Part shown: positions 1 to 57,537 of the stretch, in pieces | How the letters are laid out: each line of letters starts with the position of its first letter | Position numbering within the stretch: position 1 is the stretch's first letter | Translations under genes and position numbers: made by a program | Source: a virus | Reading direction: 5' to 3' (one strand) | DNA: 57,537 nt | Virus record (IMG/VR): IMGVR_UViG_3300031539_000033 | The notes under the pieces: generated by a model | What the model was told of the DNA's origin: nothing | Seen by the model: only the letters and a program-made list of their open reading frames with translations | The model's database searches: none

Positions 1-127
1 ATTCCGCACTATGGTCGAGGAAGCCACCGCCCAACCCATAAGCGGCCTTGCCTGGTTCCCTGACCGGGACTACTGGTGGGTCAAGAACTACATCGGCTAC
101 CGCTCCGACAGCCCCAACAAGCTCGTC
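1..127. repeat. Terminal direct repeat (assembly overlap of a circle), copy 1
   Basis: attccgcactatggtcgagg...caacaagctcgtc is identical to 57411-57537. Confidence 0.97.
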
Positions 128-673
128 GCCTCAGCGAAAGACCTCCTCCGTAAGCCCCCCGAACTCGCCTCCCTGGTGATAGGCTACAACCTCAGCAGGG
201 GCGTGGACCTCACGGAAGTTGAAATCATAGCTTCAGCCTGTCGCGCCAACGGTTTTCCCGTGTCCGAGGAAACCCTTCGCGAAGGGTTCGCGATAGCTAC
301 GGAAACCTATATCAAACCGTCGGGGGTCTCCGTATCCGTACCCGTAGCCGTAACCGAACCCGAAAATACGGGCGTCGCGAAGGCTCCGCCCGGTTGGATG
401 GAATGCCTTCAGGCGTACGCGGACGGATACCGTTCCCTCACCGATGAGAAGGTGGCAATCGGGATAGTTGACACGGCTAGACTCAAGGCGACACTCAAGG
501 AGCACGCAAAAGAGGGCGAGGATGGTTGGCAGAAAGTGCGGGCAGTCATTGCCTACGCGGTGTCGGGCAAGGATGATGCCTGGGGCGAGAGCGTCCCCCT
601 GCTGCAGACCATCGTCAGTCACTATCACCTGAATCGTATCAAGACGCTACTGGCGAGGAGGGCGAAGCGATGA
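2..673 (+). CDS. C-terminal part of the junction-spanning ORF (starts at 57202; 293 aa when joined), hypothetical early protein
   Basis: Same frame as the ATG at 57202 through the 127-nt overlap; stop at 671-673. No motif I recognise. Confidence 0.7.
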   Translation, partial: FRTMVEEATAQPISGLAWFPDRDYWWVKNYIGYRSDSPNKLVASAKDLLRKPPELASLVIGYNLSRGVDLTEVEIIASACRANGFPVSEETLREGFAIATETYIKPSGVSVSVPVAVTEPENTGVAKAPPGWMECLQAYADGYRSLTDEKVAIGIVDTARLKATLKEHAKEGEDGWQKVRAVIAYAVSGKDDAWGESVPLLQTIVSHYHLNRIKTLLARRAKR

Positions 674-951
674 GCGGCAAGCGTCCTTGGTGGGTAGAGT
701 CGCCTGAACCTGAACGGACCGAACAGCACCGCGCCCCCTCCTTCCCCCCGTGCGTTCACTGCGGACGACGGCACAACTGGCGGGAGTGCTACGCGAGGAT
801 ACAGCGAGAGCGGCGCGAGAAGCGAACGCCTGCCCCTCAGCGCGGCGGCGAACCGGAGTCGATCATTGATGTGTTGTTGCGGACTCCAGGGCTATCGGAC
901 GATCTGAAGCAGGAGATTGCGGCGAAGCGAAAGGCGAGGAAGGAGTCGTGA
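670..951 (+). CDS. Hypothetical protein, zinc-knuckle-like
   Basis: 93 aa. ATGA start/stop overlap with the upstream ORF. CVHCGRRHNWREC (CX2CX3HX4C); basic C-terminus. Confidence 0.65.
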   Translation: MSGKRPWWVESPEPERTEQHRAPSFPPCVHCGRRHNWRECYARIQRERREKRTPAPQRGGEPESIIDVLLRTPGLSDDLKQEIAAKRKARKES

Positions 952-1259
952 TGGCTGAATTCAAGTTGCGACCGGAAGTAGCGATGTTTGCGGCGTTGAT
1001 GGAGGCGAGGCTGCGGGAAAAGGACCCGCTCGTTGCCGACCCCGACAACGAGGAGTGGATACACTGGCGCGAGTGTGATTGGCAGTTCCTCTTGGACCAA
1101 TTGCAGTGGAAGGTTGGACTGATAGATCACCATGCGGAAGGAGACGAAAGCGAGAAGGCTGACCTCCTAAAGTCGTGCGTAGACGCGGCTAACTTCGCCA
1201 TGATGATGGCAGACCATCGGGGCGTTCTCATGCGAAAGGAGGAGAAGGCGAGTGGCTAA
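948..1259 (+). CDS. Hypothetical helical protein (possible MazG-like NTP pyrophosphohydrolase, tentative)
   Basis: 103 aa. GTGATG overlaps the upstream stop. Acidic helices ending CVDAANFAMMMADH resemble dNTP-pyrophosphohydrolase helices (recollection only). Confidence 0.5.
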   Translation: MMAEFKLRPEVAMFAALMEARLREKDPLVADPDNEEWIHWRECDWQFLLDQLQWKVGLIDHHAEGDESEKADLLKSCVDAANFAMMMADHRGVLMRKEEKASG

Positions 1260-1285
1260 GCAGACGGTGACGAAGGAGGAGAAAC

Positions 1286-1516
1286 ATGGGATGGCTGGAT
1301 AGCGTATCGGTCGGCGATTGGGTTGAGGTGGAGATTATTAACCCCCACGGGGACCGCAATCTCGATGGAGGCATTCTCAAGGGAACGGTAACGGAGATTG
1401 TGGGTTCCCCTCACTACATGGTGCGACTGGACACGGGATGGTGTGCCCACAGTAAGGATCGACTACTGGAACACCGGCCCCTCGTGCTGCTGCCGAAAGG
1501 GGCTAACCGTGGCTGA
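1286..1516 (+). CDS. Hypothetical protein
   Basis: 76 aa. Strong SD gaaggaggagaaac upstream of the ATG. Confidence 0.65.
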   Translation: MGWLDSVSVGDWVEVEIINPHGDRNLDGGILKGTVTEIVGSPHYMVRLDTGWCAHSKDRLLEHRPLVLLPKGANRG

Positions 1517-1517
1517 C

Positions 1518-1742
1518 ATGACCGTTGCGGAGGCGAAGCGGAGGCTGAAGGCGTGCGGGTGGCGACTGGGACGCATGAAGCGGCAAGAGATAGGAACGCT
1601 CACCGGATGGATGGATGGATGGATTGTAGACGCGTGGGACGCTGACGGGGCAAGTCCGCCCCAATATGCGAAAGGTCGCACCCGTTCCGACGCCCTCGCC
1701 GACCTCGTGGAGCGCATCGAAGCGATGGAGGAGAAGCGATGA
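1518..1742 (+). CDS. Hypothetical protein
   Basis: 74 aa (MTVAEAKRRL...). ATG lies 1 nt after the upstream stop. The tracked ORF 1398-1742 starts inside the previous gene. Confidence 0.6.
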   Translation: MTVAEAKRRLKACGWRLGRMKRQEIGTLTGWMDGWIVDAWDADGASPPQYAKGRTRSDALADLVERIEAMEEKR

Positions 1743-2077
1743 CTGAGCAGACGACTGTCGAGAAGCTGGAGGTGTTGGAGGACATTCTGCTGCGAGAGGT
1801 TGACGAGTTTGTGGCTACGGGTCCACCAGCGCGGACACCCGAGGGCCGGGAATCCCACCGGAGATTGATCGCGGCCAGACAGGCGAAAGCGTTCCTCCGT
1901 CACCTCGGCTGCGAGCGCGACGGCGAGGTGTTCGTGCCGGACGTGGCGAGGGCGCTCCGCATCCTGCACGAGATAGACGGGGGAGCGACCAAGACCTATG
2001 ACGTGATGTATGAACGTTTCATTCGAGAAGCAGTGAGGGAAATCCGGCGCGCCCTCACAGGAGGCGATGATGGCTAA
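1739..2077 (+). CDS. Hypothetical protein; N-terminal domain paralogous to the ORF at 2728
   Basis: 112 aa. ATGA overlap. Shares MTEQTT... and GC..GEVFVPD with 2728-3348, including two identical 21-nt strings. Confidence 0.7.
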   Translation: MTEQTTVEKLEVLEDILLREVDEFVATGPPARTPEGRESHRRLIAARQAKAFLRHLGCERDGEVFVPDVARALRILHEIDGGATKTYDVMYERFIREAVREIRRALTGGDDG

Positions 2078-2735
2078 GGAGGTCGTCACCTGTCGAGACT
2101 GTCCCTGCTGCGAGAACCTGCCCGGGGGTGCTATCGCTCTCTGTTGGCGGCCATACGATGGCCCGCAGGTAGTGGATGCGATGAGGACAGGCTTCTGTGG
2201 AAGCGAGTGGGTTGGCGATGATGGGGAAGCGCCAGGACACCTCGCGCCGCGGGAGTTGTGGCTAGCCGGTCACCAACACACCCGCGAGGAGTTGGCGCAG
2301 GTGCTAATGCTACTTAGGCTTGCGAGCGCGGGAGCGAAGGGAGGCGATGGAGGCGAAGCGATGAGCAAAGTCAAGCGCACCGAACGGGGTTGGGCGGCCC
2401 ACTTCATATGCGTTGGTCGCTGTGCCTTCCGCCGGAACACCCTGCTCCAGTGCGGGCGGAAGCGGATAGTTGTATCGACGGTCGGGGACATGAGGCTCAA
2501 GGATGATGGCGAGATAGAAGAGATCGGGCTGGAACGCTTCTACGAAACGATGGCGTTCCATGCGGTCTATGAGAAGCCCTACTGGGAGGCCAACATTGAG
2601 CGCGAGGTGAGTTTCGAGAGTCCGTGGTCGCTAGAGGGACCCATAACCCAGGAGTCTGACCTCGCCGCGAACGATATGCACGAGCGGGTTGTTCAGGAAA
2701 TCAGTCGGCAGATGGAGGTGAAGAGCGATGACTGA
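2067..2735 (+). CDS. Hypothetical protein, Cys-rich N-terminus
   Basis: 222 aa. CRDCPCCENL...CWRP. Overlaps the neighbouring genes by a few nt. Confidence 0.65.
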   Translation: MMAKEVVTCRDCPCCENLPGGAIALCWRPYDGPQVVDAMRTGFCGSEWVGDDGEAPGHLAPRELWLAGHQHTREELAQVLMLLRLASAGAKGGDGGEAMSKVKRTERGWAAHFICVGRCAFRRNTLLQCGRKRIVVSTVGDMRLKDDGEIEEIGLERFYETMAFHAVYEKPYWEANIEREVSFESPWSLEGPITQESDLAANDMHERVVQEISRQMEVKSDD

Positions 2736-3348
2736 GCAGACGACGGACAAGCAGGTGGAGGCGCTGGCGAGGCTAGCCCTAGATGCAATCAAGCCCATGT
2801 GTCAAGAACAGATGAGGCAGAATGGTCCAGACTCCTACCCCACGAATGAATTCACGCTGAACATGGCCTGCGTCCAGGTCGATGCCATTCTCCGCGCCCT
2901 CGGCTGCGCGGACGAGAAGGGCGAGGTGTTCGTGCCGGACATCCGGGCGGCGGTGGCGAGAGACATATCGGCCATCCAGCGCGCCCACACCGTATGGGTA
3001 AAGCATAACTTCCCACACATGACGAAGAACGAACTCATGCTCGCGCACGCCGGAGGGGTAGCCGAAGAATACTTTGAGTTAGGGCAGGCCATCGGACCCC
3101 TAGTGCGTGCCGGAATTAAGTGTGTGAATCAGATCAAGCCAGAGGATTGGAGCAGGGAACGGGTCAGTGATGCCCTCGCCGATATGCTCATCTTCGCCTG
3201 TCAGTTGGCGGAGTCGTTCGGGATTGACCTAGGCGAGGTTGTGGCCAGTACCGCGGCCGAAGTGCAACAGCGAGATTGGGTGAACCATCGCGAACAGACG
3301 TGGACAGAATCCAAGGAAGTCCTCACAGGAGGCTCCGATGAGCAATGA
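2728..3348 (+). CDS. MazG-like nucleotide pyrophosphohydrolase with a phage-specific N-terminal domain
   Basis: 206 aa. The C-terminal half (GGVAEEYFELGQA...SDALADMLIFACQLAESFGIDLGEV...QQRDW) fits the MazG EExxE / DxxxD helix pattern. Confidence 0.6.
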   Translation: MTEQTTDKQVEALARLALDAIKPMCQEQMRQNGPDSYPTNEFTLNMACVQVDAILRALGCADEKGEVFVPDIRAAVARDISAIQRAHTVWVKHNFPHMTKNELMLAHAGGVAEEYFELGQAIGPLVRAGIKCVNQIKPEDWSRERVSDALADMLIFACQLAESFGIDLGEVVASTAAEVQQRDWVNHREQTWTESKEVLTGGSDEQ

Positions 3349-3649
3349 CGAGATGGCGAAGGCGATCCAGCGGGCAACAGGGAGCTTGCCTTGGGATGAG
3401 TGCACAGGGGATGCCCGGATGTTCTTTCGTGAGATGGCCCGCGCCGTCCATTCCTTCCTCGGCGCGAAGAAGCCGCTCAAGAAGGGTGCGGTGGCGACGA
3501 TGGTGGCGGCTGGTAATCGGATGCGTCAGCACATGGAGAACGGACGCGACGATGACCATTTCGATTCATGCGATTGCTCCGAGTGCAAGCGAGTAGCGGC
3601 GGGTAAGGCATGGGATGCCGCCCTCCGTGCGGCTGGCGGGGAGGTGTGA
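3338..3649 (+). CDS. Hypothetical protein
   Basis: 103 aa. SD ggaggctccg upstream of the ATG. CDCSEC near the C-terminus. Confidence 0.6.
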   Translation: MSNDEMAKAIQRATGSLPWDECTGDARMFFREMARAVHSFLGAKKPLKKGAVATMVAAGNRMRQHMENGRDDDHFDSCDCSECKRVAAGKAWDAALRAAGGEV

Positions 3650-3652
3650 GCG

Positions 3653-3880
3653 ATGGCGCTCGTTATCTACGCTAAGCCGGGATCGCTGCCCGGTGCGATG
3701 ATGCGGTGCAAGTGGCTTCGCAAGCCGCCCGTTGTCGGACAGATGTTCTATGCGCGCAAGCATATCAATCCGCCTGTGAATACAAAGGGGTGGCATCATC
3801 CTAACTGTCATTCGCACCCCTGGCAAAGGTGGAGAGTATGGGAGATTCGTGGCGACATCTTCTTCTTGGAGAAACCGTGA
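3653..3880 (+). CDS. Hypothetical protein
   Basis: 75 aa. ATG 4 nt after the upstream stop. Confidence 0.5.
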   Translation: MALVIYAKPGSLPGAMMRCKWLRKPPVVGQMFYARKHINPPVNTKGWHHPNCHSHPWQRWRVWEIRGDIFFLEKP

Positions 3881-3898
3881 TGGCGAGGAGGTGATGGC

Positions 3899-4276
3899 GT
3901 GATCACCGTTGCCAACGTCCGAGACTTCCTTGTGCCGAACATGGCGAGCGGGGGTAAATGCACCGCATTCCCAGATGAAACATATGTGTGGGTTGGGCGG
4001 ATGCTGCCACGGTGGGGGTTGAGAGCGAGTCCGCTGAGGAACCCATTCCGGGTCGGGAAACCTCCGTGGAACGGGGCGTCATTCCTCCTGACTCAGGCAG
4101 ACGCAGTCAGTCTCTATCGGATGCACTTCCGGGATCGAGGAGCATCGGAAGAAGAGGAACTCGCCCGCCTGCGCGCTCTCCACGAGAAGCACGGCAAGCT
4201 CGTGCTCGTGTGCGCTTGCCACCCAAAACCCTGCCATGCGAGCGTCATTAAAGAAGTGCTGGAGGCTGGGGCATGA
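3899..4276 (+). CDS. DUF4326-like protein
   Basis: 125 aa. GTG start after gaggagg. PLRNPF...LVLVCACHPKPCHASVIKEVL matches my recollection of the DUF4326 C-terminal CxC..PCH motif. Confidence 0.5.
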   Translation: MITVANVRDFLVPNMASGGKCTAFPDETYVWVGRMLPRWGLRASPLRNPFRVGKPPWNGASFLLTQADAVSLYRMHFRDRGASEEEELARLRALHEKHGKLVLVCACHPKPCHASVIKEVLEAGA

Positions 4277-4785
4277 GCGGCAAAGAAAAAACCAGGGCAT
4301 GTAGCAAATGTGGAGAGCGATTCCCACATACGCGACAGTTCTTCGGTGTCAATCATGGTCGCATTGCCGCTCGCTGTAGAGTCTGCACGCGAACACAAAG
4401 GCGAGAGCGTGCACGTCAGCATCGAGAAGACAATCGCGACCGGGCGCGGGAACTCAAAAGGGGCCGGGATCGCCGGTATCGAGAAAAGAATCGGGCGACA
4501 TGGCGGGAGGCCAATCGGGTTGTGCAAGCACGGCGGAGGGCGCGCAAGAAGGGGGCTGGAGGGTACTTCAGCCAGGATGATATTCAGCGGATGTTGATTT
4601 CGCAAGGGCGGCGTTGCTGGTGGTGCGGAGATGGCATTAAGGGCGGTGCATTTCATATAGACCACCGCGTCCCCCTTGCCGGGGGAGGGGATAACGAACT
4701 GGCGAACATCGTCATCAGTTGTCCGCGGTGCAATCTTGTCAAGGGGGATAGATGTCCCCAGAGCTTTTGCGGGAGATTGCTATGA
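4273..4785 (+). CDS. HNH endonuclease
   Basis: 170 aa. CWWCG...HIDHRVPLAGGGDNELANIVISCPRCNLVKG (HNH with flanking CxxC pairs). ATGA overlap with the upstream gene. Confidence 0.85.
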   Translation: MSGKEKTRACSKCGERFPHTRQFFGVNHGRIAARCRVCTRTQRRERARQHREDNRDRARELKRGRDRRYREKNRATWREANRVVQARRRARKKGAGGYFSQDDIQRMLISQGRRCWWCGDGIKGGAFHIDHRVPLAGGGDNELANIVISCPRCNLVKGDRCPQSFCGRLL

Positions 4786-5000
4786 TGGCTGGCGGTCGGC
4801 GGTCGCGCTGGGGATCGCGGGAGCGCATGGGATATTCCATCATGCGGTATGCGTCCTCAGTCATGTGCTCATGCGGGAAAGTGGTGACACTGCGTACCGT
4901 GCGCCCCTTTTGGGAAACAGAGACGAAGGTTACTTGTCAATGCGGTCGGGAGCACAGAATGCGGATTGTGGTCCAATCGCGGAAAGGAAGGCGGCGGTGA
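4782..5000 (+). CDS. Small zinc-ribbon protein
   Basis: 72 aa. ATGATG overlaps the HNH stop. CSCG...CQCG. Its stop overlaps the RusA GTG (GTGA). Confidence 0.55.
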   Translation: MMAGGRRSRWGSRERMGYSIMRYASSVMCSCGKVVTLRTVRPFWETETKVTCQCGREHRMRIVVQSRKGRRR

Positions 5001-5407
5001 GATTCTTTGTGGCTGGCGAACCGAAGCCCCTAGCGCGGCCTCGTGCTACGCGCCGGGGACAGCACGCCGGCATCTACCAGGAGAAACCTCAGTGGTACGC
5101 ACTCGTCGCGCACGAAGCGGCGCTGGCCCGACAGGGTGCTGCCTTCTCGGGACCCGTGCGGGTGCGCCTCAGCTTCCTTATGCCGCGCCTGAAGAAGATG
5201 CCGAAGAGGGAGAAGCCACACGTCACCCGGCCCGATATAGACAACCTCTCGAAATTGATTCTGGATGCGGTGACACCCACGCTGATCGCGAACGATACTC
5301 AAGTCGTGGAGTTACACGCGCAGAAGCGATATGCCTTGGCGGATGAGCCGCCGGGGTGTGCGATAGAACTAGCGGCACAGGCCGCGGAGGAGAGTGATGC
5401 CCTGTAA
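4997..5407 (+). CDS. rusA: RusA-family Holliday junction resolvase
   Basis: 136 aa from the GTG. RPDIDNLSKLILDAV...ANDTQVVELHAQKRY is the RusA signature. The tracked ORF 4676-5407 extends upstream through other genes. Confidence 0.8.
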   Translation: MRFFVAGEPKPLARPRATRRGQHAGIYQEKPQWYALVAHEAALARQGAAFSGPVRVRLSFLMPRLKKMPKREKPHVTRPDIDNLSKLILDAVTPTLIANDTQVVELHAQKRYALADEPPGCAIELAAQAAEESDAL

Positions 5408-5594
5408 ATATGGCGCGTGCCAGTGTTGTCATGCGCCCGATAATGGAGCCTGTCCGACGTTTGAACTGGGAGGGAATGGACGCTGCGTCTACTGCGATCA
5501 CGCAAAGGAGTGTCATAGTCTACGGAAGCCTGGAGTATTCAATACGCCGCTTGGCGTAGGCAATGATGCGGCGAAGGCCGCGGAGGAGGCGTGA
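5394..5594 (+). CDS. Small Cys/His-rich protein
   Basis: 66 aa. CKYGACQCCH...CPTF...CVYCDHAKECH. Confidence 0.55.
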   Translation: MMPCKYGACQCCHAPDNGACPTFELGGNGRCVYCDHAKECHSLRKPGVFNTPLGVGNDAAKAAEEA

Positions 5595-5595
5595 G

Positions 5596-6900
5596 ATGGC
5601 GAGCGTGAGGATAGAGTCTGCGGGATTCCGCGGAGGAAGGCAGTTTGAGGCAGTTTGCTGCGACGGCATCATGGGGGCAGATAGTGTGCTTATGGCAGTA
5701 GGGGTCAATGTTGACGCTCCCGGCACCCTCACCTTCACCCCCGACGAGTGTCCCGATTGCGACACCCCCGACGCCGCGCCGGAGGGGGATGCGGTGGAGG
5801 CGCTGCTGGACCGCATAGATCAACGAGGTGGCGGATATCGTGACAGCGACCAGTGGTGGGCTGGGACCGACAGGTTAGTTGGCACCGCCCGCGCCCAGCA
5901 CGCCCGCCGGCAGGAGGAGTGTACTGAGTGCTGCCACGAGTGGGAGGTCGGTCTGGCAGAAGCCGCACGTACTCAGGCGGAAGCCGAGAGCGAGAACGCC
6001 CGCCTGCGGAAGGAGCGGGAGGGGGAGCGGGTCTTCGAACTAATGGATCAGGGAGGGGGGATTGACTCCGGGAAGCACTATTACCACGTTCACTCCGACG
6101 GCACATACATCGGGGTAGAGATCATAGTAGATGCTCCGCGATCCGACTGGGAGCCTTGGTCGGCCCGCCATATCGCCATCCGCCCCATCGAGCCGAAGGT
6201 GGAGGAGCAACCAACCCCCGACGCCGCGCCCGAGGGGGACGCGGTGGATGATGGTGGCTTGTTGGACATAGACTTGATGTCGCTGGCAGAGGAATACCTT
6301 GCCGGGTTGCGCCAGGACCAGAAAGCGGGGGCCGCGTGTCTGGTGCCCATTGAGGTCTGGAGCAAGGCCATCGCCGCCGCCCGCGCCCAGCACGCCCGCC
6401 GGCAGGAGGAGTGTACTGAGTGCTGCCACGAGTGGGAGGTCGGTCTGGCAGAAGCCGCGCGTGCTCAGGTGGAGGCGGAGAGCGAGAATGAGCGCCTGCG
6501 GAAGGAGCGGGAGGGGGAGCGGGTTGTGGGGGTCTGGCCTAAGTCTGAGGGGGAACTGGATACAGATTGGTATGTCATCCCCAAGGGGGGAGGGACTGGC
6601 GATTGCCGGCGATTGACTTCAGGGGAGGCGTATTGTTTCTTCGGGGATGACGTGATTACAGACCTGTCGCTGCCCGAACGATACTACGCCATCCGCCGCG
6701 TCGAGTCGGAGCCGAAGGCGAAGGCGAAGATACTGCGGATTCACCAATTGGCGGGGAGGCAGCGTATTGCCGAGGGGGACCTGTTCTACTGCGGGTGCGG
6801 GGAGTACCTTGGCAATGATGCGGGACGCAAGTCCAGTCCGACCTGTCCGAACTGCGAACGCGTCATTGACTGGGCTAGCATCGAGGGCGACGATGCCTGA
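5596..6900 (+). CDS. Hypothetical protein with an internal duplication and a C-terminal zinc ribbon
   Basis: 434 aa from the ATG after ggaggagg. The module TPDAAPEGDAV...AQHARRQEECTECCHEWEVGLAEAAR.Q.EAESEN.RLRKEREGERV occurs twice, 164 codons apart. CGCG...CPNC at the end. Confidence 0.75.
   Translation: MASVRIESAGFRGGRQFEAVCCDGIMGADSVLMAVGVNVDAPGTLTFTPDECPDCDTPDAAPEGDAVEALLDRIDQRGGGYRDSDQWWAGTDRLVGTARAQHARRQEECTECCHEWEVGLAEAARTQAEAESENARLRKEREGERVFELMDQGGGIDSGKHYYHVHSDGTYIGVEIIVDAPRSDWEPWSARHIAIRPIEPKVEEQPTPDAAPEGDAVDDGGLLDIDLMSLAEEYLAGLRQDQKAGAACLVPIEVWSKAIAAARAQHARRQEECTECCHEWEVGLAEAARAQVEAESENERLRKEREGERVVGVWPKSEGELDTDWYVIPKGGGTGDCRRLTSGEAYCFFGDDVITDLSLPERYYAIRRVESEPKAKAKILRIHQLAGRQRIAEGDLFYCGCGEYLGNDAGRKSSPTCPNCERVIDWASIEGDDA
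5885..6032 (+). repeat. Intragenic direct repeat, copy 1
   Basis: About 148 nt, near-identical to 6377-6524 (offset 492 nt, in frame). Confidence 0.9.
6377..6524 (+). repeat. Intragenic direct repeat, copy 2
   Basis: See 5885-6032; only a handful of mismatches. Confidence 0.9.
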
Positions 6901-7084
6901 ACAGCGCGTCTGCGGCGAGTGCGCGGCGTGGGAAGCGAAGTTCCGCATATCCTACCTCGGCTTCTGGGTGGGCCACTGTATACTTACGCCAGAACGGAGG
7001 AAGTCGCTCGTTCCGGTGATTCGGTCTGAGCGCGCCCCCGCCTGCGACGAGCACTTCAGGGAGAGGGAGAGCGATGGCGAGTAG
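6893..7084 (+). CDS. Hypothetical protein
   Basis: 63 aa (MPEQRVCGECAAWEAKF...). ATG overlaps the end of the upstream gene. Confidence 0.5.
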   Translation: MPEQRVCGECAAWEAKFRISYLGFWVGHCILTPERRKSLVPVIRSERAPACDEHFRERESDGE

Positions 7085-7259
7085 CCGATTGGATGAGATG
7101 GCGCTTGTCGTTCTGGTAGCCTTACAGGATGTATCTGCCGAGGAACCAGATGGGACGCGGCGCGTTGTATTGGCGTTGCTGTCCTACTTGACTGGCCGCG
7201 ACCTATCTGTTGCCGAGGCGGAAGGGATATGCCCCGGCGACTTGGCCTGGAGGGAGTGA
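7074..7259 (+). CDS. Hypothetical protein
   Basis: 61 aa. Purine-rich leader gggagagggagagcg upstream of the ATG. Confidence 0.5.
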   Translation: MASSRLDEMALVVLVALQDVSAEEPDGTRRVVLALLSYLTGRDLSVAEAEGICPGDLAWRE

Positions 7260-7262
7260 AGG

Positions 7263-7778
7263 ATGAGTGAATGTGACCGGACGACATGGGCAGGGGTTCC
7301 CAAACCAGCGCGTGCCGACTGGGAGGCGGCAGGTGGCGATGACGAAAGACAATCGCTGTTTCGGCGGGCACATGAGCGGGCCTCTAGATGGCGTAAGCGA
7401 TGGCAGCGAGCAAGTGCGCGTTGTGGGTGCTACCACCAGGAACGGAACAAGTACCGCCAGCGTGCGGACGCGGCCGAGCAGAGGGCGATGGAGGAGCGCG
7501 CCCGTGCCGAGGCCGCGGAGAAGCGGGTCGCGGAACTGGAGTCGGAGCGATCCATCCTCACCGACCGAGGCATAGCCGTATCGGAGAGGGTCTGTTCTTC
7601 ATGTGGTCGGCATATGTTGGCCTATGGCGGCGGTGACACGATCTGCCCTGAGTGCAATGCGCGCGGACGGGTCACGGACCTAGAGATGATACACGCCGCG
7701 GAGTCCCGCTGCGTGAACGCGGAGAAGGAGGCGGGAAAGGCCGACAATGCGCCAGAAGAAGCAGCGGGAGACATCTGA
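7263..7778 (+). CDS. Hypothetical coiled-coil protein with a zinc ribbon
   Basis: 171 aa. Charged heptad-like stretch AEQRAMEERARAEAAEKRVAELE, then CSSCG...CPECN. Confidence 0.65.
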   Translation: MSECDRTTWAGVPKPARADWEAAGGDDERQSLFRRAHERASRWRKRWQRASARCGCYHQERNKYRQRADAAEQRAMEERARAEAAEKRVAELESERSILTDRGIAVSERVCSSCGRHMLAYGGGDTICPECNARGRVTDLEMIHAAESRCVNAEKEAGKADNAPEEAAGDI

Positions 7779-7920
7779 GCAACGCCGCGAGCGTATCCGC
7801 CGGAATCATCCGGGGATGGAGGAACGCGCGGACTGGACGGAGATACTCGACTGGGCCTATAGGTGTCCGGAGATGATGCGCCTGGGGAGGCGGCCCCTCA
7901 AAGGGGTGCGGGTAGCCTGA
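7747..7920 (+). CDS. Possible 57-aa basic protein (below the track cutoff)
   Basis: Hand translation MRQKKQRETSEQRRERIRRNHPGMEERADWTEILDWAYRCPEMMRLGRRPLKGVRVA. G/C-rich third positions. Confidence 0.35.
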   Translation: MRQKKQRETSEQRRERIRRNHPGMEERADWTEILDWAYRCPEMMRLGRRPLKGVRVA

Positions 7921-8110
7921 GAGAAGACCCCGGCTCATCACCGGGGCCTTCCTGCTTCTTCTTCCTCGGGTGGCCCTTGGGCCAGCCCCCTTTTCGTCCT
8001 CGGCGCATCATCTCCTGGCTATATCCGTTCCCGTGTTTCTTCTTCTGCGCGGCGTGGGATTGTTTCACCAGGCGGCGGGCAGCGTCGGACAGATCGTCGG
8101 GTTTGGGCAT
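7898..8110 (-). CDS. Small basic protein with a KGG-like motif
   Basis: 70 aa from an internal ATG (MPKPDDLSDAARRL...). Purine-rich leader ggagaaagagaggagagaggagcgtcc upstream of the ATG. SQEMMRRGRKGG resembles the stress-protein KGG repeat. Confidence 0.5.
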   Translation of the reverse strand: MPKPDDLSDAARRLVKQSHAAQKKKHGNGYSQEMMRRGRKGGWPKGHPRKKKQEGPGDEPGSSLRLPAPL

Positions 8111-8160
8111 GGACGCTCCTCTCTCCTCTCTTTCTCCCGCGCCCCACCCCACCGGGGGGG

Positions 8161-8544
8161 TTAGAGACCTCCGTCTCTCTCCAGTCGGCGGTAGCAGTTG
8201 GGGCAGATGGTGGCGGCCCCGTTTACAAGCAGGTAGTACGTCGCCGGGAGCGGTTCTGCGTGACACTCCCCACACTCCCCTCGCTCCTCAGCGGGGAGCT
8301 GGGATTCTATCTTCTCCCACCGCTGATCTGCCATGGTGATCTTCATTGTGGCCTTGGCGGGCGTCAACTCGTCTTCTCTCCACCAGTCGGAGTGATCGTC
8401 GGGGAATCGCACCTCGATTTGCGGAGGGTAGGTCGCGCCGGGACTTGGGATTATCGCTACCACCCTGCCGGTATATCCGACCTCGTTCTCCGGGTCTCCA
8501 CATTTCGGCACTACAACATCGCCCACTCTCATTGTCGCTTCCAT
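8161..8544 (-). CDS. Hypothetical protein with a C-terminal zinc ribbon
   Basis: 127 aa; alternative start at 8532 with better SD spacing. CGEC...CPNC. Lies directly downstream of a consensus promoter. Confidence 0.65.
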   Translation of the reverse strand: MEATMRVGDVVVPKCGDPENEVGYTGRVVAIIPSPGATYPPQIEVRFPDDHSDWWREDELTPAKATMKITMADQRWEKIESQLPAEERGECGECHAEPLPATYYLLVNGAATICPNCYRRLERDGGL

Positions 8545-8587
8545 CTTCCTTCCCTTCGGGCCTTCGCCCTCGTCTAGCGTCTAACCT

Positions 8588-8615
8588 ACTATACCATACC
8601 TAAGCTATATGTCAA
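8588..8615 (-). promoter_or_regulatory. Sigma70-type promoter (leftward)
   Basis: Minus strand reads TTGACA-16 nt-TATAGT with TGg directly upstream of the -10. 20/28 identical to the promoter at 45472-45499. T-rich tract upstream. Confidence 0.65.
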
Positions 8616-8852
8616 TAGGGTTTCCAAAAAAAGTTTGGCGACCCCTGTACAACCCCTTGACAACGCCGCCTGAGCCGTGGTAACGGTCATTTGGACAACC
8701 GAGCCCCTGGCCCTGTGGGTTTGGGGGAAGAGCTGGCGCATATGAGCCGGCGTCTGAGTCGAGGTAGGGACTGATCATCCCGAACCTGGACCCAGGGGCC
8801 GGTTTCGCTTTGTGGAGCCGAAACGACGAGAACGCCGGCTAAACGGAATACC

Positions 8853-9116
8853 ATGCAGGACCCGCGACAAGTGGGCCTGGGCCGGGAAACCCCCGAAGTC
8901 CCCATCCGTGATTACCGGAAAGCCACGCCTCCTCAGACCTATTCTCGGCATGTGGCCGAACGAGATATCCAGCGCGTGGCGCGCTACCTGCGCTTCGCGC
9001 GTCTGCTGCACACGATCTCCCCTAACGAGCACCGACGCCGGCACCGGCGGGCAACCGCGCGGGCGAATCGGGAGTTGGCGAGGAGGCGGGGGCTAGCATA
9101 TGCGAATCAGGGATGA
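8853..9116 (+). CDS. Hypothetical basic protein
   Basis: 87 aa. Mostly G/C third positions. The only convincing frame in the 8.55-9.12 kb gap. Confidence 0.45.
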   Translation: MQDPRQVGLGRETPEVPIRDYRKATPPQTYSRHVAERDIQRVARYLRFARLLHTISPNEHRRRHRRATARANRELARRRGLAYANQG

Positions 9117-9197
9117 GGAGGGCCCGTGGCGGCTGGCGGCCGCGCTTGTGAAGCAGGCAAGGAAAGACCTGGCGAAGAGCCTGACGGGGAGGCGCGG

Positions 9198-10469
9198 GTG
9201 AACGTCGAGCAGCGCGCAATCGCCGACCTGAAAGCGCACCCCAGCAACTATCAGCGGCATCCTGAGCCGCAGATGGCGGTCCTGCGGGAAAGCCTGCGGA
9301 CGCACGGACTTCAGAAGCCCCTCGTGATTCAGCCGGATGGGACGATATTGGCGGGGCATGGACTGTGGGAGGCGGCGAAGGCTGAGGGCTGGGTGCAGAT
9401 CGCCTGCCACGTCTACGACGGGCCTTACCCGGAAGCGTTCCTCGTAATGGACAACCGCAGCGCGCAGATGGCCGAACCCGACCCGCAGGCGTTGACCGAC
9501 CTCCTGAAGTCCCTCCAGGACGTGGGGCAGTTGGAGATGGCGGGGTACGACCCGGAGGAGTTGGGGAAGCTGCTGGCGGAACTGGAAGCGGCGAACCCGA
9601 CACCTGTGCCCGAAGAGGGCGAGATCCCCGAGCCGCAGGAGGGGCCGACGCGGGTCCAGCCGGGGGAGGTGTGGGCGCTGGGGAAGCATCGGGTGATGTG
9701 CGGGGATAGTACGGACGCGGGGGCGGTGGCCGGGCTTATGGGGACAGGGCGTGCGCCCCTACTATTCACATCTCCGCCCTACATGGATGCGAGGGAATAC
9801 GGGGGAGACGCCGACCTTGACGTGTCGCACGTCGCGGGCTTCTTGCCGGTGTGGGCGGCATACACGGCGATGCAGGCGGTGAACCTTGGCATAGTACGGC
9901 GCGAGAACGCCGTGGTGCGTTACTGGGATGAGTATATAGCCGCGGCTGAGTCGGCGGGCATGAAGCTCCTGAGTTGGAACGTATGGGACCGCCTACAGCC
10001 GTGGAGTATGGCGCAGAATACAGCGATGTTCCCAATAGAACATGAGTGGGTCTTCGTCTTTGGCGTAGCGAGGAGAGACCTCCATTTGACGGTTGAGAAC
10101 AAGGAACCCGGTACCAGGACGGGCATAACGAACCGGCAAGCAGACGGAACCCTTGAGCGGGCAAAACCGAAGGAGGTGCGAACGCATCGGCCGCTAGGCA
10201 CCGTCTTTCGTCACGCTCCGCATATCGGCCGAGACATGGGGCATCCAGCCATGTTTCCGGTGGGCCTACCGCAGGAGTATATCCTAGCGTGTACCGACTC
10301 CGGCGATACCGTCCTCGACCCCTTCCTCGGTTCGGGCACGACCCTGATAGCCGCGGAGCAGACGGGGCGCATAGCCTACGGTTGCGAGATCATGCCTAAG
10401 TATTGTGACGTTGTACTCGCCCGCTGGGAGAACCTGACTGGCGACAAGGCGGTGCGTGTCCATGCCTAA
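9198..10469 (+). CDS. ParB-like nuclease domain fused to a beta-class DNA methyltransferase (N4-C or N6-A)
   Basis: IADLKAHPSNYQRHP...GHGLWEAAK (ParB N-domain); FTSPPY (motif IV); LDPFLGSGTTLIAAEQTGR (FxGxG). GTG 9198 follows ggggagg; the ORF is open from 9126. Confidence 0.85.
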   Translation: MNVEQRAIADLKAHPSNYQRHPEPQMAVLRESLRTHGLQKPLVIQPDGTILAGHGLWEAAKAEGWVQIACHVYDGPYPEAFLVMDNRSAQMAEPDPQALTDLLKSLQDVGQLEMAGYDPEELGKLLAELEAANPTPVPEEGEIPEPQEGPTRVQPGEVWALGKHRVMCGDSTDAGAVAGLMGTGRAPLLFTSPPYMDAREYGGDADLDVSHVAGFLPVWAAYTAMQAVNLGIVRRENAVVRYWDEYIAAAESAGMKLLSWNVWDRLQPWSMAQNTAMFPIEHEWVFVFGVARRDLHLTVENKEPGTRTGITNRQADGTLERAKPKEVRTHRPLGTVFRHAPHIGRDMGHPAMFPVGLPQEYILACTDSGDTVLDPFLGSGTTLIAAEQTGRIAYGCEIMPKYCDVVLARWENLTGDKAVRVHA

Positions 10470-10743
10470 CCTCACCCTCGGCGCCCTCTGGCAGCGACAG
10501 ATAGACATGGCGGGATATGCGCCAGAGGCGTTTGCTCCCACTTTGGACAGGGTAGAGAGGTTGCTGGACGTGCAGGGGATCGGGAGTCGGAGACTACGCC
10601 GGCCGCCACGAGAGACGCGCAGGCGATGTGAGGGGTTCGTGATCTCCACTGGCAAGCCTTGTCGGAGACCCGCGATAGAGGGCAGCGACTTCTGCGTGGT
10701 GCACGAGCGGTTCGTGGCGAGACGGGAGAACGGACGTGGGTGA
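10462..10743 (+). CDS. Hypothetical protein, Cys-motif
   Basis: 93 aa. ATG just before the methyltransferase stop. CEGF...GKPCRRPA..GSDFCVVH. Confidence 0.55.
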   Translation: MPNLTLGALWQRQIDMAGYAPEAFAPTLDRVERLLDVQGIGSRRLRRPPRETRRRCEGFVISTGKPCRRPAIEGSDFCVVHERFVARRENGRG

Positions 10744-11449
10744 GGCCGCGCAGAGACAGCCGTGGGAGAGGCGGGCAGACGAGCCTATGCGATGCTTCAG
10801 GCGCTTCCTGAAGTACCGCAACCTCGGCCCCGAGCGGTCGGTCCGCAAGGCCTGCGATATTGTGAAACTCCCGCAGAAAGGCCGCAAACCGAGTTGGCAG
10901 TATTGGCGTACGCTCGCGGCGCAGTGGCACTGGAATGACCGGGCGCGGGCATGGGATGAGTACCAGGAGTATGAGCGGCGCAAGGCCGAGCTTGCAGCGG
11001 AGGCGAAGGCACGCGAAGATCATGCCGCCGACCACATCCTCCAGCAGGAACTCCTCTCCCAGGAGGCCATCGCTCTCCGCACCATCGCCCGACTACTCGC
11101 GGGGCAGATTCTGGCAGTACTCAAAGACCCGAGACAACTAGCGGAGATGAAACTTAGGCGAGTCAAGGTCGTGGATGGCGATAAGTTCAATCGGACAGAG
11201 ATGACAACTCCGGGCATACTCGACCTCGTGAAACTCGTGGGCGACGGGCTGAAGATCGGCTCCGAACTCTACCGGGTCGCGCAGCTCGACCAACCTGGCG
11301 ATGACGGGAAGCCGAAGACGGCAGAGCGGAAGGCGCAGGAGTTGGCGAACATCCTGGCGGGCAAGTTGTTGGGCATGGATATTGGCGGACTGTTGGCGCT
11401 GCGGGAAGAACTGATCGGGCTGGATGGGAAGCCAGGGGAGGCGAGATGA
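10736..11449 (+). CDS. Putative terminase small subunit
   Basis: Two genes upstream of terL (one 153-aa ORF between). FRRFLKYRNLGPERSVRKA...WQYWRTLAAQWHWNDRARAWD looks like the HTH-type TerS N-terminus (recollection). Coiled C-terminal half. Confidence 0.5.
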   Translation: MGEAAQRQPWERRADEPMRCFRRFLKYRNLGPERSVRKACDIVKLPQKGRKPSWQYWRTLAAQWHWNDRARAWDEYQEYERRKAELAAEAKAREDHAADHILQQELLSQEAIALRTIARLLAGQILAVLKDPRQLAEMKLRRVKVVDGDKFNRTEMTTPGILDLVKLVGDGLKIGSELYRVAQLDQPGDDGKPKTAERKAQELANILAGKLLGMDIGGLLALREELIGLDGKPGEAR

Positions 11450-11907
11450 GAGAGGAGCGGCGTTCCGTGACCGAGGCAGACATAGCCGCGGGAAAGAAAC
11501 TCCTCGCGGAGCATCCTGAAATTGGGGAGACCGATCCATCTGTCGCCAATCGAACGCGGGATATACCCGACCCCCTCCACGAGGCCGTGCGGGAACCAGA
11601 TTGCGAGAACTGTGCCGTGGAGTCCTACGAAGACGGCCTCCATGCGGGCAAGCTGCTATTGGCAGATAGCATAGAGTCAATTCTGGAAACGGAGTTGGGA
11701 GAAGACGCTCGCAAAGAAAGCAGCGCGTTCCGCAAGGCCGTGCGGGAGTTGGTGGATGCTGATGATTTCTTATTTATCTGCGAGACGCATAATCGCCTCC
11801 CGAAGGATCACCGGAGATACATTGCGGCTTCAGTTGCCCGAGATGCCCGTAGGCACAAGAACGAAGCATTGAACGAGGTCCGCGACTTGCTGAGGGAGTC
11901 TAAGTGA
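11446..11907 (+). CDS. Hypothetical protein
   Basis: 153 aa. ATGA overlap upstream and GTGA overlap with terL. Confidence 0.6.
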   Translation: MREERRSVTEADIAAGKKLLAEHPEIGETDPSVANRTRDIPDPLHEAVREPDCENCAVESYEDGLHAGKLLLADSIESILETELGEDARKESSAFRKAVRELVDADDFLFICETHNRLPKDHRRYIAASVARDARRHKNEALNEVRDLLRESK

Positions 11908-13394
11908 CCGCGCCCCCTGATATCCTGGAGGTGGTTCGCGGCAGGCCCGAGGCCATAGACGCCCTGCTCGGGGGCATTGACGTGTTGTTGGCCAAAGATT
12001 TCGCGGTTATCTACGGGGAACACCCCGACCGTTTCGTTTTGGAGTGCTTCGAGTGGGCCGAGGGCGAAGGGCCGACCCCGTATCAGCTTGAGGTGCTGAA
12101 AGAACTTCCGACGAGACGGCGCGCGGCGATCCGGTCCCCCCATGGTTCGGGAAAGACAGCACTCGCGGCCTGGGTCGTGCTCTGGTTTGCGCTCACCCGT
12201 GATCACATGGAGGGCGACTGGAAGGCTGTAATGACGGCGAGTGCTTGGCGGCAACTGAGCCACTATCTCGCCCCGGAACTGCACAAATGGACGCGCCGGC
12301 TGAGGTGGGAACGGGTCGGGCGAGGCCGGTTTGACGAACGGACGGAGTTGCTACAGCTCATGCTGAAGCTCGGCCATGGCGAGGCATTCTCCGCGGCGAG
12401 CGATAAGCCGGACCTCATCGAGGGCGCGCACGCCGACCGGCTCCTCTACGTGTTTGACGAGGCGAAGGCGATCCCGCCGGCGACATGGGACGCGGCCGAG
12501 GGTGCGCTGGCAAGCGGAGATTGCTACGCCCTGGCAATCAGCACTCCGGGCGAACCGCAGGGGCGCTTCTACGAGATTCACCAGCGCAAGCCGGGTTATG
12601 AGGACTGGTGGGTACGGCATGTGACCCTCGCAGAATGTATCGCAGCGAGGCGAGTTCCCCAGGAGTGGGCAGATCAGCGCAAGCTCCAGTGGGGCGAGGA
12701 CTCGGCCGTCTACCAGAACCGCGTGCTGGGCGAGTTCGCCTCGTCGGAAGAGGATGGCGTGATTCCGCTCTCCTGGGTAGAGGCGGCGAACGAGCGGTGG
12801 AAGGAGCACAACGACGCAGATGATTGGGACCCCTTCACCTGTTGCGGCGTGGACGTGGCGCGGTCGGGAGCGGATATGAGCGTCATTGCCTTACGGCATG
12901 GTGACGCGATCAAGGAGCTTCGTCGCTTCTCCAAGCAGGATACCATGGCGACGACCGGGGCGGTGGCGGGAATTCTGGAGGCGCACAATGGTAAGGCTAT
13001 CGTGGACGTGATTGGGATAGGGGCGGGCGTGGTCGACCGGCTGAAGGAACAGGGCCTCGCGGTCGAGCCCTTCAATGCTTCGGAGGGAACGGACGCCAAG
13101 GACAGGTCGGGTGAACTCGGGTTCGCGAACAAGCGGAGCGCGGCCTGGTGGGGAATGCGGGAGATACTCGATCCTGCATCGGGGCGGCCCATTGCCCTGC
13201 GTCCCGACGATCTGTTGATTGGCGATTTGACCGCACCACACTGGCGGGTTCTGTCGGGCGGGAAGATTCAGGTGGAGAGCAAGGATGATATTAAGAAGAG
13301 ACTCGGGCGCTCGACAGACGATGGCGACGCGGTAGTGATGGCATTCTGGCAGGAAGTTAGCCAGTACGCGGAGGCCTTCGAGATTTACGTCTAG
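11904..13394 (+). CDS. terL: Terminase large subunit
   Basis: 496 aa. SPHGSGKTALAA (Walker A), LLYVFDEAK (Walker B), GVDVARSGADMSVIA (RNaseH-like nuclease). Confidence 0.9.
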   Translation: MTAPPDILEVVRGRPEAIDALLGGIDVLLAKDFAVIYGEHPDRFVLECFEWAEGEGPTPYQLEVLKELPTRRRAAIRSPHGSGKTALAAWVVLWFALTRDHMEGDWKAVMTASAWRQLSHYLAPELHKWTRRLRWERVGRGRFDERTELLQLMLKLGHGEAFSAASDKPDLIEGAHADRLLYVFDEAKAIPPATWDAAEGALASGDCYALAISTPGEPQGRFYEIHQRKPGYEDWWVRHVTLAECIAARRVPQEWADQRKLQWGEDSAVYQNRVLGEFASSEEDGVIPLSWVEAANERWKEHNDADDWDPFTCCGVDVARSGADMSVIALRHGDAIKELRRFSKQDTMATTGAVAGILEAHNGKAIVDVIGIGAGVVDRLKEQGLAVEPFNASEGTDAKDRSGELGFANKRSAAWWGMREILDPASGRPIALRPDDLLIGDLTAPHWRVLSGGKIQVESKDDIKKRLGRSTDDGDAVVMAFWQEVSQYAEAFEIYV

Positions 13395-13402
13395 GGGTTA
13401 GC

Positions 13403-14980
13403 ATGAGACTGATCTCCGCAATTCAACAGCGAATCGGGCAGCGCCTCGCGAAGGCGCTGTCTCCATATTTCGGCCCGACGGTTGACCAGCTTGCGGGCGT
13501 ACCCGCGGAGCTAGGGGCTGGCGAGGTTGGTCTCCTCGATGCCGATTTGATTAGTACCTTAACGCGACCCTGGCGGATGAGTCGGAACCGACAGGAGCGG
13601 CATGCGATTCGCCAGCGTATGGCGGATGAATCCGCGCTCATCGGCAAAGCGCTCGACGTGATCGCGGATGTGGCGACGGCACCGGAGGACGAGGGCGATG
13701 CGCGGAATGCGTTTCTTGTGCGGTGCGAGGAAGACCGAATAACTGAGGAGGTAGAACTTCTCTGCGATGCGATCAAGCTCCGAGAGTCAAGCAACGGGAT
13801 AGCTCGGCGCCTCGCCACCCACGGAAATGAGATGAGGGAGCCAGTACTCGACCCGGCTGGTGGCCGTGTGGTGAGGTATAAGCTTCTGCCAGAGCATCAG
13901 ATATGGCGGCGGCTGGATGATAGGGGCCTGCCGCAGGACCCGCCCTGGGAGCAGCGCCCCTACTACAAGCAGGACGGTAGCGGGATACCCTTCGCCGAGT
14001 GGCAAGTCGTGCAGTATACCTACCCCATTGACCCCGACGAAGCATACGGCCGGGGCATACTGGGGTGCGAACGGGAGTACATGCGGCTCGCCGCGATGGA
14101 AGATGACATGGTCCAGGCGCGGCGGCAGCGGGCCATGGACCGGATGGTCCATAGGGTTCCGGTAACCGAGAAGATGGGCCGGGATGACCAGGAGGCGGCA
14201 GTCAAGCGGTATGCGGACAAGTTGATGCGTCGACGGGTGCTCTCGGCCACCCAGGGCACGAGTACACGGGACAACCCGACGGAAGTCACGCAGGATTTTT
14301 ACGTGCCCTACGTGGGCAAGGACTACCCCGACGCGGGACCTAAGCTTCTCACCCCGGCGAACGTACAGCTCCAGGTCATTCGGGACGTAGAGTACCATCG
14401 CGGGATTGTCCTGGCACGGTTAGGCGTTCCCATGCGCTACCTGAACCTCGGTGGCGCGGAGGCGGCGAGGGCCGCTATCGGCAGCGGCAACATCTCTTAC
14501 GAGGATATCCAGTTCGCCCGCACGATTCGGGGCATGCAGAAGTCGCTGGCCTATGGGCACAACATCGTGATTACCCTGCATCTCATCCTGCGGGGATACG
14601 ACCCAATCAAGAACCCAGTCGCCCTGGAGTTCCCGGTTATTTCAACCGCGGACGCCAAGCAGAACGCCGAGATCGAGTACATGCGGGCACAGACCTTGCA
14701 GATCATCGCGAACTTCCTGCAAGTCCCGCTTGAGATGGTGGCTGATCACTACATGGGCCTTACCGAGGACGAGAAGGAGCGCTGGCTCGGGGACTTAGGC
14801 GAGCAATTGGCGGGGGCGGCAGAGGAACAGTTGGGCCGGCGCGCGCAGTCACTGCAGGGGATATTGGAGGCGGTATTGGTGCTCGCGAACAAGGAGCTAG
14901 AGGGTGACGGCGGTAACGCAGAGGCGCGAGAACCTGCGCCTAGCGGTGCGGGCAGCTACAACTACCCTGGCCCTGCTTGA
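13403..14980 (+). CDS. Portal protein
   Basis: 525 aa. Immediately follows terL and precedes the MuF-like gene. Size and position are typical; no specific motif checked. Confidence 0.7.
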   Translation: MRLISAIQQRIGQRLAKALSPYFGPTVDQLAGVPAELGAGEVGLLDADLISTLTRPWRMSRNRQERHAIRQRMADESALIGKALDVIADVATAPEDEGDARNAFLVRCEEDRITEEVELLCDAIKLRESSNGIARRLATHGNEMREPVLDPAGGRVVRYKLLPEHQIWRRLDDRGLPQDPPWEQRPYYKQDGSGIPFAEWQVVQYTYPIDPDEAYGRGILGCEREYMRLAAMEDDMVQARRQRAMDRMVHRVPVTEKMGRDDQEAAVKRYADKLMRRRVLSATQGTSTRDNPTEVTQDFYVPYVGKDYPDAGPKLLTPANVQLQVIRDVEYHRGIVLARLGVPMRYLNLGGAEAARAAIGSGNISYEDIQFARTIRGMQKSLAYGHNIVITLHLILRGYDPIKNPVALEFPVISTADAKQNAEIEYMRAQTLQIIANFLQVPLEMVADHYMGLTEDEKERWLGDLGEQLAGAAEEQLGRRAQSLQGILEAVLVLANKELEGDGGNAEAREPAPSGAGSYNYPGPA

Positions 14981-15971
14981 GGCGGCGAATGCCCTTCCGG
15001 GGCGGCTTCCTATCTTGCGAGTCGTCCAGTCATTCGCTCGGAAGTGGGAGGTCTCCTTCCGGCAGCGGTACCGGCCGCCGGAACCGTCGTTGCTCGTGCC
15101 GTTGATACGAGACACCTTCGACGCGGACCTTGCCGTCGAACGGGAGCGAGAGCAGTGGCGTCGGGCGGCTGGATTGCCGGAGCAGAGGCAGCGATTCGTC
15201 CGCAAGGAGTGGCGGGCGAGGATCGTCAACCTGCGGAGCCTGGACGATACGGAGAAGCAGAACCTGGCGGCACAACTCCGGGGCAAGGCGATGCTGGAGG
15301 CCGAGGACTCGACGAGTTCGCTGAGGGTGCTGATGCAGTCCATAGAGTTGCCGGAGAACCTGGACGGACAGTTCCGCGAGGGCTTTCGAAACGCCTTCGA
15401 GGAGGCAATGAAGAACGGATCGAGTAAGGCCGCGGCGCAGTTGGGGTTCGCCGAGGATTGGTTGCTCAAAGACCCGGCGGCGGTCGGCGAGATGGGACAG
15501 TACGCCGGCTACTACGGCGACAGGCTGACGAAGCTCGTGCCGATGGAATGGCAGGTCGAGATTCGCAAGGCGATGATAACGGGACTCGACGAGGGCATGT
15601 CTGCGGCAGACATGGGGAGCGAACTCCGGGGAGTATGGGACAACCTGGAAGGGTGGGAAGCCGAGCGAATAGCGCGGACGGAGGCGGTACGGGCGCGGAT
15701 GGAGGGACGACGCTCGACCTACCTGGCGGCGGGCATACAGATGCTGGAGTGGATATGCGGTCCACGGCCCTGCTCGACGTGTGCTATACGGGCGGGCAGG
15801 CGCTACCCGGTAGGGAGTCGGGAACTGCCGCCGACACCTCATCCGCACTGCGAATGCGATGCTGTAGCGAGTGAGGATGACTTGGACCGACTGCGGGCGC
15901 AGGCGTTGGCCGGGACGGGCGCGATCACGCCCCTGCCGACTCCGATGGCGCCGCGGTATCCGCAGGGATAG
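14904..15971 (+). CDS. MuF / SPP1 gp7-like minor head protein
   Basis: ERIARTEAVRARMEG...PCSTCA...PPTPHPHCECD is the head-morphogenesis F-family C-terminal signature. The start is uncertain (77-nt overlap with portal). Confidence 0.8.
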   Translation: MTAVTQRRENLRLAVRAATTTLALLEAANALPGRLPILRVVQSFARKWEVSFRQRYRPPEPSLLVPLIRDTFDADLAVEREREQWRRAAGLPEQRQRFVRKEWRARIVNLRSLDDTEKQNLAAQLRGKAMLEAEDSTSSLRVLMQSIELPENLDGQFREGFRNAFEEAMKNGSSKAAAQLGFAEDWLLKDPAAVGEMGQYAGYYGDRLTKLVPMEWQVEIRKAMITGLDEGMSAADMGSELRGVWDNLEGWEAERIARTEAVRARMEGRRSTYLAAGIQMLEWICGPRPCSTCAIRAGRRYPVGSRELPPTPHPHCECDAVASEDDLDRLRAQALAGTGAITPLPTPMAPRYPQG

Positions 15972-15981
15972 GGAGGCGAGG

Positions 15982-16179
15982 ATGCTAGAGAGGGCCATGC
16001 GTATCGCCGAAGAGGCGGCTGAGATCATTGGCCGCAAGAGCGGGCGGCGCGTGGAGGTCATGTCCGTAGCGAAGGCGGTAGACGGGTATACGGTCACCCT
16101 GCACGTTGGCGATGCAGTGCGGCCGCTGCTGGAGGCGAACAAGGCCGAACGGCTAACGGAGCAGTCGGAGAGCATATAG
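15982..16179 (+). CDS. Hypothetical protein
   Basis: 65 aa. SD gggaggcgagg upstream of the ATG. Confidence 0.55.
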   Translation: MLERAMRIAEEAAEIIGRKSGRRVEVMSVAKAVDGYTVTLHVGDAVRPLLEANKAERLTEQSESI

Positions 16180-16190
16180 GAGGCGAGAGC

Positions 16191-16385
16191 ATGAGGAATA
16201 CATGGGACGAGACAAAAATCCAGGAGAAACTGCACCCCGGAAAGGCGATTGTCGCAGTGCATATTCACATGTGCGGCGGCAACTATCGCTATGCGGGAAT
16301 GTCTGCCGTAGAGCCCGACGACCCCCGCATTTCTCATACGACTGTGGTGCAGGCTGGCCCTGACGGAGTGATCTTTCTGGACTGA
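16191..16385 (+). CDS. Hypothetical protein
   Basis: 64 aa. SD aggaggcgagagc upstream of the ATG. Confidence 0.55.
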   Translation: MRNTWDETKIQEKLHPGKAIVAVHIHMCGGNYRYAGMSAVEPDDPRISHTTVVQAGPDGVIFLD

Positions 16386-16525
16386 GGCGAGAGCACAAAG
16401 CGAATAACACGCCCGGTCAGCCGCCTAGCTAGCGGCAGGCCGTGAAGCTTCATCACCCCTCGTTCTCGGCCGAGAGAGACCGGGGGGTTTCTATTTGGCC
16501 GGGCGTGGTGACTCATAGAGGCGAT

Positions 16526-19500
16526 ATGCCCAAGGAATACCTCGCCTGCGTGGCGAGCGAAAAGAAATCCGGGAAGTCCCTGGCCGACGCGAAGCGCATC
16601 TGCGCCATCGCGTACCACAAGCGACACGGCAAGACGCCGCAGGAAGCGGCAGGGGAGACGCTAGACATGGCCCAGGTCAGGGACAGCATCGAGGCACAGA
16701 TTCGCGCGGCATTGGAGCGCGGCGACGAGGATGGCGCTACCGAGTTGCGCATCCTCCTGGAGCAGGCGGATTCCGTCGTGATGGAGACACCGCGAAAGGT
16801 GAGGGAGCAGGCCTTCCCGGACGCCCGCGCCTCAATCTACGCGATGGACGACGGGCAAGAGTTCCCCGCCCTTCCGGTGCCTGCTGAGACGTCGCCCCTC
16901 ATGGAGGTCTACGTTCGCATCGACGGCAGCTATGAGGCCGACATGCGGGACATCCGCAAGGCGATCAAGGACGGTTACCAGTCCTTCGGGTCGGAGGAAG
17001 AGTGGGGGCCGAGCCTGGAGGCCACGTTCGGCAACCGCGTGGTCGTCAGTGGAGGCCAGGGGCAGCTCTACCGGGCCGCATGGAAGCGAGGCGAGGACGG
17101 CACGGTATCCCTGGAGGACATTCGCCAGGTGCGGGCCGTTCTGCGCGTTGACGACGCCGAAGCGATTCGCACGGCACCCCCGGCGGGCGACGGCGAAGCG
17201 ACCCTCGCCGGCGATGTTCCAGCGCAAGCCGAGACGACTGAACTCCTCGAAACCTACACCGCCCCCGTCCGAATCGTCGCCGAGAAGGACACGACCACGA
17301 CCGCGGGCAGCACCGACCACCTTATGACGGTGGAATGCCTGCTCGGTATTGCGGACACCCCCACGAAGAATGGGCGAGTCTACCCCAAGGGCCTCTTTGA
17401 GAGTATCGTCGCGGAGTCGAAGGAGGGCACGGCCCGCTCGAAGCGGTGGCTCGGCGAGGGTGACCACCCTGCCGACGGCCGGCCCCGGCTTATGGATACG
17501 GTCTGCACCCCCTGGCGGGACTTGCGGCTCGAAGGCAATCACCTGCTGGGGGCGACGGACGTTATCAACACTAGCAAAGGCGCTGATGTGCAGCGGCTCG
17601 TCCGCAACGGCGTTCCGGTGCAGGTGAGTTCGCGCACTGCCGCTATCACGACTACGGAGGTAAGAGACGGACAAACAGTTGAGATTGTAGATGAGAAGAC
17701 GGCGCTCGCGAACCTCGGCGGCTGGGACTTCGTCCTAGGCGCTGCCGCCCACGAGGGCGATGAGGTCGCGGGCGTTCGCAATTTCAGGGAGAGGGACGGT
17801 CAGCCTGCGGCAGCCGCTTCGGCTCCCTCGTCGAGTGATGTTCCTGGAGAGACCATCGACGAGGTGCTAGACGAAATGACCACAGAAGAGTTGCAGAAGC
17901 TCATCCAGGAGGCCGTCGCCAAGGGCACGACCGCCGGCGTACAGGTCCTCATGGAGACGAAAGGCGACCCGCCTGCCGCGGGTGCCGATCCGCCAAAGGT
18001 TGACGGCGAAGAGCCCAAGCCGAAGACGGAGACGAAGGAACCGGACAAACTTAGTGAGATGTCCGGGCGTATTGATAGCCTAGCCGAAGTCGTTACGACT
18101 TACGTGCAGGGCCAGGCCGATGAGAAGAAGGCTGAGGAGAAGGCCGCGGCCCTCAAGCTCGCTACCACGGCGATCATGGAGACCGACGAGGTCAAGGCAT
18201 GGGAACCGCCAGCGCGCAAGCTCATGGAGCAGAGGTTGGCGGAGGTCACGGAAGTCGACCAGCTTCAGCCGACCTATGAGCGTACCGAGCGCACCCTTCA
18301 GGAGATCGGCCTGCTGATCATCAACCGTCCGGGCGGAATGGGTATTACCGCCGCCCACGTCGCTTCCACCCCCGAAAAGAGCCGCGAGGACCGCGCCAAG
18401 GAGTTCCAGCTTGGCGTACTTTCCCCGCGCTTCCTCCCCGAGAGCCGCGAAGAAGTTCTCGATCTCTTGTGCGAGGGGATTCCCGACAATGGCCTGCACA
18501 GTTCCACCGATCCCGACGACCCGGTTGCGAGGGCGTTGGGCGGGGATGCCCCCTTCCACGGGTACCACCCCGGCAACCCGAATCACGTCTTCCGCACGGT
18601 GGTGGAAAACGTGATCCGCATGTACCCCAACTACCTGATGGCGAACCTACGGCAGTACCGGCCCCAGTTCGCTATGCTCGAATGGACGGGCACCACGAAC
18701 GTCGCGCAGACGGTGCCTTACGTCCTGCCGATCATCCGGCAGGTGTGGGCGCGTCTCCAGTGGGTTATGGAACTGATGAGCGTTCAGCCCATGACGAAGT
18801 CGACCGGCGTGGTCCACTTCCTCGACTTCCTCTACGACCCGACGCTGGGCAACCCGGCTATTCCGGGCGAGTTCTGTTCTGACTACGCTCAGTACGTCTC
18901 TGAACAGGCCACTATACCGCAGGTGAAGCTCAGCCTGACTCACGCTGATATCACCATGGACACGAAGAAGTTGCGGGCGCAGTGGTCGAGTGAAGTCCGC
19001 CAGAACCTGCGGGCAGACCACGGTATCGCTATCGAGGCGGAGATGGTCAACTTCATGGCAGACGAGATCGCCCGAGAGGTGGTCGCCCTGCTCATGAATA
19101 CCATGCGAACCGCCGCGGACCCGGCTGGTAACGTCACCGCCGGCAATGTGAACTTCGGTTGTCTCCTGCCGGCTGCCGGCTACGTCGAACTTGGCACCTG
19201 GCAGAAGGAACTCTACCGGCACATCCTGCAGGCAGATGGCCTTGTCCGGGCGCAGCGACGCGCCCGCACGAATTGGGCCGTCGCCGGGTCGAACGCGCTG
19301 ATTCGACTGATGCGATTAGAGAGTTGGTCGGCAACGACCGTAGACGCGGAAGCCGCCGAGTGGGAAGTCGGTATCAACCGCGTTGGGACCTTGGACGGAC
19401 AGCCGAAGTACAAGGTCTACGGTGCCGACCCCGATTTCTGGCCCACCGAGTTGATTCTCGTTGGGCGCAAGGGTGCGGACTGGTATGACTCGGGCATGGT

Positions 19501-19663
19501 CTACTGCCCGTTCATTCCGCTCTACACCGCTCCGGCGTTTGTCAACCCGGATACCCTCTGTGAGACAGTTGCGGTGATGAGCCGCTTCGGCTACTCCAAG
19601 GTCGTAGGCAACAGCCTTGCGACCGTCACCTGCCAGCCGGCTGTTCAGGGCGTGGGTTGGTAG
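16526..19663 (+). CDS. Prohead protease - scaffold-like linker - major capsid protein fusion
   Basis: 1045 aa. NGRVYPKGLF...GEGDHP...QVSSR resembles the T4 gp21 (S77) protease. The acidic, Pro-rich middle contains EELQKLIQEAV. The C-terminal ~450 aa carries ELMSVQPMTKSTGVVHFLDFLY, a gp23-like capsid motif. Confidence 0.7.
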   Translation: MPKEYLACVASEKKSGKSLADAKRICAIAYHKRHGKTPQEAAGETLDMAQVRDSIEAQIRAALERGDEDGATELRILLEQADSVVMETPRKVREQAFPDARASIYAMDDGQEFPALPVPAETSPLMEVYVRIDGSYEADMRDIRKAIKDGYQSFGSEEEWGPSLEATFGNRVVVSGGQGQLYRAAWKRGEDGTVSLEDIRQVRAVLRVDDAEAIRTAPPAGDGEATLAGDVPAQAETTELLETYTAPVRIVAEKDTTTTAGSTDHLMTVECLLGIADTPTKNGRVYPKGLFESIVAESKEGTARSKRWLGEGDHPADGRPRLMDTVCTPWRDLRLEGNHLLGATDVINTSKGADVQRLVRNGVPVQVSSRTAAITTTEVRDGQTVEIVDEKTALANLGGWDFVLGAAAHEGDEVAGVRNFRERDGQPAAAASAPSSSDVPGETIDEVLDEMTTEELQKLIQEAVAKGTTAGVQVLMETKGDPPAAGADPPKVDGEEPKPKTETKEPDKLSEMSGRIDSLAEVVTTYVQGQADEKKAEEKAAALKLATTAIMETDEVKAWEPPARKLMEQRLAEVTEVDQLQPTYERTERTLQEIGLLIINRPGGMGITAAHVASTPEKSREDRAKEFQLGVLSPRFLPESREEVLDLLCEGIPDNGLHSSTDPDDPVARALGGDAPFHGYHPGNPNHVFRTVVENVIRMYPNYLMANLRQYRPQFAMLEWTGTTNVAQTVPYVLPIIRQVWARLQWVMELMSVQPMTKSTGVVHFLDFLYDPTLGNPAIPGEFCSDYAQYVSEQATIPQVKLSLTHADITMDTKKLRAQWSSEVRQNLRADHGIAIEAEMVNFMADEIAREVVALLMNTMRTAADPAGNVTAGNVNFGCLLPAAGYVELGTWQKELYRHILQADGLVRAQRRARTNWAVAGSNALIRLMRLESWSATTVDAEAAEWEVGINRVGTLDGQPKYKVYGADPDFWPTELILVGRKGADWYDSGMVYCPFIPLYTAPAFVNPDTLCETVAVMSRFGYSKVVGNSLATVTCQPAVQGVGW

Positions 19664-19701
19664 TCTGAACGGTACCGACTGGACTGACTGACGCAATGAG
19701 T

Positions 19702-19730
19702 GGGGAGGGCGGCGATCTGTCGCCCTCCCC
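19702..19730 (+). terminator. Perfect GC hairpin after the capsid gene (attenuator or terminator-like)
   Basis: ggggagggcg / cgccctcccc 10-bp stem with a 9-nt loop; no U-tract. Confidence 0.45.
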
Positions 19731-19749
19731 TACATTCCGGGAGCCTCGG

Positions 19750-21852
19750 ATGTCAGAAACGGTAAAGGTACGAAATACGTCCAGGGTCGATCAGCTTTCG
19801 GGCATTTGGTTGATTCGCGCGGGCGAGACAACGGTTCTGCCAATTAACGCACTAGGCGGTTTCGGGTCCTCGGTAGAGGTCATCGACGATCCGACCACAT
19901 CGAATATGACGCTCTATCGAACCCCCTGTATGCCGGGTTGTGGGCATTCCCTCTGCACACTCTCACGGCAAGTCACTCTGGCACTGCAACGCATGGGCTT
20001 CTCGGTGGACCGGCAGACGTGGCGAGCAAATCGTGACCAGCCCCCGATAGGAAAGAGTCTGCTCTGCAACGCGGGGACATTCGAGGGGCCGTCCGGTTCC
20101 TGGTCATGGTTTCATTTCGACAATAGCATCGCGCCACGTAATCACGTCGCGTACTTCTTAGAGCACTTCACGGGGAACATCTGCGTAAGCGGTGCCGTGC
20201 GAGATGCCCTGAGTGCGGCAGGGGTATCGGAGGACCGCCTGCGGGTCATTCCGAATGGAATCGATACATCGCTGTTTTGTCCTGACGGTCCGATTATGGA
20301 TATTGGCGGCAACTCATTCATCTTCGCCATGGTCGGCGCTATGTCGCCTCGCAAGGGCGTTGATGTCGCGCTGGAGGCTTACGGGCAGGCATTCAAGCGT
20401 TCCGACAAAGTTCTGCTCGTAGTCAAGAACTACGACTATGGCCGCGATGCTTGGTGCCGGGAGATCATTGCCGAATGGCGGAAGCGACTCGGCAGTAAGG
20501 CACCGCGGGTCGAGTATATATATCAGATGGGCATGGGCAATTCACAACCGCCATGGATGGATAGCGAAGTTGCTGCATTCTACCGGCGCGCCGCGCAGCA
20601 CGGCGCGTATCTCGCGCCAGCACGAGTCGAAGGGTTCGGCTTGACGGGATTGGAGGCGCTGGCCTGCGGCTGCCGACTCGGTACTACCGGGTGGAGCGGG
20701 CAACTCGAATATGCTACAGATGAGAACGCGCACTTGTTCCCCTACATGATGGCCCCGAGCAACAACAACCTCGGTCTCTATGAGGCTGACGAAAGGCCGC
20801 TGTGGGCCGAACCCGACCTCGCGGACGTCGCCGACTGGATGCGGCGGGTATTCGAGGAGTCGCCCGACGAGTTGAAACAGAGGGAGATCGCCGAGGACCT
20901 GCGGCAGCGATTCACATATGCGCGCATGGCCCGCGGTATCGCCGATGTCTTGGGACTGAAGGAGCGCCGAGGACCCGAAACCGTCCGCGAGTCTGTTCCA
21001 GGGACTCCACTCGCGAAATCCAGCGGTGCCGCGGTTCTCGGCGCCCCCAGTCCGCCAGGGATGGAAACGCTCGGCGTAGGTATCCCCACGAGAGATAGAC
21101 CGGGATACCTCGCGATCTTACTATCGGCGCTCTACGTGCAGACGAAGCGCCCGAATGCCATCTGTATCGTGAATGATGGCGAACCAACCTTACGAGACAA
21201 TTCCGCCGTCAAACAGATGGTCGAGCGCTGGGAGCAGAGCGGTATCCCGTGCGATATAGTCCAGGGTTCGGGAAGGGGTGCCAGTCCGAACCATCAAATC
21301 GCGCTAGAACATCTCGGGACCGATCTCGTCCTAAGAATTGACGACGACCTTCTGCCAGCCCGACCGGATTTCATAGAGCGTCTTTACCGCTTGATTGATA
21401 ACCAACCCGAAGTCGGGGCCGTCGGCGGCTGCTATCCCATGCACAGCGATGGAGTCCTGCATGAATACGGCCCTCTTGCCACCAAGCGAGGGATGACGAA
21501 TACGCTGGCCGATCTGCTGGCCGGCCATGCGAGGCTGCAGTTCTGGCAGTTCTCCGACGAGGCGGTCGTGGAGTGCGAACACTTATATTCGACGTGGATG
21601 TATCGGGCGAGTGCGCTCCAGGAGGTCGGCGGGTTCGCGGATTGCTATAGCCGGTTCGGACAGCGGGAAGAATCCGATGCGAGCGTTAGGTTGCACCTTC
21701 TCGGTAAGAAGAAGTTACTCGTTGACACCCAGGCCCTCGCCTGGCATTTCCTCGCTCCAGGTGGCAGACGGCCCGAGGGTACGCGGGAGAGGGCGCTCGC
21801 TGATGATAAGGTATTCCGCGCAAGGGTCGCGCAGTGGAGGGCGCAGGCATGA
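19750..21852 (+). CDS. Bifunctional glycosyltransferase (GT4-type GT-B domain + GT2-type GT-A domain)
   Basis: PARVEGFGLTGLEALACG (GT4 E-x7-E region); LGVGIPTRDRPGYLAILLSALYVQT...VNDGEP...RIDDDL (GT2 DxD). The ATG at 19696 would place the hairpin inside the ORF. Confidence 0.8.
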   Translation: MSETVKVRNTSRVDQLSGIWLIRAGETTVLPINALGGFGSSVEVIDDPTTSNMTLYRTPCMPGCGHSLCTLSRQVTLALQRMGFSVDRQTWRANRDQPPIGKSLLCNAGTFEGPSGSWSWFHFDNSIAPRNHVAYFLEHFTGNICVSGAVRDALSAAGVSEDRLRVIPNGIDTSLFCPDGPIMDIGGNSFIFAMVGAMSPRKGVDVALEAYGQAFKRSDKVLLVVKNYDYGRDAWCREIIAEWRKRLGSKAPRVEYIYQMGMGNSQPPWMDSEVAAFYRRAAQHGAYLAPARVEGFGLTGLEALACGCRLGTTGWSGQLEYATDENAHLFPYMMAPSNNNLGLYEADERPLWAEPDLADVADWMRRVFEESPDELKQREIAEDLRQRFTYARMARGIADVLGLKERRGPETVRESVPGTPLAKSSGAAVLGAPSPPGMETLGVGIPTRDRPGYLAILLSALYVQTKRPNAICIVNDGEPTLRDNSAVKQMVERWEQSGIPCDIVQGSGRGASPNHQIALEHLGTDLVLRIDDDLLPARPDFIERLYRLIDNQPEVGAVGGCYPMHSDGVLHEYGPLATKRGMTNTLADLLAGHARLQFWQFSDEAVVECEHLYSTWMYRASALQEVGGFADCYSRFGQREESDASVRLHLLGKKKLLVDTQALAWHFLAPGGRRPEGTRERALADDKVFRARVAQWRAQA

Positions 21853-22820
21853 TTCTCGTAGTAGGCATTGACGGCTACTCCTACGACTGGCGGCACTGGC
21901 TGGAGGAAGACGGCTTCCATACCGGCGTTCTGGATTCCCCGCATGCACTATCGGGTCCCGCCTGGACGAGCATCTTCACGGGGTTGACGGCGGAGGGGCA
22001 TGGTATCCCGCACGTCCCACAGCCGCGAATGCTTAAGGGCCTGAAGCGGCCGCCCTATGTATGGGACCACCTCGCGGCCGCGGATATGGAAACGGTGGCG
22101 ATCAATGTGCCCTTCACGTACCCGCCCCGGTTGGTGCGGCGGCTTCTCGTCTGCGGGTATCCCGCGCCCGAAAAGAATCGGACATTCCCGCGGCAGGCGG
22201 CGGTGGATTGGGCATGGCGCGACCTCGACCTCTACTACGCGCATCAAGGCGAGCCCTCCTGGGATTTCCTCGCCTGTCCAGACAAGGACCTGATGGAGAC
22301 TTGCCATGCTGCCCGGTGGGCACTCGCGCACAGATTCCTCGTGGAACTCAAGAAGGGGCAGCCCGATCTCGCCATTCTCTGTTTGACGGACCTGGACAGA
22401 CTCGCGCATTATGCCTATCGGACGTTCCGGCAGAAGCGGACCCTGAAGAGCATCGTGGCGGATATACGGGTGATGCTGCAGCGGTTCGAGTTCACTCTCT
22501 ACCCCGAATGGACATTCATTGTTTCCGACCATGCGCTGGATTTGACCGATGAACCCCGCGAGGGGGATGGCTGGGGTCTATGCCATGGGCCGAACTACCC
22601 GGCGACGCGGCGCGGAATCATCGCCTACAAGGGCCCACAGGCACGGCCAGTCGAGAATTTGGAAGTGAGTGTAGAAGACGTTACTCCCACGCTGCTCTAC
22701 CTGCTCGATGCGGCCCCCTCACGGCGGATAGAGGGGATAGCATTGACGCAGATCACCGAGGGCGGGGCGGTAGACGAGGCCGAAATTCGACGACAACTGG
22801 AGGGTCTAGGTTATGCCTGA
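21849..22820 (+). CDS. Alkaline-phosphatase superfamily enzyme (type I phosphodiesterase / nucleotide pyrophosphatase-like)
   Basis: ILVVGIDGYSYD...LSGPAWTSIFTGLTAEGHGI...FIVSDHA. ATGA overlap with the GT gene. Confidence 0.7.
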   Translation: MILVVGIDGYSYDWRHWLEEDGFHTGVLDSPHALSGPAWTSIFTGLTAEGHGIPHVPQPRMLKGLKRPPYVWDHLAAADMETVAINVPFTYPPRLVRRLLVCGYPAPEKNRTFPRQAAVDWAWRDLDLYYAHQGEPSWDFLACPDKDLMETCHAARWALAHRFLVELKKGQPDLAILCLTDLDRLAHYAYRTFRQKRTLKSIVADIRVMLQRFEFTLYPEWTFIVSDHALDLTDEPREGDGWGLCHGPNYPATRRGIIAYKGPQARPVENLEVSVEDVTPTLLYLLDAAPSRRIEGIALTQITEGGAVDEAEIRRQLEGLGYA

Positions 22821-23511
22821 GGGCAAATGGGACCCAGGGACTTCGATGGACGCGCTCTGGGACCGACTCGCGAAAGAGAACTCGACGAGTGCCATCTGCT
22901 ACCGGGCGAGTCCCGAATGGTTTGAGGAGAGCGGGCAGAGGGACGCCAAGTATCTCGCCGGCCTGGTCGATTTCTTCTTCGAGGATCGTGCCGCGGTGAC
23001 GGTTCTCGATATCGGCGGGGGCACCGGCAGGACGGCCAAGTATCTCGCCCCAGTCGTCGGGACCTACCACCTGCTCGACGTAAGCGGCGAGATGCTGCGG
23101 CAGGCCGCCGAGCGGATGCCAATTATGACGCAGGGTGGGAAGGTCGTGCTCGTAAAGGGCAGCGGATATTCGCTGGAAGCCATCAAGGATGGTGCTATCC
23201 AGTTTGCTTTCTCCCACATGGTCTTCCAGCACATGGACAGAGAGGTAGTGGTCCGGTATCTGCGCGACCTGCCGCGCGTTCTGACTGACGATGGCATAGC
23301 ATGGCTTCAGGTTCCAGCGATGCGCTATCCGCAGCGATTCGAGGAGGCTGACCGGGGCGACTGGCCGGCGAACTTCCGGCGCTGGTATCCCGGCGAACTG
23401 CTTGAGGTTTGCATGAGGGCGGGGCTCTCTATAATCGCGGCGGACTGCGACGCGCTAGAAGTGATCGTTGCGAAGCCCCCGGCGGTGCCATGGCTTGGCG
23501 GGAGCGACTGA
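22813..23511 (+). CDS. Class I SAM-dependent methyltransferase
   Basis: VTVLDIGGGTGRTAKYL...LLDVSGEML (motif I and post-I). Confidence 0.8.
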   Translation: MPEGKWDPGTSMDALWDRLAKENSTSAICYRASPEWFEESGQRDAKYLAGLVDFFFEDRAAVTVLDIGGGTGRTAKYLAPVVGTYHLLDVSGEMLRQAAERMPIMTQGGKVVLVKGSGYSLEAIKDGAIQFAFSHMVFQHMDREVVVRYLRDLPRVLTDDGIAWLQVPAMRYPQRFEEADRGDWPANFRRWYPGELLEVCMRAGLSIIAADCDALEVIVAKPPAVPWLGGSD

Positions 23512-24134
23512 TGGACACGGCGACGATACCACAGACGCCCGACAACGAACTGATGGCGTTGAAATGTACCCCGCACCCTAAACGGGTTTGGGGTTACCTA
23601 CAGGAGGATGAGGCGCAGCGTCTTACGTGGCTCGCGGCGCGGGTGCCCGCAGACAAGGCTATCGTAGAAATCGGTTCCCTCCGCGGGCGGTCGACGTGCC
23701 GGCTCGGATTGGGTGCCGCGGCCGGTCTGGGCGCGCACGTCTGGGCTATCGACACCTGGGGACCGTATAGTCCGGCAAGCGGGCTGAAGGGCGGGGACCA
23801 ACACCGCGAGCGCTTCGATTTCAACATTGACCTTTTCGGGCTGGGGGCGCAGGTGACGCCCATTCGAGCCGACTCCAGGGAAATCGCGAAGGTCTGGCAG
23901 CGAGAGATTGGACTGCTCTTCATTGATGGCGAGCATACCTATGAAGGGATACGCGGCGACTACGAGGGGTTTCATGAGCATGTAGTAGCAGGCGGCTGGT
24001 TGGCTATCCATGACTATTACGAGGACTGGGTGGACATCATACGGTTCGTCAATGAGACGGTCTTTCCATCCGACGATTGGGAGACCGCGAACCTGCGATG
24101 CACCCTGCTTACCATGAGGAGACGAGAGAGCTAA
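23511..24134 (+). CDS. Class I SAM-dependent methyltransferase (Methyltransf_24/CmcI-like)
   Basis: IVEIGSLRGRST...AIDTW...LLFIDGEHTYEG...GGWLAIHDY. TGATG coupling; alternative ATG at 23490. Confidence 0.7.
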   Translation: MDTATIPQTPDNELMALKCTPHPKRVWGYLQEDEAQRLTWLAARVPADKAIVEIGSLRGRSTCRLGLGAAAGLGAHVWAIDTWGPYSPASGLKGGDQHRERFDFNIDLFGLGAQVTPIRADSREIAKVWQREIGLLFIDGEHTYEGIRGDYEGFHEHVVAGGWLAIHDYYEDWVDIIRFVNETVFPSDDWETANLRCTLLTMRRRES

Positions 24135-24364
24135 TGGCCATGGAGGTAACCGCCAAACGGGATGCCATGGTGGTTCGTCAGGCGGGGCAGTCGGGAACCG
24201 GAACTATGTATCGCCGCTGGTTCGATACCTGCCTGCACAACCGACCGGACTGCCCCCGGATTTCCGGAGAGGACGTGATTGCGATTTCGGAAGGACAGGC
24301 GCGGAGCATGATGGGTTGTGGTTGGTACCCCTGCGCCGTTTGCGCGCCAGGGTTATTCTGGTAA
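24134..24364 (+). CDS. Small Cys-containing protein
   Basis: 76 aa. TAATG coupling. ...CGWYPCAVCAPGLFW. Confidence 0.5.
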   Translation: MAMEVTAKRDAMVVRQAGQSGTGTMYRRWFDTCLHNRPDCPRISGEDVIAISEGQARSMMGCGWYPCAVCAPGLFW

Positions 24365-24374
24365 GGATATCCAC

Positions 24375-25337
24375 TTGAATCTCGCCCACATAGCTTTCTA
24401 CAAGCGGAGCGAAGGACACCCTGGCGGTGTCCCTTTGTTTGGCCATTACGTGGAGCAGCAGCTCGGCGCGCGGCTTTACTCGTGGTCGGACATGCCGCAG
24501 AAGGCGCGAGTAGACGAGGCTGGCGCGGCTGATCTGCTAGGGCGCTGGCTTGTCTCATCGGGCGCGCTGAACGACATTGAGGCGGTTATCGTGGACGGTT
24601 TCTGGGGCCGCGGACTGGTGGACTTTGACGGCCCGGTAATCTCGGTGGCCCATGGAACCTGGAAGGGCATTGGACTGGCCTGCAATTCAGCGGAGGCTAT
24701 GCGGCTCGGCGAGATACAACAGGCCGAATACCGGCGGCTACCCACCGTAGCTGTTAGCCACTATACCAAGTGGGAGTTGCAGGGTATGTACGGAGTCGAG
24801 CCGGCGGCGATCATCGCCAACGGACTGGACCTAGACGAGTACCAGCCGCGGCAGCATCCGGCGCGGGAACGGCCCATCGCAATCTATCCGAGCGACGCCA
24901 TGCCGAAGGGCGGGGATGTGATAGCGGCACTCGCGAGGAGGCGGCCCGATATCGAGTTCCGACTGATCGGGGCGGGGATCGGAGCAGAGGCCGAAGCTAT
25001 AGCTGCTGGAGACATCTTCGTCTCCCCGTCCCGCGCAGATGGCTGCCCCTATGCGGGATTGCAGGCGTTGGCTTGTGGACTACCGATTGTGGCGAGTGAT
25101 GTGGGACTGTTCGCCGACATCGAAGGCGGCATGATGAATGGCCTGCCAGTTGGGGAGACAGTGCCGGTGGTAGCGACGGATGACGCGGCTGTCGAGCAGT
25201 GGAGTCAGGCATTGACGCGGGTTCTAGCGCGGCGGCAGGCGGTTTCGCTGGGCGCGCGAGCCTGGGCCGAGGAGTTCGGCGGATTAGATAGGTGGGAGGC
25301 GGACTGGCGAGAGTTTCTCCAGGGAGCGATGGGCTGA
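24375..25337 (+). CDS. Glycosyltransferase family 4-like (GT-B)
   Basis: FVSPSRADGCPYAGLQALACGLPIVASDVG. TTG 24375 lies 7 nt after AAGGA; the ORF is also open from ATG 24318. Confidence 0.7.
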   Translation: MNLAHIAFYKRSEGHPGGVPLFGHYVEQQLGARLYSWSDMPQKARVDEAGAADLLGRWLVSSGALNDIEAVIVDGFWGRGLVDFDGPVISVAHGTWKGIGLACNSAEAMRLGEIQQAEYRRLPTVAVSHYTKWELQGMYGVEPAAIIANGLDLDEYQPRQHPARERPIAIYPSDAMPKGGDVIAALARRRPDIEFRLIGAGIGAEAEAIAAGDIFVSPSRADGCPYAGLQALACGLPIVASDVGLFADIEGGMMNGLPVGETVPVVATDDAAVEQWSQALTRVLARRQAVSLGARAWAEEFGGLDRWEADWREFLQGAMG

Positions 25338-25639
25338 TGCCGACGACTATGCGAGACATCACGCGGAAAACGTCCGCTGCTCACGCCTCACCTCCCGTTC
25401 AGGGGCAGACGGCCTCGCCAACCGACCTGCCCCTGGACACCTGCGGCGCCTGTGAAGCGTCCCTATTCGGCCAGTTCGAGCCGGTGGCCGCGGGCGATAC
25501 GGGGCTCTATATGAGCCAGGACCGTAGAGCGCGCGAGGAAACCGGAACCTCGCAGCCTCGCGACTTTAAGTGCCGGCAGTGTGGACGAATCATGCGGCGG
25601 GTTCCCGACGATATCGACGCGCAGGTAATCGGTATGTAA
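25337..25639 (+). CDS. Small zinc-ribbon protein
   Basis: 100 aa. TGATG coupling. CGACE...CRQCG. Confidence 0.55.
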   Translation: MPTTMRDITRKTSAAHASPPVQGQTASPTDLPLDTCGACEASLFGQFEPVAAGDTGLYMSQDRRAREETGTSQPRDFKCRQCGRIMRRVPDDIDAQVIGM

Positions 25640-25667
25640 TCGCCTTTAGCTATCGCCATAGTGGAGA

Positions 25668-25698
25668 GGCCCCGCACCTATATAGGCCGGGGCTTTTA
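25668..25698 (+). terminator. Rho-independent terminator
   Basis: ggccccg...cggggc stem followed by TTTT, in the 85-nt gap before the connector genes. Confidence 0.6.
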
Positions 25699-25724
25699 TA
25701 TGGCCAGGAGAGAGTCACCAACGC

Positions 25725-26438
25725 ATGACCAACGTAGAACTCATCGCGGAACTGAAACTGCTCGGTTTCGGGGCGGGGCTGACTGACCCGCAGTGGACGC
25801 AGGCGGTTAAGGACGCGGTCCGCATGTATTCCAGGCAGCGGCCGCGCCACGTACTTGGGACGATTGCGGTAAGTGCGGACGTAGAGGAGTACAGCCTTCC
25901 CGCGGGCGGCTATCTCTGTATTGAGTTGGCCCCCATCGACGCACTAGAGGATTTGAGCGAACTGATCGGCGACACCTCGACCCTATCGGAGGCGCTGGCC
26001 GCCGGCGACGTGATTATGGACTTCAACCAGCCTTCGCAGGTGGATATCTACCGGCAGAAGTTGGAGCACTGGGCGCGGCAGTTCGGGACGAAGTGGGAGC
26101 AGGATATGCCGGGTGGTACGGTTCGCATCATGCCTCGCCCGGAGAGTGCGACAACCCTGGCGGTGATCTATACGGCATGGCACGCTACTGCCGATACGGT
26201 ACCGACCGAGGACGCCGATCTGCTCATTATGGCGGGCAAGGCGGTGGCGACGGCAGTGATGGCGACGGGCGGTGCGGCGACGGTAGTGGCCTCTGGCGGC
26301 CGCCTGACTCTCGGACCCTACACGAAAGATATGGGTGGAATCGGAACGATGGTCGCTTCGTTGTTCAAGCAGGCAGAGGCGCTAGAGAAAGACTTCCTCG
26401 ACGCGGCCCGACTCCCCGCGGCGGCGTACAAGGCATAG
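25725..26438 (+). CDS. Virion protein, possible head-tail adaptor
   Basis: 237 aa. First gene after the terminator. The N-terminus NVELIAELKLLGFG...AVKDAVRMY recalls gp6-like connectors. Position-based call. Confidence 0.4.
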   Translation: MTNVELIAELKLLGFGAGLTDPQWTQAVKDAVRMYSRQRPRHVLGTIAVSADVEEYSLPAGGYLCIELAPIDALEDLSELIGDTSTLSEALAAGDVIMDFNQPSQVDIYRQKLEHWARQFGTKWEQDMPGGTVRIMPRPESATTLAVIYTAWHATADTVPTEDADLLIMAGKAVATAVMATGGAATVVASGGRLTLGPYTKDMGGIGTMVASLFKQAEALEKDFLDAARLPAAAYKA

Positions 26439-26441
26439 ACG

Positions 26442-26813
26442 ATGGCAGACGCTGAACTTCAATCACTGCTTACCCATACCGCCGATATCTACTACCTCGA
26501 TACGGGCGAGGCAGTGGATGGGCAGGTCCTGGAGGGTTACCCGGATGCCCCGGACCTCGCCGACCACCCCTGCGCTATTCACCAGGATGGGAAGATTCTG
26601 ACGGAGAGTCCGGTCGGCTACCTGATCGAGAGCGATGCCATCATGTACTCGGAGGATGCAGTCATTCCCGAACGCGCTAAGGTCGTCTGGCAGAATCGCA
26701 TCTTCTTCGTGAACGGGACCCCAAGTCGCTATCACGACTACCTCGGGCCGACCCCGAACATACCGCACCTGCTGGAGATCGGACTCCGGGAATCAAAGGA
26801 CCAACCGGCATGA
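26442..26813 (+). CDS. Putative head-closure / head-tail joining protein
   Basis: 123 aa. Position between the adaptor and the gp10-like gene. C-terminal ...VVWQNRIFFVNGTP...LLEIGLRE pattern. Confidence 0.45.
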   Translation: MADAELQSLLTHTADIYYLDTGEAVDGQVLEGYPDAPDLADHPCAIHQDGKILTESPVGYLIESDAIMYSEDAVIPERAKVVWQNRIFFVNGTPSRYHDYLGPTPNIPHLLEIGLRESKDQPA

Positions 26814-27358
26814 TTGGCGTTGCGGTGAGAATCGAAAAGGCAGACGAGCTTCGCAGGTGGGCCGATGATCTACCGGACCAGTTTCAGAAGCGGTCATCGC
26901 TCCTAGTCGGCTCCTATGGGCTCCGCATAGAGCGGGAGGCGAAGCGACGGACACCCGTGGCGACGGATATCCTACGTTCCAGTATCCACACCGACATCAG
27001 TCGGCAGGGGAAGCAGACGCGAGCGAAGGTCGGCACCGACGAGGACTACGGCCCGTATGTAGAGTACGGGACCGGACTCTACGGGCCGCAGAAGCGGGCC
27101 TACGAGATCAAGCCGAAGACGAAGAAGGCGCTGGCGTTTACGGCGCGAGCCGGAACGCAATTGGCGACGGGTCGGGCACTGTTCCGCTCCAAGACGGGCC
27201 GGTTGGTACTGAGCCGCAAGCGGGGTGCCAAGACCATCGTCCGCAAGGTCATCCATCCCGGCATTCACCCGCAGCCATACCTGCATCCGGCGTTTGATAA
27301 GTATGTGCCGTTCTTTATGAATGACCTTCGGCAACTCGTGACGGGATTGGGGGGGTGA
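26810..27358 (+). CDS. HK97 gp10-family neck/tail-joining protein
   Basis: 182 aa. TPVATDILRSSIH...DEDYGPYVEYGT... typical of the HK97 gp10 family. ATGA overlap. Confidence 0.7.
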   Translation: MIGVAVRIEKADELRRWADDLPDQFQKRSSLLVGSYGLRIEREAKRRTPVATDILRSSIHTDISRQGKQTRAKVGTDEDYGPYVEYGTGLYGPQKRAYEIKPKTKKALAFTARAGTQLATGRALFRSKTGRLVLSRKRGAKTIVRKVIHPGIHPQPYLHPAFDKYVPFFMNDLRQLVTGLGG

Positions 27359-27359
27359 C

Positions 27360-27824
27360 ATGGCGATCCTGACAACCGGGTTTAACACGGCAGCACAGGC
27401 GGCTGCGATCCTCACCAAGCTCCGCACAGAGTTGGCGGGCATGGGGGTCGATGTTGTAACTCGTGGCCGCCTCTGGCGCCTGCCCGACAGACCCTGCGTG
27501 GTGCTTATCGGCCCCTCTATCGAGATCGAGTCCTTGGGGATCGGCGTCGAGGAAGGGGTATGGCATTGGCTCATCCTGATCGCCCGCGATATCGGCCACA
27601 ATGACCGGCGCGCCGACTTGCTCGATACCTGGGGCGATACCGCCATGGCGGCGCTCCTCGACCTCACGCGGGAGACCGCCGCCTTCGTCGTACAGGGCGG
27701 CGACGGACCGGGGCGCGTGGAGGACCAGCGCCTGCTAGGACTGATTCAGCAGCATGGCGAGCAGATAGACCCCATACTGCTGGAGATGACGACCCGCAGG
27801 GAGATCAACCCGCCATCATGCTAA
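27360..27824 (+). CDS. Putative tail completion/terminator protein
   Basis: 154 aa. Position only. Confidence 0.35.
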   Translation: MAILTTGFNTAAQAAAILTKLRTELAGMGVDVVTRGRLWRLPDRPCVVLIGPSIEIESLGIGVEEGVWHWLILIARDIGHNDRRADLLDTWGDTAMAALLDLTRETAAFVVQGGDGPGRVEDQRLLGLIQQHGEQIDPILLEMTTRREINPPSC

Positions 27825-28849
27825 GGATGCGCGCGATACGGAGCTATGGTGCCCAGAAGGTTCGATACCCTCTGGGCGTCGTCCATTTCGACGAGTCCAA
27901 GGGCTGGCTTGCGCGAGTTCCCGAGTCCCTCGCGAAGGAATTGGTCGACGCTGGCCAGGTAGAGATTCCACGAGCAGAGGAACTATGCGTGGGTCGGTAT
28001 CTCGTGCGCCGGCGTTCCGGCTTCGGAGACGTTCTATGCCTTACCCCAGCCGCGCGGATGCTGATGGATAATGGGGCCGAATGCCAGATCATCACCCACC
28101 CGAACTACGCGCCGATGATAAACGGCCTTGGGAATGGTATCCACTGGGAATCGCCCGTGCATTCCGTGATCATGGACGGCTGGCTCGAACATCATCCGGG
28201 CCGGACCGAGAGACCGGCGGCGCTCTGTTTCGGCGACTACTGGAATTTCGACATTGAGGATGCGCGGCCCCACTTCGCGCTTACCGAGCAGGAAGTCGCT
28301 ATGGGTAGGGAGGGCGTCGAAGGCTGGCGTCGCGAAGGCGAGCCCGTCGTCGCGGTCTTTATGAAGACGGGTTGGGAGTCGCGGCGATACCGCGGGATGC
28401 TGCGCGTCGCGAAGGACCTGGCACACGAGGGCTGTGCCGTCGTCGGCTTCGGCGATGAGATTCTGCCCTGCTGTAAAAAGCCGCCGGCGATGGATATCCG
28501 GTCTTTGGCGGGGCTCCTGGCGGCTTGTGACCTTGTTGTTTCGGGCGACACAGGGCCGATGCATCTAGCGGCTGCCCTGGGGGTGCCGTCCGTCGCCGTC
28601 TTCTGCGCCACTTCCGCGGCCGGGTCTGTGGGGCCGCGTTACGATGTAACAGCACTTGAGCCCGAGGGGCTTGACTGCTGGCCGTGCTGGAATGCCGACT
28701 GCAAGGTCGGCGAGTTGGACGTCCCTGGTTCTTGCGTTTCGGCTGTAGAGCCGACGCAGGTCGTTTCCGCGGCGCTTGAGCGACTGCGCTCGCCTGGGCC
28801 GCGAATAGACCCTCAAGGAGACAGGGACGATGAAGGGAGCATACGGTAG
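27818..28849 (+). CDS. Glycosyltransferase family 9 (heptosyltransferase-like)
   Basis: LRSLAGLLAACDLVVSGDTGPMHLAAALGVPSVAVF and the C-terminal CWPCWNADC...CV are the GT9 hallmarks. Confidence 0.8.
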   Translation: MLRMRAIRSYGAQKVRYPLGVVHFDESKGWLARVPESLAKELVDAGQVEIPRAEELCVGRYLVRRRSGFGDVLCLTPAARMLMDNGAECQIITHPNYAPMINGLGNGIHWESPVHSVIMDGWLEHHPGRTERPAALCFGDYWNFDIEDARPHFALTEQEVAMGREGVEGWRREGEPVVAVFMKTGWESRRYRGMLRVAKDLAHEGCAVVGFGDEILPCCKKPPAMDIRSLAGLLAACDLVVSGDTGPMHLAAALGVPSVAVFCATSAAGSVGPRYDVTALEPEGLDCWPCWNADCKVGELDVPGSCVSAVEPTQVVSAALERLRSPGPRIDPQGDRDDEGSIR

Positions 28850-29690
28850 GTGTTTCTATGGTACACAGGGTGCGAAGGGAATCCCTGCGGTGGGCTATTC
28901 CGCCCTGGGCATTATCGACCGGCCGCACATGAATGTGCCGAGCGGTATCGAGCCGCTCTATTCGGTCGGTGACTGGGACCCCGTCGAACTCAGCGAAGGG
29001 ATGACGCTGGCGGAGGTCGGCCTTAGCATTACGGCCGTAGAGGACCCACACTTCCTCCAGTACGCCAAGCGAAGCGCGGTCACTGGCGAACTCCAGTGGC
29101 TGACGATCAAGATCGGATACCATAAGGGCGCGGATGTCTACCGCGCGATCATCCAGGACTGCAAGATCGGCGATATCACGATGCGGTGTGACGCCGGCGG
29201 CCGCCTGAATGCCGACGTAAACCTGATCGGCGGGAAAGTCGCACAGCTCGCAGCCGACCCCGGTGATATGTCGTTCTTCTCCTCTCGTGCCTACCGCTGG
29301 TTCGAGATGACATGGGACGAGACGCGGGACCTGCGGGCGTTCGAGTTCTACTGCCGCAATGGCCTGGAACCCATGCCGGTGATCGCGGGGACCGTGACGA
29401 CAAGGGACCCTGAGCGCATATGGGACTTTCTCGATGAAGGGCCGTCAGAGATCGGTGGGACACTGACCTATTTTCTCGCCGATGCAGACGTCGATCTTCA
29501 GGACTGCCTGCTAGCGGGAGCCGATCACGTTATGACATTTTGTAGTTGTTCCGATGTCAGCCCCGCGCAGACTATGACGCTGACGCTGAACGGCCTGAAG
29601 GCACGGAATGCCGATCTGCAGATTCCGGCTCGCGGCGACATCGTCGTCGAGATGCCATATCTGCTGACGGACTGGACGCTGGATGGATAG
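28830..29690 (+). CDS. Major tail (tube) protein
   Basis: 286 aa. Directly upstream of the chaperone/frameshift pair and the tape measure. Position-based call. Confidence 0.6.
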   Translation: MKGAYGRCFYGTQGAKGIPAVGYSALGIIDRPHMNVPSGIEPLYSVGDWDPVELSEGMTLAEVGLSITAVEDPHFLQYAKRSAVTGELQWLTIKIGYHKGADVYRAIIQDCKIGDITMRCDAGGRLNADVNLIGGKVAQLAADPGDMSFFSSRAYRWFEMTWDETRDLRAFEFYCRNGLEPMPVIAGTVTTRDPERIWDFLDEGPSEIGGTLTYFLADADVDLQDCLLAGADHVMTFCSCSDVSPAQTMTLTLNGLKARNADLQIPARGDIVVEMPYLLTDWTLDG

Positions 29691-29723
29691 TCCGGCGATA
29701 TCACACACTAGGAGGCGAGTCTC

Positions 29724-30239
29724 ATGGGACTAGAAGACGCGCCGGAGTTCTCCGAGACACCGGAGACAAAGGCGGAACCGCCAACCGAGGACGAGGATAT
29801 GAACCTCGTCGCCAAGATGCGCGTAGGGCCGCAGGAGCAAACGTTCTACCTGCCCGAGGGGCGCAACTCCGATGGCACCGTCCGACTCAGCGATACCTAC
29901 TTTATCAGACTGAAGGGCTGGACGGGAACGCAGCGCGACCAGTACCTATCCGCGGGGCAGAAGTACGAACTCGAAGTGCCTCGCGGCCGTCGACAGACAA
30001 GGAAGACGGTTCATAGTCGCTTCGATATGGATATGGTCGAGCAGCTCCGCGTTCTTGTCAACCTGTCCGTGGTCGATTTCAAGTTGATTCACGATGGCAG
30101 GGATGTGACCTTCCGCGAGCAGGGCGCTAACTGGAGTGTGTTCCGCGACCTCAGTCCTGATGTGACGGACTGGGTACGGGATACGATCCGCGAATTCCAG
30201 GGTATCGAGATGGAGGACGGGGACGAGGGGGAAGCCTAG
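29724..30239 (+). CDS. Tail assembly chaperone (gpG-like)
   Basis: 171 aa, acidic. SD aggaggcgagtctc upstream of the ATG. Precedes the tape measure. Confidence 0.7.
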   Translation: MGLEDAPEFSETPETKAEPPTEDEDMNLVAKMRVGPQEQTFYLPEGRNSDGTVRLSDTYFIRLKGWTGTQRDQYLSAGQKYELEVPRGRRQTRKTVHSRFDMDMVEQLRVLVNLSVVDFKLIHDGRDVTFREQGANWSVFRDLSPDVTDWVRDTIREFQGIEMEDGDEGEA

Positions 30240-30583
30240 AGCGGCGGTTCCTGCGTTGGGTCCGCGAGGAGGCGCGCCGCGTCCTCGCGGACGAAGAACC
30301 GTCCGCCGAAAGCGCCGCATTCTCCCTCGCTACCAGGGCATACCGCCACTACCAGGCTGGCTTTCTGCCCTGCGCCGGCGGGACGGCCGATCAACCCTGG
30401 CTCCTTATGGCGGCGATAGAAGCGATTGCCGATGCGGTCTCGGAACATGAGGCGCTGGAATCTCAGCAGCGGCAGTCGCATACGAACGCGAGTAGCGGTT
30501 CGGGACGCGGCCTGCACGTTCTGGGCCGACTGGACCCGGAAGATGACGGGCCGGGATGGAGACATAGGCTGACGCCTATATAA
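29724..30583 (+). CDS. Tail assembly chaperone, -1 frameshift product (gpGT-like)
   Basis: The -1 frame is open over 30131-30583, G/C3-rich and protein-like (ERRFLRWVREEARR...), with no start codon in its first 57 codons. It ends at TAA 30581-30583, abutting the tape measure GTG. GGGGG run at 30227-30231. Confidence 0.5.
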
Positions 30584-33500
30584 GTGGAACGAAGACGACT
30601 TGAAGTTGTGCTTGAAGCCGTAAACCGCGCAGAGGGCCCGCTGAGACAGTTCGGCGGGTCGCTCCAGCGCACTATCGATCACGTCCAGCGCCTGCGGCGG
30701 GAAGCCGGCCGCACCATGCGCGAGGCCGGGGAGAGTATGTCTATGGCGGCTGGACGCGCTTCGATGCTTGGTCGGGCCGTCCAGTTCATCGGCGTATCCC
30801 TGCGGGCACCGCTGGTCGGTATCGCCGCGCTCGGAATCCGAGCCCTAGATGTGTTCCGCGGTATTCTCACCGCCGTGGTGAACCTCGGCCGGAGCATCGT
30901 GACCTGGATTGCCGAGACCGGCGTAAGGGCACTCCAGGCATTCACGCGAGCGGCCCTGATCGCGGGACTAGCGGCGGCTGCGGCATTTACGATATCGACG
31001 CGGGAAGCAGCCTCGTTCGAGATGATGATGCGCTACGTCAACACCATCACTCGGACGACGGACGCTAGCCTCGCCCAACTCTCTGCCGACGCCCTCGCGA
31101 TAGCCCGCGACATCGGCAAGGCTCCTGCCGAAGTTGCCCGTGGTCTCTACGACGTAGCTTCGGCCGGATTCAAGGGTGCCGAAGGCCTGAAGATCGTGCG
31201 CGTCGCGGCTGAGGCCAGCGTTGCCGGTATGACGGACGTGGCCACCGCCTCCCGCCTGATCGTTAGTACCCTTCAGGCCTATGGCATGGCTGCCGAGAAG
31301 GCTGGCTATATCTCGGATGTGATGTTCAAGACGGTCGAACTCGGCATTATCACGTTCGGAGATTTGGCCCAGGCCATCGGCCCCGCCATTGCTACGGCGG
31401 CAGCCGCAGGAGTGCAGATAGAAGAAGTCGGTGCGGCATTTGCGACGATGACAAAAGCAGGTATTGACGCGTCGATGACCGGGACCTCGCTCCAGCGGAT
31501 TATGCTAAGCTTCCTCGATCCCGCGAAGGAGTTCGCGGACGCACTTCGGACGGTCGGCGTAGAACAGGCCTCCACCTTCATCCGCACCAAGGGACTCGCC
31601 GGCGCTATCGACGCCCTTAATCGACTGGCCGCAGGCAACCCCGCGGCCCTTGCTAACATGGGCTTGGAAATGCGGGCATTACGAGCAGCCATGTCGCTGA
31701 CGCGGGGCGAGGCTTCCAGCTTCTCGTCGGACCTGGCAGCAATTAGTCAGGCGGCGGGCGCGACTGGTAGTGCTCTGGCGCAGGTTGCAGCTACTGTCGG
31801 CTATGCCTGGGATAGGTTCAAGGCCCGCGCGCAAGCTATGTTTGTGACTGTCGGTTCTAGTTTCGCCGGATTGGTGCGGAAGGTCCTGGAGGGTGCAGGC
31901 GATATCGCCGACCGGATGTCCGCGCTTGCTGAAGAGATTTCCCAAAGCGACCGCTGGCAGCGGCTCGTCGATACCGTGGGGCTTGCCATGGACGCCGCGG
32001 GCGAGAAGGTCGGCACCTGGCTCGACTGGCTCTCGGAGAACTGGGACACCGTATGGGATGCCGTCGCGGACCGGGTCGGCACGGCCGCCAACTTTGTCGT
32101 CATGTGGATCGGTCGGATCGTCGGCGCTATCGGCTATCTCATTGAGCAGCGGCAGGGCATATGGGACTGGGCGCGGACCTTCATGGATGCGATGGTCGCG
32201 GTGGGTCAAGCCATCGTGCAGGAGGTCCTAGGCCGACTGGATACATTGGCTAAGAGCCTAGGGACGACGATCAAACTTCCCCTGGGCATGGAACTTGACG
32301 TGGCCGCCCTGAAGACACAGATCGCGGGGGCGGTCGCGGGAGGTCTAGCGGGTGCTCCACTAGGGCCGTGGGGTGCGGCAGGCGGGGCGGCTACCGGCTT
32401 CCTCGCTACCGGCAAGGCATATGAGGCGGGGCGCGCGGGACTGGCGGCGTTGGGCGAAAGCGTCGAGGAATGGGGTACAACCGCTTCCGCCTTCTTCGAC
32501 GAGCAGCGGGCGCGGTTTGAGCAGGGCCAGGGCTTCTTCGGCGGCATGAAGGGCGCGGCGATAGAACGAGGGGCGGCCTACTCCGAGTGGCTCTATGGTC
32601 TGCGGGAGGCCGTATCCGGACTCGAACTCGGGCGCGGGCGCGAGGCCCAGGGCGATATCCGCGAGTTGGGCGAGGGCGTATGGGCCTTCGGGGACGTTGC
32701 CGATTCGATAGAGGAGGCGACCGCCGCCCTGAATCGTGGGGGGCAACAGCTCGCAGAGAAGGCTGACGGCTTGACTGCGGCGTCACGGGGCGTCGCTACC
32801 GGGGGAGAGGCACTGGTAGGGGCGGCGGGCTCTTTGAGCGGCGCAGCGGGCAACCTGGGGGCAGCCGCGGGGACTCTGGCGGACGCGGCCAAGAGCATCC
32901 CTGGCTATCTGCGTGGCGCGGAGATGGCGCAGCGATACGGCCTTATGGCGAGCATTGCCGAGGCCAGGGGGAAGCCCGAAGCGCGCGCTGGTTTCCTGCG
33001 CGAACAGGAGGCATGGCAGGAGCGGCAAGTTAGCGCGGCAGTCGAGGCCTTCCGTAACAACCCGGCGGATATTCGGCTTCTTCAGATATGGGAGCGGGCC
33101 GAGACCGATCTCGCGGCGATCCGCAAGGCGCTCGAAGAGCAGGATCGGATGGCGGTCGATATGCCGGACTGGTGGCCGAGGGCAGATGTACTCGGCCCAC
33201 CCGTCGGCGTGGCGATTCAGGCGGCAGAGGTGCCGGCACAGACCAACTTCCAGGTTGCCCGCCCGCCCGTAGAGTGGGGCGACTTCCCCCTGGCTTACGA
33301 GCAGGCGCCCGGCGATAATCCCGACTGGCAGATAGATCGGCTACCGACCCCCGGCGACAATCCGAACTGGCGAATCCAGGATGTGCCCGCGCCCGGCGAT
33401 AACCCCGACTGGCAGAGGGGGGCGGACGTGCTCGGCGCGGCCGTCGCACAAGGTCAGACAGCGTTACTCCAGCAACTCGCGAGGATGGATGACAGTAAGG

Positions 33501-34027
33501 TCCAGGGATGGAACGAGGAGCAACCGTCGCCAGGACTCCGAGGGCAGGAAGTCTTCGCAAGCGAGTTCCGCCTCCCCGATGACTGGATGCCTCCGGGTGC
33601 CGCAACGCATCCCGACGAACTTCTGAGTGGAATGGACCGCATAGAATCCGCGGTACTGCGGGCCGCGCGAGCACAAATCCCCGTCACCTTTGACGATCTT
33701 CCGCTCATTCCAGAGCGGGCGCCCCGAGAGATTCCCGACTGGAGGCCGGACGAGATAACGGCCCCCGCCGCGATCCCCGACTGGCGGATGGATCGGACGC
33801 CGATTCTGGGTGATAACCCCGACTGGCGGCTCGAAGACATACCCGCGCCTGGAGACAGACCCGATTGGATAGCGTCGAGGAGGCCGACCGAGGCGAATGA
33901 ACCGGGCATCGTGATCAACGTCGGCGAGGTGAACTCGAAAGAGCAACTGAAGCGTACGGCCGATGAAGCGATAGACGTATGGTGGGACCGACATGTCGAG
34001 CACGAGGAGACGTACCAAAACTACTAG
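30584..34027 (+). CDS. Tape measure protein
   Basis: 1147 aa, Ala/Gly-rich with hydrophobic segments, following the chaperone pair. C-terminal P(G)D(N)PDW tandem repeats. Confidence 0.85.
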   Translation: MERRRLEVVLEAVNRAEGPLRQFGGSLQRTIDHVQRLRREAGRTMREAGESMSMAAGRASMLGRAVQFIGVSLRAPLVGIAALGIRALDVFRGILTAVVNLGRSIVTWIAETGVRALQAFTRAALIAGLAAAAAFTISTREAASFEMMMRYVNTITRTTDASLAQLSADALAIARDIGKAPAEVARGLYDVASAGFKGAEGLKIVRVAAEASVAGMTDVATASRLIVSTLQAYGMAAEKAGYISDVMFKTVELGIITFGDLAQAIGPAIATAAAAGVQIEEVGAAFATMTKAGIDASMTGTSLQRIMLSFLDPAKEFADALRTVGVEQASTFIRTKGLAGAIDALNRLAAGNPAALANMGLEMRALRAAMSLTRGEASSFSSDLAAISQAAGATGSALAQVAATVGYAWDRFKARAQAMFVTVGSSFAGLVRKVLEGAGDIADRMSALAEEISQSDRWQRLVDTVGLAMDAAGEKVGTWLDWLSENWDTVWDAVADRVGTAANFVVMWIGRIVGAIGYLIEQRQGIWDWARTFMDAMVAVGQAIVQEVLGRLDTLAKSLGTTIKLPLGMELDVAALKTQIAGAVAGGLAGAPLGPWGAAGGAATGFLATGKAYEAGRAGLAALGESVEEWGTTASAFFDEQRARFEQGQGFFGGMKGAAIERGAAYSEWLYGLREAVSGLELGRGREAQGDIRELGEGVWAFGDVADSIEEATAALNRGGQQLAEKADGLTAASRGVATGGEALVGAAGSLSGAAGNLGAAAGTLADAAKSIPGYLRGAEMAQRYGLMASIAEARGKPEARAGFLREQEAWQERQVSAAVEAFRNNPADIRLLQIWERAETDLAAIRKALEEQDRMAVDMPDWWPRADVLGPPVGVAIQAAEVPAQTNFQVARPPVEWGDFPLAYEQAPGDNPDWQIDRLPTPGDNPNWRIQDVPAPGDNPDWQRGADVLGAAVAQGQTALLQQLARMDDSKVQGWNEEQPSPGLRGQEVFASEFRLPDDWMPPGAATHPDELLSGMDRIESAVLRAARAQIPVTFDDLPLIPERAPREIPDWRPDEITAPAAIPDWRMDRTPILGDNPDWRLEDIPAPGDRPDWIASRRPTEANEPGIVINVGEVNSKEQLKRTADEAIDVWWDRHVEHEETYQNY

Positions 34028-34037
34028 GAGGCGAATC

Positions 34038-34256
34038 GTGGCGGAGGCACAGTGGTCGTTTGAGTTGGCGTGCGCGGAACATATGAGCCCCGAGGGACAG
34101 ATGAAGCGCGTAACGACGGTGCGGGTCTTTGCGCGCGATCTCGACGAGGCGAAGGACCGCGCCGCGGCGATTCTCGGCGACGAGGCGCAGGAGAAGACCG
34201 TGTACTACCCGATGACTATCAACGAACTCGGCAACCCGGTAGAGGGCAAGGCATAG
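34038..34256 (+). CDS. Hypothetical small virion-module protein
   Basis: 72 aa from GTG, 7 nt after taggagg. The tracked ORF begins inside the tape measure gene. Confidence 0.5.
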   Translation: MAEAQWSFELACAEHMSPEGQMKRVTTVRVFARDLDEAKDRAAAILGDEAQEKTVYYPMTINELGNPVEGKA

Positions 34257-34259
34257 GCG

Positions 34260-36167
34260 ATGGCCGTCGTCATCCCCGCTGGAATCATCGTTGCCTCCCA
34301 GGACACCCTGCCGTATGGTGCTGGCTGGAGTAGGGTGACGGAACTCGACGGCAGATTTCCGCGCGGCGCGGCGGTGGCTGGCGGCACTGGCGGGGCAGAT
34401 GAGCACAACCATACATCGCCGCATACGCATGTGGCGAGTGGGTCGCATACACATGGTACAGGACTACGCGAGGTGACACCACCTGGAGTTACGCACCATT
34501 GGATTGAGCCGCTTGCCGATTATGCTCCCGCTATATTGCACGGACATATGACGCTCGTCGGGGCTAGCATAGGGTCTACGACCTCCGTCCTCGCTTCCAG
34601 CGATCTCGATTTGGCTGATGATGACCACCTGCCGCTCTGGCGGAACTGGACCTGGCTGAAGAGTAACGGCGCGGCGACTATGTCTGCCGACGAGGTAATG
34701 TTCTGGACTGACCTCGCGGCGAGATTGCCCTTCGGCTGGACGATCCTGATGGAGAACGAACGGTATCTTCGGGGCACACCAGCCGCCGGTGCTGTCGGTG
34801 CGGAAGGTGGAAGTTCGCAATCGGTCGGGCATACGCACGCCGAGGCGGCCCACGTACACGGATGGATTGCTCATACCCATACGGCATCCGGTTCGGGTGT
34901 GGCAGGGTGGTGGGGCGCATCGACGCCAATCGTTACGAGGGGAACGGGCGAGACGGTAATGGCGATAAGCCACGAGCATACTTACAGTATCACGGGCTGT
35001 ATTGCGGCCATGGAGGACAATACACTCGGTACGACTTGCGGAATCGAGACGGCAGTGGCCGGGGACCCTAGATGCCTCTGTGTTCATCTCGCGGAAGGGT
35101 CTGCCGCCGGGCGTATTGCCCCCGGATTGCTTGCCCTCTGGGATGGGATCGCAGATGATATTCCCGTCGGTTGGCTCGCGTGCGACGGAAGCGAGGGCCT
35201 GCCAGACTATAGAGGCCTGTTGCTGAAGGGCGCGACTGACGCTAATGTCGGAACTATTGAGGGCACTCTCAATCCTACCCATACCCACGTTATCACCACG
35301 CCGCTTCATACTCATGCTACGGGCGGAAATCACGAGCACGACCTGACGGGTACCTGTGGAACTGGTGGGCCGACCATGACATGCTTGTCTGGGCCGAGCG
35401 GACCGAGCCGCATGGACTATCATACGCATCCCCTGTATCTCAGGGGCAGCAAGACGGCTTCGCTCGGAAATGCCACGCCCAGTCTCAGCACCTCAAGCAC
35501 GATGCCGTCTTACTACGATGCTATTCTCATCCGGTATGTCGGCCAACCCATATCCACCTGTTTACTCCGCCCCCGCCCCGCCGACCTCTGGCGCGTTGGT
35601 ATTGACGATGCGGGCGGCCTTGCGCTGGATGACATTCACGCCGACGGAGTGACTGACAACTATAGCCCCGACCTCAGCGCACTCTCCGCGACACCCGATG
35701 TTTGGGACCTGTCCGCGGCATGGTTTACGGGGACGATTCTCGTTGCCCTGATAGAACGACCGACGCCGGGACCGATACGAACCGGCTTCCTAACTAGGGA
35801 GAAGTGGATTCCGGCAGGAGATATACCAGTGATCGGAGACGGCTTCGAATTCGTCGAGTTGGATGTGATGCCCGCGGGCGCTATGGCGGTGGGATTGGGG
35901 TTACGCAATGAGGCTGGTATCTATCGTTGGTATCAGGCCTGCGGATTGTGGGACGCGGTCGCGGGCGAGTTTGACTGGACTGCCGTCCCCATCGAGTGCG
36001 AGACGGATGCCGTCGATTTCCCCGACGCCGACTATGCAAAGGGTAGCCTCCGGCGTTGCGATGATGCCAGTTTGCTCTTTGGATTTCAGGACGTAGCCGG
36101 CGATTCCCGGCTCTTTCGCTGCGCCGTCATGCCATCGAACGCGACCGGAAGCTGGGCGGAGGTCTAA
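34260..36167 (+). CDS. Tail tip/fibre protein with three collar-like repeats and multiple HxH motifs
   Basis: 635 aa. Three modules of (I/L)P.GW...R(F/Y/G)(P/L)(R/K)G...G...H.H...H.H. Eleven HxH triplets (HNH, HTH, HVH, HEH). Confidence 0.6.
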   Translation: MAVVIPAGIIVASQDTLPYGAGWSRVTELDGRFPRGAAVAGGTGGADEHNHTSPHTHVASGSHTHGTGLREVTPPGVTHHWIEPLADYAPAILHGHMTLVGASIGSTTSVLASSDLDLADDDHLPLWRNWTWLKSNGAATMSADEVMFWTDLAARLPFGWTILMENERYLRGTPAAGAVGAEGGSSQSVGHTHAEAAHVHGWIAHTHTASGSGVAGWWGASTPIVTRGTGETVMAISHEHTYSITGCIAAMEDNTLGTTCGIETAVAGDPRCLCVHLAEGSAAGRIAPGLLALWDGIADDIPVGWLACDGSEGLPDYRGLLLKGATDANVGTIEGTLNPTHTHVITTPLHTHATGGNHEHDLTGTCGTGGPTMTCLSGPSGPSRMDYHTHPLYLRGSKTASLGNATPSLSTSSTMPSYYDAILIRYVGQPISTCLLRPRPADLWRVGIDDAGGLALDDIHADGVTDNYSPDLSALSATPDVWDLSAAWFTGTILVALIERPTPGPIRTGFLTREKWIPAGDIPVIGDGFEFVELDVMPAGAMAVGLGLRNEAGIYRWYQACGLWDAVAGEFDWTAVPIECETDAVDFPDADYAKGSLRRCDDASLLFGFQDVAGDSRLFRCAVMPSNATGSWAEV

Positions 36168-38387
36168 GTGCCCGAACGTTGCATTCCGATAGCGCGTCTC
36201 ACCGTCTATACCAAGGGCGTCGAGGGATATGTCACAGACCCCGGCTGGGCCTGGCATTCGGCTATGGCCGCGGATTGGGAAGAGTGGTGGGATTACCTTG
36301 GCTATCCCTATGGTAGCGCAGTCGGAACACCGCCAACGCCGGCATTCAGTACCCTGGAACTCGGACCGTATACCCTGAGCATCCCGACGCCCTATCACTA
36401 CCCCTGGCATACCGAACTCGACCAGTGGACGCAGAACATAGGGACCTGGGAAGAACGGCCACTCTGGTTTGGCGGAGGCGATGGAGCGGCGCCGCTGACC
36501 GGCCTCTGGTGCATTGATACCTACGGGCAGATCGAGAGCGCCTTCTTTCACCCGGAAGCCCCCAACTTCGTCGTGTCCTTCACCGCTATGCCAGCACCGC
36601 ACGACTACGACCTCGAAGCATACCCGCCATACCTCTCTGTCTTCTGGGGGCCGCCCGCGCCGGCAGGGGACGAAGTCGCCTACGAACTCTATATCACGCA
36701 TGACGGCGAAGCCTACATCGGAACGTGGCTCGCGGGGGGAGTCGTAAGCTACGCGGGTATCGGAAATATCGGCTGGGATTATCCCCGCAAGGGCGATACC
36801 TGGAAGTCGCTGACGCTTATGATTATGCATATCGCGGGCGGCATCGGTATCCGTCCTTCTAGCGGGGGCGGCCGCTGGTTCTTCTTCCAGGGCGACGGCG
36901 ACATTTGGCCGGATGCAGGCGGCCAGATCACCGTCGAGTACACGGGCGGGCAGGCCATCGTCGGATTGCATGGCATCGTCGGCCCCGATCCCGTTGTCGA
37001 ATCGGGCAGCACCACGAACTATTACACCTCGCCGATCCGCAACGCCGACAGAATCCGGGCAGATCATCCGATGATCTATACTCGCCACTGGGTCCCGGTA
37101 CTCGTCGGCGCCGACGTCGATCCGGCATTGAGTATTGATAATGTCGATCACCGCGGAACCGACAACGTCGAGCTTGAGGTCGAAACGATCTGGGGCTACG
37201 ACACCGCCTATGATGGCATGGGCGATCTCGCGCCGCAAGCCAACCTCCCCATGTCCTACAAGTTTCCGTATTTCCCCGAACTCTACGCGGCTGGAGCCTA
37301 CTGGCCGCCTATCGTGCAAGCGCCCTCCGCCGGCAGTACCGAATACTACTCCCACATGATCGACAGTATCGACGTTGTAGAGAACGATGAGGCAGATGTT
37401 TCCCATGCTGAACTTAACGTAGTGTGGGACGCGGGCGACCTCGGGGGGTTCGCGGACTATCTCTTCATGCGATGGGCGAAGCTGGAACTCGGCTGGCGTT
37501 ATGATGACGATTCGGAGGCGCTGGCCGTCATGCTGACTGGCTACGTCACGCGGTCGGAAGGGGAGCAGGTGCCGGGTCGCCCGAATCTCCTGCGCGTCCG
37601 GGCGACTATCGCCGACGCGACGACGCGGACCCGGCAGATCGAGTGCGACGAGAGTTGGCCCGTCTTCGACGGCTGGGACGCGGAAGATGCCCTCCTCCAT
37701 GCCGCGGCGAAGTGCGGCTGGCATACGACGGCCTGCGTCTTCGCCTCCTGCTCGGGCTGGATTCTGAGTTGGGGGCGTCCCGAGGAACCGCTGTGGCAGG
37801 CGCAGCCGGGGCAGTTGGCATGGGAATTTATGGAGCGCATAGCGCGGTACTGCGGAGAGGAACTCGCCATCTTACGATCCGGTATCATCGGCACCCGCCC
37901 CATCTGCTACGTGGATACGGGCACGGTTCATAATATCGTTGGGACGACTTCGGCACTCGCGGCGGCAGCGCGCCGGCGCAATGCCTTCTCCTATACTGGC
38001 GTGGAGACGCACGGCAGAACGGCAATAGGGGAGCCGCTGACATGCTGGCTCGCCGACGTGAACTGTGAGAGCAACCCAGCCGATGATTACTACCGGGGCT
38101 TCCGACGATTGGAACGCTTCGAGGACGCGGGTTGGGTGACGCAGGCGGACTGTAACGACCTCGCTACTATCTTCTGGGACACGATGGGATTCCGCAACCC
38201 CGACATCTTCGCCTGGCGCACGGTCGCTTACGAGACCGCGGAACGGCGCCACTGCGTCTATATCTCCGGCCTAACAATCGGCATAGACGCGGCCGACAGA
38301 CTCGCGATAGTGGGACTCAAGCACCACTGGGGGCCGCGCAAGCCCGACTGCTATACAGAGTGGGAGACGGTCTGGTATCCGGTATGA
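36168..38387 (+). CDS. Large tail/baseplate protein
   Basis: 739 aa. GTG directly after the upstream stop. Position in the tail-tip block; no motif recognised. Confidence 0.55.
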   Translation: MPERCIPIARLTVYTKGVEGYVTDPGWAWHSAMAADWEEWWDYLGYPYGSAVGTPPTPAFSTLELGPYTLSIPTPYHYPWHTELDQWTQNIGTWEERPLWFGGGDGAAPLTGLWCIDTYGQIESAFFHPEAPNFVVSFTAMPAPHDYDLEAYPPYLSVFWGPPAPAGDEVAYELYITHDGEAYIGTWLAGGVVSYAGIGNIGWDYPRKGDTWKSLTLMIMHIAGGIGIRPSSGGGRWFFFQGDGDIWPDAGGQITVEYTGGQAIVGLHGIVGPDPVVESGSTTNYYTSPIRNADRIRADHPMIYTRHWVPVLVGADVDPALSIDNVDHRGTDNVELEVETIWGYDTAYDGMGDLAPQANLPMSYKFPYFPELYAAGAYWPPIVQAPSAGSTEYYSHMIDSIDVVENDEADVSHAELNVVWDAGDLGGFADYLFMRWAKLELGWRYDDDSEALAVMLTGYVTRSEGEQVPGRPNLLRVRATIADATTRTRQIECDESWPVFDGWDAEDALLHAAAKCGWHTTACVFASCSGWILSWGRPEEPLWQAQPGQLAWEFMERIARYCGEELAILRSGIIGTRPICYVDTGTVHNIVGTTSALAAAARRRNAFSYTGVETHGRTAIGEPLTCWLADVNCESNPADDYYRGFRRLERFEDAGWVTQADCNDLATIFWDTMGFRNPDIFAWRTVAYETAERRHCVYISGLTIGIDAADRLAIVGLKHHWGPRKPDCYTEWETVWYPV

Positions 38388-39607
38388 GACAGACCATCGC
38401 ACAAATCGGAAGACGCAGCAGATTCGCCCGCCTCGGCACCGCCGTAGGCGGTTCTGCTATGGGGCGTGGCGGCAGCGGGATTCTGGTTCCCCCCGCCGTC
38501 TACAGCTCGCTCAGGGCGCCGGGCGGATACGGTCGCACCGCGGCGGCCGTGGGCGCGCACACGCACGCACACAACGCGCTGACGGCACTCCTCAATGACG
38601 ACCACAGTCAGTACCTCCTCGCGCCGCGTGCAAAGCTCCGAATCGTCGCGCCGACCGGCGCGCCCTACTCCGACCCGAAAACGGCTATCGAGGCGTGCGC
38701 GGCTGGCGACACGGTGCTCATTCTGGGCGGGACTTACGACATTGCCGCTACTATCACGATCCCCGCCAATAACATCGCGATCCTGGGAGCAAGCCGCGAC
38801 GGCGTCGTGCTGAACTTCACGGCTGCCGGCGCAACCCACTGTATCTCTGCGACGAGTAAGAACGGCGTGCAGGTCCGCGATCTCAGCGTGATCTTTCCGG
38901 CGGGCAAGACGGGGAACTGCGTGAACGCATCGGGCTGTTCGGATTGGCTCATCGAGAATGTGTACTTTGAGGGGCCGATACCGAATGCCAAGAGCTTCCT
39001 CTATTTCTACACGAGCGGGGCGCGCCATCGTTTCCATCGCTGCCAGTTCCTTCATAACAGCAACACGGGACCCTATCTCATTTATCTGTCTGCGGTGACT
39101 GACTGCGAACTAGACGGTTGCCACATCATCAGCACGAGTATCGGAACGCCATACTGCATCATCATCTGGTCGGCTGATCGCAGCTTCGTAACGCGGAACC
39201 GGGTGCGCCTGACCGGGGCGGGGACAGCCTGCAGCGCCCTGTATATCCGCGACTCTAATCATGTACGATTGAGCGGAAATATCATAGTGGCCGATGATCC
39301 TGGTGCGTGGTTCGGGGCGCAAGCATACACCTTTGGCGCGGGCAACTGGGTGGGTTGCGTCATAGATGAAAACACGTTCGTGAGCGCTGGCGACGTTGGC
39401 ATTGGGATATGGCTAACTTCGGGGGCCGCCGGGTCAAATTTCGATGATGCCAAGATCGCCGATAACCTCGTGCTCGACTTCGCGACGGGTTGCCACCTAG
39501 TCAATGTCCGCGTCAGAGAGGCCCGCGTCCACGACAACGCGTGGCGCACCTGCGCCGCTGGCCTCACGGATGCCGGGACCAATACCGACGCGGCGGACAA
39601 CACATAA
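38384..39607 (+). CDS. Tailspike/receptor-binding protein with a right-handed beta-helix (pectate-lyase-like) fold
   Basis: ATGA coupling. GDTVLILGGTYDIAATITIPANNIAILGASRDGVVLNF... followed by repeated short beta-rungs with N/G/C ladders. Confidence 0.6.
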   Translation: MRQTIAQIGRRSRFARLGTAVGGSAMGRGGSGILVPPAVYSSLRAPGGYGRTAAAVGAHTHAHNALTALLNDDHSQYLLAPRAKLRIVAPTGAPYSDPKTAIEACAAGDTVLILGGTYDIAATITIPANNIAILGASRDGVVLNFTAAGATHCISATSKNGVQVRDLSVIFPAGKTGNCVNASGCSDWLIENVYFEGPIPNAKSFLYFYTSGARHRFHRCQFLHNSNTGPYLIYLSAVTDCELDGCHIISTSIGTPYCIIIWSADRSFVTRNRVRLTGAGTACSALYIRDSNHVRLSGNIIVADDPGAWFGAQAYTFGAGNWVGCVIDENTFVSAGDVGIGIWLTSGAAGSNFDDAKIADNLVLDFATGCHLVNVRVREARVHDNAWRTCAAGLTDAGTNTDAADNT

Positions 39608-40026
39608 TGGACTGCCGGGTGACGGACGGACAAGTCGAGCCGCTGGTCTGTCGCATAGAGTACAAGCGACCTGCCGAATGGGATACGCTTGAGCGCGCAG
39701 AGGGGCAATGGCCGCACGACGACGCGGGCCGGGCGCTGGCATACACAACCGCGGAGCGGGACGAGATCACGCACGCGCTCGACGCGGCGAAGATCACCTA
39801 CAAGGTCGTCGCCGAGGACCAGCCGGACGCGGCCCACCTCGCACAACTCCAGGGCCATATCAGTTCCCGATCCGAGGCGCTCGCCGCGCTGGAAGCCCTC
39901 GGCCAGGGCGACACCCCCGACATCCCCGAGTTCCGCCTCAAGGCAATCGAGGCCGCGGCTGCCGACCTTGACGCTAGACTTACCACCGTCGAAGAGAAGC
40001 CAGCGGCGCGGGAGACAACACTATGA
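39607..40026 (+). CDS. Hypothetical protein (tail-fibre accessory?)
   Basis: 139 aa. TAATG coupling. Helical C-terminal half. Confidence 0.5.
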   Translation: MDCRVTDGQVEPLVCRIEYKRPAEWDTLERAEGQWPHDDAGRALAYTTAERDEITHALDAAKITYKVVAEDQPDAAHLAQLQGHISSRSEALAALEALGQGDTPDIPEFRLKAIEAAAADLDARLTTVEEKPAARETTL

Positions 40027-40042
40027 CTGAGGGGTCAACGAG

Positions 40043-40339
40043 ATGCTTGAACTGAGCACGGACCGGACGGTGATCGAATGCTGCATCTTCCTCCTCGCGG
40101 GCGGCGCGGGCGGCCTAGTGCGCCATCTGCTGAGTAAGGGTGGCCTGATTCTGCCGAGCCGACAGAAGGTTGGTGATGAAGTACTCCTCCGAATGGGTTT
40201 CCTGGCCTCAATGATGATCGGGGCGGCCGTCGGCCTACTGGTGGATAGTCACTGGCTGACTGCCTTCGGCTGGGGTATCTCCGGTCCCTATACGCTGGAG
40301 AAGCTTGGGCAGATTGCCCTGAATGGAAAGAAGTCCTGA
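40043..40339 (+). CDS. Putative holin
   Basis: 98 aa with hydrophobic segments CCIFLLAGGAGGLV and FLASMMIGAAVGLLV. Immediately upstream of the amidase. Confidence 0.55.
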   Translation: MLELSTDRTVIECCIFLLAGGAGGLVRHLLSKGGLILPSRQKVGDEVLLRMGFLASMMIGAAVGLLVDSHWLTAFGWGISGPYTLEKLGQIALNGKKS

Positions 40340-40340
40340 A

Positions 40341-40901
40341 ATGCTGGTCTTCGTCGAGGTCGGCCACGGCGCGGGCGATCCCGGCACACTCGGGGGACCG
40401 TTGCCGCCTACTGAAGCGACCGTTTTGACACGGGTGGGTCACGCGCTCGGGGGTATGTCGGGGGCAGGCATCATCTACGCCATCAAACGGCGGGCCCTCA
40501 GTGGACTCGGCAAGCTCCTTAGTGAGTGGCGACTGCGGCGCACGAAGGCCGACGTAGTGCTATCGATTCACATGGATTCGGCGGGTCCGATCCGGCGGGG
40601 ATTGGACGCCTACTACTGGGGCGACGATCCAGAACAGGCGCGCCGCGAATCATCGCTTCTTCTCGCCAAATGTATCGCCGACTGCGCCGCGGGGAGAATG
40701 GTGCGAGCGCCCTATAAGCGGGCGGATGGGCACTGGTTTCTGCCGGGGGTCCTGAAGAACACGGCGGCGCTTGCGGCAGTCCTGGTAGAGATCGATAATC
40801 TCGCCAATCCCCAGGTGGAACAGGACACGATGACGCCGGGCTGGGCGGTGCAGACAGCGATGATGCTGGACTCCGCGGTAAGGCGGTGGGCAGATGGTTG
40901 A
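40341..40901 (+). CDS. N-acetylmuramoyl-L-alanine amidase (Amidase_3) endolysin
   Basis: LVFVEVGHGAGDPG...VLSIHMDSAG...VLVEIDNLANPQ. Alternative ATG at 40323. Confidence 0.8.
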   Translation: MLVFVEVGHGAGDPGTLGGPLPPTEATVLTRVGHALGGMSGAGIIYAIKRRALSGLGKLLSEWRLRRTKADVVLSIHMDSAGPIRRGLDAYYWGDDPEQARRESSLLLAKCIADCAAGRMVRAPYKRADGHWFLPGVLKNTAALAAVLVEIDNLANPQVEQDTMTPGWAVQTAMMLDSAVRRWADG

Positions 40902-41355
40902 GTATCTTCTCGGTATCAACCTCGACGGCTGCATCTTCCAGGGCGGAATCCACTTCGGGGCCGTGTTGTTCGATGACCTCTGGAGACACATGCCAGCTAG
41001 GCTGCGCCGCTTCCTAATGTTGAGACAGAGGCCGCGGGGCTGGCTCATCCAATCCGCCAACGCTATCCAGGCGGTCGGTGGGTTGGCCGTTGGGACACAG
41101 CGGGGGGAGGCTGATACGTCATTCACGCAGGGGCAACTCGAACGGGCTGGCCTCCATTACGACGCGCTCTGGATGCTCCCGCCCGGTGTCGCCGTGATCC
41201 AGCACAAGGTCCGATGCGCGTCACGCTGCCGGGTTGTCATCGACGACCAGCAGGAGATTCTCGACGAGATAGAGAGCATCTTCGGGCCCGCCTGCCCGAG
41301 ACTCTACAACAGCACGAGAGACCAGGCGGCGATCCAAGCCTGGGCGGGGGTGTGA
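40894..41355 (+). CDS. Hypothetical protein
   Basis: 153 aa. Weak HAD-like hints (INLDGCI, VVIDDQQ) that are not sufficient for a call. Confidence 0.5.
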   Translation: MVEYLLGINLDGCIFQGGIHFGAVLFDDLWRHMPARLRRFLMLRQRPRGWLIQSANAIQAVGGLAVGTQRGEADTSFTQGQLERAGLHYDALWMLPPGVAVIQHKVRCASRCRVVIDDQQEILDEIESIFGPACPRLYNSTRDQAAIQAWAGV

Positions 41356-41356
41356 G

Positions 41357-41710
41357 GTGGCATTCGACTTCAATAAGGCACAGGACGCGATAGTCAACTT
41401 TCTGGCGGGCATCCAGGGCAGACTCGCGGCGCTGTTCAACCGGAGCGCAGCCGCCGCCGACGAAGTGGGGCAGACGGCGGACGCGGCGGAGAAGAGCATC
41501 CAGACGCTGACGCCAGAGATCAAGCAGGCTCTCGACGCGCTAGATAAGATCGGTGATGTCTGCAACTCACTGCAGACGACTGCAGACGCGTTTGGGAAGA
41601 CGGGTGAGGAGTTGACCGCCGCCATCGCCGATGTGCGTTCCTTCCTCGCCGAGCTGCGCGAGGGGCGCATCAAGTTCGTGACGGAAACGACGGTGCAGAA
41701 GGGCCAGTGA
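41357..41710 (+). CDS. Hypothetical helical protein
   Basis: 117 aa, GTG start, Ala-rich helices. Confidence 0.5.
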   Translation: MAFDFNKAQDAIVNFLAGIQGRLAALFNRSAAAADEVGQTADAAEKSIQTLTPEIKQALDALDKIGDVCNSLQTTADAFGKTGEELTAAIADVRSFLAELREGRIKFVTETTVQKGQ

Positions 41711-41726
41711 TAGTGCGGGGGAATCG

Positions 41727-42224
41727 GTGTCCTGCCCCTATCGAGATCGCCACGGCATATGCGACTTGGGGATGCCCGACTGCGAAAGCGAGGCATTTCG
41801 ATCATGCCTGATCTATCGGCAGGAACACCGGCGGCTGTCGGCCGTAATGGCGGTGTGCCCGCACGCTACTCGCCGCCGGTGGCGGGCATCGGAACACGAT
41901 GGATGGCGGCTCGATCACTGGGTCTGGTGTCATGCCGGGAAGGCGCACGTATGCTGGAGCGATCCCGAAGATTGCCCGACACTGCTACGCACCTGGCTCC
42001 AGCAGTTACAGGCGCGGATGCGCCGTCTTCGGTTCCGCACCGTCATGTGCCCCTACTGCCATTTGCCTTTTCTGACCTGGGACCCCAGGAAGGTCTATTG
42101 CTCGAAGCAATGCAAGGCGGCGTGGACATCACGCCGGAAGAGGCGGAAGCGAGGTATCCCCGAGCATCCCAGCGCGGAAAAGTATCGAACGACGGCGTCC
42201 CGGAAGAGGAGGGCCGTTAGATGA
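41727..42224 (+). CDS. Cys-rich basic protein
   Basis: 165 aa. Many Cys, including CPYCH...YCSKQCK. RK-rich tail. Confidence 0.5.
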   Translation: MSCPYRDRHGICDLGMPDCESEAFRSCLIYRQEHRRLSAVMAVCPHATRRRWRASEHDGWRLDHWVWCHAGKAHVCWSDPEDCPTLLRTWLQQLQARMRRLRFRTVMCPYCHLPFLTWDPRKVYCSKQCKAAWTSRRKRRKRGIPEHPSAEKYRTTASRKRRAVR

Positions 42225-42361
42225 TTATTGCATCACTGGCATTGGCCATCCTGGCTCTACATATCGCGCTCCGAGCATACGGGATGGCGCGGGATATAGA
42301 GCAAAGGGTCGCCGAGATCGAGGAGCCGGATGGCAAACGAAACAGCAGGAGGCCGACATGA
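42221..42361 (+). CDS. 46-aa single-pass membrane protein (below the track cutoff)
   Basis: Hand translation MIIASLALAILALHIALRAYGMARDIEQRVAEIEEPDGKRNSRRPT. Its stop overlaps the next ATG. Confidence 0.4.
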   Translation: MIIASLALAILALHIALRAYGMARDIEQRVAEIEEPDGKRNSRRPT

Positions 42362-42870
42362 AGACATGGGTTGTAGCAGTAGTTGTAGTAGCGTTGTGCG
42401 CGGGACCAGTATGGGCGGCGAAGCCGCAGCAGGTGAAGCTCAATAAGGCACCCGCTCTCATCGAGGGGAGTATCGACCCCATCGTGACAGTTTCCCCAAC
42501 CGTACTCACCCTGAAGGCGGGTGAACAGGGGACCGTCACCTGGACGATTCAGGTCCCGGCGAGTGAACCGAATGCGGTAACGAACGTCACGTGGGCGTGG
42601 CCGCACCCAGGCGGGTTTCTGCCCATCTCGGGGCAGTTAGAGAAGCCCGGCTACACGATACCGGGATACTCGGTCTCAAATCAAGCGACGATGACCTGGG
42701 ATGGCGGCGGATACGCCGAGAGCAATATCGTGACGGTAGAGGTTCTGCCAGTAGATATGCCGCCGATTCAGTTAGACCTATTCATGAGCGAGGGCACGTG
42801 GAACGCGTGGATTGAAGAAATCCTGCCGGGCAATCTCGCGACCGTTGCGATCACCATAGCGGCTCAATAA
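42358..42870 (+). CDS. Secreted protein (Sec signal peptide)
   Basis: MKTWVVAVVVVALCAGPVWA/AKP. Confidence 0.65.
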   Translation: MKTWVVAVVVVALCAGPVWAAKPQQVKLNKAPALIEGSIDPIVTVSPTVLTLKAGEQGTVTWTIQVPASEPNAVTNVTWAWPHPGGFLPISGQLEKPGYTIPGYSVSNQATMTWDGGGYAESNIVTVEVLPVDMPPIQLDLFMSEGTWNAWIEEILPGNLATVAITIAAQ

Positions 42871-42908
42871 CTCGGGCGGGCAACATAGACACCGCCCCAA
42901 GGGAGAAG

Positions 42909-43283
42909 ATGATGAGAGCAGTTCTGTTGGCAGTAGTTGTGTTGGCGTTGTGCGCGGTGCCGGCGATGGCAGCGGGCGTTGACCTCCCGGTAACGGGAGG
43001 CACGGCCGTCTGGTTGCAGCCCTTCGACGCGACTCCAGGGAGCGCGGGCGCAGCCATTTCTCTGCTGCTCCCCGAAAAGATCGTTGGGGAGACAGTGGCG
43101 GAACTAATTGCCTTCGACATCATCGTTCACCCCGAAGGGGACGCGGTACGCATTGACCCCGGTTTGTCTATCTCCCTCAAGACAGACCTCGGCGTCCCCA
43201 TAAAGGTGGGGTTGGTGCTGCTCCCATTGACTGACTACAAGTTCGGCGGGTTCGTCGGGATGCAGATTTTCCAGACGTTCTGA
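42909..43283 (+). CDS. Secreted protein (Sec signal peptide), leader paralogous to the ORF at 42358
   Basis: MMRAVLLAVVVLALCAVPAMA/AG. About 30 nt of the leader are near-identical to 42358's. Confidence 0.65.
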   Translation: MMRAVLLAVVVLALCAVPAMAAGVDLPVTGGTAVWLQPFDATPGSAGAAISLLLPEKIVGETVAELIAFDIIVHPEGDAVRIDPGLSISLKTDLGVPIKVGLVLLPLTDYKFGGFVGMQIFQTF

Positions 43284-43316
43284 GGACTCCTCTCCGCTCC
43301 TCGCTCCGCACGGCAA

Positions 43317-43358
43317 GGGGGTGGCCCGCCTTATCTCGCCTCCGGGTGGGCCGCCCCC
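43317..43358 (+). terminator. Long GC hairpin (terminator/processing-like, no U-tract)
   Basis: gggggtggcccgcc / ggtgggccgccccc: 14 bp including two G-U pairs, with a 14-nt loop. Confidence 0.4.
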
Positions 43359-43375
43359 GGCCAATGGAGGTGAAT

Positions 43376-44608
43376 ATGGCAGAAACACAAGGAGACGTAG
43401 CGAACCGTCGCCCGTCCGAGTTGACGCGCGACGAATGGCAGGAACTTCGCGACCAGCATATTACGGCACTTGGCGCGGCGCAGGCCCTCGGCACATCGGA
43501 CAAGACGGTTGCGCGTTACTGGCGGCGCCACGGAATCACCTATGAGCATTCCAGCATCCGGCGCGCCGACCGGGTGCGTATCCCCGTGAACTCCAGCGAA
43601 CCGGAGTATGCCGTCCTTCTCGCCGTCCTCAAGCGGAAGAATGCCAGTCACTCCGTCATCGACATCGCCAATGCGCTGAACTGCCCTCCGCGCGAGGTGG
43701 AGAGGTTGGCAGGGGCGGCGCGGGCCGATGGGTACGATGTGGACGTATCGAATGAAGACGTTAACCTTCAGCGTGCTCCCGACCACGAGCGCCGATCATT
43801 CGACCACGACTTCTATGGCGAACACTTCAAGATCGGCATCTTCGGCGATACCCAATATGGTAGTAGCTATGCGGCAGAACGAGAGGTGGCTCAGTTCTTC
43901 GCCTTCTGCCGCCAGGAGAAGGTGCAGGCCCTGTACCATACCGGAGATGTGACCGATGGCAACGGCGTCTACCCTGGGCATATCCGAGAGTTGCGCCCGG
44001 ATTGCCTGAACGCCGATGCTCAAGCCGAGCGTGCCGCCCAAGCGTTTGTGGCGGCGGGACTGCCGATCTACTTCATCCTCGGAAACCACGACCTGAAGTG
44101 GTATCGAGATATTGGGTTCGACGTGGGGCTGAAGATTGAGGACAGGGCAATACAACTGGGGGCGAAGCATCCGATCAAGTGTCTCGGGCACGAAGACGCC
44201 AGGGTGAGGTTGGGAACGACCACGCCGTGCCTGCTAGACATCCTGCATCCGAGCGGTGGTACGCCTTACGCGATTTCGTATCGTTCGCAGAAGATCGTCG
44301 CCGATATGGAGGGTGGCGATAAGCCCCACATCGTCGCCGTTGGACACCTCCACAAGGCCGAGGACCTACCCCACATTCGTAATGTTGTCGCTATTCAGCC
44401 AGGATGTTTCCAGTGGCAGACGCCATTCATGCGAAAGAAACCAACTCCTGCCCACGTGGCCGGATGCGTCATCGAGGGATGGATGACTAGGCTAGAGGTG
44501 GGCGACTCAGAGGCTAATGATCGTAGCGAGAACGGAGTGCCAACGCTCACCCGACTACGATACGAGTGGCTGAAGTTCTACGCGCCGAAAAGGATGGCGG
44601 CGGGATAG
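43376..44608 (+). CDS. HTH/winged-helix domains fused to a calcineurin-like metallophosphoesterase
   Basis: ATG after ggagg. TSDKTVARYWRRHG (HTH). IGIFGDTQYG, HTGDVTDGNG, ILGNHD and VAVGHLH are MPE motifs I, II, III and V. Confidence 0.75.
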   Translation: MAETQGDVANRRPSELTRDEWQELRDQHITALGAAQALGTSDKTVARYWRRHGITYEHSSIRRADRVRIPVNSSEPEYAVLLAVLKRKNASHSVIDIANALNCPPREVERLAGAARADGYDVDVSNEDVNLQRAPDHERRSFDHDFYGEHFKIGIFGDTQYGSSYAAEREVAQFFAFCRQEKVQALYHTGDVTDGNGVYPGHIRELRPDCLNADAQAERAAQAFVAAGLPIYFILGNHDLKWYRDIGFDVGLKIEDRAIQLGAKHPIKCLGHEDARVRLGTTTPCLLDILHPSGGTPYAISYRSQKIVADMEGGDKPHIVAVGHLHKAEDLPHIRNVVAIQPGCFQWQTPFMRKKPTPAHVAGCVIEGWMTRLEVGDSEANDRSENGVPTLTRLRYEWLKFYAPKRMAAG

Positions 44609-45061
44609 ATGACTGAACCCTGCGAGGAGTGCGGCGTTGACATGGTTCACCAGGAGGGGTGCCTTGTCTGTCCGAGGTGTGGAGCCGGCGAATGCGAAGG
44701 ACTGCGTCTTCATACGGGTGTGGATGAAGGACGTGCCGGAGTACGAAGCAAAGGGGTGGAGTCTCGACTACGCGAAGGAGACGACGCACAGCGACCTGAT
44801 GGGGACGGACTATCTCGACTGCCTGATGGTTCGCCCATGCCGGAGGACCTGGCGCGACTGGTGGGCGTTATTCGTGGGCTGGCTGATAGGTCTATTGAGA
44901 GAACGATTCAGGCACACGCAAAATACGGTACTGACTGGCTCACGAGGGACAATGCGCGGGAACTCGGAGACGAACTCGCGGACGCAGTAAGCTACCTCGG
45001 GATGTTTCTCGACTGCGTGGAGCGGATCGTTGCACGGGCCGTAGTACAGGGGAGGCCATGA
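44609..45061 (+). CDS. Composite ORF: zinc-ribbon start and helical end, but the middle third codes in another frame (see finding)
   Basis: TAGATG coupling. CEEC...CPRC at the start. Over 44700-44837, third-position G+C is 17/46 in this frame versus 39/46 in the +1 frame. MPEDLARLV... from 44837 looks genuine. Confidence 0.35.
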   Translation: MTEPCEECGVDMVHQEGCLVCPRCGAGECEGLRLHTGVDEGRAGVRSKGVESRLREGDDAQRPDGDGLSRLPDGSPMPEDLARLVGVIRGLADRSIERTIQAHAKYGTDWLTRDNARELGDELADAVSYLGMFLDCVERIVARAVVQGRP

Positions 45062-45369
45062 ATATCGCCAGGGTTGACGATTGTCAATTCTGCTATCGCG
45101 TCATGCGCATCAACGAGGATGAGACCGAGGCCTGGTGCTTCGGGCTACGGAACCATCCCACGGATCGACCCTGCGATGTAGTACAGTGGTGTCGAATCCC
45201 TGCCGGCAAATCCGCCGTCCGCGAATACATGTTCACGATTGACGAGGCGGCTTCCCTCGTATCGGGGCTTGCCGAGGTTATCCGAGTGGCAACCCGCCAT
45301 AAGCGGCATCGGTGCCGGCGGAAGAAGTGCTCGGAGTGGTCGGAATGCAGCAACGGGGGCGGTGCCTAG
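45058..45369 (+). CDS. Hypothetical Cys-rich protein
   Basis: 103 aa. ATGA overlap. Confidence 0.55.
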   Translation: MNIARVDDCQFCYRVMRINEDETEAWCFGLRNHPTDRPCDVVQWCRIPAGKSAVREYMFTIDEAASLVSGLAEVIRVATRHKRHRCRRKKCSEWSECSNGGGA

Positions 45370-45471
45370 CATTCTTCCCGCCTCCCCCCGTTTCCCCCAA
45401 AACGCCCCCACGCCCAACCTCGTGCCCCCTGTACCGTTTCCCCCTTGTCGCATCTTTGTGCAAAAAACCTA

Positions 45472-45499
45472 TTGACATATGGTCACCATATGGTATACT
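45472..45499 (+). promoter_or_regulatory. Strong sigma70-type promoter (rightward)
   Basis: TTGACA-16 nt-TATACT with TGg directly upstream of the -10, in a 165-nt gap, 35 nt upstream of the first small ORF. Confidence 0.7.
45476..45492. promoter_or_regulatory. Operator-like perfect inverted repeat inside the promoter spacer
   Basis: CATATGG-TCA-CCATATG. Overlaps the 10-bp palindrome ACCATATGGT (45485-45494). Confidence 0.5.
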
Positions 45500-45533
45500 A
45501 GGATTAGAAGAAGGGCGAGAGCGCAAGGAGAGG

Positions 45534-45761
45534 ATGATGGCAGAACTAACACCCGAAGTGGCTACCGAGCTTGCCGACGACATTGGCGGAATACCTGACG
45601 ACCTCCAGCACGCACAAGCAGAGGTCGATGCCCTCGCGATGTATAGCGAAGGCGAAGGTCCCCGGCCATCTCCCGAACAGGTCAAGCGGCTGATCCGCTT
45701 CCTGCGATCCGCAGGGATGACGGCCATAGGCGCAGCGCAAACACTCGAAGACTGCTTCTAG
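45534..45761 (+). CDS. Small acidic protein
   Basis: 75 aa. Leader gggcgagagcgcaaggagagg upstream of the ATG. Confidence 0.6.
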   Translation: MMAELTPEVATELADDIGGIPDDLQHAQAEVDALAMYSEGEGPRPSPEQVKRLIRFLRSAGMTAIGAAQTLEDCF

Positions 45762-45835
45762 CTCCTGGTCCAGGCTCCTCTCGGGGGGCCTGCGCGAGCA
45801 GCTAGACGGGGCGAGATGCCCGGAAGGGGAAAGAG

Positions 45836-46084
45836 ATGATCAAAGCTAAGGCGGCGCGGAGAATCAGAGGAGAAGAGGAGGGGCAGTTGTTTGTGCAATG
45901 CACGAAGCAGGCCGAGCATATCGCCCTTCTTGACGCATGGCGGGCCACGAAGGGGCAAGCTCCTGCCGAGCGGCCTCCCTGCCCCTTGCCAGAAGGTCAC
46001 ATGATGTTCTCTCGGCCCGAGGACTACAACTGCCGACCGGCCACAATAGCGCAAGTCGGCGGAGTCCTGTGCGTGGCTGAATAG
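45836..46084 (+). CDS. Small hypothetical protein
   Basis: 82 aa. Hairpin plus leader gcagctagacggggcgaga...ggggaaagag upstream of the ATG. Confidence 0.55.
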   Translation: MIKAKAARRIRGEEEGQLFVQCTKQAEHIALLDAWRATKGQAPAERPPCPLPEGHMMFSRPEDYNCRPATIAQVGGVLCVAE

Positions 46085-46085
46085 C

Positions 46086-46170
46086 TCCTGCGCTGACCTC
46101 CGCCCCGGCCCATCCACGCGGTGGGCCGAGCCGGAAAGTCAGAAGGAGCGCGAGAGCGCAAGGAGAGAGG
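46086..46170 (+). repeat. Intergenic unit A, copy 1 (hairpin + purine-rich leader)
   Basis: tcctgcgctgacctccgccccggcccatccacgcggtgggccgagccggaaagtcagaaggagcgcgagagcgcaaggagagagg; about 90% identical to 46656-46737. Confidence 0.85.
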
Positions 46171-46365
46171 ATGATGGCCCTACCGAAAGATCGCGAAGAG
46201 GCCTACACGGATTATCTGGAAAGCGTACGCGTTGCCATCGCACGACAGAGTGCGGGAATCGAAGCGGAGGCATGGACTCGATACCGGAAGGTGTGCGGCG
46301 GGTTAACAGATTACCCGCGGAGCATATATGCCTACTCCCCGACACTAGCGGCCTCCCTGCGCTGA
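46171..46365 (+). CDS. Small hypothetical protein
   Basis: 64 aa. Ends ...SLR* within cctgcgctga. Confidence 0.55.
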   Translation: MMALPKDREEAYTDYLESVRVAIARQSAGIEAEAWTRYRKVCGGLTDYPRSIYAYSPTLAASLR

Positions 46366-46441
46366 CGAGGGGGCAACCCCGAAACCTCCCACTCGGGAGG
46401 TCCGCAGCTAGACGAGGGCGAGAGCCCGAAGGAGAGAGACA

Positions 46442-46666
46442 ATGGGAGAAGCGCAGTCACTTCGCGAAGCCGCTGTTAGGGCTCTGGAGAAGTTATGGCT
46501 GAAAGGCGCGGGAAGGGCGGTTATCTATGCCGAGTCTTACCCCGAAGAAAGTATTCCTGCCACCGACGCGAGCTGGTTTGATATCGACGATCCCCTGTGG
46601 CAGTGGGCCATCGGGGCCAAAGCCCCAGCGCGGTCGAAGGTGATTTTCGACATTATCCTGCGCTGA
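46442..46666 (+). CDS. Small hypothetical protein
   Basis: 74 aa. Hairpin cctcccactcgggagg plus leader gcagctagacgagggcgagagcccgaaggagagagaca upstream of the ATG. Confidence 0.55.
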   Translation: MGEAQSLREAAVRALEKLWLKGAGRAVIYAESYPEESIPATDASWFDIDDPLWQWAIGAKAPARSKVIFDIILR

Positions 46667-46737
46667 CCTCTGCCCCGGCCCATCCGCGAGGTGGGCCGAG
46701 TCGGAAAGTCAGACGGAGCGAGAGCGCAAAGGAGAGA
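46656..46737 (+). repeat. Intergenic unit A, copy 2
   Basis: 570 nt downstream of copy 1. Its first 11 nt are the last codons and stop of the preceding ORF. Confidence 0.85.
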
Positions 46738-46947
46738 ATGATGGCGAAGCGGCTAGACATTGACGCTATCCTGGCAGACAGTCGCCGGCGCGAAATCCGA
46801 GACCTCATCTGCCCGGCTTGCGGACGGGTGACGACTATGCAGGCCCATCCGAAAGATACTCACTACCTGTGCGATGCCTGCACCCTTGCGACTGGACAGA
46901 CCTTCCTGCGAAAAGTACAGGGCAGCGCGAAGCGCGGCAAGCGATGA
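46738..46947 (+). CDS. Small zinc-ribbon protein
   Basis: 69 aa. CPACG...CDAC. Confidence 0.6.
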   Translation: MMAKRLDIDAILADSRRREIRDLICPACGRVTTMQAHPKDTHYLCDACTLATGQTFLRKVQGSAKRGKR

Positions 46948-47162
46948 CCACCTGCCCCCGCTGCCACAGGCCCTGGACGGAGTGCCCGGACCCCATCCGA
47001 CTACCGGGACGCTCGGAACGCTACATCTGCGCGGACTGCGCGCTGCACCTGCGGCGGCCCGTGCTGGCGAAGCTCTCACCGAGAGACAGGGCGACGGTCA
47101 TGGCGAGAGCCTGGAATCCGATTGTTGAGGGTGCGAAGTTCCTAGCGCGAAGGCGAAGGTGA
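46944..47162 (+). CDS. Small zinc-ribbon protein
   Basis: 72 aa. ATGA coupling. CPRC...CADC. Confidence 0.6.
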   Translation: MTTCPRCHRPWTECPDPIRLPGRSERYICADCALHLRRPVLAKLSPRDRATVMARAWNPIVEGAKFLARRRR

Positions 47163-47365
47163 GGAACGAAATGCCTAGACTACAACAGATCGCAAGCCTT
47201 CTGAGACGTGTCGCCGCGATGCTGGAGCGCGGGGATACGTTCGCCCGACTGGTGGACTGCGATGGGACCACTATCGGACACTTTGACGCGACGACAAAGA
47301 CAACGTTTCGCCTCAGCCTGTCCACCGACGGGCCGGGGTTTGAGGAGAATACCGATGCGACCTAA
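47159..47365 (+). CDS. Small hypothetical protein
   Basis: 68 aa. GTGA coupling (alternative ATG at 47171). Confidence 0.5.
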   Translation: MRNEMPRLQQIASLLRRVAAMLERGDTFARLVDCDGTTIGHFDATTKTTFRLSLSTDGPGFEENTDAT

Positions 47366-47549
47366 CCACTGGACGCCAGAACGAATCCAAGCCCTCGCCG
47401 ACCGCCTCGGCTCCCTGGAGGCCCTAGCCGTCGCCCTCGATGTGAGCTTCTATACGGTGAATCGGTGGGTGAAGGGACGGTTCGCCCCCGACAAGAGAAA
47501 CGCGAAGGCGCTAGATGAGCTGGTGGCGCGGCAAGGCCCCGGCCGGTAA
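47355..47549 (+). CDS. HTH DNA-binding protein (excisionase/Aca-like), last gene of the small-ORF operon
   Basis: 64 aa. LAVALDVSFYTVNRWVKGRFAP is an HTH of the Xis/MerR-like type. Confidence 0.6.
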   Translation: MRPNHWTPERIQALADRLGSLEALAVALDVSFYTVNRWVKGRFAPDKRNAKALDELVARQGPGR

Positions 47550-47557
47550 CCGGGGCC
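47535..47557. terminator. Hairpin at the convergent gene junction (bidirectional terminator-like)
   Basis: ggccccgg-ccggtaa-ccggggcc, a perfect 8-bp stem. The stop codon of the + gene sits in the loop. Confidence 0.45.
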
Positions 47558-47567
47558 TCCCTCGTCC

Positions 47568-48098
47568 CTATGCGTTGGGTTTCCCGTATGCTTCGGGGTC
47601 CCAACCCTCCATCTCTAGCGGATTGCTCTTCTCTCTCGTGATATGGCCATCACACCATAGAATTATCCAGGTCCCGCGGTGCTCACAGAATGTTCGGATG
47701 ACATCGGCATCATTGATGGCCCACGGTTGGTCTTCTGGGGCGAGCACAAATGCGCCAGTTACGGTAGTCGTAGTACCGACTATAAGTTGTTCCTTGTCGG
47801 CGGGCCATGGGTTCCAGTTGTCGGCGTATGTGTCTATGTCCTCGGGAGCATCGGGGCAATATTCTAGCCCATCCAGTTCTGCTAGAACCCCATAATCGGC
47901 GACTGACGGATGGGAACTATACATGTCGTAGTGCATGACACACAGGGCGGCGATCCGTTTTAGATTCGAGCCGCAGGCCAATTGGTGTGCCCTCGCCTTC
48001 GCCGCCCCGAATACCGGAAAGGCGATGGCGATCAGTATCAGCATCATGAGGATAACGACCAGAATTTCGATCAAGGTAAAGCCGCGTCGTCTTAGCAT
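47568..48098 (-). CDS. Prepilin-type N-terminal cleavage/methylation protein of the H-X9-DG (DUF1559-like) class
   Basis: RRGFTLIEILVVILMMLILIAIAFP...AHQLACGSNLKRIAAL...Y, and C-terminal HRGTWIILWCDGH (H-x9-DG). Confidence 0.8.
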   Translation of the reverse strand: MLRRRGFTLIEILVVILMMLILIAIAFPVFGAAKARAHQLACGSNLKRIAALCVMHYDMYSSHPSVADYGVLAELDGLEYCPDAPEDIDTYADNWNPWPADKEQLIVGTTTTVTGAFVLAPEDQPWAINDADVIRTFCEHRGTWIILWCDGHITREKSNPLEMEGWDPEAYGKPNA

Positions 48099-48137
48099 CT
48101 CCGTCCCCCTATGCAGAATGTGACTTCCCGGCGGGGT

Positions 48138-48506
48138 TCACGGGACAAACGGCAACGACTGCCATATGATGATATAGACTGGAATCCAGGCGACTGCAAG
48201 CACGAGTCCAACGATACTGCATACCAATCCGGCCGTCGCCATGCCGGGGTTCGAGCCGTTGGTGGAACGCCGTGCGAAGACTATCCCGAGAATTGCTAGG
48301 GCGGGACCTATGAGCGGGATGCCAAAGAAGAACAGAGTGACAATGCCGAGGACGAGGGCGGCTACCGGCGCGTCCCCTCGTGGTACCCTATCGGTAGAAG
48401 CGAATTCCCTTGAGGTCCCCGGCAATAGGCCACCGCAGTTGAAGCAACCTTCTCGGTGGATCGAATTCGCGGCTCCGCAGCCAGGGCAGTCAATCATCTC
48501 GGGCAT
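48138..48506 (-). CDS. Zinc-ribbon membrane protein (DUF4190-like)
   Basis: 122 aa from MPEMIDCPGCG...CFNCG, then two Gly-rich TM helices (LVLGIVTLFFFGIPLIGPALAILGIVFA, AGLVCSIVGLVLAVAWIPVYII). Confidence 0.65.
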   Translation of the reverse strand: MPEMIDCPGCGAANSIHREGCFNCGGLLPGTSREFASTDRVPRGDAPVAALVLGIVTLFFFGIPLIGPALAILGIVFARRSTNGSNPGMATAGLVCSIVGLVLAVAWIPVYIIIWQSLPFVP

Positions 48507-49470
48507 GATGGCCCCCTTCCCGCCCATGCAGGGATGAGTATACCACATCCCGCCCCTGCATGGAATTTGCCAGAGTCTCCACCGCTGCCCGCTTCTGGTT
48601 CGTATCCACCGCCAGATACCGGGCCGTGGTAGAGAGTTCCGCGTGCCCGAGAAGCTCCTGCACCGTGCGGATGTCTACTCCATTCCGGACGAGTTGTGTG
48701 GCGAAGGTATGCCGGAAGCAGTGGGGCGAGATGCTCTTCGCATGGGGGTCCGGCGACTCCCCCGACTTTGGCTCAAGACCCGCCCGCTTTACCAACGACT
48801 TGACTACCTGATAGAGGTGACGGCCCGTGAGAGGCCTGCCATAGTCGTTGACGAGCAGGGTGTCTACGGTTCGCCATGGATGGCGGTAGGGGAGATATTG
48901 ATAGATCGCCCGGATGACGGCAGTAGAGAGGGGCACCATGCGCTCTTTGTTCCCCTTGCCGTGCACCCGTAAAGTGGCCGCCTGCAAGTCCACGTCTTCA
49001 AGGCGGATTTCCGCCAGTTCGGTCGCGCGAATCCCGGTGCCGCAGAATAGCCAGAGTGCCGCGCGATGCCAGGGCTTCTCCGCCGCCAGGAGCAGCGCAT
49101 CAAGTTCGAGCAACGTGAGTGCCTTCGGCAGGGGGCGATTCTTCTGGGGGAGCGGAATCCCATAGACAGGATTTGAGGCAATCTGCCCAGTGATGACGAG
49201 GTACTTATAGAATGACCCCAATGCCGAGAGGCGCCGCCGAACCGTCGTTGGGCCACCGCTCAGCTCCCGGGCATACTCCACGACGATCTCGCGGGTGACT
49301 TCGGCAGGCTCAGTCAGTTGGGCGTGGCGCAGCCGTAGGAACCGCGTAAATAGCTGCAGGTCGTAGCCATACGCCCGTATCGTCCCTTTAGCGCAGCGCC
49401 GGTAGTCAGAAAGGTAGCCCAAAAAGGAGTTGATAGCGCCGGGGAACTCCTCACGAGATAGTCCCGGCAT
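48490..49470 (-). CDS. int: Tyrosine recombinase / phage integrase
   Basis: 326 aa. SAM-like N-domain. GIRATEL...HGKGNKERMVPL...HCFRHTFATQLVRNGVDIRTVQELLGHAELSTTARY (R..HxxR..Y). Confidence 0.9.
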   Translation of the reverse strand: MPGLSREEFPGAINSFLGYLSDYRRCAKGTIRAYGYDLQLFTRFLRLRHAQLTEPAEVTREIVVEYARELSGGPTTVRRRLSALGSFYKYLVITGQIASNPVYGIPLPQKNRPLPKALTLLELDALLLAAEKPWHRAALWLFCGTGIRATELAEIRLEDVDLQAATLRVHGKGNKERMVPLSTAVIRAIYQYLPYRHPWRTVDTLLVNDYGRPLTGRHLYQVVKSLVKRAGLEPKSGESPDPHAKSISPHCFRHTFATQLVRNGVDIRTVQELLGHAELSTTARYLAVDTNQKRAAVETLANSMQGRDVVYSSLHGREGGHHARDD

Positions 49471-49519
49471 GGTATCCAGCCTTCATATGCCACATTCTGC
49501 GTCCCTTTCTACTGGGGGC

Positions 49520-49528
49520 ATTGTAGCA
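49520..49528 (-). promoter_or_regulatory. Possible extended -10 promoter for int
   Basis: Minus strand reads TGcTACAAT about 45 nt upstream of the int ATG; no good -35. Confidence 0.35.
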
Positions 49529-49579
49529 CGAAAAGGTCTGTCCGCCCGGAAATATTTCTTAAATCCATGGTAAAACCCC

Positions 49580-49608
49580 TTGACAACGTGGAATTGAGGG
49601 TTTAGAAT
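49580..49608 (+). promoter_or_regulatory. Sigma70-type promoter of the rightward early operon
   Basis: TTGACA-17 nt-TAGAAT. The -10 ends 7 nt before ATG 49616, so the mRNA is leaderless or nearly so. Confidence 0.6.
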
Positions 49609-49615
49609 AGGCTCC

Positions 49616-49876
49616 ATGATGACAGAGGGAATCGCCGTAATGGAAGAAAAGCGAGATCGACTGGCGAGCCGCCGGGACCGCACCGCCCTGAATACTCGGC
49701 GTCGGGCGAAGGGAATTAGCTTTTCGGCGCTCGCGCGGCACATGAACTGCGACGAGAAATGGTTGTGGGAACGACTCAGCGAGAAGTCCGCGGTTCAAGG
49801 GGTCCGGCTTTCTGAACTCCGCACGATCCGCAAGGCGCTTGACGAGATTCTGGCGCAGAGGGCAGGAGGGCGTTAG
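49616..49876 (+). CDS. HTH transcriptional regulator (Cro/CI-like position)
   Basis: 86 aa. RRAKGISFSALARHMNCDEKWLWERLS. Divergent from int. Confidence 0.65.
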   Translation: MMTEGIAVMEEKRDRLASRRDRTALNTRRRAKGISFSALARHMNCDEKWLWERLSEKSAVQGVRLSELRTIRKALDEILAQRAGGR

Positions 49877-49896
49877 GGTTCCACTTACGATATAAC

Positions 49897-50097
49897 GTGG
49901 ATTATACCCCATCCGAGCGAAAGGCCGTCGAGGAACAAGTCGCCAATAGGTTATTCCACAGAATGATTGGACTGCGAACAGACAAACGAATAACAGGCTC
50001 TGCCTCATGGGTGGAGATTCCCCTTCAGGGGCCGTCGGGCGAGGCCATCCGCGAGGGTGCTGGCGGCCCCTGCAATCATCTCTCGGAGGCTCGATGA
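49897..50097 (+). CDS. Hypothetical protein
   Basis: 66 aa, GTG start. Its stop overlaps the next ATG (ATGA). Confidence 0.4.
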   Translation: MDYTPSERKAVEEQVANRLFHRMIGLRTDKRITGSASWVEIPLQGPSGEAIREGAGGPCNHLSEAR

Positions 50098-50564
50098 TGA
50101 CCCCCGCGGCCCTCATACCAGAATACACACAGGCGGCAGAGAAGCGGTCGCAGTTGGCCGCGGGGTTTGGACTGTGCGGTGGCGCAGCCTCCGTCCTGGG
50201 GGGCGGGGAACTTTCCTCCCTCGCCCTCTGCCATCATTGCAGCGCCTCAATCAGGGTGAGTCCGCCGCAAACCGCGGGGCGCGGTCACCTCCTCGGATCA
50301 GACGCCCCTTCGCGCCCCGCGGCCGCAATCATACTCACAAGGAGGGGACCGATGGCCCCGCAACCCCGGTCGCGCTCGTCGGCACACCCGCGTTACCGGG
50401 AGGGGCTACCCACCAAACAGTCGGGCCGCGCCACAACTGACTGCGCTGATGGTTCTGAGTGCTGCTCGTCTGGAACATCGTGCGGCCCGGCAGCGTATCT
50501 CGTCCGGCTGGCGGTCAAATACACTCCCCCCGAACAGCCATGGCCGCCAGTCGGGCGTTTGTGA
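50094..50564 (+). CDS. Hypothetical protein
   Basis: 156 aa from the ATG after ggagg. G/C3-rich; low-complexity middle. Confidence 0.4.
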   Translation: MMTPAALIPEYTQAAEKRSQLAAGFGLCGGAASVLGGGELSSLALCHHCSASIRVSPPQTAGRGHLLGSDAPSRPAAAIILTRRGPMAPQPRSRSSAHPRYREGLPTKQSGRATTDCADGSECCSSGTSCGPAAYLVRLAVKYTPPEQPWPPVGRL

Positions 50565-50597
50565 GCAGTCATAAGCCCGTGGGGGCGAGAGGAGGAT

Positions 50598-51278
50598 GTG
50601 ATGGGAAAGCTTAGACGCGAGTACCCCATACTCTGTGACGGTGAAGCAACGATAAGTGTGGTGCCGAGCGGGTGCAATTACGTGGAGAGCGGAGAGGCAC
50701 TGTGGGAGTTGCTGTGGTCTCATGTGCCCACTGGCTCGATAACGGAGGCGCTAAAAATCGCTCACACTAAGCGTCCCGCACAGGGAGTAGACCACTTGCT
50801 CGAAGCCGCGAAGCAACGTGCCCAGGAAGCTCCGCCGTGCAAGCCCGAGCAGTGCCTCGACAAGGGCAAGATGGCGGTGAAGGTGCTGTTGGCAACCGAC
50901 CCTACCGAATGCCCCCGCGGATGGAGGTCGATGCTGTTTCAGGTTGGGGAACGATTTACGTCGCCCTGGTATCAACAGATCGTCGGCGTCTATCGGGTAC
51001 CCCGCGGCACTACTGTTGCCACACGAAGCGCTGCGACGGACGGCATTCCCGAAGTTCTCGCGGCCATCCGCGACGCGGGCGGCGAGTGCCTTGCGGGAGA
51101 GCCGCTGCCGGAGAAGCAGAAGCAGACGTGGCCGAAGGTGGCGCGCCAGGACGCAGTCCCGAGTTGCGGAAAGTGTGGGTGTATTGTTCTCCATAACGCG
51201 ACGGAATGCTACCGCTGCAACGTTGCCTTGTCCGGCGAAGTCCCCTGGAAGCCCTATCCCCCGAACGAGGAGTGCTGA
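50598..51278 (+). CDS. Hypothetical protein
   Basis: 226 aa. C-terminal CGKCGC...CYRC. Confidence 0.6.
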   Translation: MMGKLRREYPILCDGEATISVVPSGCNYVESGEALWELLWSHVPTGSITEALKIAHTKRPAQGVDHLLEAAKQRAQEAPPCKPEQCLDKGKMAVKVLLATDPTECPRGWRSMLFQVGERFTSPWYQQIVGVYRVPRGTTVATRSAATDGIPEVLAAIRDAGGECLAGEPLPEKQKQTWPKVARQDAVPSCGKCGCIVLHNATECYRCNVALSGEVPWKPYPPNEEC

Positions 51279-51279
51279 T

Positions 51280-51528
51280 ATGCACAAGCACGACGATGCG
51301 ACAATCCACTTCTCTATCCGGCGGTTGCTGAGTGTCTTTTTCGTCACCGCCATTATCAGTTTCGTCTGCTGGTGCTTCGCCGAGGGTTGGCGCAAGTGTG
51401 CTCGGAACCCGCGTCTTCTCCAAAGTCCGCAGCGACAGGTGGAGGAGGAGCGGTATTCGCAGATGATAGACCGCGACCTTCCGCCGCAGAACGCCGATGG
51501 GAGTTGGCGGCTAGTGAGCGCGCAGTAA
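51280..51528 (+). CDS. Small membrane protein
   Basis: 82 aa. LLSVFFVTAIISFVCWCF TM segment. Confidence 0.5.
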   Translation: MHKHDDATIHFSIRRLLSVFFVTAIISFVCWCFAEGWRKCARNPRLLQSPQRQVEEERYSQMIDRDLPPQNADGSWRLVSAQ

Positions 51529-51578
51529 CGGTCGAAGGTGACCGGGCGAGGCGACCGACAAACCCAGAGGAGGACAGC

Positions 51579-51800
51579 ATGGGCAAAGCGGGAGCCAGCA
51601 GACGAGAGGCCGCACTACGGAAGCAGATGACGTTTCTAGCGGAGTTGTTCGAGGAGGCGATTGTGGAGACGCAGTGCCAAGAAGTCTACTACGAGGGCCA
51701 GCGACGATCCGAACCGGCGGAGGAGTGCCGGGAGAGGGAGCGGCACTGTAGGCGGCGGGCAGAACAGCTCGCCAGACTGACGGAGGAGGTGAGATTGTGA
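51579..51800 (+). CDS. Small hypothetical protein
   Basis: 73 aa. SD gaggagga upstream of the ATG. Confidence 0.55.
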   Translation: MGKAGASRREAALRKQMTFLAELFEEAIVETQCQEVYYEGQRRSEPAEECRERERHCRRRAEQLARLTEEVRL

Positions 51801-52129
51801 AGTATCCACAGTGGACGTACACGGTTCGCGTAACACAGCAGGCCGGGGGATACTCGTCCCCCGAGGTGGTCACATCGCCAGAGCAGGCTGTGGCGGACAT
51901 GGGTAGCGCAGCCGGTCTATCCGGGGCATTTCGTGTGGCGCTAATGGAGACTGAGAGGGTGAGCGCTTACGACTCAAAGCCAGCGGTGGCGGTCACCGAC
52001 GTGGCTGGCGCAGCCCACCCGGAGTTTGCCGCAGAGCGCCTCGTTTCCCTGCGGGCCGAACTCACTATCGTAGACCATTTCGCTATGAGATTCCCGCCAG
52101 AACCGACGGAGGAGAATGAGGAGGGATGA
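51797..52129 (+). CDS. Hypothetical protein
   Basis: 110 aa. GTGA coupling. Confidence 0.55.
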   Translation: MKYPQWTYTVRVTQQAGGYSSPEVVTSPEQAVADMGSAAGLSGAFRVALMETERVSAYDSKPAVAVTDVAGAAHPEFAAERLVSLRAELTIVDHFAMRFPPEPTEENEEG

Positions 52130-52410
52130 CCACCCAACGCGAACCCGCCCCGGCCTATGAGTACGGCATCCTCGACGGCAGGGCCGCGAGCGGCGAGGAC
52201 GTGACGGTTGACTACCTGATCGAATTCATCGGAGAGGAAGATGGCGTAACCGATGATGCGAGTGCCGTTGCTTGCCTATACAGGAACTACCCAGGCATGG
52301 ACTACGTGATCGGTAAGTTTCGCAGAGGCGGAGACTATGGGCGCGGTGAGCGCATATGGGATGACCGCCCCGACGAGTTCGTGCCGGAAGGGAAACACGA
52401 TGGCAAGTAA
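52126..52410 (+). CDS. Hypothetical protein
   Basis: 94 aa. ATGA coupling. Confidence 0.55.
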   Translation: MTTQREPAPAYEYGILDGRAASGEDVTVDYLIEFIGEEDGVTDDASAVACLYRNYPGMDYVIGKFRRGGDYGRGERIWDDRPDEFVPEGKHDGK

Positions 52411-52657
52411 CAGCGAAACCGCCTCAGCCCCCGTGGGGACCGAAGCGGCTTCAGGCAAGAGAAGTGTACCCGCCTTCTGCCGCACTTGTCAACTGCGCCA
52501 CAAGCCCTGCGGTTACTACTGGCAGGAGTGCGCCGCTATGGATGAAGCGGAGGCTACCCGCCGCCACAAGGATGAAGTGGACGCGGTGGCATGGGCGCTT
52601 GATCGCGTATTCGAGCCGCTAGAGCGCGGCGGAGAGGAGAAGGAAGCTTGTGAGTGA
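52400..52657 (+). CDS. Hypothetical protein
   Basis: 85 aa (MASNSETASA...). CRTC...C...C. Confidence 0.5.
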   Translation: MASNSETASAPVGTEAASGKRSVPAFCRTCQLRHKPCGYYWQECAAMDEAEATRRHKDEVDAVAWALDRVFEPLERGGEEKEACE

Positions 52658-53564
52658 GGCTACGCTTTCCCCCAAGCGAGTGAACGGCATAGGCGGCTCC
52701 GAAGCTGCCGCCGTGCTCGGATTGTCTCCCTGGAAAACGCCCTATCAGGTCTGGTGCGACAAGCTCGGACTGTCAGGCGAACAGGAGACAACCCCCGCGA
52801 TGGAGTGGGGTACGAGACTAGAGCCGGTGGTTCGGCAGAAGTATGCCGACGAGACCGGGCGGACAGTGAGCTTTCCGGTCGGCGATGAGTACGGGCATAT
52901 GCAGAGTGTGGAGCATCCCTTCATGCTAGCGACGCTCGACGGTATCACCGACGACGGGCGCGGCCTGGAGATCAAGACCTCACGCTCCGGCGCAGAGTGG
53001 GGCGATGAGGGGACCGACGAGGTTCCCCAAGTCTACGTGATTCAGTGTCAGCACAACATGATTGTGTCTGGCCTGGAGGTGTTCGACATTCCCCTGCTGA
53101 TCGCCGGCTCTGACTTCCGAATCTACGAAGTGCCCCGCGACGAGGAACTTCAGGCGCTTATCATCGAGCGGGAGGCGGCATTCTGGAAGATGGTGGAGGC
53201 GCAGACCCCGCCAGAGCCGGTGAACCTCGCCGATGCGATGAAGCGGTTTGCGACCTCGACGGAAGAGGTGGTGACTGCCATGCCGGACGCTATAGAGGCG
53301 GTCAATACCCTGCGTACTCTCAAGCAACGGGCGCAGGACCTCAAGGCAGACGAAGAGGGCGCGAGGTTTACGATCCTGCAAGCCCTCCGAGAGGCGGACA
53401 CCCTCGCCGACGCTGAGGGCAACGTTCTGCTGACCTACAAGCAGGCCAAGGACTCCTCACGCTTCGACCCCAAGGCATTCCGAGAGGCCCACCCGGACCT
53501 GTACGCGTCGTTCACAAAGACGCTGCCGGGGAGCCGACGCCTACTCCTGAAGGGAGGCAACTGA
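52650..53564 (+). CDS. YqaJ-like (lambda-exonuclease-fold) recombination exonuclease
   Basis: GIGGSEAAAVLGLSPWKTPYQVW...ATLDG...LEIKTS (PD-(D/E)xK). Confidence 0.85.
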   Translation: MSEATLSPKRVNGIGGSEAAAVLGLSPWKTPYQVWCDKLGLSGEQETTPAMEWGTRLEPVVRQKYADETGRTVSFPVGDEYGHMQSVEHPFMLATLDGITDDGRGLEIKTSRSGAEWGDEGTDEVPQVYVIQCQHNMIVSGLEVFDIPLLIAGSDFRIYEVPRDEELQALIIEREAAFWKMVEAQTPPEPVNLADAMKRFATSTEEVVTAMPDAIEAVNTLRTLKQRAQDLKADEEGARFTILQALREADTLADAEGNVLLTYKQAKDSSRFDPKAFREAHPDLYASFTKTLPGSRRLLLKGGN

Positions 53565-53565
53565 C

Positions 53566-54513
53566 GTGACTCAGTTAGAGAAGCTCACCGACGAAGGCGA
53601 GAATCGTATCGCCGCCCGCCCGCAACAGCAGGACGCCCTCGTGGCGGCGGTATCACAGCGAGAGATCGCCGAGGTACAGGCGATGATGCTAGTGGCGCAG
53701 AGGTTCCCCCGCGACGAAAAGGACGCGAGGGAGCGCATCCTCATTGCCTGCCAGCGGTCAGGACTGGCGGAAGGGGCGATGTACACGTACGCCCGCGGTG
53801 GCACGAACATCACCGGCCCGAGCATCCGCCTCGCTGAGGCTATCGCTCAGAACTGGGGCAACCTGGACTTTGGGATTCGAGAACTCGACCAGCGCCCCGG
53901 CGAGAGCACGATGCAGGCGTATGCGTGGGACCTGGAGCGGAACGTGCGGCAGGTGCGGAGCTTCAAGGTGAAGCACGTTCGCCACACCCGGAAGACATCC
54001 TACGCGCTCGAAGACCCCCGAGACATCTACGAGATGACCGCCAATCAGGGGGCGCGACGGGTACGGGCCTGCATCCTCGGGCTAATACCCGGTGACATCG
54101 TGGAGGAGGCCGTCACTCAGTGCGAGGAGACACTGAAGGCCAAGGCGGATACCTCCCCCGACGGTATCAAGAAGATGCTCACCGCCTTTGAGAAATACGG
54201 GGTGACGAAGGAACAGATCGAGATTCGCCTACAGCGCAAGCTCGACGCGATGACCCCGGCGCAGATGGTCGGACTCCAGAAGATATACACCTCGCTCAAG
54301 GACGGCATGAGCGTCGCGGCTGAGTGGTTCCAGACGGAGGAACCGCCCATGGAAGAACGGGGCGGCATTGCTGGCGTTAAGGACGCGCTCAAGCGGAAGC
54401 GGGGACCGAACAAGGCTACCCCCGAAAGTGCCCCGGCAGAAGAGGAGGCCGAAACATCTGCCGGTGGCAATGGTGAAGCTGAAACGCCGACCGACCTTGG
54501 ACTGGATAAGTGA
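53566..54513 (+). CDS. Putative single-strand annealing protein partnering the exonuclease
   Basis: 315 aa. GTG 1 nt after the exonuclease stop. Conserved-looking core GPSIRLAEAIAQNWGNL...AYAWDLERN...DPRDIYE..ANQGARRVRACIL. The family was not resolved by eye. Confidence 0.55.
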   Translation: MTQLEKLTDEGENRIAARPQQQDALVAAVSQREIAEVQAMMLVAQRFPRDEKDARERILIACQRSGLAEGAMYTYARGGTNITGPSIRLAEAIAQNWGNLDFGIRELDQRPGESTMQAYAWDLERNVRQVRSFKVKHVRHTRKTSYALEDPRDIYEMTANQGARRVRACILGLIPGDIVEEAVTQCEETLKAKADTSPDGIKKMLTAFEKYGVTKEQIEIRLQRKLDAMTPAQMVGLQKIYTSLKDGMSVAAEWFQTEEPPMEERGGIAGVKDALKRKRGPNKATPESAPAEEEAETSAGGNGEAETPTDLGLDK

Positions 54514-54526
54514 GTAGTCCACTTGC

Positions 54527-54582
54527 GGGGCGGTCCCGGTCTTGCTGCTTGTCGGCGAGAACCCGCGGGCCGGGGCCGCCCC
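54527..54582 (+). repeat. Long-armed GC hairpin, copy 1
   Basis: Arms GGGGCGGTCCCGG / CCGGGGCCGCCCC (13 bp, one G-U) with a 30-nt loop, followed by gagaaagagagagagcg-ATG. Confidence 0.75.
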
Positions 54583-54601
54583 CCGAGAAAGAGAGAGAGC
54601 G

Positions 54602-54841
54602 ATGGACGGATATCAGATGGGCAAGGACATGGCGGCGTTGCAGGGCAGGATCACCGCTCTGTCTGAAAGACTGGAAGTGGCAGAGCGGGGAGTTGGTGAC
54701 TCCTCGGCAACCATCACGGAGTTCGTGAAGGCACTGGAGGATGAGGGTTTGGTTGAGTTTCCAGAAAGCGGCGACACCTGGATTCTGCACCCGGAGGTCG
54801 CGAAACTCATCCACAAGGACGACCCCGAAGACGAAGACTAG
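54602..54841 (+). CDS. Small acidic protein
   Basis: 79 aa (MDGYQMGKDMAALQ...). Confidence 0.55.
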   Translation: MDGYQMGKDMAALQGRITALSERLEVAERGVGDSSATITEFVKALEDEGLVEFPESGDTWILHPEVAKLIHKDDPEDED

Positions 54842-54850
54842 CACATTCGC

Positions 54851-54911
54851 GGGGCGGTCCCGGTATTGTGGCTTGGCCATGTTAGTGATTAACCCTTGCC
54901 GGGGCCGCCCC
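54851..54911 (+). repeat. Long-armed GC hairpin, copy 2
   Basis: Identical 13-nt arms with a 35-nt loop, followed by cgaaaggagagagagagc-ATG. Confidence 0.75.
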
Positions 54912-54933
54912 CTAACGAAAGGAGAGAGAGAGC

Positions 54934-55077
54934 ATGACCAAACAGAGCGAAGTCGAGCGACTCGAAGCAGAGAGCCTTGCGGCATGGGAGAAACTGAAGC
55001 AGGCGAAGCGCCTAGCCGACCAGCAGCGACAAGCGCGGCGCGACCAGGCGGCAACGGCGTGCGAGGAGGGAGAGTGA
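54934..55077 (+). CDS. 47-aa coiled-coil peptide (below the track cutoff)
   Basis: Hand translation MTKQSEVERLEAESLAAWEKLKQAKRLADQQRQARRDQAATACEEGE. Its stop overlaps the next ATG. Confidence 0.45.
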   Translation: MTKQSEVERLEAESLAAWEKLKQAKRLADQQRQARRDQAATACEEGE

Positions 55078-55388
55078 TGGCCTACCAAATCAGGCTCAAG
55101 GGCAAGCAGCAGGAGGACCTCATTCTGGTAGGTTCGCTGAAGCGGGGTGGCATTATCACGACCCCGGAGCGGCACCGAGACGTTCTCCTTGGCCTTGCTT
55201 ACCTCAATGAGGACGGGGAGATCATGCGACTCCACGAGCAGATCGGAACAAGGGCGGACATCACGATTACCGGGCGAGTGAAGGCACCCCAGCGGCGGCA
55301 GACATACGCGGACAACCTATGTGGCTTGGCGACATGGCTCGACGCGGCCTGCGGAGACTTGCCCGCCGACATCCCGGAGATTCAATGA
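55077..55388 (+). CDS. Hypothetical protein
   Basis: 103 aa (MAYQIRLKGKQQ...). TGATG coupling. Confidence 0.55.
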   Translation: MAYQIRLKGKQQEDLILVGSLKRGGIITTPERHRDVLLGLAYLNEDGEIMRLHEQIGTRADITITGRVKAPQRRQTYADNLCGLATWLDAACGDLPADIPEIQ

Positions 55389-55981
55389 CCCAAGTCTCCC
55401 GAGCCATCGCCGCCCCCTGTTTTGACTACGATGAGGCTGACTACGGAGCGCGTTGGCTTCAGGCAGATCGTGGCCCGTGGCGACTCTACTGCATCCTGCG
55501 CGACGGCAAGTGGCATACATCCTCAGAACTTCACGCAGCATACAATGCCGCGAAGGTTGAGTGGGGGGACGGCCTGCTGGCGGGTTGGTCTTGGGATGGA
55601 GCGAAGGCACAACTAAAGAAAAGAGGATTTCGCATTGAGTCCAAGCGGATTGTGGAGCGCAGGGAGTTTCGTCACCGACTCACCCACTACCCAGACGACA
55701 GAACCGTGAAGCCAGAACCGAACCCACAACTGGAGGCGGCGAAGGAGCGGACGGAAGCGGCGTTGGCGGGTATGCGCCGGAGAACCGAGAGGGTGTCCCA
55801 CACGACGCCAAGCAACAGCCCGGAACCTCTCGCCGGGGACCCGCAGGGGGGCTGGCAGCAGCCATCGTGCTCACCAGTCCCCCGCCCCTCCCCCTCGCGC
55901 TGGCAGGATCGCGTCGGCGTGAGCGGTGCGGCGCGGAAGGCGGGCGGGCAGCAAGGGGAGCTATGGAGGGAAAGAGGATGA
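55385..55981 (+). CDS. Hypothetical protein (possible winged-helix N-domain)
   Basis: 198 aa. ATGA coupling. Pro-rich C-terminal tail. Confidence 0.55.
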   Translation: MTQVSRAIAAPCFDYDEADYGARWLQADRGPWRLYCILRDGKWHTSSELHAAYNAAKVEWGDGLLAGWSWDGAKAQLKKRGFRIESKRIVERREFRHRLTHYPDDRTVKPEPNPQLEAAKERTEAALAGMRRRTERVSHTTPSNSPEPLAGDPQGGWQQPSCSPVPRPSPSRWQDRVGVSGAARKAGGQQGELWRERG

Positions 55982-56202
55982 GCACAAACGGAACAACATG
56001 GCACGCCCAATGGGAGCATATGCGAGATTGCTACGTTAGGGAGCGCAAAGAGAAGGACGCCGCCCTCGCTGCCCTCGCGGAACTCAAGACGGTGGCGGAG
56101 GGGCTGCGGAATGCTCTTGGCGAGAGGGACCTTTCAAGTCTCGATGATGATGACTGGGCTGCCATCGACGCACTCGCCGCCCGGAAGGAGAAGAACCCGT
56201 GA
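55978..56202 (+). CDS. Small hypothetical protein
   Basis: 74 aa. ATGA-type coupling. Confidence 0.5.
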   Translation: MSTNGTTWHAQWEHMRDCYVRERKEKDAALAALAELKTVAEGLRNALGERDLSSLDDDDWAAIDALAARKEKNP

Positions 56203-56381
56203 GGTTCCGCCGGTGGACAACCTGGCTGGGGGTGATGGTGCTGCTTCTGGCAGCGGCGTGGGCTTGCGTGCGGATCGGCTGCGCCTTCGCCGAAATTGAG
56301 CGGGCCGCGGCGAGGACCGCTACAGCGATGGAGCAGACGGCGGAATACAAGGCGGCGGAGTGGCTAGGACCGCCGCCATGA
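56199..56381 (+). CDS. Small membrane protein
   Basis: 60 aa. WLGVMVLLLAAAWACV TM segment. Confidence 0.45.
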   Translation: MRFRRWTTWLGVMVLLLAAAWACVRIGCAFAEIERAAARTATAMEQTAEYKAAEWLGPPP

Positions 56382-57121
56382 CCTTTGGTTCCCTGTTCGC
56401 GGGGATCGGAGGGCTGGACCTCGGACTCGAACGAGCCGGCATGACGTGCAAATGGCAGGTAGAGAACGATTCATACGCCGTCAAGCTACTGGAGAAGCAC
56501 TGGCCTGATGTCACACGATACGGAGACATCCGAGAAGTCGAATGGGAGGGAGTCGAACCCGTTGACCTCATCTGTGCCGGGTTCCCCTGCCAGGATGTAT
56601 CAGTCGCCGGCAAGCGGGCGGGAATCGAAGGCGAGAGAACGGGACTCTGGACTGAGGTCGTCCGATGCCTTCGCGATCTACGACCCCGACTCATCCTGCT
56701 GGAAAACGTGCCAGGCCTCCTTTCCCTGGGGTTCGGACGAGTTCTCGGGGACCTGGCCGAGGGCGGGTACGATGCGGAATGGGGAATGTTTTCGGCGTGC
56801 GCCCTGGGTGCGCCACATACACGACAAAGGGTGTTCATTGTGGCTTACGCCGGGGGCGACAGAATACAAGGGCGGTTCTCTCCGGTGGGCTGCGGCATGG
56901 GGGCGTGGGGAGATCATACCGACTACATATCAACGTCTACGGACCCAAGTGCTTATCGGAGAGGAACGGTTTGGGCGAGTGAACCCAGCGTGGGAAGAGT
57001 GGTTGATGGGCTACCATATCTCATGGACAGACTTAGATGCCTCGGCAACACCGTCGTCCCCCAGGTCGCGGAGTGGATCGGGCGGCGGATAGTGACGGCA
57101 GTGGGACCGCCGCCGAGATGA
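56378..57121 (+). CDS. DNA (cytosine-5) methyltransferase, short-TRD type
   Basis: FGSLFAGIGGLDLG (I), GFPCQDVS (IV), LENVPGL (VI), TRQRVFIVA (VIII), LGNTVVPQVAEWIG (X). Confidence 0.85.
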   Translation: MTFGSLFAGIGGLDLGLERAGMTCKWQVENDSYAVKLLEKHWPDVTRYGDIREVEWEGVEPVDLICAGFPCQDVSVAGKRAGIEGERTGLWTEVVRCLRDLRPRLILLENVPGLLSLGFGRVLGDLAEGGYDAEWGMFSACALGAPHTRQRVFIVAYAGGDRIQGRFSPVGCGMGAWGDHTDYISTSTDPSAYRRGTVWASEPSVGRVVDGLPYLMDRLRCLGNTVVPQVAEWIGRRIVTAVGPPPR

Positions 57122-57201
57122 CAGGGCGAGGGAGGTAGAGTGGCGACAGTTGACGGGCCAACACATGACATTCCGAGATCGCGGCAGGAGACATAGCTAG
57201 A

Positions 57202-57537
57202 ATGGCAGGCGAGGGATACGAGGAATTTGAGTGCAACAAGTTTTGGGGCGACGCGTGGATCAAGTCGCTGATGCTCGCGGGCAAGTTCGCCCACGTCCTC
57301 CTGTTTGAGTGGGCATGGATGGGGCCGATGCGAACCCCAAGCGGTCTCTTCCAGTGCCCCATTGACGCCGTGCGCCACCTCGCCAACTTCAAGAAGCTAA
57401 CCCCGAAGAGATTCCGCACTATGGTCGAGGAAGCCACCGCCCAACCCATAAGCGGCCTTGCCTGGTTCCCTGACCGGGACTACTGGTGGGTCAAGAACTA
57501 CATCGGCTACCGCTCCGACAGCCCCAACAAGCTCGTC
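57202..57537 (+). CDS. N-terminal part of the junction-spanning ORF (continues at nt 2-673)
   Basis: ATG 57202; open to the window end; in frame with the ORF 11-673 through the terminal repeat. Confidence 0.7.
   Translation, partial: MAGEGYEEFECNKFWGDAWIKSLMLAGKFAHVLLFEWAWMGPMRTPSGLFQCPIDAVRHLANFKKLTPKRFRTMVEEATAQPISGLAWFPDRDYWWVKNYIGYRSDSPNKLV
57411..57537. repeat. Terminal direct repeat, copy 2
   Basis: Identical to nt 1-127. Confidence 0.97.

Follow-up and report, generated by a model that had tools for sequence, protein, structure and literature searches.

Mycobacteriophages offer the closest described parallels to the locus analysed here. Virion glycosylation in this group involves Che8 gp108-110, Corndog/cluster O and Myrna (Freeman et al. 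2023, as relayed in PMC11600133, PMC12363180, PMC11256854 and PMC12619734), and is known from temperate phages, in clusters F and I, as well as from virulent ones, in cluster O. In cluster O, an O-methyltransferase and three tandem glycosyltransferase (GT) genes modify the capsid and the tail tube (PMC11600133); in Corndog, gp36-38 belong to the head gene block, where the capsid maturation protease comes directly after them. A second parallel comes from the chloroviruses, where A064R is a GT-GT-methyltransferase protein acting on the capsid glycan (PMC7826918).

Like the mycobacteriophage systems, our locus combines phage-encoded soluble GTs with methyltransferases, and we propose the same targets, capsid and tail tube. 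It differs in its enzymes (a GT4-GT2 fusion, a GT9 and an NPP-fold enzyme), in its T4-like head with a fused protease-capsid gene, and in its two separate stations, one at the 3′-end of the capsid gene and one at the 5′-end of the tube gene; the Che8 GTs, in contrast, lie at the far right genome end. The phage and every relative compared are metagenomic, and glycosylation is here predicted from genes alone. No cassette enzyme has detectable similarity to the Che8 or Corndog enzymes (best E 0.014-0.05, chance level), and tblastn against 50,697 phage genomes returned almost nothing. The initial annotation held that the locus adds methylation and could not match it to a described system; cluster O phages, however, already show both methylation and placement in the head operon. 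What is new relative to cluster O is the use of sequence-unrelated enzymes, the alkaline-phosphatase (AP)-fold enzyme and the GT9 gene at the tail-tube gene. With chlorovirus PBCV-1 (A064R, A111/114R) the locus shares the general kind: virus-encoded, multidomain, cytoplasmic GT-GT(-methyltransferase) proteins, which in PBCV-1 build and O-methylate the capsid glycan without host machinery (PMC7826918) and here are proposed to do likewise. PBCV-1 is, however, a eukaryotic giant virus with atypical N-glycans, and the methyltransferases of our phage are separate genes.

Seven coupled genes behind the capsid gene

The window, that is, the whole 57,537-nt stretch analysed (IMG/VR IMGVR_UViG_3300031539_000033), comprises a circular genome of 57,410 bp with a terminal repeat of 127 bp. 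It is a complete 57.4-kb temperate siphovirus-like genome, and the cassette genes lie within its late structural operon, flanked by TerL, portal, MuF, protease-capsid, adaptor, neck, tube, chaperone and tape-measure genes, all on the + strand. Weak hints suggest that the host is perhaps a Chloroflexota bacterium; it is probably not an actinobacterium. On the upstream side lies a 1073-aa protease-scaffold-capsid fusion (16442-19663, + strand), kept in relatives, in which a T4-type prohead protease (Peptidase_S77 3.8e-9, aa 294-437), a scaffold-like middle and a Gp23-type major capsid protein (Pfam Gp23 3.8e-38, aa 815-1058) are joined; its PHROG labels are major head protein and head maturation protease. 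The downstream boundary of this variable junction is a head-tail adaptor of SU10-adaptor type (25725-26438, + strand): it has no direct family match itself, but its orthologues in L005, L039 and L069 match PF24175 SU10_adaptor.

Between the capsid stop at 19663 and the adaptor at 25725, seven + strand ORFs occupy 19750-25639. Together they span 5.9 kb, or 10.3% of the genome (12% if the GT9 gene is counted), and their GC and GC3 match those of neighbouring genes. ORF calls and Pfam bear out the initial annotation on the row of seven coupled same-strand genes, on the start/stop overlaps (ATGA at 21849, 8 nt at 22813, TGATG at 23511, TAATG at 24134 and TGATG at 25337) and, with AF2 and Foldseek added for the NPP-type enzyme, on the enzyme assignments. 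Its capsid stop at 19663 and hairpin at 19702-19730 also stand, but the start of the first gene moves from 19696 to the ATG at 19750, the point from which all 11 homologues (694-721 aa) align; the hairpin is therefore intergenic.

This first gene (19750-21852, + strand) encodes a 700-aa GT4-GT2 fusion: an N-terminal domain of ∼130 aa, a GT4 domain (GT-B) and a GT2 domain (GT-A). Pfam matches to the ORF at 19696-21852 are Glycos_transf_2 (1.4e-9), Glyco_transf_4 (3.2e-9) and Glycos_transf_1 (2e-8). C60 and C64-G-H-S-L-C69 in the N-terminal domain are invariant, as are the catalytic motifs E294...E302 (EX7E) and D531/D533 (DxD). The eleven homologues show 50-98% identity, and only 2 full-length clusters occur among 1.84 billion representatives.

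The second gene (21849-22820, + strand) specifies a soluble 323-aa NPP-type enzyme of the alkaline-phosphatase superfamily. Phosphodiest PF01663 scores slightly below its 23-bit cut-off (E 9.8e-5, 22.5 bits); the AF2 model (pLDDT 91.4) finds ENPP6, NPP1 and Xac NPP in Foldseek (5e-9 to 1e-7, TM 0.53-0.60). Alignment shows D8, D183, H187, S226, D227 and H228 to be invariant, the metal ligands included. At the putative nucleophile position most phage copies have Ser, whereas the cellular homologues have Thr. The gene is missing from relative L004. Two class I SAM-dependent methyltransferases follow: MT_A (22813-23511, + strand, 232 aa; Methyltransf_25 6.2e-13, Methyltransf_11 2.6e-12), with orthologues in L001, L005, L010 and L016, and the Methyltransf_24-type MT_B (23511-24134, + strand, 207 aa; PF13578 1.7e-19), whose domain recurs in fusion proteins of other viral contigs, flanked there by GT2 and GT17 domains.

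Next is a 76-aa ORF with five Cys (24134-24364, + strand), which has no family match in Pfam, PHROG or NCBIfam and recurs in the closest relatives only (64% identity in L010 and L011; dN/dS 0.29). The second GT4 (GT-B; Glyco_trans_1_4 1.8e-10) is open from the GTG at 24318 (ORF 24318-25337), but probably starts at the TTG at 24375; this would yield 320 aa (24375-25337, + strand), the length seen in L010, and no overlap with the 76-aa ORF. It has an orthologue in every relative with context, and its D/E-x7-Q/E motif is kept. The last gene before the adaptor is always that of a 100-aa, zinc-ribbon-like CxxC...CxxC protein (25337-25639, + strand), 41-81% identical in L001, L004, L005, L010, L016, L038 and L039 (dN/dS 0.13); it has no family match and may stand outside the glycan chemistry. 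In L001 and L004 its gene runs into the adaptor gene, as it does in L010 judging by ORF coordinates; in L005 the two are adjacent. A hydrophobic 19-mer of the membrane-span type is found in none of the cassette proteins, and the enzymes are predicted to be soluble.

A GT9-like gene at the tail-tube gene

An eighth enzyme had been left out of the initial annotation: a GT9-like GT-B transferase of 343 aa (27818-28849, + strand; PF01075 1.9e-13, 50.7 bits where the cut-off is 22), whose gene overlaps the tail-tube gene (28830-29690, + strand) by 20 nt at its 3′-end. The tube protein matches Phage_tube_2 below cut-off (3.9e-5); the same family is listed, with no mark as weak or faint, for the tube orthologues of L001, L004, L038 and L039. 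Wherever a contig has both genes (7/7, the relatives being L001, L004, L038, L039, L040 and L044), the GT9 gene lies immediately 5′ of the tube gene. In L005 neither the GT9 gene nor a homologue of the window's tube gene was found. L046 lacks a GT9 gene although it has a homologous tube gene, and the tube therefore does not need the enzyme.

The AF2 model of the GT9-like protein (pLDDT 89) has an extra N-terminal beta-rich domain (aa 1-57), missing from cellular GT9 homologues, and a C287/C290/C295/C306 cluster that ordinary cellular homologues have too. Foldseek matches are 3tov (8e-12), TibC (1e-10, TMq 0.60), WaaC and WaaF. TibC, of the bacterial TibC/AAH autotransporter heptosyltransferases, which glycosylates protein in the cytoplasm, shares the GT9-like GT-B fold, an extra N-terminal beta domain and the four-Cys cluster in the C-lobe, and among PDB matches it has the top TM-score and lowest rmsd (TMq 0.59-0.60, rmsd 4.3-4.6). 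However, its N-terminal barrel measures 97 aa against 57 aa here, and the sequence profile of our enzyme is far nearer WaaF/LPS heptosyltransferase II (9e-46) than the protein heptosyltransferase TibC (2e-3).

Age of the cassette and the hairpins at its ends

The cassette was originally described as spliced into the structural operon, which suggests a recent insert. Comparison with relatives contradicts this. In 8/8 informative relatives, whose capsid proteins are 42-91% identical, the capsid gene is followed directly by the GT4-GT2 fusion, and the link survives in L005, the relative in which no homologue of the window's tube or GT9 gene was found. Identities of 45-57% for the cassette proteins compare with 42-51% for portal and capsid, showing divergence in step; dN/dS values of 0.075-0.13 indicate strong purifying selection, and base composition matches, as noted above. 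By these comparisons the cassette is ancestral within the clade. Accessory genes appear to have been swapped among relatives: some have further methyltransferases, an NAD-dependent epimerase/dehydratase or a UDP-glucose/GDP-mannose dehydrogenase-like gene, and the NPP gene has been lost. In L016, additional genes amounting to about 5 kb are inserted between cassette and adaptor gene.

Only at much larger evolutionary distance does the capsid/adaptor junction look like a variable hot spot. Among distant Gp23-type relatives the slot holds a single GT4 (L055, L075), a 591-aa GT4 protein (L064, L070), two GT9 genes (L069, L053, L054) or no GT (L063, L068); in L055, as in the window, a GT9-like gene follows the connector genes as well. 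L046 has the same tail module as the window, a lambda-E-type head, and, between its prohead protease and scaffold genes, a cassette of GT2, GT4, Sulfatase-fold and GT1-like genes unrelated to those of the window.

Since the junction clearly permits gene gain and loss, the position could be a historical accident, and the enzymes could act on a non-structural phage or host protein, on an oligosaccharide or polysaccharide released at lysis, or on a small molecule. The 76-aa and 100-aa Cys-containing ORFs could then be substrates or carriers, and Pfam scores both GT4 domains on GT4-conflict too. We consider such a target improbable: different GT families have been gained independently at both structural junctions, and within another head module as well, which is hard to put down to chance, and PADLOC shows no defence-system relative beyond a generic methyltransferase match.

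The hairpins bear on how the block is delimited. The one after the capsid stop (19702-19730, + strand), a GC-rich stem-loop of 12 pairs including one G.U, with a 5-nt loop and no U-tract, is real (spacer MFE -39.8 kcal/mol, z = -3.2) and is likely a 3′ mRNA stabiliser or an attenuator lowering expression of the downstream enzymes. Hairpins of different sequence occupy the same position in L001, L005, L016, L017, L010, L055 and L069. Because cassette-less L063 and L068 have one too, it is a feature of the capsid gene 3′-end and not a cassette boundary. Downstream, a hairpin followed by TTTTATAT (about 25666-25696, + strand) had been read as a terminator closing the block. It is possibly a weak terminator, but it is not significant (spacer z = -1.1), is not among the calls of the terminator scan and is restricted to this phage and its near-identical copies; L001, L004, L005 and L010 have no spacer between the 100-aa gene and the adaptor.

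A candidate virion glycosylation system

Judging by gene order alone, we lean towards a two-station system, encoded by the phage, that glycosylates the virion. It is favoured because the capsid-side and tube-side positions are kept, the genes are coupled, the cassette has diverged with the capsid, the arrangement recurs with other enzymes, the enzymes are soluble and there is precedent. The virion glycosylation put forward initially as a candidate is thus the best-supported reading, now with comparative synteny behind it; the lysogenic-conversion alternative named beside it is weakened only.

GT4, GT2, GT9 and AP/sulfatase-fold enzymes form the normal toolkit of envelope polysaccharide and LPS-core pathways. 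Many enzymes of these pathways are peripheral, without membrane segments, so solubility is compatible with lipid-linked acceptors. The cassette might accordingly remodel host envelope glycans, acting on lipid-linked or cell-wall intermediates at the membrane's inner face, either in lysogens (seroconversion, superinfection exclusion) or in late infection (for example, so that progeny do not stick to debris). The phage is temperate (integrase 48490-49470), the sub-threshold best NCBIfam matches of the cassette enzymes are to EPS, heptosyltransferase and similar families, the GT9 profile points to LPS heptosyltransferase II, and the slot is of the classic moron type, lying behind a capsid gene and preceded by a hairpin, with a second hairpin following it in this phage. 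Seroconverting prophage modules (gtrABC, O-acetyltransferases), however, consist of integral membrane proteins, usually adjacent to int/att and expressed in lysogens. Although such modules likewise place GT genes in a temperate phage, our cassette is far from the integrase, has no sigma-70-like promoter in the 19664-19749 spacer, and encodes no GtrA, GtrB, GtrC, flippase, polymerase, O-acetyltransferase or any membrane protein (Pfam, 19-mer hydrophobicity). It is on the same strand as the late structural genes and, in relatives, translationally coupled to them on both sides, and the genes stay with capsid and tube genes through deep divergence and through exchanges of modules. If the host is a member of the Chloroflexota, LPS core is moreover an unlikely target. 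Envelope remodelling thus seems to us unlikely, though the least so of the rival readings.

DNA is a third conceivable acceptor: GTs and methyltransferases could decorate bases such as 5hmC before or during packaging, as protection against restriction. The genome has a C5-cytosine DNA methylase (56360-57121, 1.7e-48) and an N6/N4 methylase, PHROG labels the MT_B family 'DNA methyltransferase', and the nearest GT2/MT24 homologues outside the clade adjoin primase-helicase genes. Phage GTs do put hexose, HexNAc or heptose on DNA (bioRxiv 10.1101/2023.12.21.572611), and DNA-glycosylation clusters (C5-MT/5mYOX/GT; Pyle et al.) likewise have several GTs, sometimes epimerases, and are occasionally near structural genes. 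Here, however, the larger ORFs scanned, including every unannotated + strand ORF of at least 150 aa, gave no match to a 5mYOX or ThyS partner, that is, a Tet/JBP-type dioxygenase or thymidylate-synthase-type hydroxymethylase, and the C5 methylase, instead of adjoining the GTs, is about 20-30 kb away from the cassette. Three to four GT domains and two non-DNA-type methyltransferases suit an oligosaccharide better, and strict adjacency to capsid and tube genes would be left unexplained. We regard DNA hypermodification as very improbable.

Virion glycosylation, the reading we prefer, could proceed as follows. Late transcription would run through the capsid gene, with the strong post-stop stem-loop limiting the enzymes to catalytic amounts instead of structural ones. 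The GT4-GT2 fusion and the second GT4 would work in the cytoplasm and draw on nucleotide sugars of the host, assembling a short oligosaccharide, with three glycosidic linkages, directly on exposed residues of the capsid protein, the proposed acceptor. The methyltransferases would O-methylate its sugars, and the NPP-fold enzyme might add or trim a phosphodiester-linked substituent or process a nucleotide-activated donor. The GT9-like enzyme, with its phage-specific N-terminal beta domain, would glycosylate the tail-tube subunit, the proposed second acceptor, possibly with an ADP-heptose-type sugar as donor. Neither protein revealed an acceptor motif: the C-termini of capsid and tube proteins have no motif in common, and a C-terminal extension is lacking in the capsid protein, where the Gp23 profile ends within 15 residues of the C-terminus.

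Accessory gene swaps among relatives would alter the glycan, much like the diversification of O-antigen loci. If the system operates as proposed, the particle would have a surface coat that could shield or mask it, or adjust how readily it sticks.

Genome organization and possible host

An exact 127-bp direct repeat occupies the two ends of the window (1–127 and 57411–57537); the assembly is thus complete and circular, with a length of 57,410 bp. Genes are nearly all on the + strand and GC content is ~0.62 throughout, without a dip at the cassette. Family searches suggest the gene layout of a temperate, siphovirus-like phage. They identified TerL (11904–13394), portal (13403–14980), a MuF-like head protein (14904–15971) and a 1073-aa fusion (16442–19663) joining a T4-type (S77) prohead protease, a scaffold-like acidic middle and a Gp23-type capsid. 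Beyond the cassette are the adaptor and neck genes (25725–27824), a GT9-like gene (27818–28849; PF01075) and the tail tube (28830–29690), with chaperone, tape measure and tail proteins located 3′ of the tube gene. The same searches detected an Amidase_3 endolysin, a tyrosine integrase on the − strand (48490–49470), YqaJ and RusA recombination genes, and two DNA methylases: one of N6/N4 type (9126–10469) and one short (253-aa) C5-cytosine enzyme (56360–57121). One tail protein (38360–39607) contains a right-handed beta-helix domain (Beta_helix, 8e-9). Such domains are typical of tailspikes that bind or degrade polysaccharide, and its presence suggests that the receptor on the host may be a glycan.

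With the protease–capsid fusion, a siphovirus-like temperate genome of 57 kb carries a T4-like set of head genes collapsed to one ORF. Relatives keep the fusion (807–1206 aa); in more distant relatives the genes are separate. Best matches to the capsid protein are from T4-like phages, at no more than 29% identity. The phage appears to have no cultured relative: a blastn search (distant mode) of 19000–26500 against 50,697 phage genomes returned no match, and tblastn against phage genomes found two weak partial matches to the glycosyltransferase (GT) fusion that opens the cassette, and none to the second GT4 or the GT9-like protein.

Two weak hints point to a host among the Chloroflexota. One is the label ‘Dehalococcoidia MAG’ attached to a 42-kb phage-like contig. 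The other comes from the GT4 domain of the fusion, which matches 3–7 repeated domains in multi-glycosyltransferase proteins of 1000–5000 aa (P0183–P0327), with an identity of ~30–34% to each repeat; the one named example (P0332, 2621 aa) belongs to a Chloroflexota MAG. The window has no tRNA genes, and neither tRNA nor att gave a clue to the host.

Enzymes of the cassette and their conservation beside the capsid gene

Seven + strand genes (19750–25639) lie between the capsid gene, which stops at 19663, and the adaptor gene, which begins at 25725. In order they encode a GT4-GT2 fusion, an NPP-type enzyme of the AP fold, two methyltransferases, a 76-aa ORF, a second GT4 and a 100-aa CxxC...CxxC protein. 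All seven ORFs, and the motifs quoted for them in the initial annotation, are present; its family assignments hold (by Pfam, and by fold for the NPP-like protein), and the start/stop overlaps at the gene junctions were confirmed by reading them directly from the sequence. Its list of GTs was correct for the cassette, but omitted the GT9-like gene overlapping the start of the tube gene. Alignment of homologues places the start of the fusion at 19750, so that a 12-pair hairpin (19702–19730) is intergenic; the second GT4 probably starts at a TTG codon (24375).

The GT4 domain of the fusion scores above the cut-offs of PF00534 (34.4 bits; cut-off 26.4) and PF13439 (37.5 bits; cut-off 28.5), and both glutamates of its EX7E motif (E294, E302) are invariant, in keeping with CAZy family GT4 (retaining, GT-B). 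The GT2 domain scores 38.6 bits against PF00535 (cut-off 23.3); of its DxD motif the two outer residues (D531, D533) are invariant and the middle one (D532) almost invariant, as in CAZy family GT2 (inverting, GT-A). The second GT4 scores 41.7 bits against PF13692 (cut-off 27), its motif taking the form D/E-x7-Q/E. By Pfam alone the NPP-like protein is a weak case, the window copy scoring 22.5 bits against PF01663, 0.5 bit under the cut-off of 23. However, PF01663 is on record for most orthologues, and a 17-sequence alignment shows that D8, D183, H187, S226, D227 and H228 are invariant and that the putative nucleophile position is Ser/Thr. The predicted model (pLDDT 91) matches ENPP6, NPP1 and Xac NPP in Foldseek at ~1e-8, and sulfatases more distantly; the sulfatase motif C/S-x-P-x-R is not present in the protein, which reads S-G-P-A-W at that place. 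Orthologue records, invariant metal-site residues and a confident fold match together secure the assignment, and we regard the protein as a predicted member of the alkaline-phosphatase superfamily, of the NPP/phosphodiesterase type. NCBIfam scores all fall far under the curated cut-offs and therefore no specific enzyme name can be assigned.

Homologues of the GT2 domain occur in another setting. Three viral contigs of 35–149 kb (L013, L014, L015) and a contig labeled ‘uncultured archaeon’ (L009) encode tri-domain GT2-Methyltransf_24-GT17 proteins (676–748 aa) followed by a GT2 that is ~30% identical to the window domain; primase-helicase genes adjoin. In L009 the pair stands beside a 990-aa collagen-repeat protein.

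The GT4-GT2 fusion itself is rare: a search of 5.8 billion clustered proteins found only 11 close homologues (50–98% identity), and two full-length clusters are present among 1.84 billion 50%-identity representatives. All are metagenomic. In every one of the eight informative lineages (the window and the contigs L010/L048, L016, L001/L052, L004, L005, L017 and L050; capsid identity 42–91%) the fusion is the first gene 3′ of the protease–capsid gene. In distant members cassette proteins are 45–57% identical, as against 42–51% for portal and capsid. Comparison with an 85% relative gave dN/dS values of 0.075–0.13 for the enzymes and the 100-aa ORF, 0.29 for the 76-aa ORF and 0.09–0.22 for structural genes, and GC and GC3 of the cassette are similar to those of neighboring genes. 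Divergence matching that of the capsid, low dN/dS and native composition indicate that the cassette belongs to the head module by ancestry and is kept by selection. The view that it had been spliced into the structural operon, in the sense of a recent insertion, is thus abandoned.

Content nevertheless varies among relatives. L005 additionally carries genes for an NAD-dependent epimerase/dehydratase and further methyltransferases, L010 a UDP-glucose/GDP-mannose-dehydrogenase-like gene and L001 a gene for a 264-aa protein to which no function was assigned; L004 is without the NPP-like gene. In L005 the cassette still lies by the capsid gene, though no homologue of the window tube or GT9-like gene was found there. 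In the 74%-identical relative L016, ~5 kb (~16470–21327) separates the adaptor gene from the 100-aa gene. This stretch encodes proteins of 858 and 478 aa, and a GT9 homologue (P0044) is found elsewhere on the same 34-kb contig.

The spacer that follows the capsid gene (19664–19749) contains a strong GC hairpin whose position is conserved and whose sequence is not. Equivalent hairpins were found in L001, L005, L010, L016, L017, L055, L063, L068 and L069. Phages with and without a cassette have it; the hairpin belongs to the capsid gene and is probably a general expression-ratio element. The terminator that had been taken to close the block was dropped as a boundary of the unit: it is an unremarkable hairpin (z = −1.1) with no counterpart in relatives. 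In L001, L004 and, by ORF coordinates, L010 the adaptor gene starts before the 100-aa gene has ended, and in L005 the two genes adjoin. A moron, an insert in a late operon that is expressed on its own, would have its own promoter and terminator; no sigma-70-type promoter was found upstream of the cassette, though the sigma-70 consensus may not be that of the host.

A GT9-like gene before the tail tube, and cassettes in distant relatives

The GT9-like protein scores 50.7 bits against PF01075 (cut-off 22) and matches 3tov, WaaC and WaaF in Foldseek at 1e-9 to 1e-11, consistent with CAZy family GT9; NCBIfam equivalog scores are all far under their cut-offs. It has 16 close homologues (48–100% identity), after which there is a large gap to cellular GT9 proteins. 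In every contig having both genes (the window, L001, L004, L036/37, L038, L039/40 and L044) the GT9 gene directly precedes the tube gene, often with an overlap.

The model (pLDDT 89) shows a GT-B fold following a beta-rich N-terminal domain of 57 residues. This domain is specific to the phage family, cellular GT9 homologues being without it. Best matches in the PDB are a Veillonella GT9, TibC (best TM-score, 0.60) and WaaC/WaaF. TibC is a protein heptosyltransferase whose N-terminus forms a beta domain and which carries a four-Cys finger (PMC4358343). Set against the N-terminal beta-barrel and the iron finger in the C-lobe expected of the BAHT family (TibC/AAH), the phage protein has its 57-residue beta-rich domain and an invariant Cys cluster as possible counterparts. 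However, the cluster is common to cellular GT9 homologues and is therefore not diagnostic of TibC-type protein glycosylation. Profile comparisons place the protein outside BAHT by sequence: a mixed GT9 profile finds WaaF at 9e-46 and TibC at only 2e-3, and a profile built from the phage proteins alone fails to pick up TibC at E ≤ 1. Given that ordinary GT9 proteins carry the cluster and that the profile is nearer WaaF, the likeness to TibC is a lead rather than a demonstration. A ‘docking’ domain shared between the N-termini of the GT9-like protein and the GT4-GT2 fusion was also considered and discarded (hhalign probability 0.4%).

Distant Gp23-type relatives were recovered by a metagenome scan with a capsid alignment. 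In L055 and L075 a 900-aa protease–capsid fusion is followed by one GT4 (374 aa) and then the adaptor; a GT9-like gene and an ORF of 291 aa with weak similarity to the GT2-MT24-GT17 proteins come after the connector genes, in the same place as in the window (glycan genes of L055: 9098–10222 and 12270–14230). In L064 and L070 the capsid gene is followed by a gene for a 591-aa GT4 protein (8861–10636 in L064). A third arrangement, in L069, L053 and L054, runs from capsid through a GT9, a 320-aa protein, a second GT9 and a 110-aa protein to an SU10-type adaptor (10506–13772 in L069). Only in L063 and L068, which are just ~25–28% identical in capsid protein, is the adaptor gene directly 3′ of the capsid gene, without a GT.

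A scan with a tube alignment recovered L045 and L046, whose tail module is homologous (tube 55% identical). The head module differs, its protease being of XkdF type and its capsid of lambda-E type, and there is no GT9 gene before the tube gene. L046 (IMGVR_UViG_3300033149_004108) has its own cassette (1936–6615) between the prohead protease and scaffold genes. In it a GT2 and a GT4 are accompanied by an AP-fold enzyme of the Sulfatase family, a GT1-like protein and a GT-A-like one, and none of the five has detectable homology to the window enzymes. The pair was accordingly set aside as an example of a relative free of the insert: the GT9 gene is missing, yet the head module, itself of another kind, holds a glycan cassette of unrelated genes. 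An AP-fold enzyme recurs across glycan cassettes of this phage group, and the variety of GTs among relatives indicates that different GT families have repeatedly settled by capsid and tube genes.

Probable virion glycosylation and alternative roles

Virion glycosylation is, in our view, the best explanation for the cassette and the GT9-like gene, and we hold it with moderate confidence. It rests on conserved and convergent linkage to the genes for capsid and tail tube, the two proteins most abundant on the particle surface, and the case is associative. Gene content and linkage were read directly from the contigs; the chemistry, and capsid and tube as targets, are inferred from them. No C-terminal acceptor motif common to capsid and tube, of the kind present in mycobacteriophages, is visible.

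Sugar enzymes of a temperate phage might instead remodel the surface of the host, as in seroconversion by gtrABC-like modules. Peripheral enzymes acting on lipid-linked intermediates remain compatible with the cassette proteins. However, no cassette protein contains a hydrophobic 19-residue window resembling a membrane span (the two highest values fall in Rossmann and EX7E motifs), Pfam searches found no flippase, polymerase, bactoprenol GT or GT-C, and the cassette lies far from the integrase and is coupled to late genes, all of which argues against classical seroconversion. Glycosylation or hypermodification of DNA has real precedent in phages, and the genome carries a C5 methylase; yet no match to a Tet/JBP dioxygenase or a thymidylate synthase/hydroxymethylase was found among the larger ORFs (mostly at least ~150 aa), and adjacency to the capsid and tube genes would go unexplained. 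We consider it very improbable. A role in defence or anti-defence was dismissed, PADLOC returning a generic methyltransferase match only.

To our knowledge, glycosylated phage particles have been established experimentally only for a few mycobacteriophages, in which glycans shield virions from antibodies. In Corndog gp36–38 are encoded directly upstream of the capsid maturation protease gp39; in Che8 gp108–110 lie at the right genome end. Homology to these proven enzymes was rejected: blastp and phmmer searches of Che8 gp108–110 and Corndog gp37/38 against all window proteins gave best E-values of 0.02–0.6, where the control comparison of Corndog with Che8 gave 5e-99 and 2e-58. In cluster O phages an O-methyltransferase followed by three GTs modifies capsid and tail tube (PMC11600133; PMC12363180), a layout matched by the window with its three GT genes (four GT domains, GT9 included) and two methyltransferases by head genes. 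Given the cluster O and Corndog precedents, neither methylation nor placement by head genes is new, and the claim that added methylation sets this system apart from any described one falls away. What is new relative to Che8, Corndog and cluster O is the want of any sequence relationship to their enzymes, together with the enzyme families (GT4-GT2 fusion, GT9 and NPP fold), the layout in two stations, a fused head gene of T4-like type and the environmental, probably non-actinobacterial, setting. The chlorovirus protein A064R, a GT-GT-methyltransferase acting on capsid glycan (PMC7826918), is a functional analogue. The candidate virion glycosylation system of the initial annotation therefore survives in its gene content and in linkage across relatives, shorn of the recent splice, the terminator and methylation as a novelty.

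A broader and more tentative possibility is that an uncultured group of Gp23-capsid phages, possibly infecting Chloroflexota, keeps two ‘glyco-slots’, one after the capsid gene and one before the tube gene. GT, methyltransferase, sugar-modifying and AP-fold genes would be swapped in these slots in the manner of O-antigen loci, so that the glycan coat of the virion would differ from lineage to lineage, and the GT9-like protein with its phage-specific N-terminus would be a new kind of protein GT, one with tail-tube subunits as its acceptors. On this view virion glycosylation would be an ecologically widespread, modular trait of environmental phages and not a peculiarity of actinobacteriophages.

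The hypothesis can be tested without culturing, by co-expression of capsid or tube with the enzymes. If it is true, the annotation of metagenomic ‘auxiliary’ GT genes beside structural genes would change, and new protein glycosyltransferases would be at hand for the glyco-engineering of phage particles. The trait would have evolved independently with unrelated enzymes, would hold to the genes for capsid and tube closely enough to outlast deep divergence and would have diversified by gene swapping. The part that such a coat might play for a phage in soil, sediment or water could lie, for example, in adhesion to particles, in withstanding proteases or grazers, or in recognizing the host.

Follow-up and report, generated by a model that had tools for sequence, protein, structure and literature searches.

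A GT9-family glycosyltransferase encoded directly upstream of the putative tail-tube gene in a rare lineage of uncultured temperate siphophages, and its possible role in virion glycosylation

Background

The only phages known to us to glycosylate their virions with enzymes of their own are a few actinobacteriophages, in which antibody recognition is thereby altered, and cytoplasmic heptosylation of proteins is known to us only for autotransporter adhesins. No phage heptosyltransferase acting on virions was found in the literature. [quoted passage not shown] 2023, as related in passages of PMC11600133 and PMC12619734). According to these passages, GTs and an O-methyltransferase modify the virions of phages of the Che8, Corndog and Myrna type, with C-terminal regions of both the capsid and the tube protein carrying the glycans. 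Neither a GT9 enzyme nor a gene slot between the tail terminator and the tube was found described in the accessible portions of the literature on this system, the primary study aside.

The characterised enzymes of the GT9 family all act on LPS cores, with the exception of the distantly related BAHTs, which include TibC and AAH (PMC5713226). In the LPS enzyme WaaC (HepI), positively charged loops of the N-lobe (R60, R120 and their neighbours) hold the Kdo2-lipid A acceptor (PMC9068772), and mutagenesis has established that residues D13, K192 and D261 matter (PMC5713226). TibC is a protein O-heptosyltransferase, comprising an N-terminal beta domain, a reduced N-lobe of four strands and a Cys4 iron finger (PMC4358343). 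TibC and AAH demonstrate that cytoplasmic O-heptosylation of a protein, with ADP-heptose as the donor, is within the capability of this fold. A beta-hairpin thumb, a dodecameric ring and a nearby gene for an autotransporter substrate are further traits of the BAHT family.

The phage and its lineage

The window, by which the whole analysed stretch of 57,537 nucleotides is meant, represents a complete 57.4-kb genome of a siphophage, which is temperate as judged by an integrase identified in the scan of its ORFs. No tRNA genes were found in the window, and clear spanins were not seen in its lysis region. An unusual feature is a 1073-aa fusion of a prohead protease (S77) and a Gp23-like major capsid protein (16442..19663, plus strand; PF07068, E 3.8e-38; PF03420, E 3.8e-9), which was used as the marker defining the lineage. 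This fusion was found in only nine clusters of a protein database of 5.8 billion clusters, and named organisms were absent from the capsid-protein search matches. The lineage is rare, uncultured and temperate. The only hint to the host is provided by a 42-kb phage-like contig, binned as a Dehalococcoidia MAG, which carries the only close relative of the glycosyltransferase described below that a search of 185,579 species genomes brought up. To our knowledge, the Dehalococcoidia are not known for heptose-containing LPS. The mycobacteriophages belong to a lineage unrelated to the present phage, and their hosts probably belong to a phylum unrelated to its own.

A GT9 gene in the tail module

The ORF at 27818..28849 (plus strand, ATG start) encodes a 343-aa heptosyltransferase-like protein, hereafter GT9, which matches PF01075 (Glyco_transf_9; E 1.9e-13, 50.7 bits; cut-off 22) over residues 223-267 only. 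The motif CDLVVSGDTGPMHLAAALGVPSVAVF occupies residues 237-262, while CWPCWNADC...C contributes four cysteines (C287/C290/C295/C306), so that both the GT9 signature and the cysteine tail, which a previous sequence-only reading had recognised inside the tail operon, are borne out. Sixteen close homologues, a dN/dS of 0.14-0.20, which indicates purifying selection and is similar to that of the flanking structural genes, and an AF2 model with a pLDDT of 92.9 (pTM 0.91) together show that the ORF is a genuine gene and did not arise by chance. A profile of the GT9 clade matches WaaF, 3TOV and WaaC among the PDB sequences (E 3e-8 to 3e-5). The clade comprises 17 clusters among the 5.8 billion, with the bit score dropping from 369 to 90 between its members and the cellular GT9s. 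It is phage-restricted among what was found, and a tblastn search with GT9 against 50,697 GenBank phage records gave no match.

All genes of the surrounding tail module are likewise on the plus strand. Upstream, a gene for an HK97-gp10-like tail-completion/Neck1 protein (26810..27358; PF04883, E 1.4e-7; phrog_5, E 4e-15) is followed by a 154-aa ORF (27360..27824) occupying the slot of a tail terminator/tail-completion gene. This ORF has no Pfam, PHROG or PDB-sequence match, and Pfam searches with seven of its homologues also yielded nothing. Downstream of GT9 lies a gene for a putative major tail (tube) protein of 286 aa (28830..29690), assigned on the basis of a sub-cut-off match to PF18906 (Phage_tube_2, E 3.9e-5), a family for which its homologues have precomputed matches, a match to phrog_290 ('minor tail protein', E 3e-9; 5/5 relatives) and its place ahead of the chaperone and tape-measure genes. 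A profile search with the tube protein against the PDB sequences gave no match. The tail assembly chaperone (29724..30239) is identified by phrog_3096 (E 2.8e-4) and by its position between the tube and tape-measure genes, and the tape measure protein (1147 aa; 30584..34027) by PF10145 (PhageMin_Tail, E 3.7e-29). The GT9 gene had been described as wedged between the tail-completion gene and the major tail protein gene. Its position directly upstream of the putative tube gene stands, but the adjoining upstream ORF matches no family and the tail-completion/Neck1 gene is situated one gene further up.

The start of GT9 overlaps the stop of the 154-aa ORF by 7 nt (ATGCTAA) and its 3' end overlaps the tube gene by 20 nt, exactly as previously given. 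Translational coupling of GT9 to the tube gene, which had been proposed from the latter overlap, is weaker than claimed, as the tube gene has a strong ribosome-binding site of its own (AGGAGA, 8 nt upstream, within the GT9 gene) and the two genes are ~11 to 155 nt apart in some relatives. Promoter-like or terminator-like sites were not found between GT9 and either flanking gene. As part of the late head-tail transcription unit, GT9 would be made as the virion proteins accumulate.

The order 150-aa ORF - GT9 - tube occurs in all members of the lineage that were found, with GT9 identities of 33-96%, and this slot is kept despite insertions of other genes close by. The L119 locus was read through P0135 and the L118 type probably through P0136. 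The placement of GT9 directly upstream of the tube gene is therefore a lineage-wide trait, shared by every relative with the protease-capsid fusion.

Architecture and active site of GT9

The AF2 model of GT9 has a GT-B fold with two Rossmann-like lobes, preceded by a clade-specific beta-rich extension (residues 1-55) in which four strands and a helix are formed by residues 4-44. The N-lobe (residues ~59-175), which contains the GD motif (D71), is shortened and has three strands, while the C-lobe (residues ~177-325) contains R189, D244-T-G-P-M-H249 and the Cys4 knuckle. The top Foldseek matches in the PDB are all GT9 or TibC structures (E 1e-12 to 1e-7), among them 3TOV, TibC, WaaC and WaaF at E 1e-12 to 1e-8. 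Structure prediction and comparison with WaaC/WaaF and TibC, which had been suggested as a check, thus support a GT9-family GT-B fold in which the catalytic and donor residues D71, R189, D244 and H249 are kept. No membrane anchor is present on the protein.

Across 13 clade members, with identities down to 34%, D71, R189, D244, G246, P247, H249 and the four cysteines are invariant. D71, R189, D244, G246 and H249 correspond to D13, K192, D261, G263 and H266 of WaaC, respectively. The catalytic Asp of the GD motif and the D261-T-G-x-x-H266 motif of the LPS enzyme are therefore kept, while the position of K192 is taken by an invariant Arg. The segment with WaaC E222, which we take to be a ribose contact, is deleted. 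As a result of this deletion of the ribose-binding helix and the replacement of K192 by Arg, the donor of the phage enzyme could differ from that of WaaC. Conservation of the catalytic Asp and the DTGxxH motif leads us to expect a cytoplasmic, metal-independent inverting mechanism. GT9 is thus predicted to be an active, soluble, cytoplasmic GT-B glycosyltransferase which would have kept the inverting-heptosyltransferase machinery, namely the GD-motif Asp, the D-T-G-x-x-H sugar/diphosphate motif and, where WaaC has its phosphate-contacting Lys, an Arg.

Comparison with LPS and protein heptosyltransferases

GT9 shares its Pfam family and GT-B fold with WaaC (HepI) and WaaF (HepII) (CAZy GT9/PF01075), but differs from both in its additional 55-residue N-terminal module and in being encoded in a phage tail operon. 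The WaaC segments 60-64 (R60/W62/R63/K64) and 116-120 (W116/R120) align to gaps in GT9, K136 aligns to a Pro, and the N-lobe comprises 99 residues as opposed to 160 in WaaC. The scores against the NCBIfam LPS heptosyltransferase models TIGR02193 (36.3 bits, cut-off 185.3), TIGR02195 (36.9 bits, cut-off 134.6) and TIGR02201 (21.3 bits, cut-off 170.2) are far below the thresholds. With the acceptor loops deleted and the scores this low, GT9 is not an LPS-core heptosyltransferase. In the course of its divergence it appears to have lost the N-lobe loops for Kdo2-lipid A and to have gained the N-terminal module, and the loss of the LPS-binding parts suggests that a virion protein is probably decorated instead.

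TibC is the PDB match with the best TM-score and rmsd to GT9 (Foldseek E 1e-10, TMq 0.58, 4.5 A) and, as far as the predicted model can be compared, the phage enzyme is structurally at least as close to this protein heptosyltransferase as it is to WaaC/WaaF. A partial resemblance to the BAHTs TibC and AAH is seen in the beta-rich module at the N terminus, the small N-lobe and the Cys4 knuckle late in the C-lobe. The module is, however, 55 residues long in GT9 as compared to the 97-residue barrel of TibC, the cysteines are spaced CxxC-x4-C-x10-C rather than CxxC-x15-C-x11-C, and no counterpart of the beta-hairpin thumb of TibC could be identified in the monomer model. The Cys4 motif is almost invariant in the cellular GT9s as well, and is thus not a TibC-specific trait. 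TibC chains were absent from phmmer and profile searches of the PDB sequences with GT9 (E up to 1; up to 0.01 in a further profile search), and no Pfam match to an autotransporter family was obtained among the scanned ORFs of the window. GT9-like proteins of the same fold are predicted for uncultured phages represented in BFVD (annotated as RfaF, GT9 or Aah/TibC; Foldseek E 1e-12 to 1e-4), but these share just 13-16% identity with GT9 in structural alignments. IMG/VR contigs contain further GT9-like matches at 21-32% identity. When the genes flanking five other viral GT9-like genes were compared with PHROG, none received a structural-gene annotation.

Sugar donor and acceptor

The reading we favour, tentatively and at slightly less than even chances, is that the phage produces a late GT9-family enzyme which transfers the sugar of a host nucleotide sugar to a virion protein, most plausibly the tube. 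Transfer to the virion protein would take place before or during tail assembly, and the tail-tube subunit encoded directly downstream would be the likeliest acceptor. GT9 would then act on the tail side within a virion-glycosylation programme, the remaining enzymes of which are encoded next to the capsid gene. A more specific form of this reading, in which GT9 is a phage protein O-heptosyltransferase that heptosylates the tube or another tail protein during its synthesis, with the N-terminal module serving as a tube-recognition domain, is doubtful at present. If true, it would constitute the first protein heptosylation outside the bacterial autotransporters and the first heptose-decorated virion. 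A GT9 enzyme fixed beside the tube gene and devoid of the LPS loops would join phage virion glycosylation with protein heptosylation, would suggest that tail surfaces of unrelated environmental phages are deliberately coated with sugar, and would provide a compact enzyme-substrate pair that is directly testable in E. coli.

The family points to ADP-heptose as the most likely donor, and it is from the family only that we infer heptose as the sugar, as had been proposed before. No heptose-pathway genes occur among the window ORFs scanned, and relatives instead carry an epimerase/dehydratase gene which is closest to dTDP-glucose 4,6-dehydratase; its identification as a heptose 6-epimerase was rejected on this ground. 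For the proposal that the tube, or another tail protein, is the substrate, an acceptor site was not found. Among 12 aligned tubes, no Ser/Thr column separates the GT9 carriers from the single relative lacking GT9, and the virion-protein scan revealed no Ser/Thr-rich C-terminal tail in either the tube or the capsid protein. The virion of the present phage in this respect differs from those of the mycobacteriophages, for which the available passages place the glycans on the C-terminal regions of both proteins.

Alternative functions

The window resembles the mycobacteriophages, as these are portrayed in the passages cited above, in encoding GT4/GT2 enzymes and methyltransferases beside the capsid gene. 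This capsid-proximal glycosylation cassette (19696..25337, plus strand), identified by Pfam matches, comprises a GT4+GT2 fusion (19696-21852), a phosphodiesterase-like protein (21834-22820), two SAM methyltransferases (22813-23511 and 23409-24134) and a GT4 (24318-25337), with the glycosyltransferases and methyltransferases situated between the capsid and connector genes. Cassette and GT9 occur together in L002, L005, L112, L119/L130 and L120, that is, in every lineage member in which both regions are readable, and no genome with GT9 but without the cassette was seen among the lineage members examined. L108, the sole relative with a homologous tail module from which GT9 is absent, likewise shows none of the cassette genes over the 10.8 kb that were read, and the GT4-GT2 scan matches do not include its contig. 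Because GT9 and the cassette co-occur and are both missing from L108, GT9 may belong to a common glycan pathway instead of serving the tube in particular. It might in that case contribute a sugar that initiates or branches a glycan destined for the capsid protein, for several virion proteins or for a carrier, and its adjacency to the tube gene would be a fixed insertion accident. We regard this as improbable, though far from negligible. The lack of a tube-specific acceptor signature also speaks for it, but the co-absence concerns a single genome whose head module has also been exchanged. GT9 is moreover kept in precisely the same place, between the 150-aa ORF and the tube gene, down to 33% identity, in spite of the insertions nearby, which would not be expected if position were of no consequence. 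The earlier suggestion that head and tail each have a dedicated modifier is consequently not established, given that the only GT9-less relative also lacks the cassette and fits a single shared pathway equally well.

Modification of a virion protein is also to be weighed against three functions outside the virion glycan. Conversion genes are normally located by the attachment site and have their own promoter, whereas GT9 is embedded in the late structural operon with overlapping ends and neither a promoter nor a terminator of its own. Together with the deletion of the LPS-acceptor loops, the low scores against the LPS models, the lack of a membrane anchor and the restriction of close relatives in 185,579 species genomes to one phage-like contig, this renders it unlikely that GT9 modifies the host envelope (a glycolipid, lipo-oligosaccharide, S-layer or cell-wall glycan) at a late stage, for example masking receptors to spare progeny from loss on debris, or acting in lysogenic conversion. 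The phage is nevertheless temperate, modification of O-antigens by temperate phages has precedent (PMC12619734), and LPS cores are the substrates of all characterised GT9s but the distant BAHTs (PMC5713226). Were the envelope the target, GT9 would represent an unusual late-operon surface-remodelling gene. A non-catalytic role, be it in tail assembly as a chaperone or in the virion as a minor component, is very unlikely. PnsB1, a plant NDH subunit with a GT9-like fold, is represented by chains among the fold and profile matches and shows that non-catalytic reuse of the fold occurs, and the slot occupied by GT9 is typical of assembly factors, but a purely structural protein would not be expected to keep the catalytic Asp, the basic residue that contacts phosphate and the D-T-G-P-x-H motif invariant over deep divergence. 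Least probable of all is that the GTs decorate modified cytosines of the phage DNA. Phage GTs, some of which add heptose, do act on 5hmC, and their clusters can adjoin structural genes, but the DNA GTs concerned are similar to T4 beta-glucosyltransferase, BshA and MshA, not to GT9 (bioRxiv 10.1101/2023.12.21.572611). The window does encode a C5 cytosine methylase (56360-57121), which counts in favour of this reading, but the ORFs scanned yielded neither a TET/5mYOX-like dioxygenase nor any other enzyme that forms 5hmC.

The GT9 gene within the late block

The window carries an exact 127-bp direct repeat at its termini (1-127 = 57411-57537), and on this evidence is a complete genome of ~57.4 kb, either circularly assembled or terminally redundant. 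A tyrosine integrase gene is present, while no tRNA genes could be found in the window and no sugar-nucleotide synthesis genes among the window ORFs scanned. Two DNA methylases are encoded, one of the N6/N4 type (9126-10469) and a C5 cytosine methylase of 253 aa (56360-57121), which matches the N-terminal half of the Pfam model only. The late block opens with a T4-like portal and a MuF-like protein, and includes a 1073 aa fusion of an S77 prohead protease with a Gp23-like capsid protein (16442-19663), an architecture found in only nine clusters of a 5.8-billion-cluster protein database. Next to the capsid gene lies a cassette (19696-25337) encoding a GT4+GT2 fusion (718 aa), an alkaline-phosphatase-superfamily phosphodiesterase-like protein, two SAM methyltransferases and a GT4 enzyme. 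Between this GT4 and an SU10-like adaptor, a 115-aa protein with two CxxC pairs is encoded (zinc-ribbon-like; 25292-25639), which has no family match and shares 41-51% identity with its counterparts in five of the five relatives compared. The adaptor is followed by a DUF3599 connector, an HK97-gp10-like tail completion/Neck1 protein (26810-27358), a 154-aa ORF in the terminator position (27360-27824), GT9 (27818-28849, +) and the putative tube gene (28830-29690, +). A chaperone, the tape measure and distal tail proteins are encoded 3' of the latter, with a right-handed beta-helix protein (PF13229; 38360-39607) at the distal end of the tail module and a holin/amidase pair thereafter. Two small ORFs downstream of this pair (42358-42870 and 42909-43283) have signal-peptide-like N termini (MKTWVVAVVVVALCAGPVWA... 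and MMRAVLLAVVVLALCAVPAMA...); no clear spanin pair was seen in the lysis region.

The GT9 ORF has an ATG start codon and a product of 343 aa. The GT9 signature and cysteine tail reported in the sequence-only reading were both recovered, with a match to PF01075 (Glyco_transf_9; E 1.9e-13; 50.7 bits against a Pfam cut-off of 22) aligning residues 223-267 only, CDLVVSGDTGPMHLAAALGVPSVAVF at residues 237-262 and a CWPCW-x3-C-x10-C tail. Likewise, the overlaps that it gave with the flanking genes, 7 nt (ATGCTAA) with the 154-aa ORF and 20 nt with the tube gene, are exact. No promoter-like or terminator-like site was found between GT9 and either flanking gene, and the AGGAGA ribosome-binding site of the tube gene lies 8 nt upstream of it, within the 3' end of GT9. 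Sixteen close homologues and a dN/dS of 0.14-0.20 (tube 0.08-0.11; 154-aa ORF 0.14) together indicate, from sequence comparison, that GT9 is a real gene. The label of tail completion given to the gene directly upstream must be moved to the preceding gp10-like gene, as no family assignment could be obtained for the 154-aa ORF. Naming the downstream product the major tail protein is reasonable, although the basis for this is a sub-threshold PF18906 match, phrog_290 and gene order.

Fold and conserved residues of the GT9 protein

The AF2 model of GT9 (96-sequence alignment; pLDDT 92.9, pTM 0.91) comprises four short strands and a helix at residues 4-44, which precede the first Rossmann strand (residue 60). 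Within the clade this N-terminal extension is conserved (F24, D25, A39); cellular GT9s, whose matches generally begin near residue 60, mostly lack it. Structural comparison with WaaC/WaaF and the autotransporter heptosyltransferases, as the sequence-only reading had proposed, gave only GT9 or TibC structures as top Foldseek PDB matches. These include 3TOV (E 1.5e-12), TibC 4RAP as the best geometric fit (E 1e-10, TMq 0.58, rmsd 4.5 A), and WaaC and WaaF (TMq ~0.50-0.52, rmsd 6-9 A). The sequence search matched the PDB chains of 3TOV, WaaC and WaaF, while TibC was not detected by sequence or profile search.

When mapped via the family alignment, the E. coli WaaC residues D13, K192, M242, D261, T262, G263 and H266 correspond to D71, R189, M225, D244, T245, G246 and H249 of GT9. 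D71, R189, D244, G246, P247 and H249 are invariant in thirteen clade members, down to 34% identity, and mutation of D13, K192 or D261 cripples HepI (PMC5713226). The positively charged WaaC loops which bind the lipid A-Kdo acceptor (R60/W62/R63/K64 and W116/R120; PMC9068772) are opposed by gaps in GT9, the N-lobe is 99 residues long compared to 160 in WaaC, and GT9 reaches 21-37 bits with the NCBIfam models of LPS heptosyltransferases I, II and III, whose cut-offs are 135-185. On these grounds, of the two halves of a heptosyltransferase, GT9 appears to retain the one for donor binding and catalysis and to lack the one for the LPS acceptor. In the loop that stands in for the WaaC E222 helix, a P-C-C triplet (residues 217-219; window ~28466-28474) is almost invariant among the sixteen closest clade members; the most divergent member of the clade (L120) lacks it.

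TibC, in which D110 serves as base, performs cytoplasmic O-heptosylation of an autotransporter (PMC4358343). GT9 resembles it in outline, in that its N-lobe is reduced and it has a beta module at the N terminus and an invariant Cys4 motif. However, this motif hardly varies in the retrieved cellular GT9s either, the cysteine spacing differs from that of TibC and there is no sequence match. TibC is therefore taken as a functional analogy, for a fold which can act on proteins, and not as a family assignment.

Distribution and synteny

The GT9 clade comprises seventeen clusters among 5.8 billion, with the next score falling from 369 to 90 bits, at cellular GT9s. An exhaustive profile comparison against 1.84 billion representatives yielded six clade representatives scoring at least 189 bits, followed by multi-domain cellular GT9s at no more than 146 bits. 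GT9 is absent from 50,697 GenBank phages, and the only close copy among 185,579 species genomes is on a 42,096-bp phage-like contig of this lineage (CAYGYF010000001.1; L002/L006). This contig was assigned to a MAG carrying the label uncultured Dehalococcoidia, which is a weak hint of the host or a binning artefact.

Within this uncultured lineage, the order ~150-aa ORF, GT9 and tube is kept wherever the context is readable, with one exception. It is shared by loci L001, L002-L004, L005, L087/L112 and L132, by 9/9 metagenome loci found in a search with the tube, and by L120, where capsid protein and GT9 identity are 40% and 33%, respectively. The overlap between GT9 and tube is usually 11-20 nt, with small gaps instead in L116 (~11 nt) and L114 (~155 nt). 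In L130/L131 the pair is intact despite the insertion of other genes upstream. In L130 (6133-9986; the ZHAN22-2 scaffold_196 phage) the gp10-like gene is separated from the terminator-position ORF by an insert of ~3.8 kb of further genes, among them one for a Laminin_G_3 protein (274 aa) and a 343-aa ORF, with the GT9-tube pair undisturbed. The exception, L108 (IMGVR_UViG_3300033149_004108, 1-10852), carries no GT9, and its tube gene comes immediately after the terminator-position ORF. Homologues of the gp10-like gene, the terminator-position ORF (53%), the tube (55%), the chaperone and the tape measure are all present. Its head module differs from that of the window, and no GT4-GT2 relative was found in the contig. 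Thus, in this sample, GT9 and the cassette appear to be present together or absent together. L108 represents a natural "knock-out" for comparison with its GT9-carrying relatives.

Predicted acceptor and donor

The best-supported reading, from sequence and model, is that GT9 would be an active, late-expressed glycosyltransferase with a phage protein, rather than the LPS core, as acceptor. Virion glycosylation is already known. According to PMC11600133 and PMC12619734, which cite Freeman et al. 2023, the capsid and tail-tube subunits of mycobacteriophages are modified by phage glycosyltransferases encoded next to an O-methyltransferase, and this by analogy offers a precedent for a protein acceptor. 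GT9-like proteins have also been annotated in uncultured phages; in the literature searched, neither a GT9 enzyme fixed between a terminator-position gene and a tube gene nor heptosylation of virion proteins was found described. The tube, which the sequence-only reading had suggested as substrate, is the prime candidate because its adjacency to GT9 is lineage-wide. The substrates of TibC-type heptosyltransferases are beta-helices, and the beta-helix protein at 38360-39607, likely a tail spike or depolymerase, is by this analogy an alternative candidate.

Against a tail-specific role, GT9 could form part of a glycan pathway shared with the cassette. Their co-occurrence fits a single pathway equally well, and no acceptor signature was found, with no Ser/Thr column of the tube separating GT9-carrying phages from L108 and no Ser/Thr-rich tails in the tube or capsid protein; we nevertheless consider a shared pathway rather unlikely, since GT9 keeps its place beside the tube down to 33% identity. 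Modification of the host envelope is less probable still, as GT9 lacks the LPS-acceptor loops and resides in the late structural operon. Although plant PnsB1 provides a precedent for a non-catalytic role, the catalytic residues of GT9 are invariant, which makes such a role highly improbable. A part in DNA hypermodification is hardly credible, with no 5hmC-forming (TET-like) enzyme among the window ORFs scanned.

As regards the donor sugar of the proposed protein-directed GT9, we infer it from the family only. A gene of relatives L119 and L120 considered as a heptose epimerase proved instead to be dTDP-glucose-4,6-dehydratase-like. This gene is added to the cassette in both, and its combination with the cassette hints at a methylated deoxyhexose-containing glycan.

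What the first reader, a model, noticed from the sequence alone, without database searches (positions are those of the whole stretch)
45472..47549. Cassette-like array of eight small ORFs behind an operator-bearing consensus promoter, ending in an HTH gene (anti-defence-operon architecture)
A near-consensus promoter (TTGACA-16-TATACT, TGg upstream of the -10) has a perfect inverted repeat, CATATGG-TCA-CCATATG, in its spacer. It is followed by 61-82-aa ORFs at 45534, 45836, 46171, 46442, 46738, 46944 and 47159, and finally a 64-aa HTH protein (47355-47549) before a hairpin at the convergent junction. The first five ORFs are each preceded by the same kind of unit: a stop codon, a GC hairpin, and a conserved purine-rich leader (GCGAGAGCGCAAGGAGAG or variants). 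Two units (46086-46170 and 46656-46737) are about 90% identical over about 85 nt, and the string cctgcgctgac recurs three times, twice as the last codons plus stop of an ORF. The units look like shuffled gene cassettes. The layout of a strong promoter, small novel ORFs and a terminal HTH autoregulator is the known layout of anti-CRISPR/Aca and other anti-defence operons.
Basis: partly seen in the sequence, partly recalled or inferred. Interest (0 to 1): 0.65.

Follow-up and report, generated by a model that had tools for sequence, protein, structure and literature searches.

The report
Swappable small-gene array in a phage
A temperate phage carries an optional operon in which unrelated small genes of unknown function are joined by the same promoter, the same RNA hairpin and ribosome-site spacers and a conserved DNA-binding regulator gene, and related phages hold different genes in the same slots, so the region looks like a plug-in site for host-interaction genes.

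Summary
A near-consensus sigma-70 promoter (45472-45499) has a perfect dyad in its spacer. It is followed by eight small ORFs, hairpin-plus-leader spacers before ORF2 to ORF5, and a terminal Xre-type HTH gene.

Comparison with about eight related metagenomic phage loci changes its standing. Only the regulatory parts and the HTH gene (ORF8) are conserved: the promoter, a GGGC-N4-GCCC mini-hairpin with a strong Shine-Dalgarno leader, and the post-stop hairpins. The payload ORFs are almost all different and match no known family.

- Two loci that are 99.5% identical differ by two cassettes, and the breakpoint lies in the leader.
- One relative lacks the whole array.
- The window holds a second two-gene mini-array of the same build on the minus strand (8615-7898).

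ORF1, one other cassette and ORF8 are under purifying selection.

Best reading: an optional, probably self-repressed accessory-gene array whose cassettes are exchanged by recombination at standard intergenic units. It combines an Acr-Aca-like layout with PeSL-like shuffling. An anti-defence function is plausible but untested, and lysogenic conversion is an equally live alternative. The integron, toxin-antitoxin and non-coding readings are disfavoured.

The parts
45472..45499 (+). Sigma-70-type promoter TTGACA-16-TATACT with an extended -10 TG. The same promoter family heads every related array.
   Evidence: 11 of 12 matches. (same -35, -10 and downstream AGGATTAGA in L008, L087, L069, L102, L103, L104, L108 and at window 8615 on the minus strand).
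45476..45492 (.). Candidate operator: the perfect dyad CATATGG-TCA-CCATATG, that is two CATATG hexamers 11 bp apart, inside the promoter spacer.
   Evidence: the pattern CAYRTG-N5-CAYRTG occurs twice in the window, expected 0.05. (the half-sites are conserved and the centre is variable in the promoters of arrays that end in an ORF8 homologue).
45500..45536 (+). Standard 5' leader: AGGATTAGAAGAA, an imperfect mini-hairpin GGGC-GAGA-GCGC at 45513-45524, then the Shine-Dalgarno sequence AAGGAGAG.
   Evidence: 21 leaders aligned; 97.6% of stem cells are paired.
45537..45761 (+). ORF1: 74 aa (75 if it starts at 45534), acidic (pI 4.2). It is the first cassette in three arrays (window, L008, L120).
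   Evidence: (pN/pS 0.18). (one distant homologue, again the first cassette)..
45759..45835 (+). Intergenic unit of type A: a long hairpin that starts at the TAG stop codon, then the mini-hairpin GGGC-GAGAT-GCCC, then the Shine-Dalgarno sequence.
   Evidence: (four copies in the window, L008 and L102 keep the structure, with 3 compensatory pairs).
45836..46084 (+). ORF2: 82 aa, a singleton cluster with no match to any protein family.
46082..46170 (+). Intergenic unit of type D, copy 1: a hairpin of about 65 nt (-43.9 kcal/mol, z -2.9), then the mini-hairpin GCGC-GAGA-GCGC, then the Shine-Dalgarno sequence.
46171..46365 (+). ORF3: 64 aa, a singleton cluster. It ends in ..CTG CGC TGA, which lies within the shared cctgcgctgac string.
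46363..46441 (+). Intergenic unit: two short GC hairpins, then GCAGCTAGACGA, the mini-hairpin GGGC-GAGA-GCCC, then the Shine-Dalgarno sequence.
   Evidence: (the leader part matches leaders in L008, L087, L102, L103 and L069).
46442..46666 (+). ORF4: 74 aa, a singleton cluster. Its last codons and stop codon lie in the left end of the type D unit.
46664..46740 (+). Intergenic unit of type D, copy 2 (90% identical to copy 1), with an imperfect mini-hairpin and the Shine-Dalgarno sequence.
46741..46947 (+). ORF5: 68 aa (69 if it starts at 46738), basic, with a C4 zinc-ribbon pattern.
   Evidence: weak zinc-ribbon hits. (eS27-like, E 0.014)..
46944..47162 (+). ORF6: 72 aa, very basic, with a CxxC...CxxC pattern. 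It overlaps ORF5 by 4 nt. Its coding signal is weak.
   Evidence: (codon log-odds 0.008). (one gene caller did not call it).
47171..47365 (+). ORF7: 64 aa. Its last 11 nt overlap the start of ORF8.
47355..47549 (+). ORF8: a 64-aa Xre/Cro-type HTH and the candidate autorepressor. It is the only protein shared by the arrays of the window, L087, L102, L103-L107, L108 and L113.
   Evidence: HTH_3 22.5 bits, cut-off 23. (16 homologues). (model and fold matches). (pN/pS 0.3-0.6)..
47534..47558 (.). GC hairpin that spans the ORF8 stop codon at the convergent junction. It has no U-tract.
7898..8615 (-). Second array of two cassettes with the same build. It has the promoter TTGACA-16-TATAGT (8615-8588), a leader with GGGC-GAAG-GCCC, a 127-aa ORF (8544-8161), a unit made of a C-run, GGT and G-runs with a purine leader, and a 70-aa ORF (8110-7898).

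Best explanation
The region is an optional, hypervariable accessory-gene array of a temperate phage, a multi-gene moron, assembled from standard regulatory parts.

**Proposed mechanism**
- One strong host-type promoter transcribes the whole array.
- Each cassette is an unrelated small ORF with two fixed ends. At its 5' end is a common leader: a TAGA-type motif, a 4-bp GC mini-hairpin and a strong Shine-Dalgarno sequence. At its 3' end is a GC hairpin that begins at or right after the stop codon.
- The last small gene, ORF8, is a conserved Xre-type HTH whose start overlaps the end of the gene before it, so the two are probably translationally coupled. It most likely binds as a dimer to the two CAYRTG half-sites in the promoter spacer and shuts the operon down, as Aca proteins do.
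- The hairpin and leader units most likely insulate each cistron, through mRNA processing or stability and independent translation starts.
- Because the units are nearly identical in front of unrelated genes, they also serve as short homology patches. Recombination at these patches adds, deletes and swaps cassettes between related phages.

**Shown here by comparison:** the conserved parts, the variable payload, a breakpoint in the leader, the optional presence of the array, purifying selection, and the HTH fold.

**Inferred:** repression by ORF8, the RNA roles of the hairpins, the recombination mechanism, and the payload function. The payload is probably host-interaction proteins: anti-defence, takeover or exclusion.
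For: **Only the regulatory parts and ORF8 are shared**
- Window versus L008: homology covers only 45465-45828 plus leader fragments.
- Window versus L087: only 44620-45539 (up to the first ATG) and from 47352 (ORF8) onward.
- Window versus L102 and L103: only the promoter, the hairpin and leader units, and ORF8.
- Window versus L108 and L113: only ORF8.

**Cassette gain, loss and reuse**
- L103 and L104 are 99.5% identical from the leader of a 175-aa gene onward, but L103 has two extra cassettes.
- L111 has no array between the 103-aa gene and the integrase.
- The same cassette occurs with different neighbours. ORF1 is in the window, L008 and L120. A cassette of about 70 aa is in L087, L103 and L113.
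- All-against-all BLASTP of 41 array proteins found no similarity between cassettes.

**Conserved leader and hairpins**
- Twenty-one leaders stand in front of genes that mostly share no detectable similarity. In them the mini-hairpin is 97.6% paired, and one pair is GC in 16 and CG in 3.
- The type A hairpin is kept as a structure, with compensatory changes.

**Regulator and promoter**
- The same promoter family heads all arrays, and a second mini-array lies at 8615-7898 on the minus strand.
- ORF8 gives a confident 4-helix HTH model. Its best fold matches are operator-binding autoregulators: the C.Kpn2I controller protein, HigA2 and P22 c2. Aca2 and Aca10 appear lower in the list.
- The spacer hexamers vary along with one recognition-helix residue: N or H goes with CATATG, S with CATGTG, and Y with CACGTG/TATGTG (n = 5).

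**Coding evidence**
- pN/pS is 0.18 for ORF1, 0.14 for cassette E and 0.3-0.6 for ORF8.
- Codon usage favours the annotated frame for seven of the eight ORFs.

**Recombination machinery**
- The phages encode recombination genes: YqaJ in the window and ERF in L008. Rad52-like phage recombinases are reported to drive relaxed homologous recombination (title of PMC3945230; the paper itself was not read).
Against: - No experiment supports any step.
- L008 has a similar promoter but no ORF8 homologue in its array. It has an RHH-like 62-aa gene instead (my reading; no Pfam hit). Autoregulation by ORF8 is therefore not universal, and the spacer similarity may partly reflect common descent together with the -35 CA and the extended -10 TG.
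- The covariation in the mini-hairpin rests on a single variant (GCGC/GCGC) that may have arisen once.
- All copies of this phage in other samples are 100% identical over 45300-47700, so there is no within-population variation to test.
- In L113-L119 the ORF8 homologue is followed on the same strand by larger genes, so it is not always the last gene of the operon.
- The payload function is entirely unknown, and ORF6 may not be a real gene.
Confidence: 0.65

Rival explanations
1. This is specifically an anti-defence (Acr-Aca-type) early operon. The small proteins inhibit host immune systems immediately after DNA entry, and ORF8 acts as the Aca that shuts off the strong promoter.
For: - The layout matches acr-aca operons: a strong promoter with an inverted repeat, small novel ORFs and a terminal HTH (PMC6765145 from its abstract, PMC13551039).
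- Extreme payload turnover between close relatives is typical of counter-defence loci.
- 23 of 41 array proteins have a pI below 6.
- PMC13551039 reports RNA motifs in the 5' UTR and between genes of acr-aca operons, Aca proteins predicted to regulate neighbouring operons, and an RHH-type Aca. These parallel the repeated leader hairpins, the second array at 8615 and the RHH-like gene in L008.
Against: - No payload protein matches a known family in Pfam, PHROGs or PDB sequences.
- ORF8 matches no solved Aca by sequence. Its fold similarity to Aca2 and Aca10 is generic to Xre proteins and ranks below controller proteins and antitoxins.
- No anti-defence library was available.
- The host and its defence systems are unknown.
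Confidence: 0.3
2. This is a lysogenic-conversion or superinfection-exclusion moron array. It is expressed from the prophage, benefits or protects the lysogen, and is kept at a low steady level by ORF8.
For: - The array sits in the classic accessory position between the end of the late genes and the integrase, and it is optional.
- Its neighbours on the other strand are envelope-type accessory genes: a prepilin-type protein and a DUF4190 membrane protein.
- In L113-L119 ORF8 is followed by a sulfatase-like protein, a 285-aa protein with no Pfam match and a PD40 beta-propeller protein. In L102 and L104 SLH-domain proteins lie next to the array.
- A consensus host-type promoter that needs no phage factor, and arrays inserted against the local gene direction (window 8615 on the minus strand, L108), are moron traits (moron definition in the abstract of PMC6469090).
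Against: - Most payload proteins are 45-105 aa, and none gave a Pfam match to a membrane, secreted or enzymatic family. That is unusual for conversion functions.
- There are no PADLOC defence hits.
- There are no expression data.
Confidence: 0.25
3. This is an integron-like system. The post-stop hairpins are attC-like recombination sites, and the adjacent tyrosine recombinase inserts and excises promoterless cassettes behind a common promoter.
For: - The form is similar: one promoter, promoterless ORFs each followed by an imperfect hairpin, and a XerC/D-like tyrosine recombinase about 1 kb away.
Against: - The recombinase scores 113.8 bits against the integron-integrase model (cut-off 265) and is closest to XerC/XerD.
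- It is convergent with the array and downstream of it, not divergent at an attI site.
- Arrays of the same build lie next to a serine recombinase (L102) or next to no called recombinase (L108, window 8615).
- The hairpins fall into several unrelated sequence types, and I saw no attC-like R or L boxes by eye.
- The mapped breakpoint lies in the leader, not in the hairpin.
Confidence: 0.03
4. ORF7 and ORF8 form a HigBA-type toxin-antitoxin pair, and the rest of the array is unrelated cargo.
For: - ORF8 resembles the HigA2 antitoxin in fold (TM 0.75).
- ORF7 overlaps ORF8, and the gene order of toxin first matches higBA.
Against: - The gene in front of ORF8 is unrelated in every relative. It is a Sigma70_r4-like 88-aa protein, a 166-aa protein, a DUF7736 protein, a 119-aa protein rich in charged residues, and a 66-aa protein.
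- ORF7 has no RelE or HigB match.
- There are no PADLOC toxin hits.
Confidence: 0.04

Closest known systems
Acr-Aca (anti-CRISPR and anti-CRISPR-associated) operons, including the Aca RNA motifs and multi-operon control described in PMC13551039, and Aca2 in PMC6765145
   Same: - A strong promoter with an inverted repeat overlapping it.
- Small, fast-changing ORFs of unknown function.
- A small HTH gene at the 3' end.
[quoted passage not shown]
- A second operon in the same genome with the same promoter type.
- A relative (L008) with an RHH-like gene in place of the HTH (my reading of the sequence; it has no Pfam match).
   Different: - No payload protein is a known Acr or anti-defence protein.
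- ORF8 belongs to no described Aca family by sequence.
- The dyad lies wholly in the spacer and is not transcribed, so the RNA hairpins are not copies of the DNA operator.
- The number of cassettes (7) and the strict repetition of one leader before each cistron exceed what PMC13551039 describes for acr-aca operons.
- Neither binding nor repression has been tested.
PeSLs (promoter-early stem-loops) of T4-type phages, the mobile regulatory cassettes that mediate modular shuffling (PMC2839356, PMC4122927)
   Same: - Repeated intergenic units run from the stop codon through a GC stem-loop to the Shine-Dalgarno sequence and start codon.
- They flank ORFans in variable regions.
- Insertions and deletions between close relatives have their ends in the units.
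- Their proposed role is as homology patches that also carry expression signals.
   Different: - Each PeSL contains its own sigma-70 promoter and an effective terminator. Here only the first unit has a promoter, and the internal units are hairpin plus leader with no promoter.
- The phage here is temperate, has high GC content and is not T4-like.
- The array ends in a dedicated regulator gene.
- Mini-circles were not tested.
Start-associated sequences (SAS) and extended SAS of Cluster K mycobacteriophages (PMC3203893)
   Same: - A conserved asymmetric motif that includes the Shine-Dalgarno sequence lies a few bases upstream of the ATG of many unrelated non-structural genes.
- It is often preceded by an inverted repeat.
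- It has an outer GGG...CCC symmetry.
- Its function is unknown but is thought to concern translation.
   Different: - The sequence differs: GGGATAGGAGCCC in SAS versus GGGC-GAGA-GCCC-GAAGGAGAG here.
- SAS are spread over half a genome, not concentrated in one operon.
- The authors found that ESAS repeats did not support RNA pairing, whereas the hairpins here keep their pairing.
Morons of lambdoid and other temperate phages (definition in the abstract of PMC6469090; the lambda b-region placement is from my own knowledge)
   Same: - Optional insert between conserved genes.
- It has its own host-type promoter and ends in a hairpin.
- It is sometimes oriented against the local gene direction.
- It lies near the integrase.
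   Different: - Morons are usually single genes with a canonical terminator.
- Here up to eight cistrons share one promoter and a standard intercistronic grammar, and the array carries its own regulator.
Early operon of phage T7 with RNase III sites between cistrons (from my own knowledge, not checked in a paper here)
   Same: - Strong host-RNAP promoters are followed by small early genes.
- One of those genes is an anti-restriction protein.
- The genes are separated by large hairpins that are processed to give stable monocistronic mRNAs.
   Different: - There is no sequence or Rfam match.
- Processing is not shown here.
- The T7 genes are not swapped as cassettes.

Membership tests
Acr-Aca operon | The 3'-terminal gene encodes a small HTH (or RHH) DNA-binding protein. 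| tested here: met
   The ORF8 model has pLDDT 87.5 and a 4-helix Xre fold. HTH_3 scores 22.5 bits against a cut-off of 23.
Acr-Aca operon | An inverted-repeat operator lies in or overlaps the operon promoter and is bound by the Aca. | tested here: inconclusive
   The dyad is present and statistically unusual. Its half-sites are conserved in the promoters of arrays that end in an ORF8 homologue. Binding cannot be tested with these tools, and L008 is a counter-example.
Acr-Aca operon | At least one upstream gene is a demonstrated anti-CRISPR or anti-defence protein, or is homologous to one. | tested here: inconclusive
   There are no significant hits in Pfam, PHROGs or PDB sequences. No dedicated anti-defence library was available, and no functional test was possible.
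Acr-Aca operon | The regulator belongs to a described Aca family (Aca1-Aca14). | tested here: not met
   A profile of 17 ORF8 homologues finds no Aca chain in the PDB at E up to 1. Aca2 and Aca10 appear only as generic fold neighbours at ranks 27-46. Families without a solved structure were not tested.
PeSL (T4-type promoter-early stem-loop) | Each unit contains a sigma-70-like early promoter. | tested here: not met
   Only 45472-45499 scores as a promoter on the + strand within the operon. The internal units lack -35 and -10 boxes.
PeSL (T4-type promoter-early stem-loop) | A GC-rich stem-loop lies between the upstream stop codon and the downstream Shine-Dalgarno sequence and start codon, flanking ORFans in variable regions. 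| tested here: met
PeSL (T4-type promoter-early stem-loop) | Insertions, deletions and replacements between close relatives have their ends in the units. | tested here: met
   The L103/L104 breakpoint lies in the leader. The homology blocks between the window and L008 or L087 end in leaders.
Integron | An IntI-type tyrosine recombinase lies next to the array. | tested here: not met
   TIGR02249 scores 113.8 bits against a cut-off of 265, and the best matches are XerC and XerD. Other arrays lie next to a serine recombinase or no recombinase.
Integron | attC sites with conserved R and L boxes lie at the 3' end of each cassette. | tested here: inconclusive
   The hairpins fall into several unrelated sequence types. 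By eye I saw no attC-like R or L boxes. No attC model or pattern search was run.
Moron | An optional insert between conserved genes with its own promoter, transcribed independently. | tested here: met
   The array is absent in L111. It has its own consensus promoter. Arrays are inserted against the local gene direction at window 8615 and in L108. Independent transcription is inferred.
Cluster K SAS/ESAS | The 13-bp motif GGGATAGGAGCCC lies 3-7 bp upstream of start codons. | tested here: not met
   The leaders here read GGGC-N4-GCCC-G(A)AGGAGAG. This is a different sequence, so the two are analogous rather than homologous.

The most novel reading that the evidence does not exclude
The repeated unit of mini-hairpin plus Shine-Dalgarno sequence in front of every cassette is an RNA operator. 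A trans-acting factor recognises it: either the terminal HTH itself, as shown for Aca2 on its own 5' UTR, or a host or phage RNase or RNA-binding protein. One regulator would then set transcription at the dyad and translation or stability of each cistron at its own copy of the hairpin. The same units would double as the recombination joints that let phages of this lineage trade cassettes. That would make the array a natural plug-and-play expression platform with standard parts.
Probability: 0.15. Interest if true: 0.8.

Novelty: new variant of a known kind. Interest (0 to 1): 0.58.

Why it matters
If the reading holds, the conserved parts give a sequence handle for finding accessory-gene arrays in an uncultivated phage lineage whose proteins have almost no database relatives. 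These parts are the promoter with its dyad, the GGGC-N4-GCCC leader, the post-stop hairpins and the ORF8 family.

About 45 distinct small proteins already sit in these slots across about eight loci. That is a ready candidate list for anti-defence, host-takeover or exclusion functions.

The locus also links two ideas that are usually treated apart. One is Aca-type autoregulation of counter-defence operons. The other is PeSL-type shuffling through repeated regulatory units. It shows both in a temperate, high-GC phage, with the recombination joint mapped to the translation leader.

The standard intercistronic unit resembles the insulator parts used in synthetic operons, and it could be tested as such.

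Tried and rejected
**Searches for relatives**
- A DNA search of 45300-47700 against 50,697 phage records found no match.
- An IMG/VR scan with the Metallophos protein found none. A scan with the ORF8 alignment found none. A scan with the promoter 17-mer gave only chance matches in low-GC contigs.
- The one metagenome scan, also with the 17-mer, gave 63 hits. Four were true (L052, the same contig as L009, plus L069, L087 and a short L010-type contig), and the rest were chance.
- The genome scan for a host gave only a weak 26-residue match in a Pirellulales MAG, so the host remains unknown.
- Copies of the same phage from other samples are 100% identical, so no population variation could be used.

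**RNA and family searches**
- Rfam at E up to 1 over 45000-50000 found nothing. There are no tRNAs in the window.
- PADLOC found nothing apart from a weak HTH match for ORF8.

**ORF1**
- The word-index search found no homologue.
- The exhaustive search found one true homologue and one TPR-repeat artefact.
- The single-sequence model is poor (pLDDT 68), and its fold search is meaningless.

**Readings rejected**
- The integron reading is rejected on the recombinase score and context.
- The toxin-antitoxin reading is rejected because the partner gene varies.
- An excisionase role for ORF8 is rejected. The arrays also occur away from any called tyrosine integrase, and the best family matches are Xre/Cro-type HTH families (HTH_3, YdaS, P22 Cro) rather than an excisionase family.
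- A role for ORF8 as the essential lysogeny repressor is rejected because L111 has an integrase but no array.

Full report
**1. The observation**

- The promoter is TTGACA-16-TATACT at 45472-45499. It scores 11 of 12 with TG before the -10 and is the best promoter-like site in 43000-50500.
- Its spacer holds the perfect dyad CATATGG-TCA-CCATATG at 45476-45492. The exact sequence is unique in the window, and shuffles gave 0.00 expected matches even with up to 3 mismatches.
- Eight ORFs of 64-82 aa follow.
- ORF2 to ORF5 are each preceded by a stop codon, a GC hairpin and a purine-rich leader. ORF5 to ORF8 are packed tightly or overlap.
- The repeat 46086-46157 versus 46656-46727 is 90% identical.
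- The leader string GCGAGAGCGCAAGGAGAG occurs twice, against 0.18 expected.
- A GC hairpin spans the ORF8 stop codon.

Some details need correcting.
- ORF1 follows the promoter and leader, not a stop-hairpin unit.
- The 11-mer cctgcgctgac is not above chance by count alone.
- No hairpin has a U-tract.
- ORF6 has no clear codon-usage signal, whereas the other seven ORFs score best in their annotated frame.

Each leader has a 4-bp GC mini-hairpin with a purine tetraloop (GGGC-GAGA-GCCC or GCGC-GAGA-GCGC) directly 5' of the Shine-Dalgarno sequence AAGGAGAG. It comes after a larger hairpin whose 5' arm starts at the stop codon.

**2. Context**

The window looks like a temperate phage genome that reads mostly on the + strand.
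- An amidase and a Metallophos protein lie upstream of the operon.
- Downstream, on the minus strand and convergent with the operon, are a prepilin-type protein (47568-48098), a DUF4190 membrane protein and a XerC/D-like tyrosine integrase at 48490-49470.
- A second consensus promoter at 49580 then starts a + strand operon that contains a YqaJ exonuclease.
- The eight ORFs match no Pfam or PHROG family, apart from a borderline HTH_3 hit for ORF8 and weak zinc-ribbon hits for ORF5 and ORF6.
- They also have no PADLOC match and no significant PDB sequence match.
- Seven of the eight are singleton clusters among 5.8 billion protein clusters. The ORF1 cluster has one further member.

**3. Relatives**

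Copies of this phage in other samples are 100% identical and give no information. Useful relatives came from four routes.

*A 90%-identity cluster mate of ORF1.* This led to L008 and L009. They have the same promoter -35, -10 and leader, ORF1 at about 90% identity and the same hairpin unit after it. Seven different ORFs follow, and then a convergent integrase.

*An exact scan for the 17-mer TGGTATACTAGGATTAG.* Among many chance hits it found L087 and L069. In L087 the upstream genes, the promoter, the dyad (CATATGG-TAG-CCATGTG) and the leader are homologous to the window. The six payload ORFs are all different. The last gene is a 69%-identical homologue of ORF8, followed by the same pilin, DUF4190 and integrase module.

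*Sixteen ORF8 homologues*. These led to L102, L103-L107, L108 and L113-L119. In the six distinct arrays examined, the ORF8 homologue is the last gene of a run of small ORFs, and its start overlaps the preceding gene by 8-17 nt.

*Homologues of the 103-aa gene upstream of the promoter.* These led to L112, which is like L087, and to L111. In L111 that gene is directly followed by the convergent integrase, with no array at all.

*One distant ORF1 homologue.* An exhaustive search found one at 49% identity. It is again the first cassette behind a promoter and a leader of the same build, in L120.

IMG/VR, the phage records and the reference genomes gave nothing usable. The host is unknown.

**4. What is conserved and what is not**

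A BLASTN map shows how little of the operon is shared.

| Window versus | Regions with homology |
|---|---|
| L008 | 45465-45828 (promoter, ORF1, first unit), leader fragments, the integrase, the early promoter |
| L087 | 44620-45539 (ending at the ORF1 ATG), then from 47352 (three bases before the ORF8 ATG) onward |
| L102, L103 | the promoter, the hairpin and leader units, ORF8 |
| L108, L113 | ORF8 only |

- The payload ORFs share nothing. All-against-all BLASTP of 41 array proteins finds no similarity between cassettes.
- A few cassettes recur with different neighbours. ORF1 is in three arrays, and a cassette of about 70 aa is in L087, L103 and L113.
- L103 and L104 are 99.5% identical from the leader of a 175-aa gene onward. 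L103 has two extra cassettes between the promoter and that gene, and the breakpoint lies inside the leader.
- The window itself has a second array of the same build on the minus strand. It has a promoter at 8615-8588, a GGGC-GAAG-GCCC leader, a 127-aa ORF, a hairpin-leader unit and a 70-aa ORF ending at 7898.
- The whole module also occurs in other genomic positions. In L108 it lies between minus-strand genes far from any called integrase. In L102 it lies near a serine recombinase.

**5. The regulatory parts**

*Promoter.* All promoters share TTGACA, a 16-nt spacer, TATACT (or a close variant) and the downstream AGGATTAGA. Within the spacer the two ends are conserved as CAYRTG-like hexamers 11 bp apart, and the central five bases vary.

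| Locus | Spacer hexamers |
|---|---|
| Window | CATATG-GTCAC-CATATG |
| L102 | CATATG-CCTGA-CATATG |
| L087 | CATATG-GTAGC-CATGTG |
| L104 | CATGTG-GCTAC-CATGTG |
| L103 | CATGTG-CCTGC-CATGTG |
| L108 | CACGTG-CTAGA-TATGTG |

- Part of this pattern comes from the -35 CA and the extended -10 TG. The inner bases have no known RNA polymerase role.
- Conserved half-sites around a free centre are what a dimeric HTH operator looks like.
- The hexamer variant tracks one residue in the predicted recognition helix of ORF8. N or H goes with CATATG, S with CATGTG, and Y with CACGTG/TATGTG. This rests on five cases and is only suggestive.
- L008 has no ORF8 homologue in its array. It has one mismatch in each hexamer (CTTGTG, AATGTG) and carries a 62-aa gene that looks RHH-like to me but has no Pfam hit.
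- The pattern CAYRTG-N5-CAYRTG occurs only twice in the window, against 0.05 expected. The second site is at 7600-7616 inside a + strand ORF.

*Leader.* Twenty-one leaders were aligned from in front of genes that mostly share no detectable similarity.
- They share TAGA(C/A)-GA, GGGC-N4-GCCC, G(A)AGGAGAG and the ATG.
- The stem is paired in 97.6% of cells. One pair is GC in 16 leaders and CG in 3.

*Post-stop hairpins.* These fall into a few recurring types.
- Type A has four copies in three phages and keeps its structure, with three compensatory pairs.
- Type D includes the two window repeats and a similar one in L108 with a different apical stem.
- A short C-run/G-run type recurs.
- A type with a C-run, GGT and several G-runs recurs in at least six loci.
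- TAG is the stop codon in 16 of 31 cassettes that are followed by a unit, against 10 of 43 other genes. This fits units that bring their own stop codon.

Rfam has no match for any of this.

**6. Are the ORFs genes?**

- ORF1 (pN/pS 0.18), the roughly 70-aa cassette E (0.14) and ORF8 (0.3-0.6) are under purifying selection.
- ORF2 to ORF7 have no relatives. All but ORF6 have the best codon-usage score in the annotated frame, and ORF2 to ORF5 and ORF7 have a strong Shine-Dalgarno sequence at the right distance.
- ORF5 and ORF6 have CxxC...CxxC patterns.

**7. ORF8**

- A model built from the 17-sequence alignment is confident: pLDDT 87.5, four helices.
- Its best PDB matches are small operator-binding regulators: the C.Kpn2I controller protein (TM 0.76), the HigA2 antitoxin and the P22 c2 repressor. 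Aca2, Aca10 and the AcrIIA15 N-terminal domain appear lower in the list.
- Its matches among viral models are generic Xre HTH proteins.
- By sequence it matches no solved Aca.

**8. Mechanism**

I commit to the following model.
- Host RNA polymerase starts at about 45506 and transcribes the whole array.
- Each cistron has its own strong ribosome site, kept accessible by the neighbouring mini-hairpin.
- The big hairpins, which have no U-tract, do not terminate transcription. They protect the 3' ends after cleavage in the purine-rich single-stranded stretch, so each cassette behaves as an insulated unit. This is inferred by analogy with processed phage early operons.
- ORF8 is translationally coupled to whatever gene precedes it. 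It accumulates and represses the promoter through the dyad. This is inferred from the fold, its position and the operator pattern.
- The near-identical units act as homology patches for cassette exchange. One joint is mapped.
- The phage recombination genes (YqaJ in the window, ERF in L008) could promote this exchange. PMC3945230 reports by title that Rad52-like phage recombinases drive relaxed homologous recombination. I did not read the paper.

The payload function is open. The two live options are counter-defence or host takeover, and lysogenic conversion or exclusion.
- For the first: the Acr-Aca layout, the rapid turnover, and the small and often acidic proteins (23 of 41 with pI below 6).
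- For the second: the position beside the integrase, the envelope-type neighbours, the larger enzymes after ORF8 in L113-L119, and the optional presence.

**9. Comparison with known systems**

- *Acr-Aca operons* (PMC6765145; PMC13551039). The 2026 paper reports Aca-bound RNA motifs in 5' UTRs and between genes, Aca control of neighbouring operons, and an RHH Aca. Each has a parallel here. Membership fails on the tested points: there is no known Acr, and ORF8 is not in a known Aca family.
- *PeSLs of T4-type phages* (PMC2839356). These are the closest match for the shuffling. The internal units here have no promoter, and the phage is not T4-like.
- *SAS/ESAS of Cluster K mycobacteriophages* (PMC3203893). 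These are analogous start-associated motifs with a different sequence.
- *The integron reading* fails on the recombinase and on context.
- *A HigBA-type toxin-antitoxin reading* fails because the partner gene varies.

**10. Verdict**

It is a new variant that combines two known kinds of system, and the function of its cargo is unknown. Interest is moderate to high. The conserved parts make a large set of unknown phage proteins addressable, and the joint use of one unit for expression and for recombination can be tested directly.

Noticed in passing
window 7898-8615 (minus strand): A second array of two cassettes with the same promoter family, leader mini-hairpin and hairpin-leader spacer. It is inserted against the direction of the surrounding + strand genes and has no ORF8 homologue of its own, so it may be controlled in trans.
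   Followed up: partly
window 7600-7616: This is the only other match in the window to the operator pattern CAYRTG-N5-CAYRTG (CATGTGGTCGGCATATG; expected 0.05 matches). It lies inside the + strand ORF 7263-7778, about 280 bp beyond the end of the minus-strand mini-array. Its function is unknown.
   Followed up: partly
window 47568-48548 (minus strand): The phage carries a prepilin-type N-terminal methylation protein of 176 aa and a DUF4190 membrane protein with a weak zinc-ribbon match, between the array and the integrase. Both are present in L087 and absent in L111. They are possible pilus-interference or exclusion genes.
   Followed up: partly
window 8111-8163 (minus strand); also L008 2322-2384 and 2697-2747, L087 (minus-strand reading) 1719-1771 and 2084-2194, L103 4233-4303, L108 5473-5520, L113 145-197: A recurring intergenic unit made of a C-run, GGT and three or four G-runs (for example GGTGGGGTGGGGCTTGGGGTGG). 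It could fold either as a C/G hairpin or as a G-quadruplex. This was not tested.
   Followed up: no
window 47352-47365 and the same junction in L087, L102, L103, L108, L113: The ORF8 start always overlaps the end of the preceding, unrelated gene by 8-17 nt. In three arrays the preceding proteins end in (H/D)AT, because the shared ORF8 module supplies their last codons and stop codon. In the same way, the string cctgcgctgac supplies the Leu-Arg-stop ending of ORF3 and ORF4.
   Followed up: partly
arrays in the window, L008, L087, L102, L103, L108, L113: The stop codon TAG is used by 16 of 31 cassettes that are followed by an intergenic unit, against 10 of 43 other ORFs of at least 100 aa in the window. 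The units appear to start with their own stop codon.
   Followed up: yes
window 49580-49608 and L008 4795-4823: The early-operon promoter next to the integrase (TTGACA-17-TAGAAT) is conserved between the window and L008, spacer included (ACGTGGAAT(T/A)GAGGGT). This suggests a separate operator for the lysis-lysogeny switch. No CI-like gene was identified.
   Followed up: no
L103 4301-4828 and L104 1001-1528; L087 (minus-strand reading) 2430-2693: Some cassettes in relatives give hints of function. One is a 175-aa protein with an HExxH motif. Another is an 88-aa protein that matches Sigma-70 region 4 at 29.6 bits (cut-off 24.1), which could interfere with transcription. There is also a weak SWIM-like zinc finger (below the Pfam cut-off).
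   Followed up: partly
L113 1591-2751; L118 544-2203: In some relatives the ORF8 homologue is followed on the same strand by a sulfatase-like protein of 387 aa, a 285-aa protein with no Pfam match and a PD40 beta-propeller protein. These are envelope-type cargo downstream of the regulator.
   Followed up: partly
window 43346-44608: This 420-aa protein has a Metallophos domain with weak similarity to the phosphoesterase part of the archaeal DNA polymerase II small subunit. It sits just upstream of the array, and its role is unknown.
   Followed up: no
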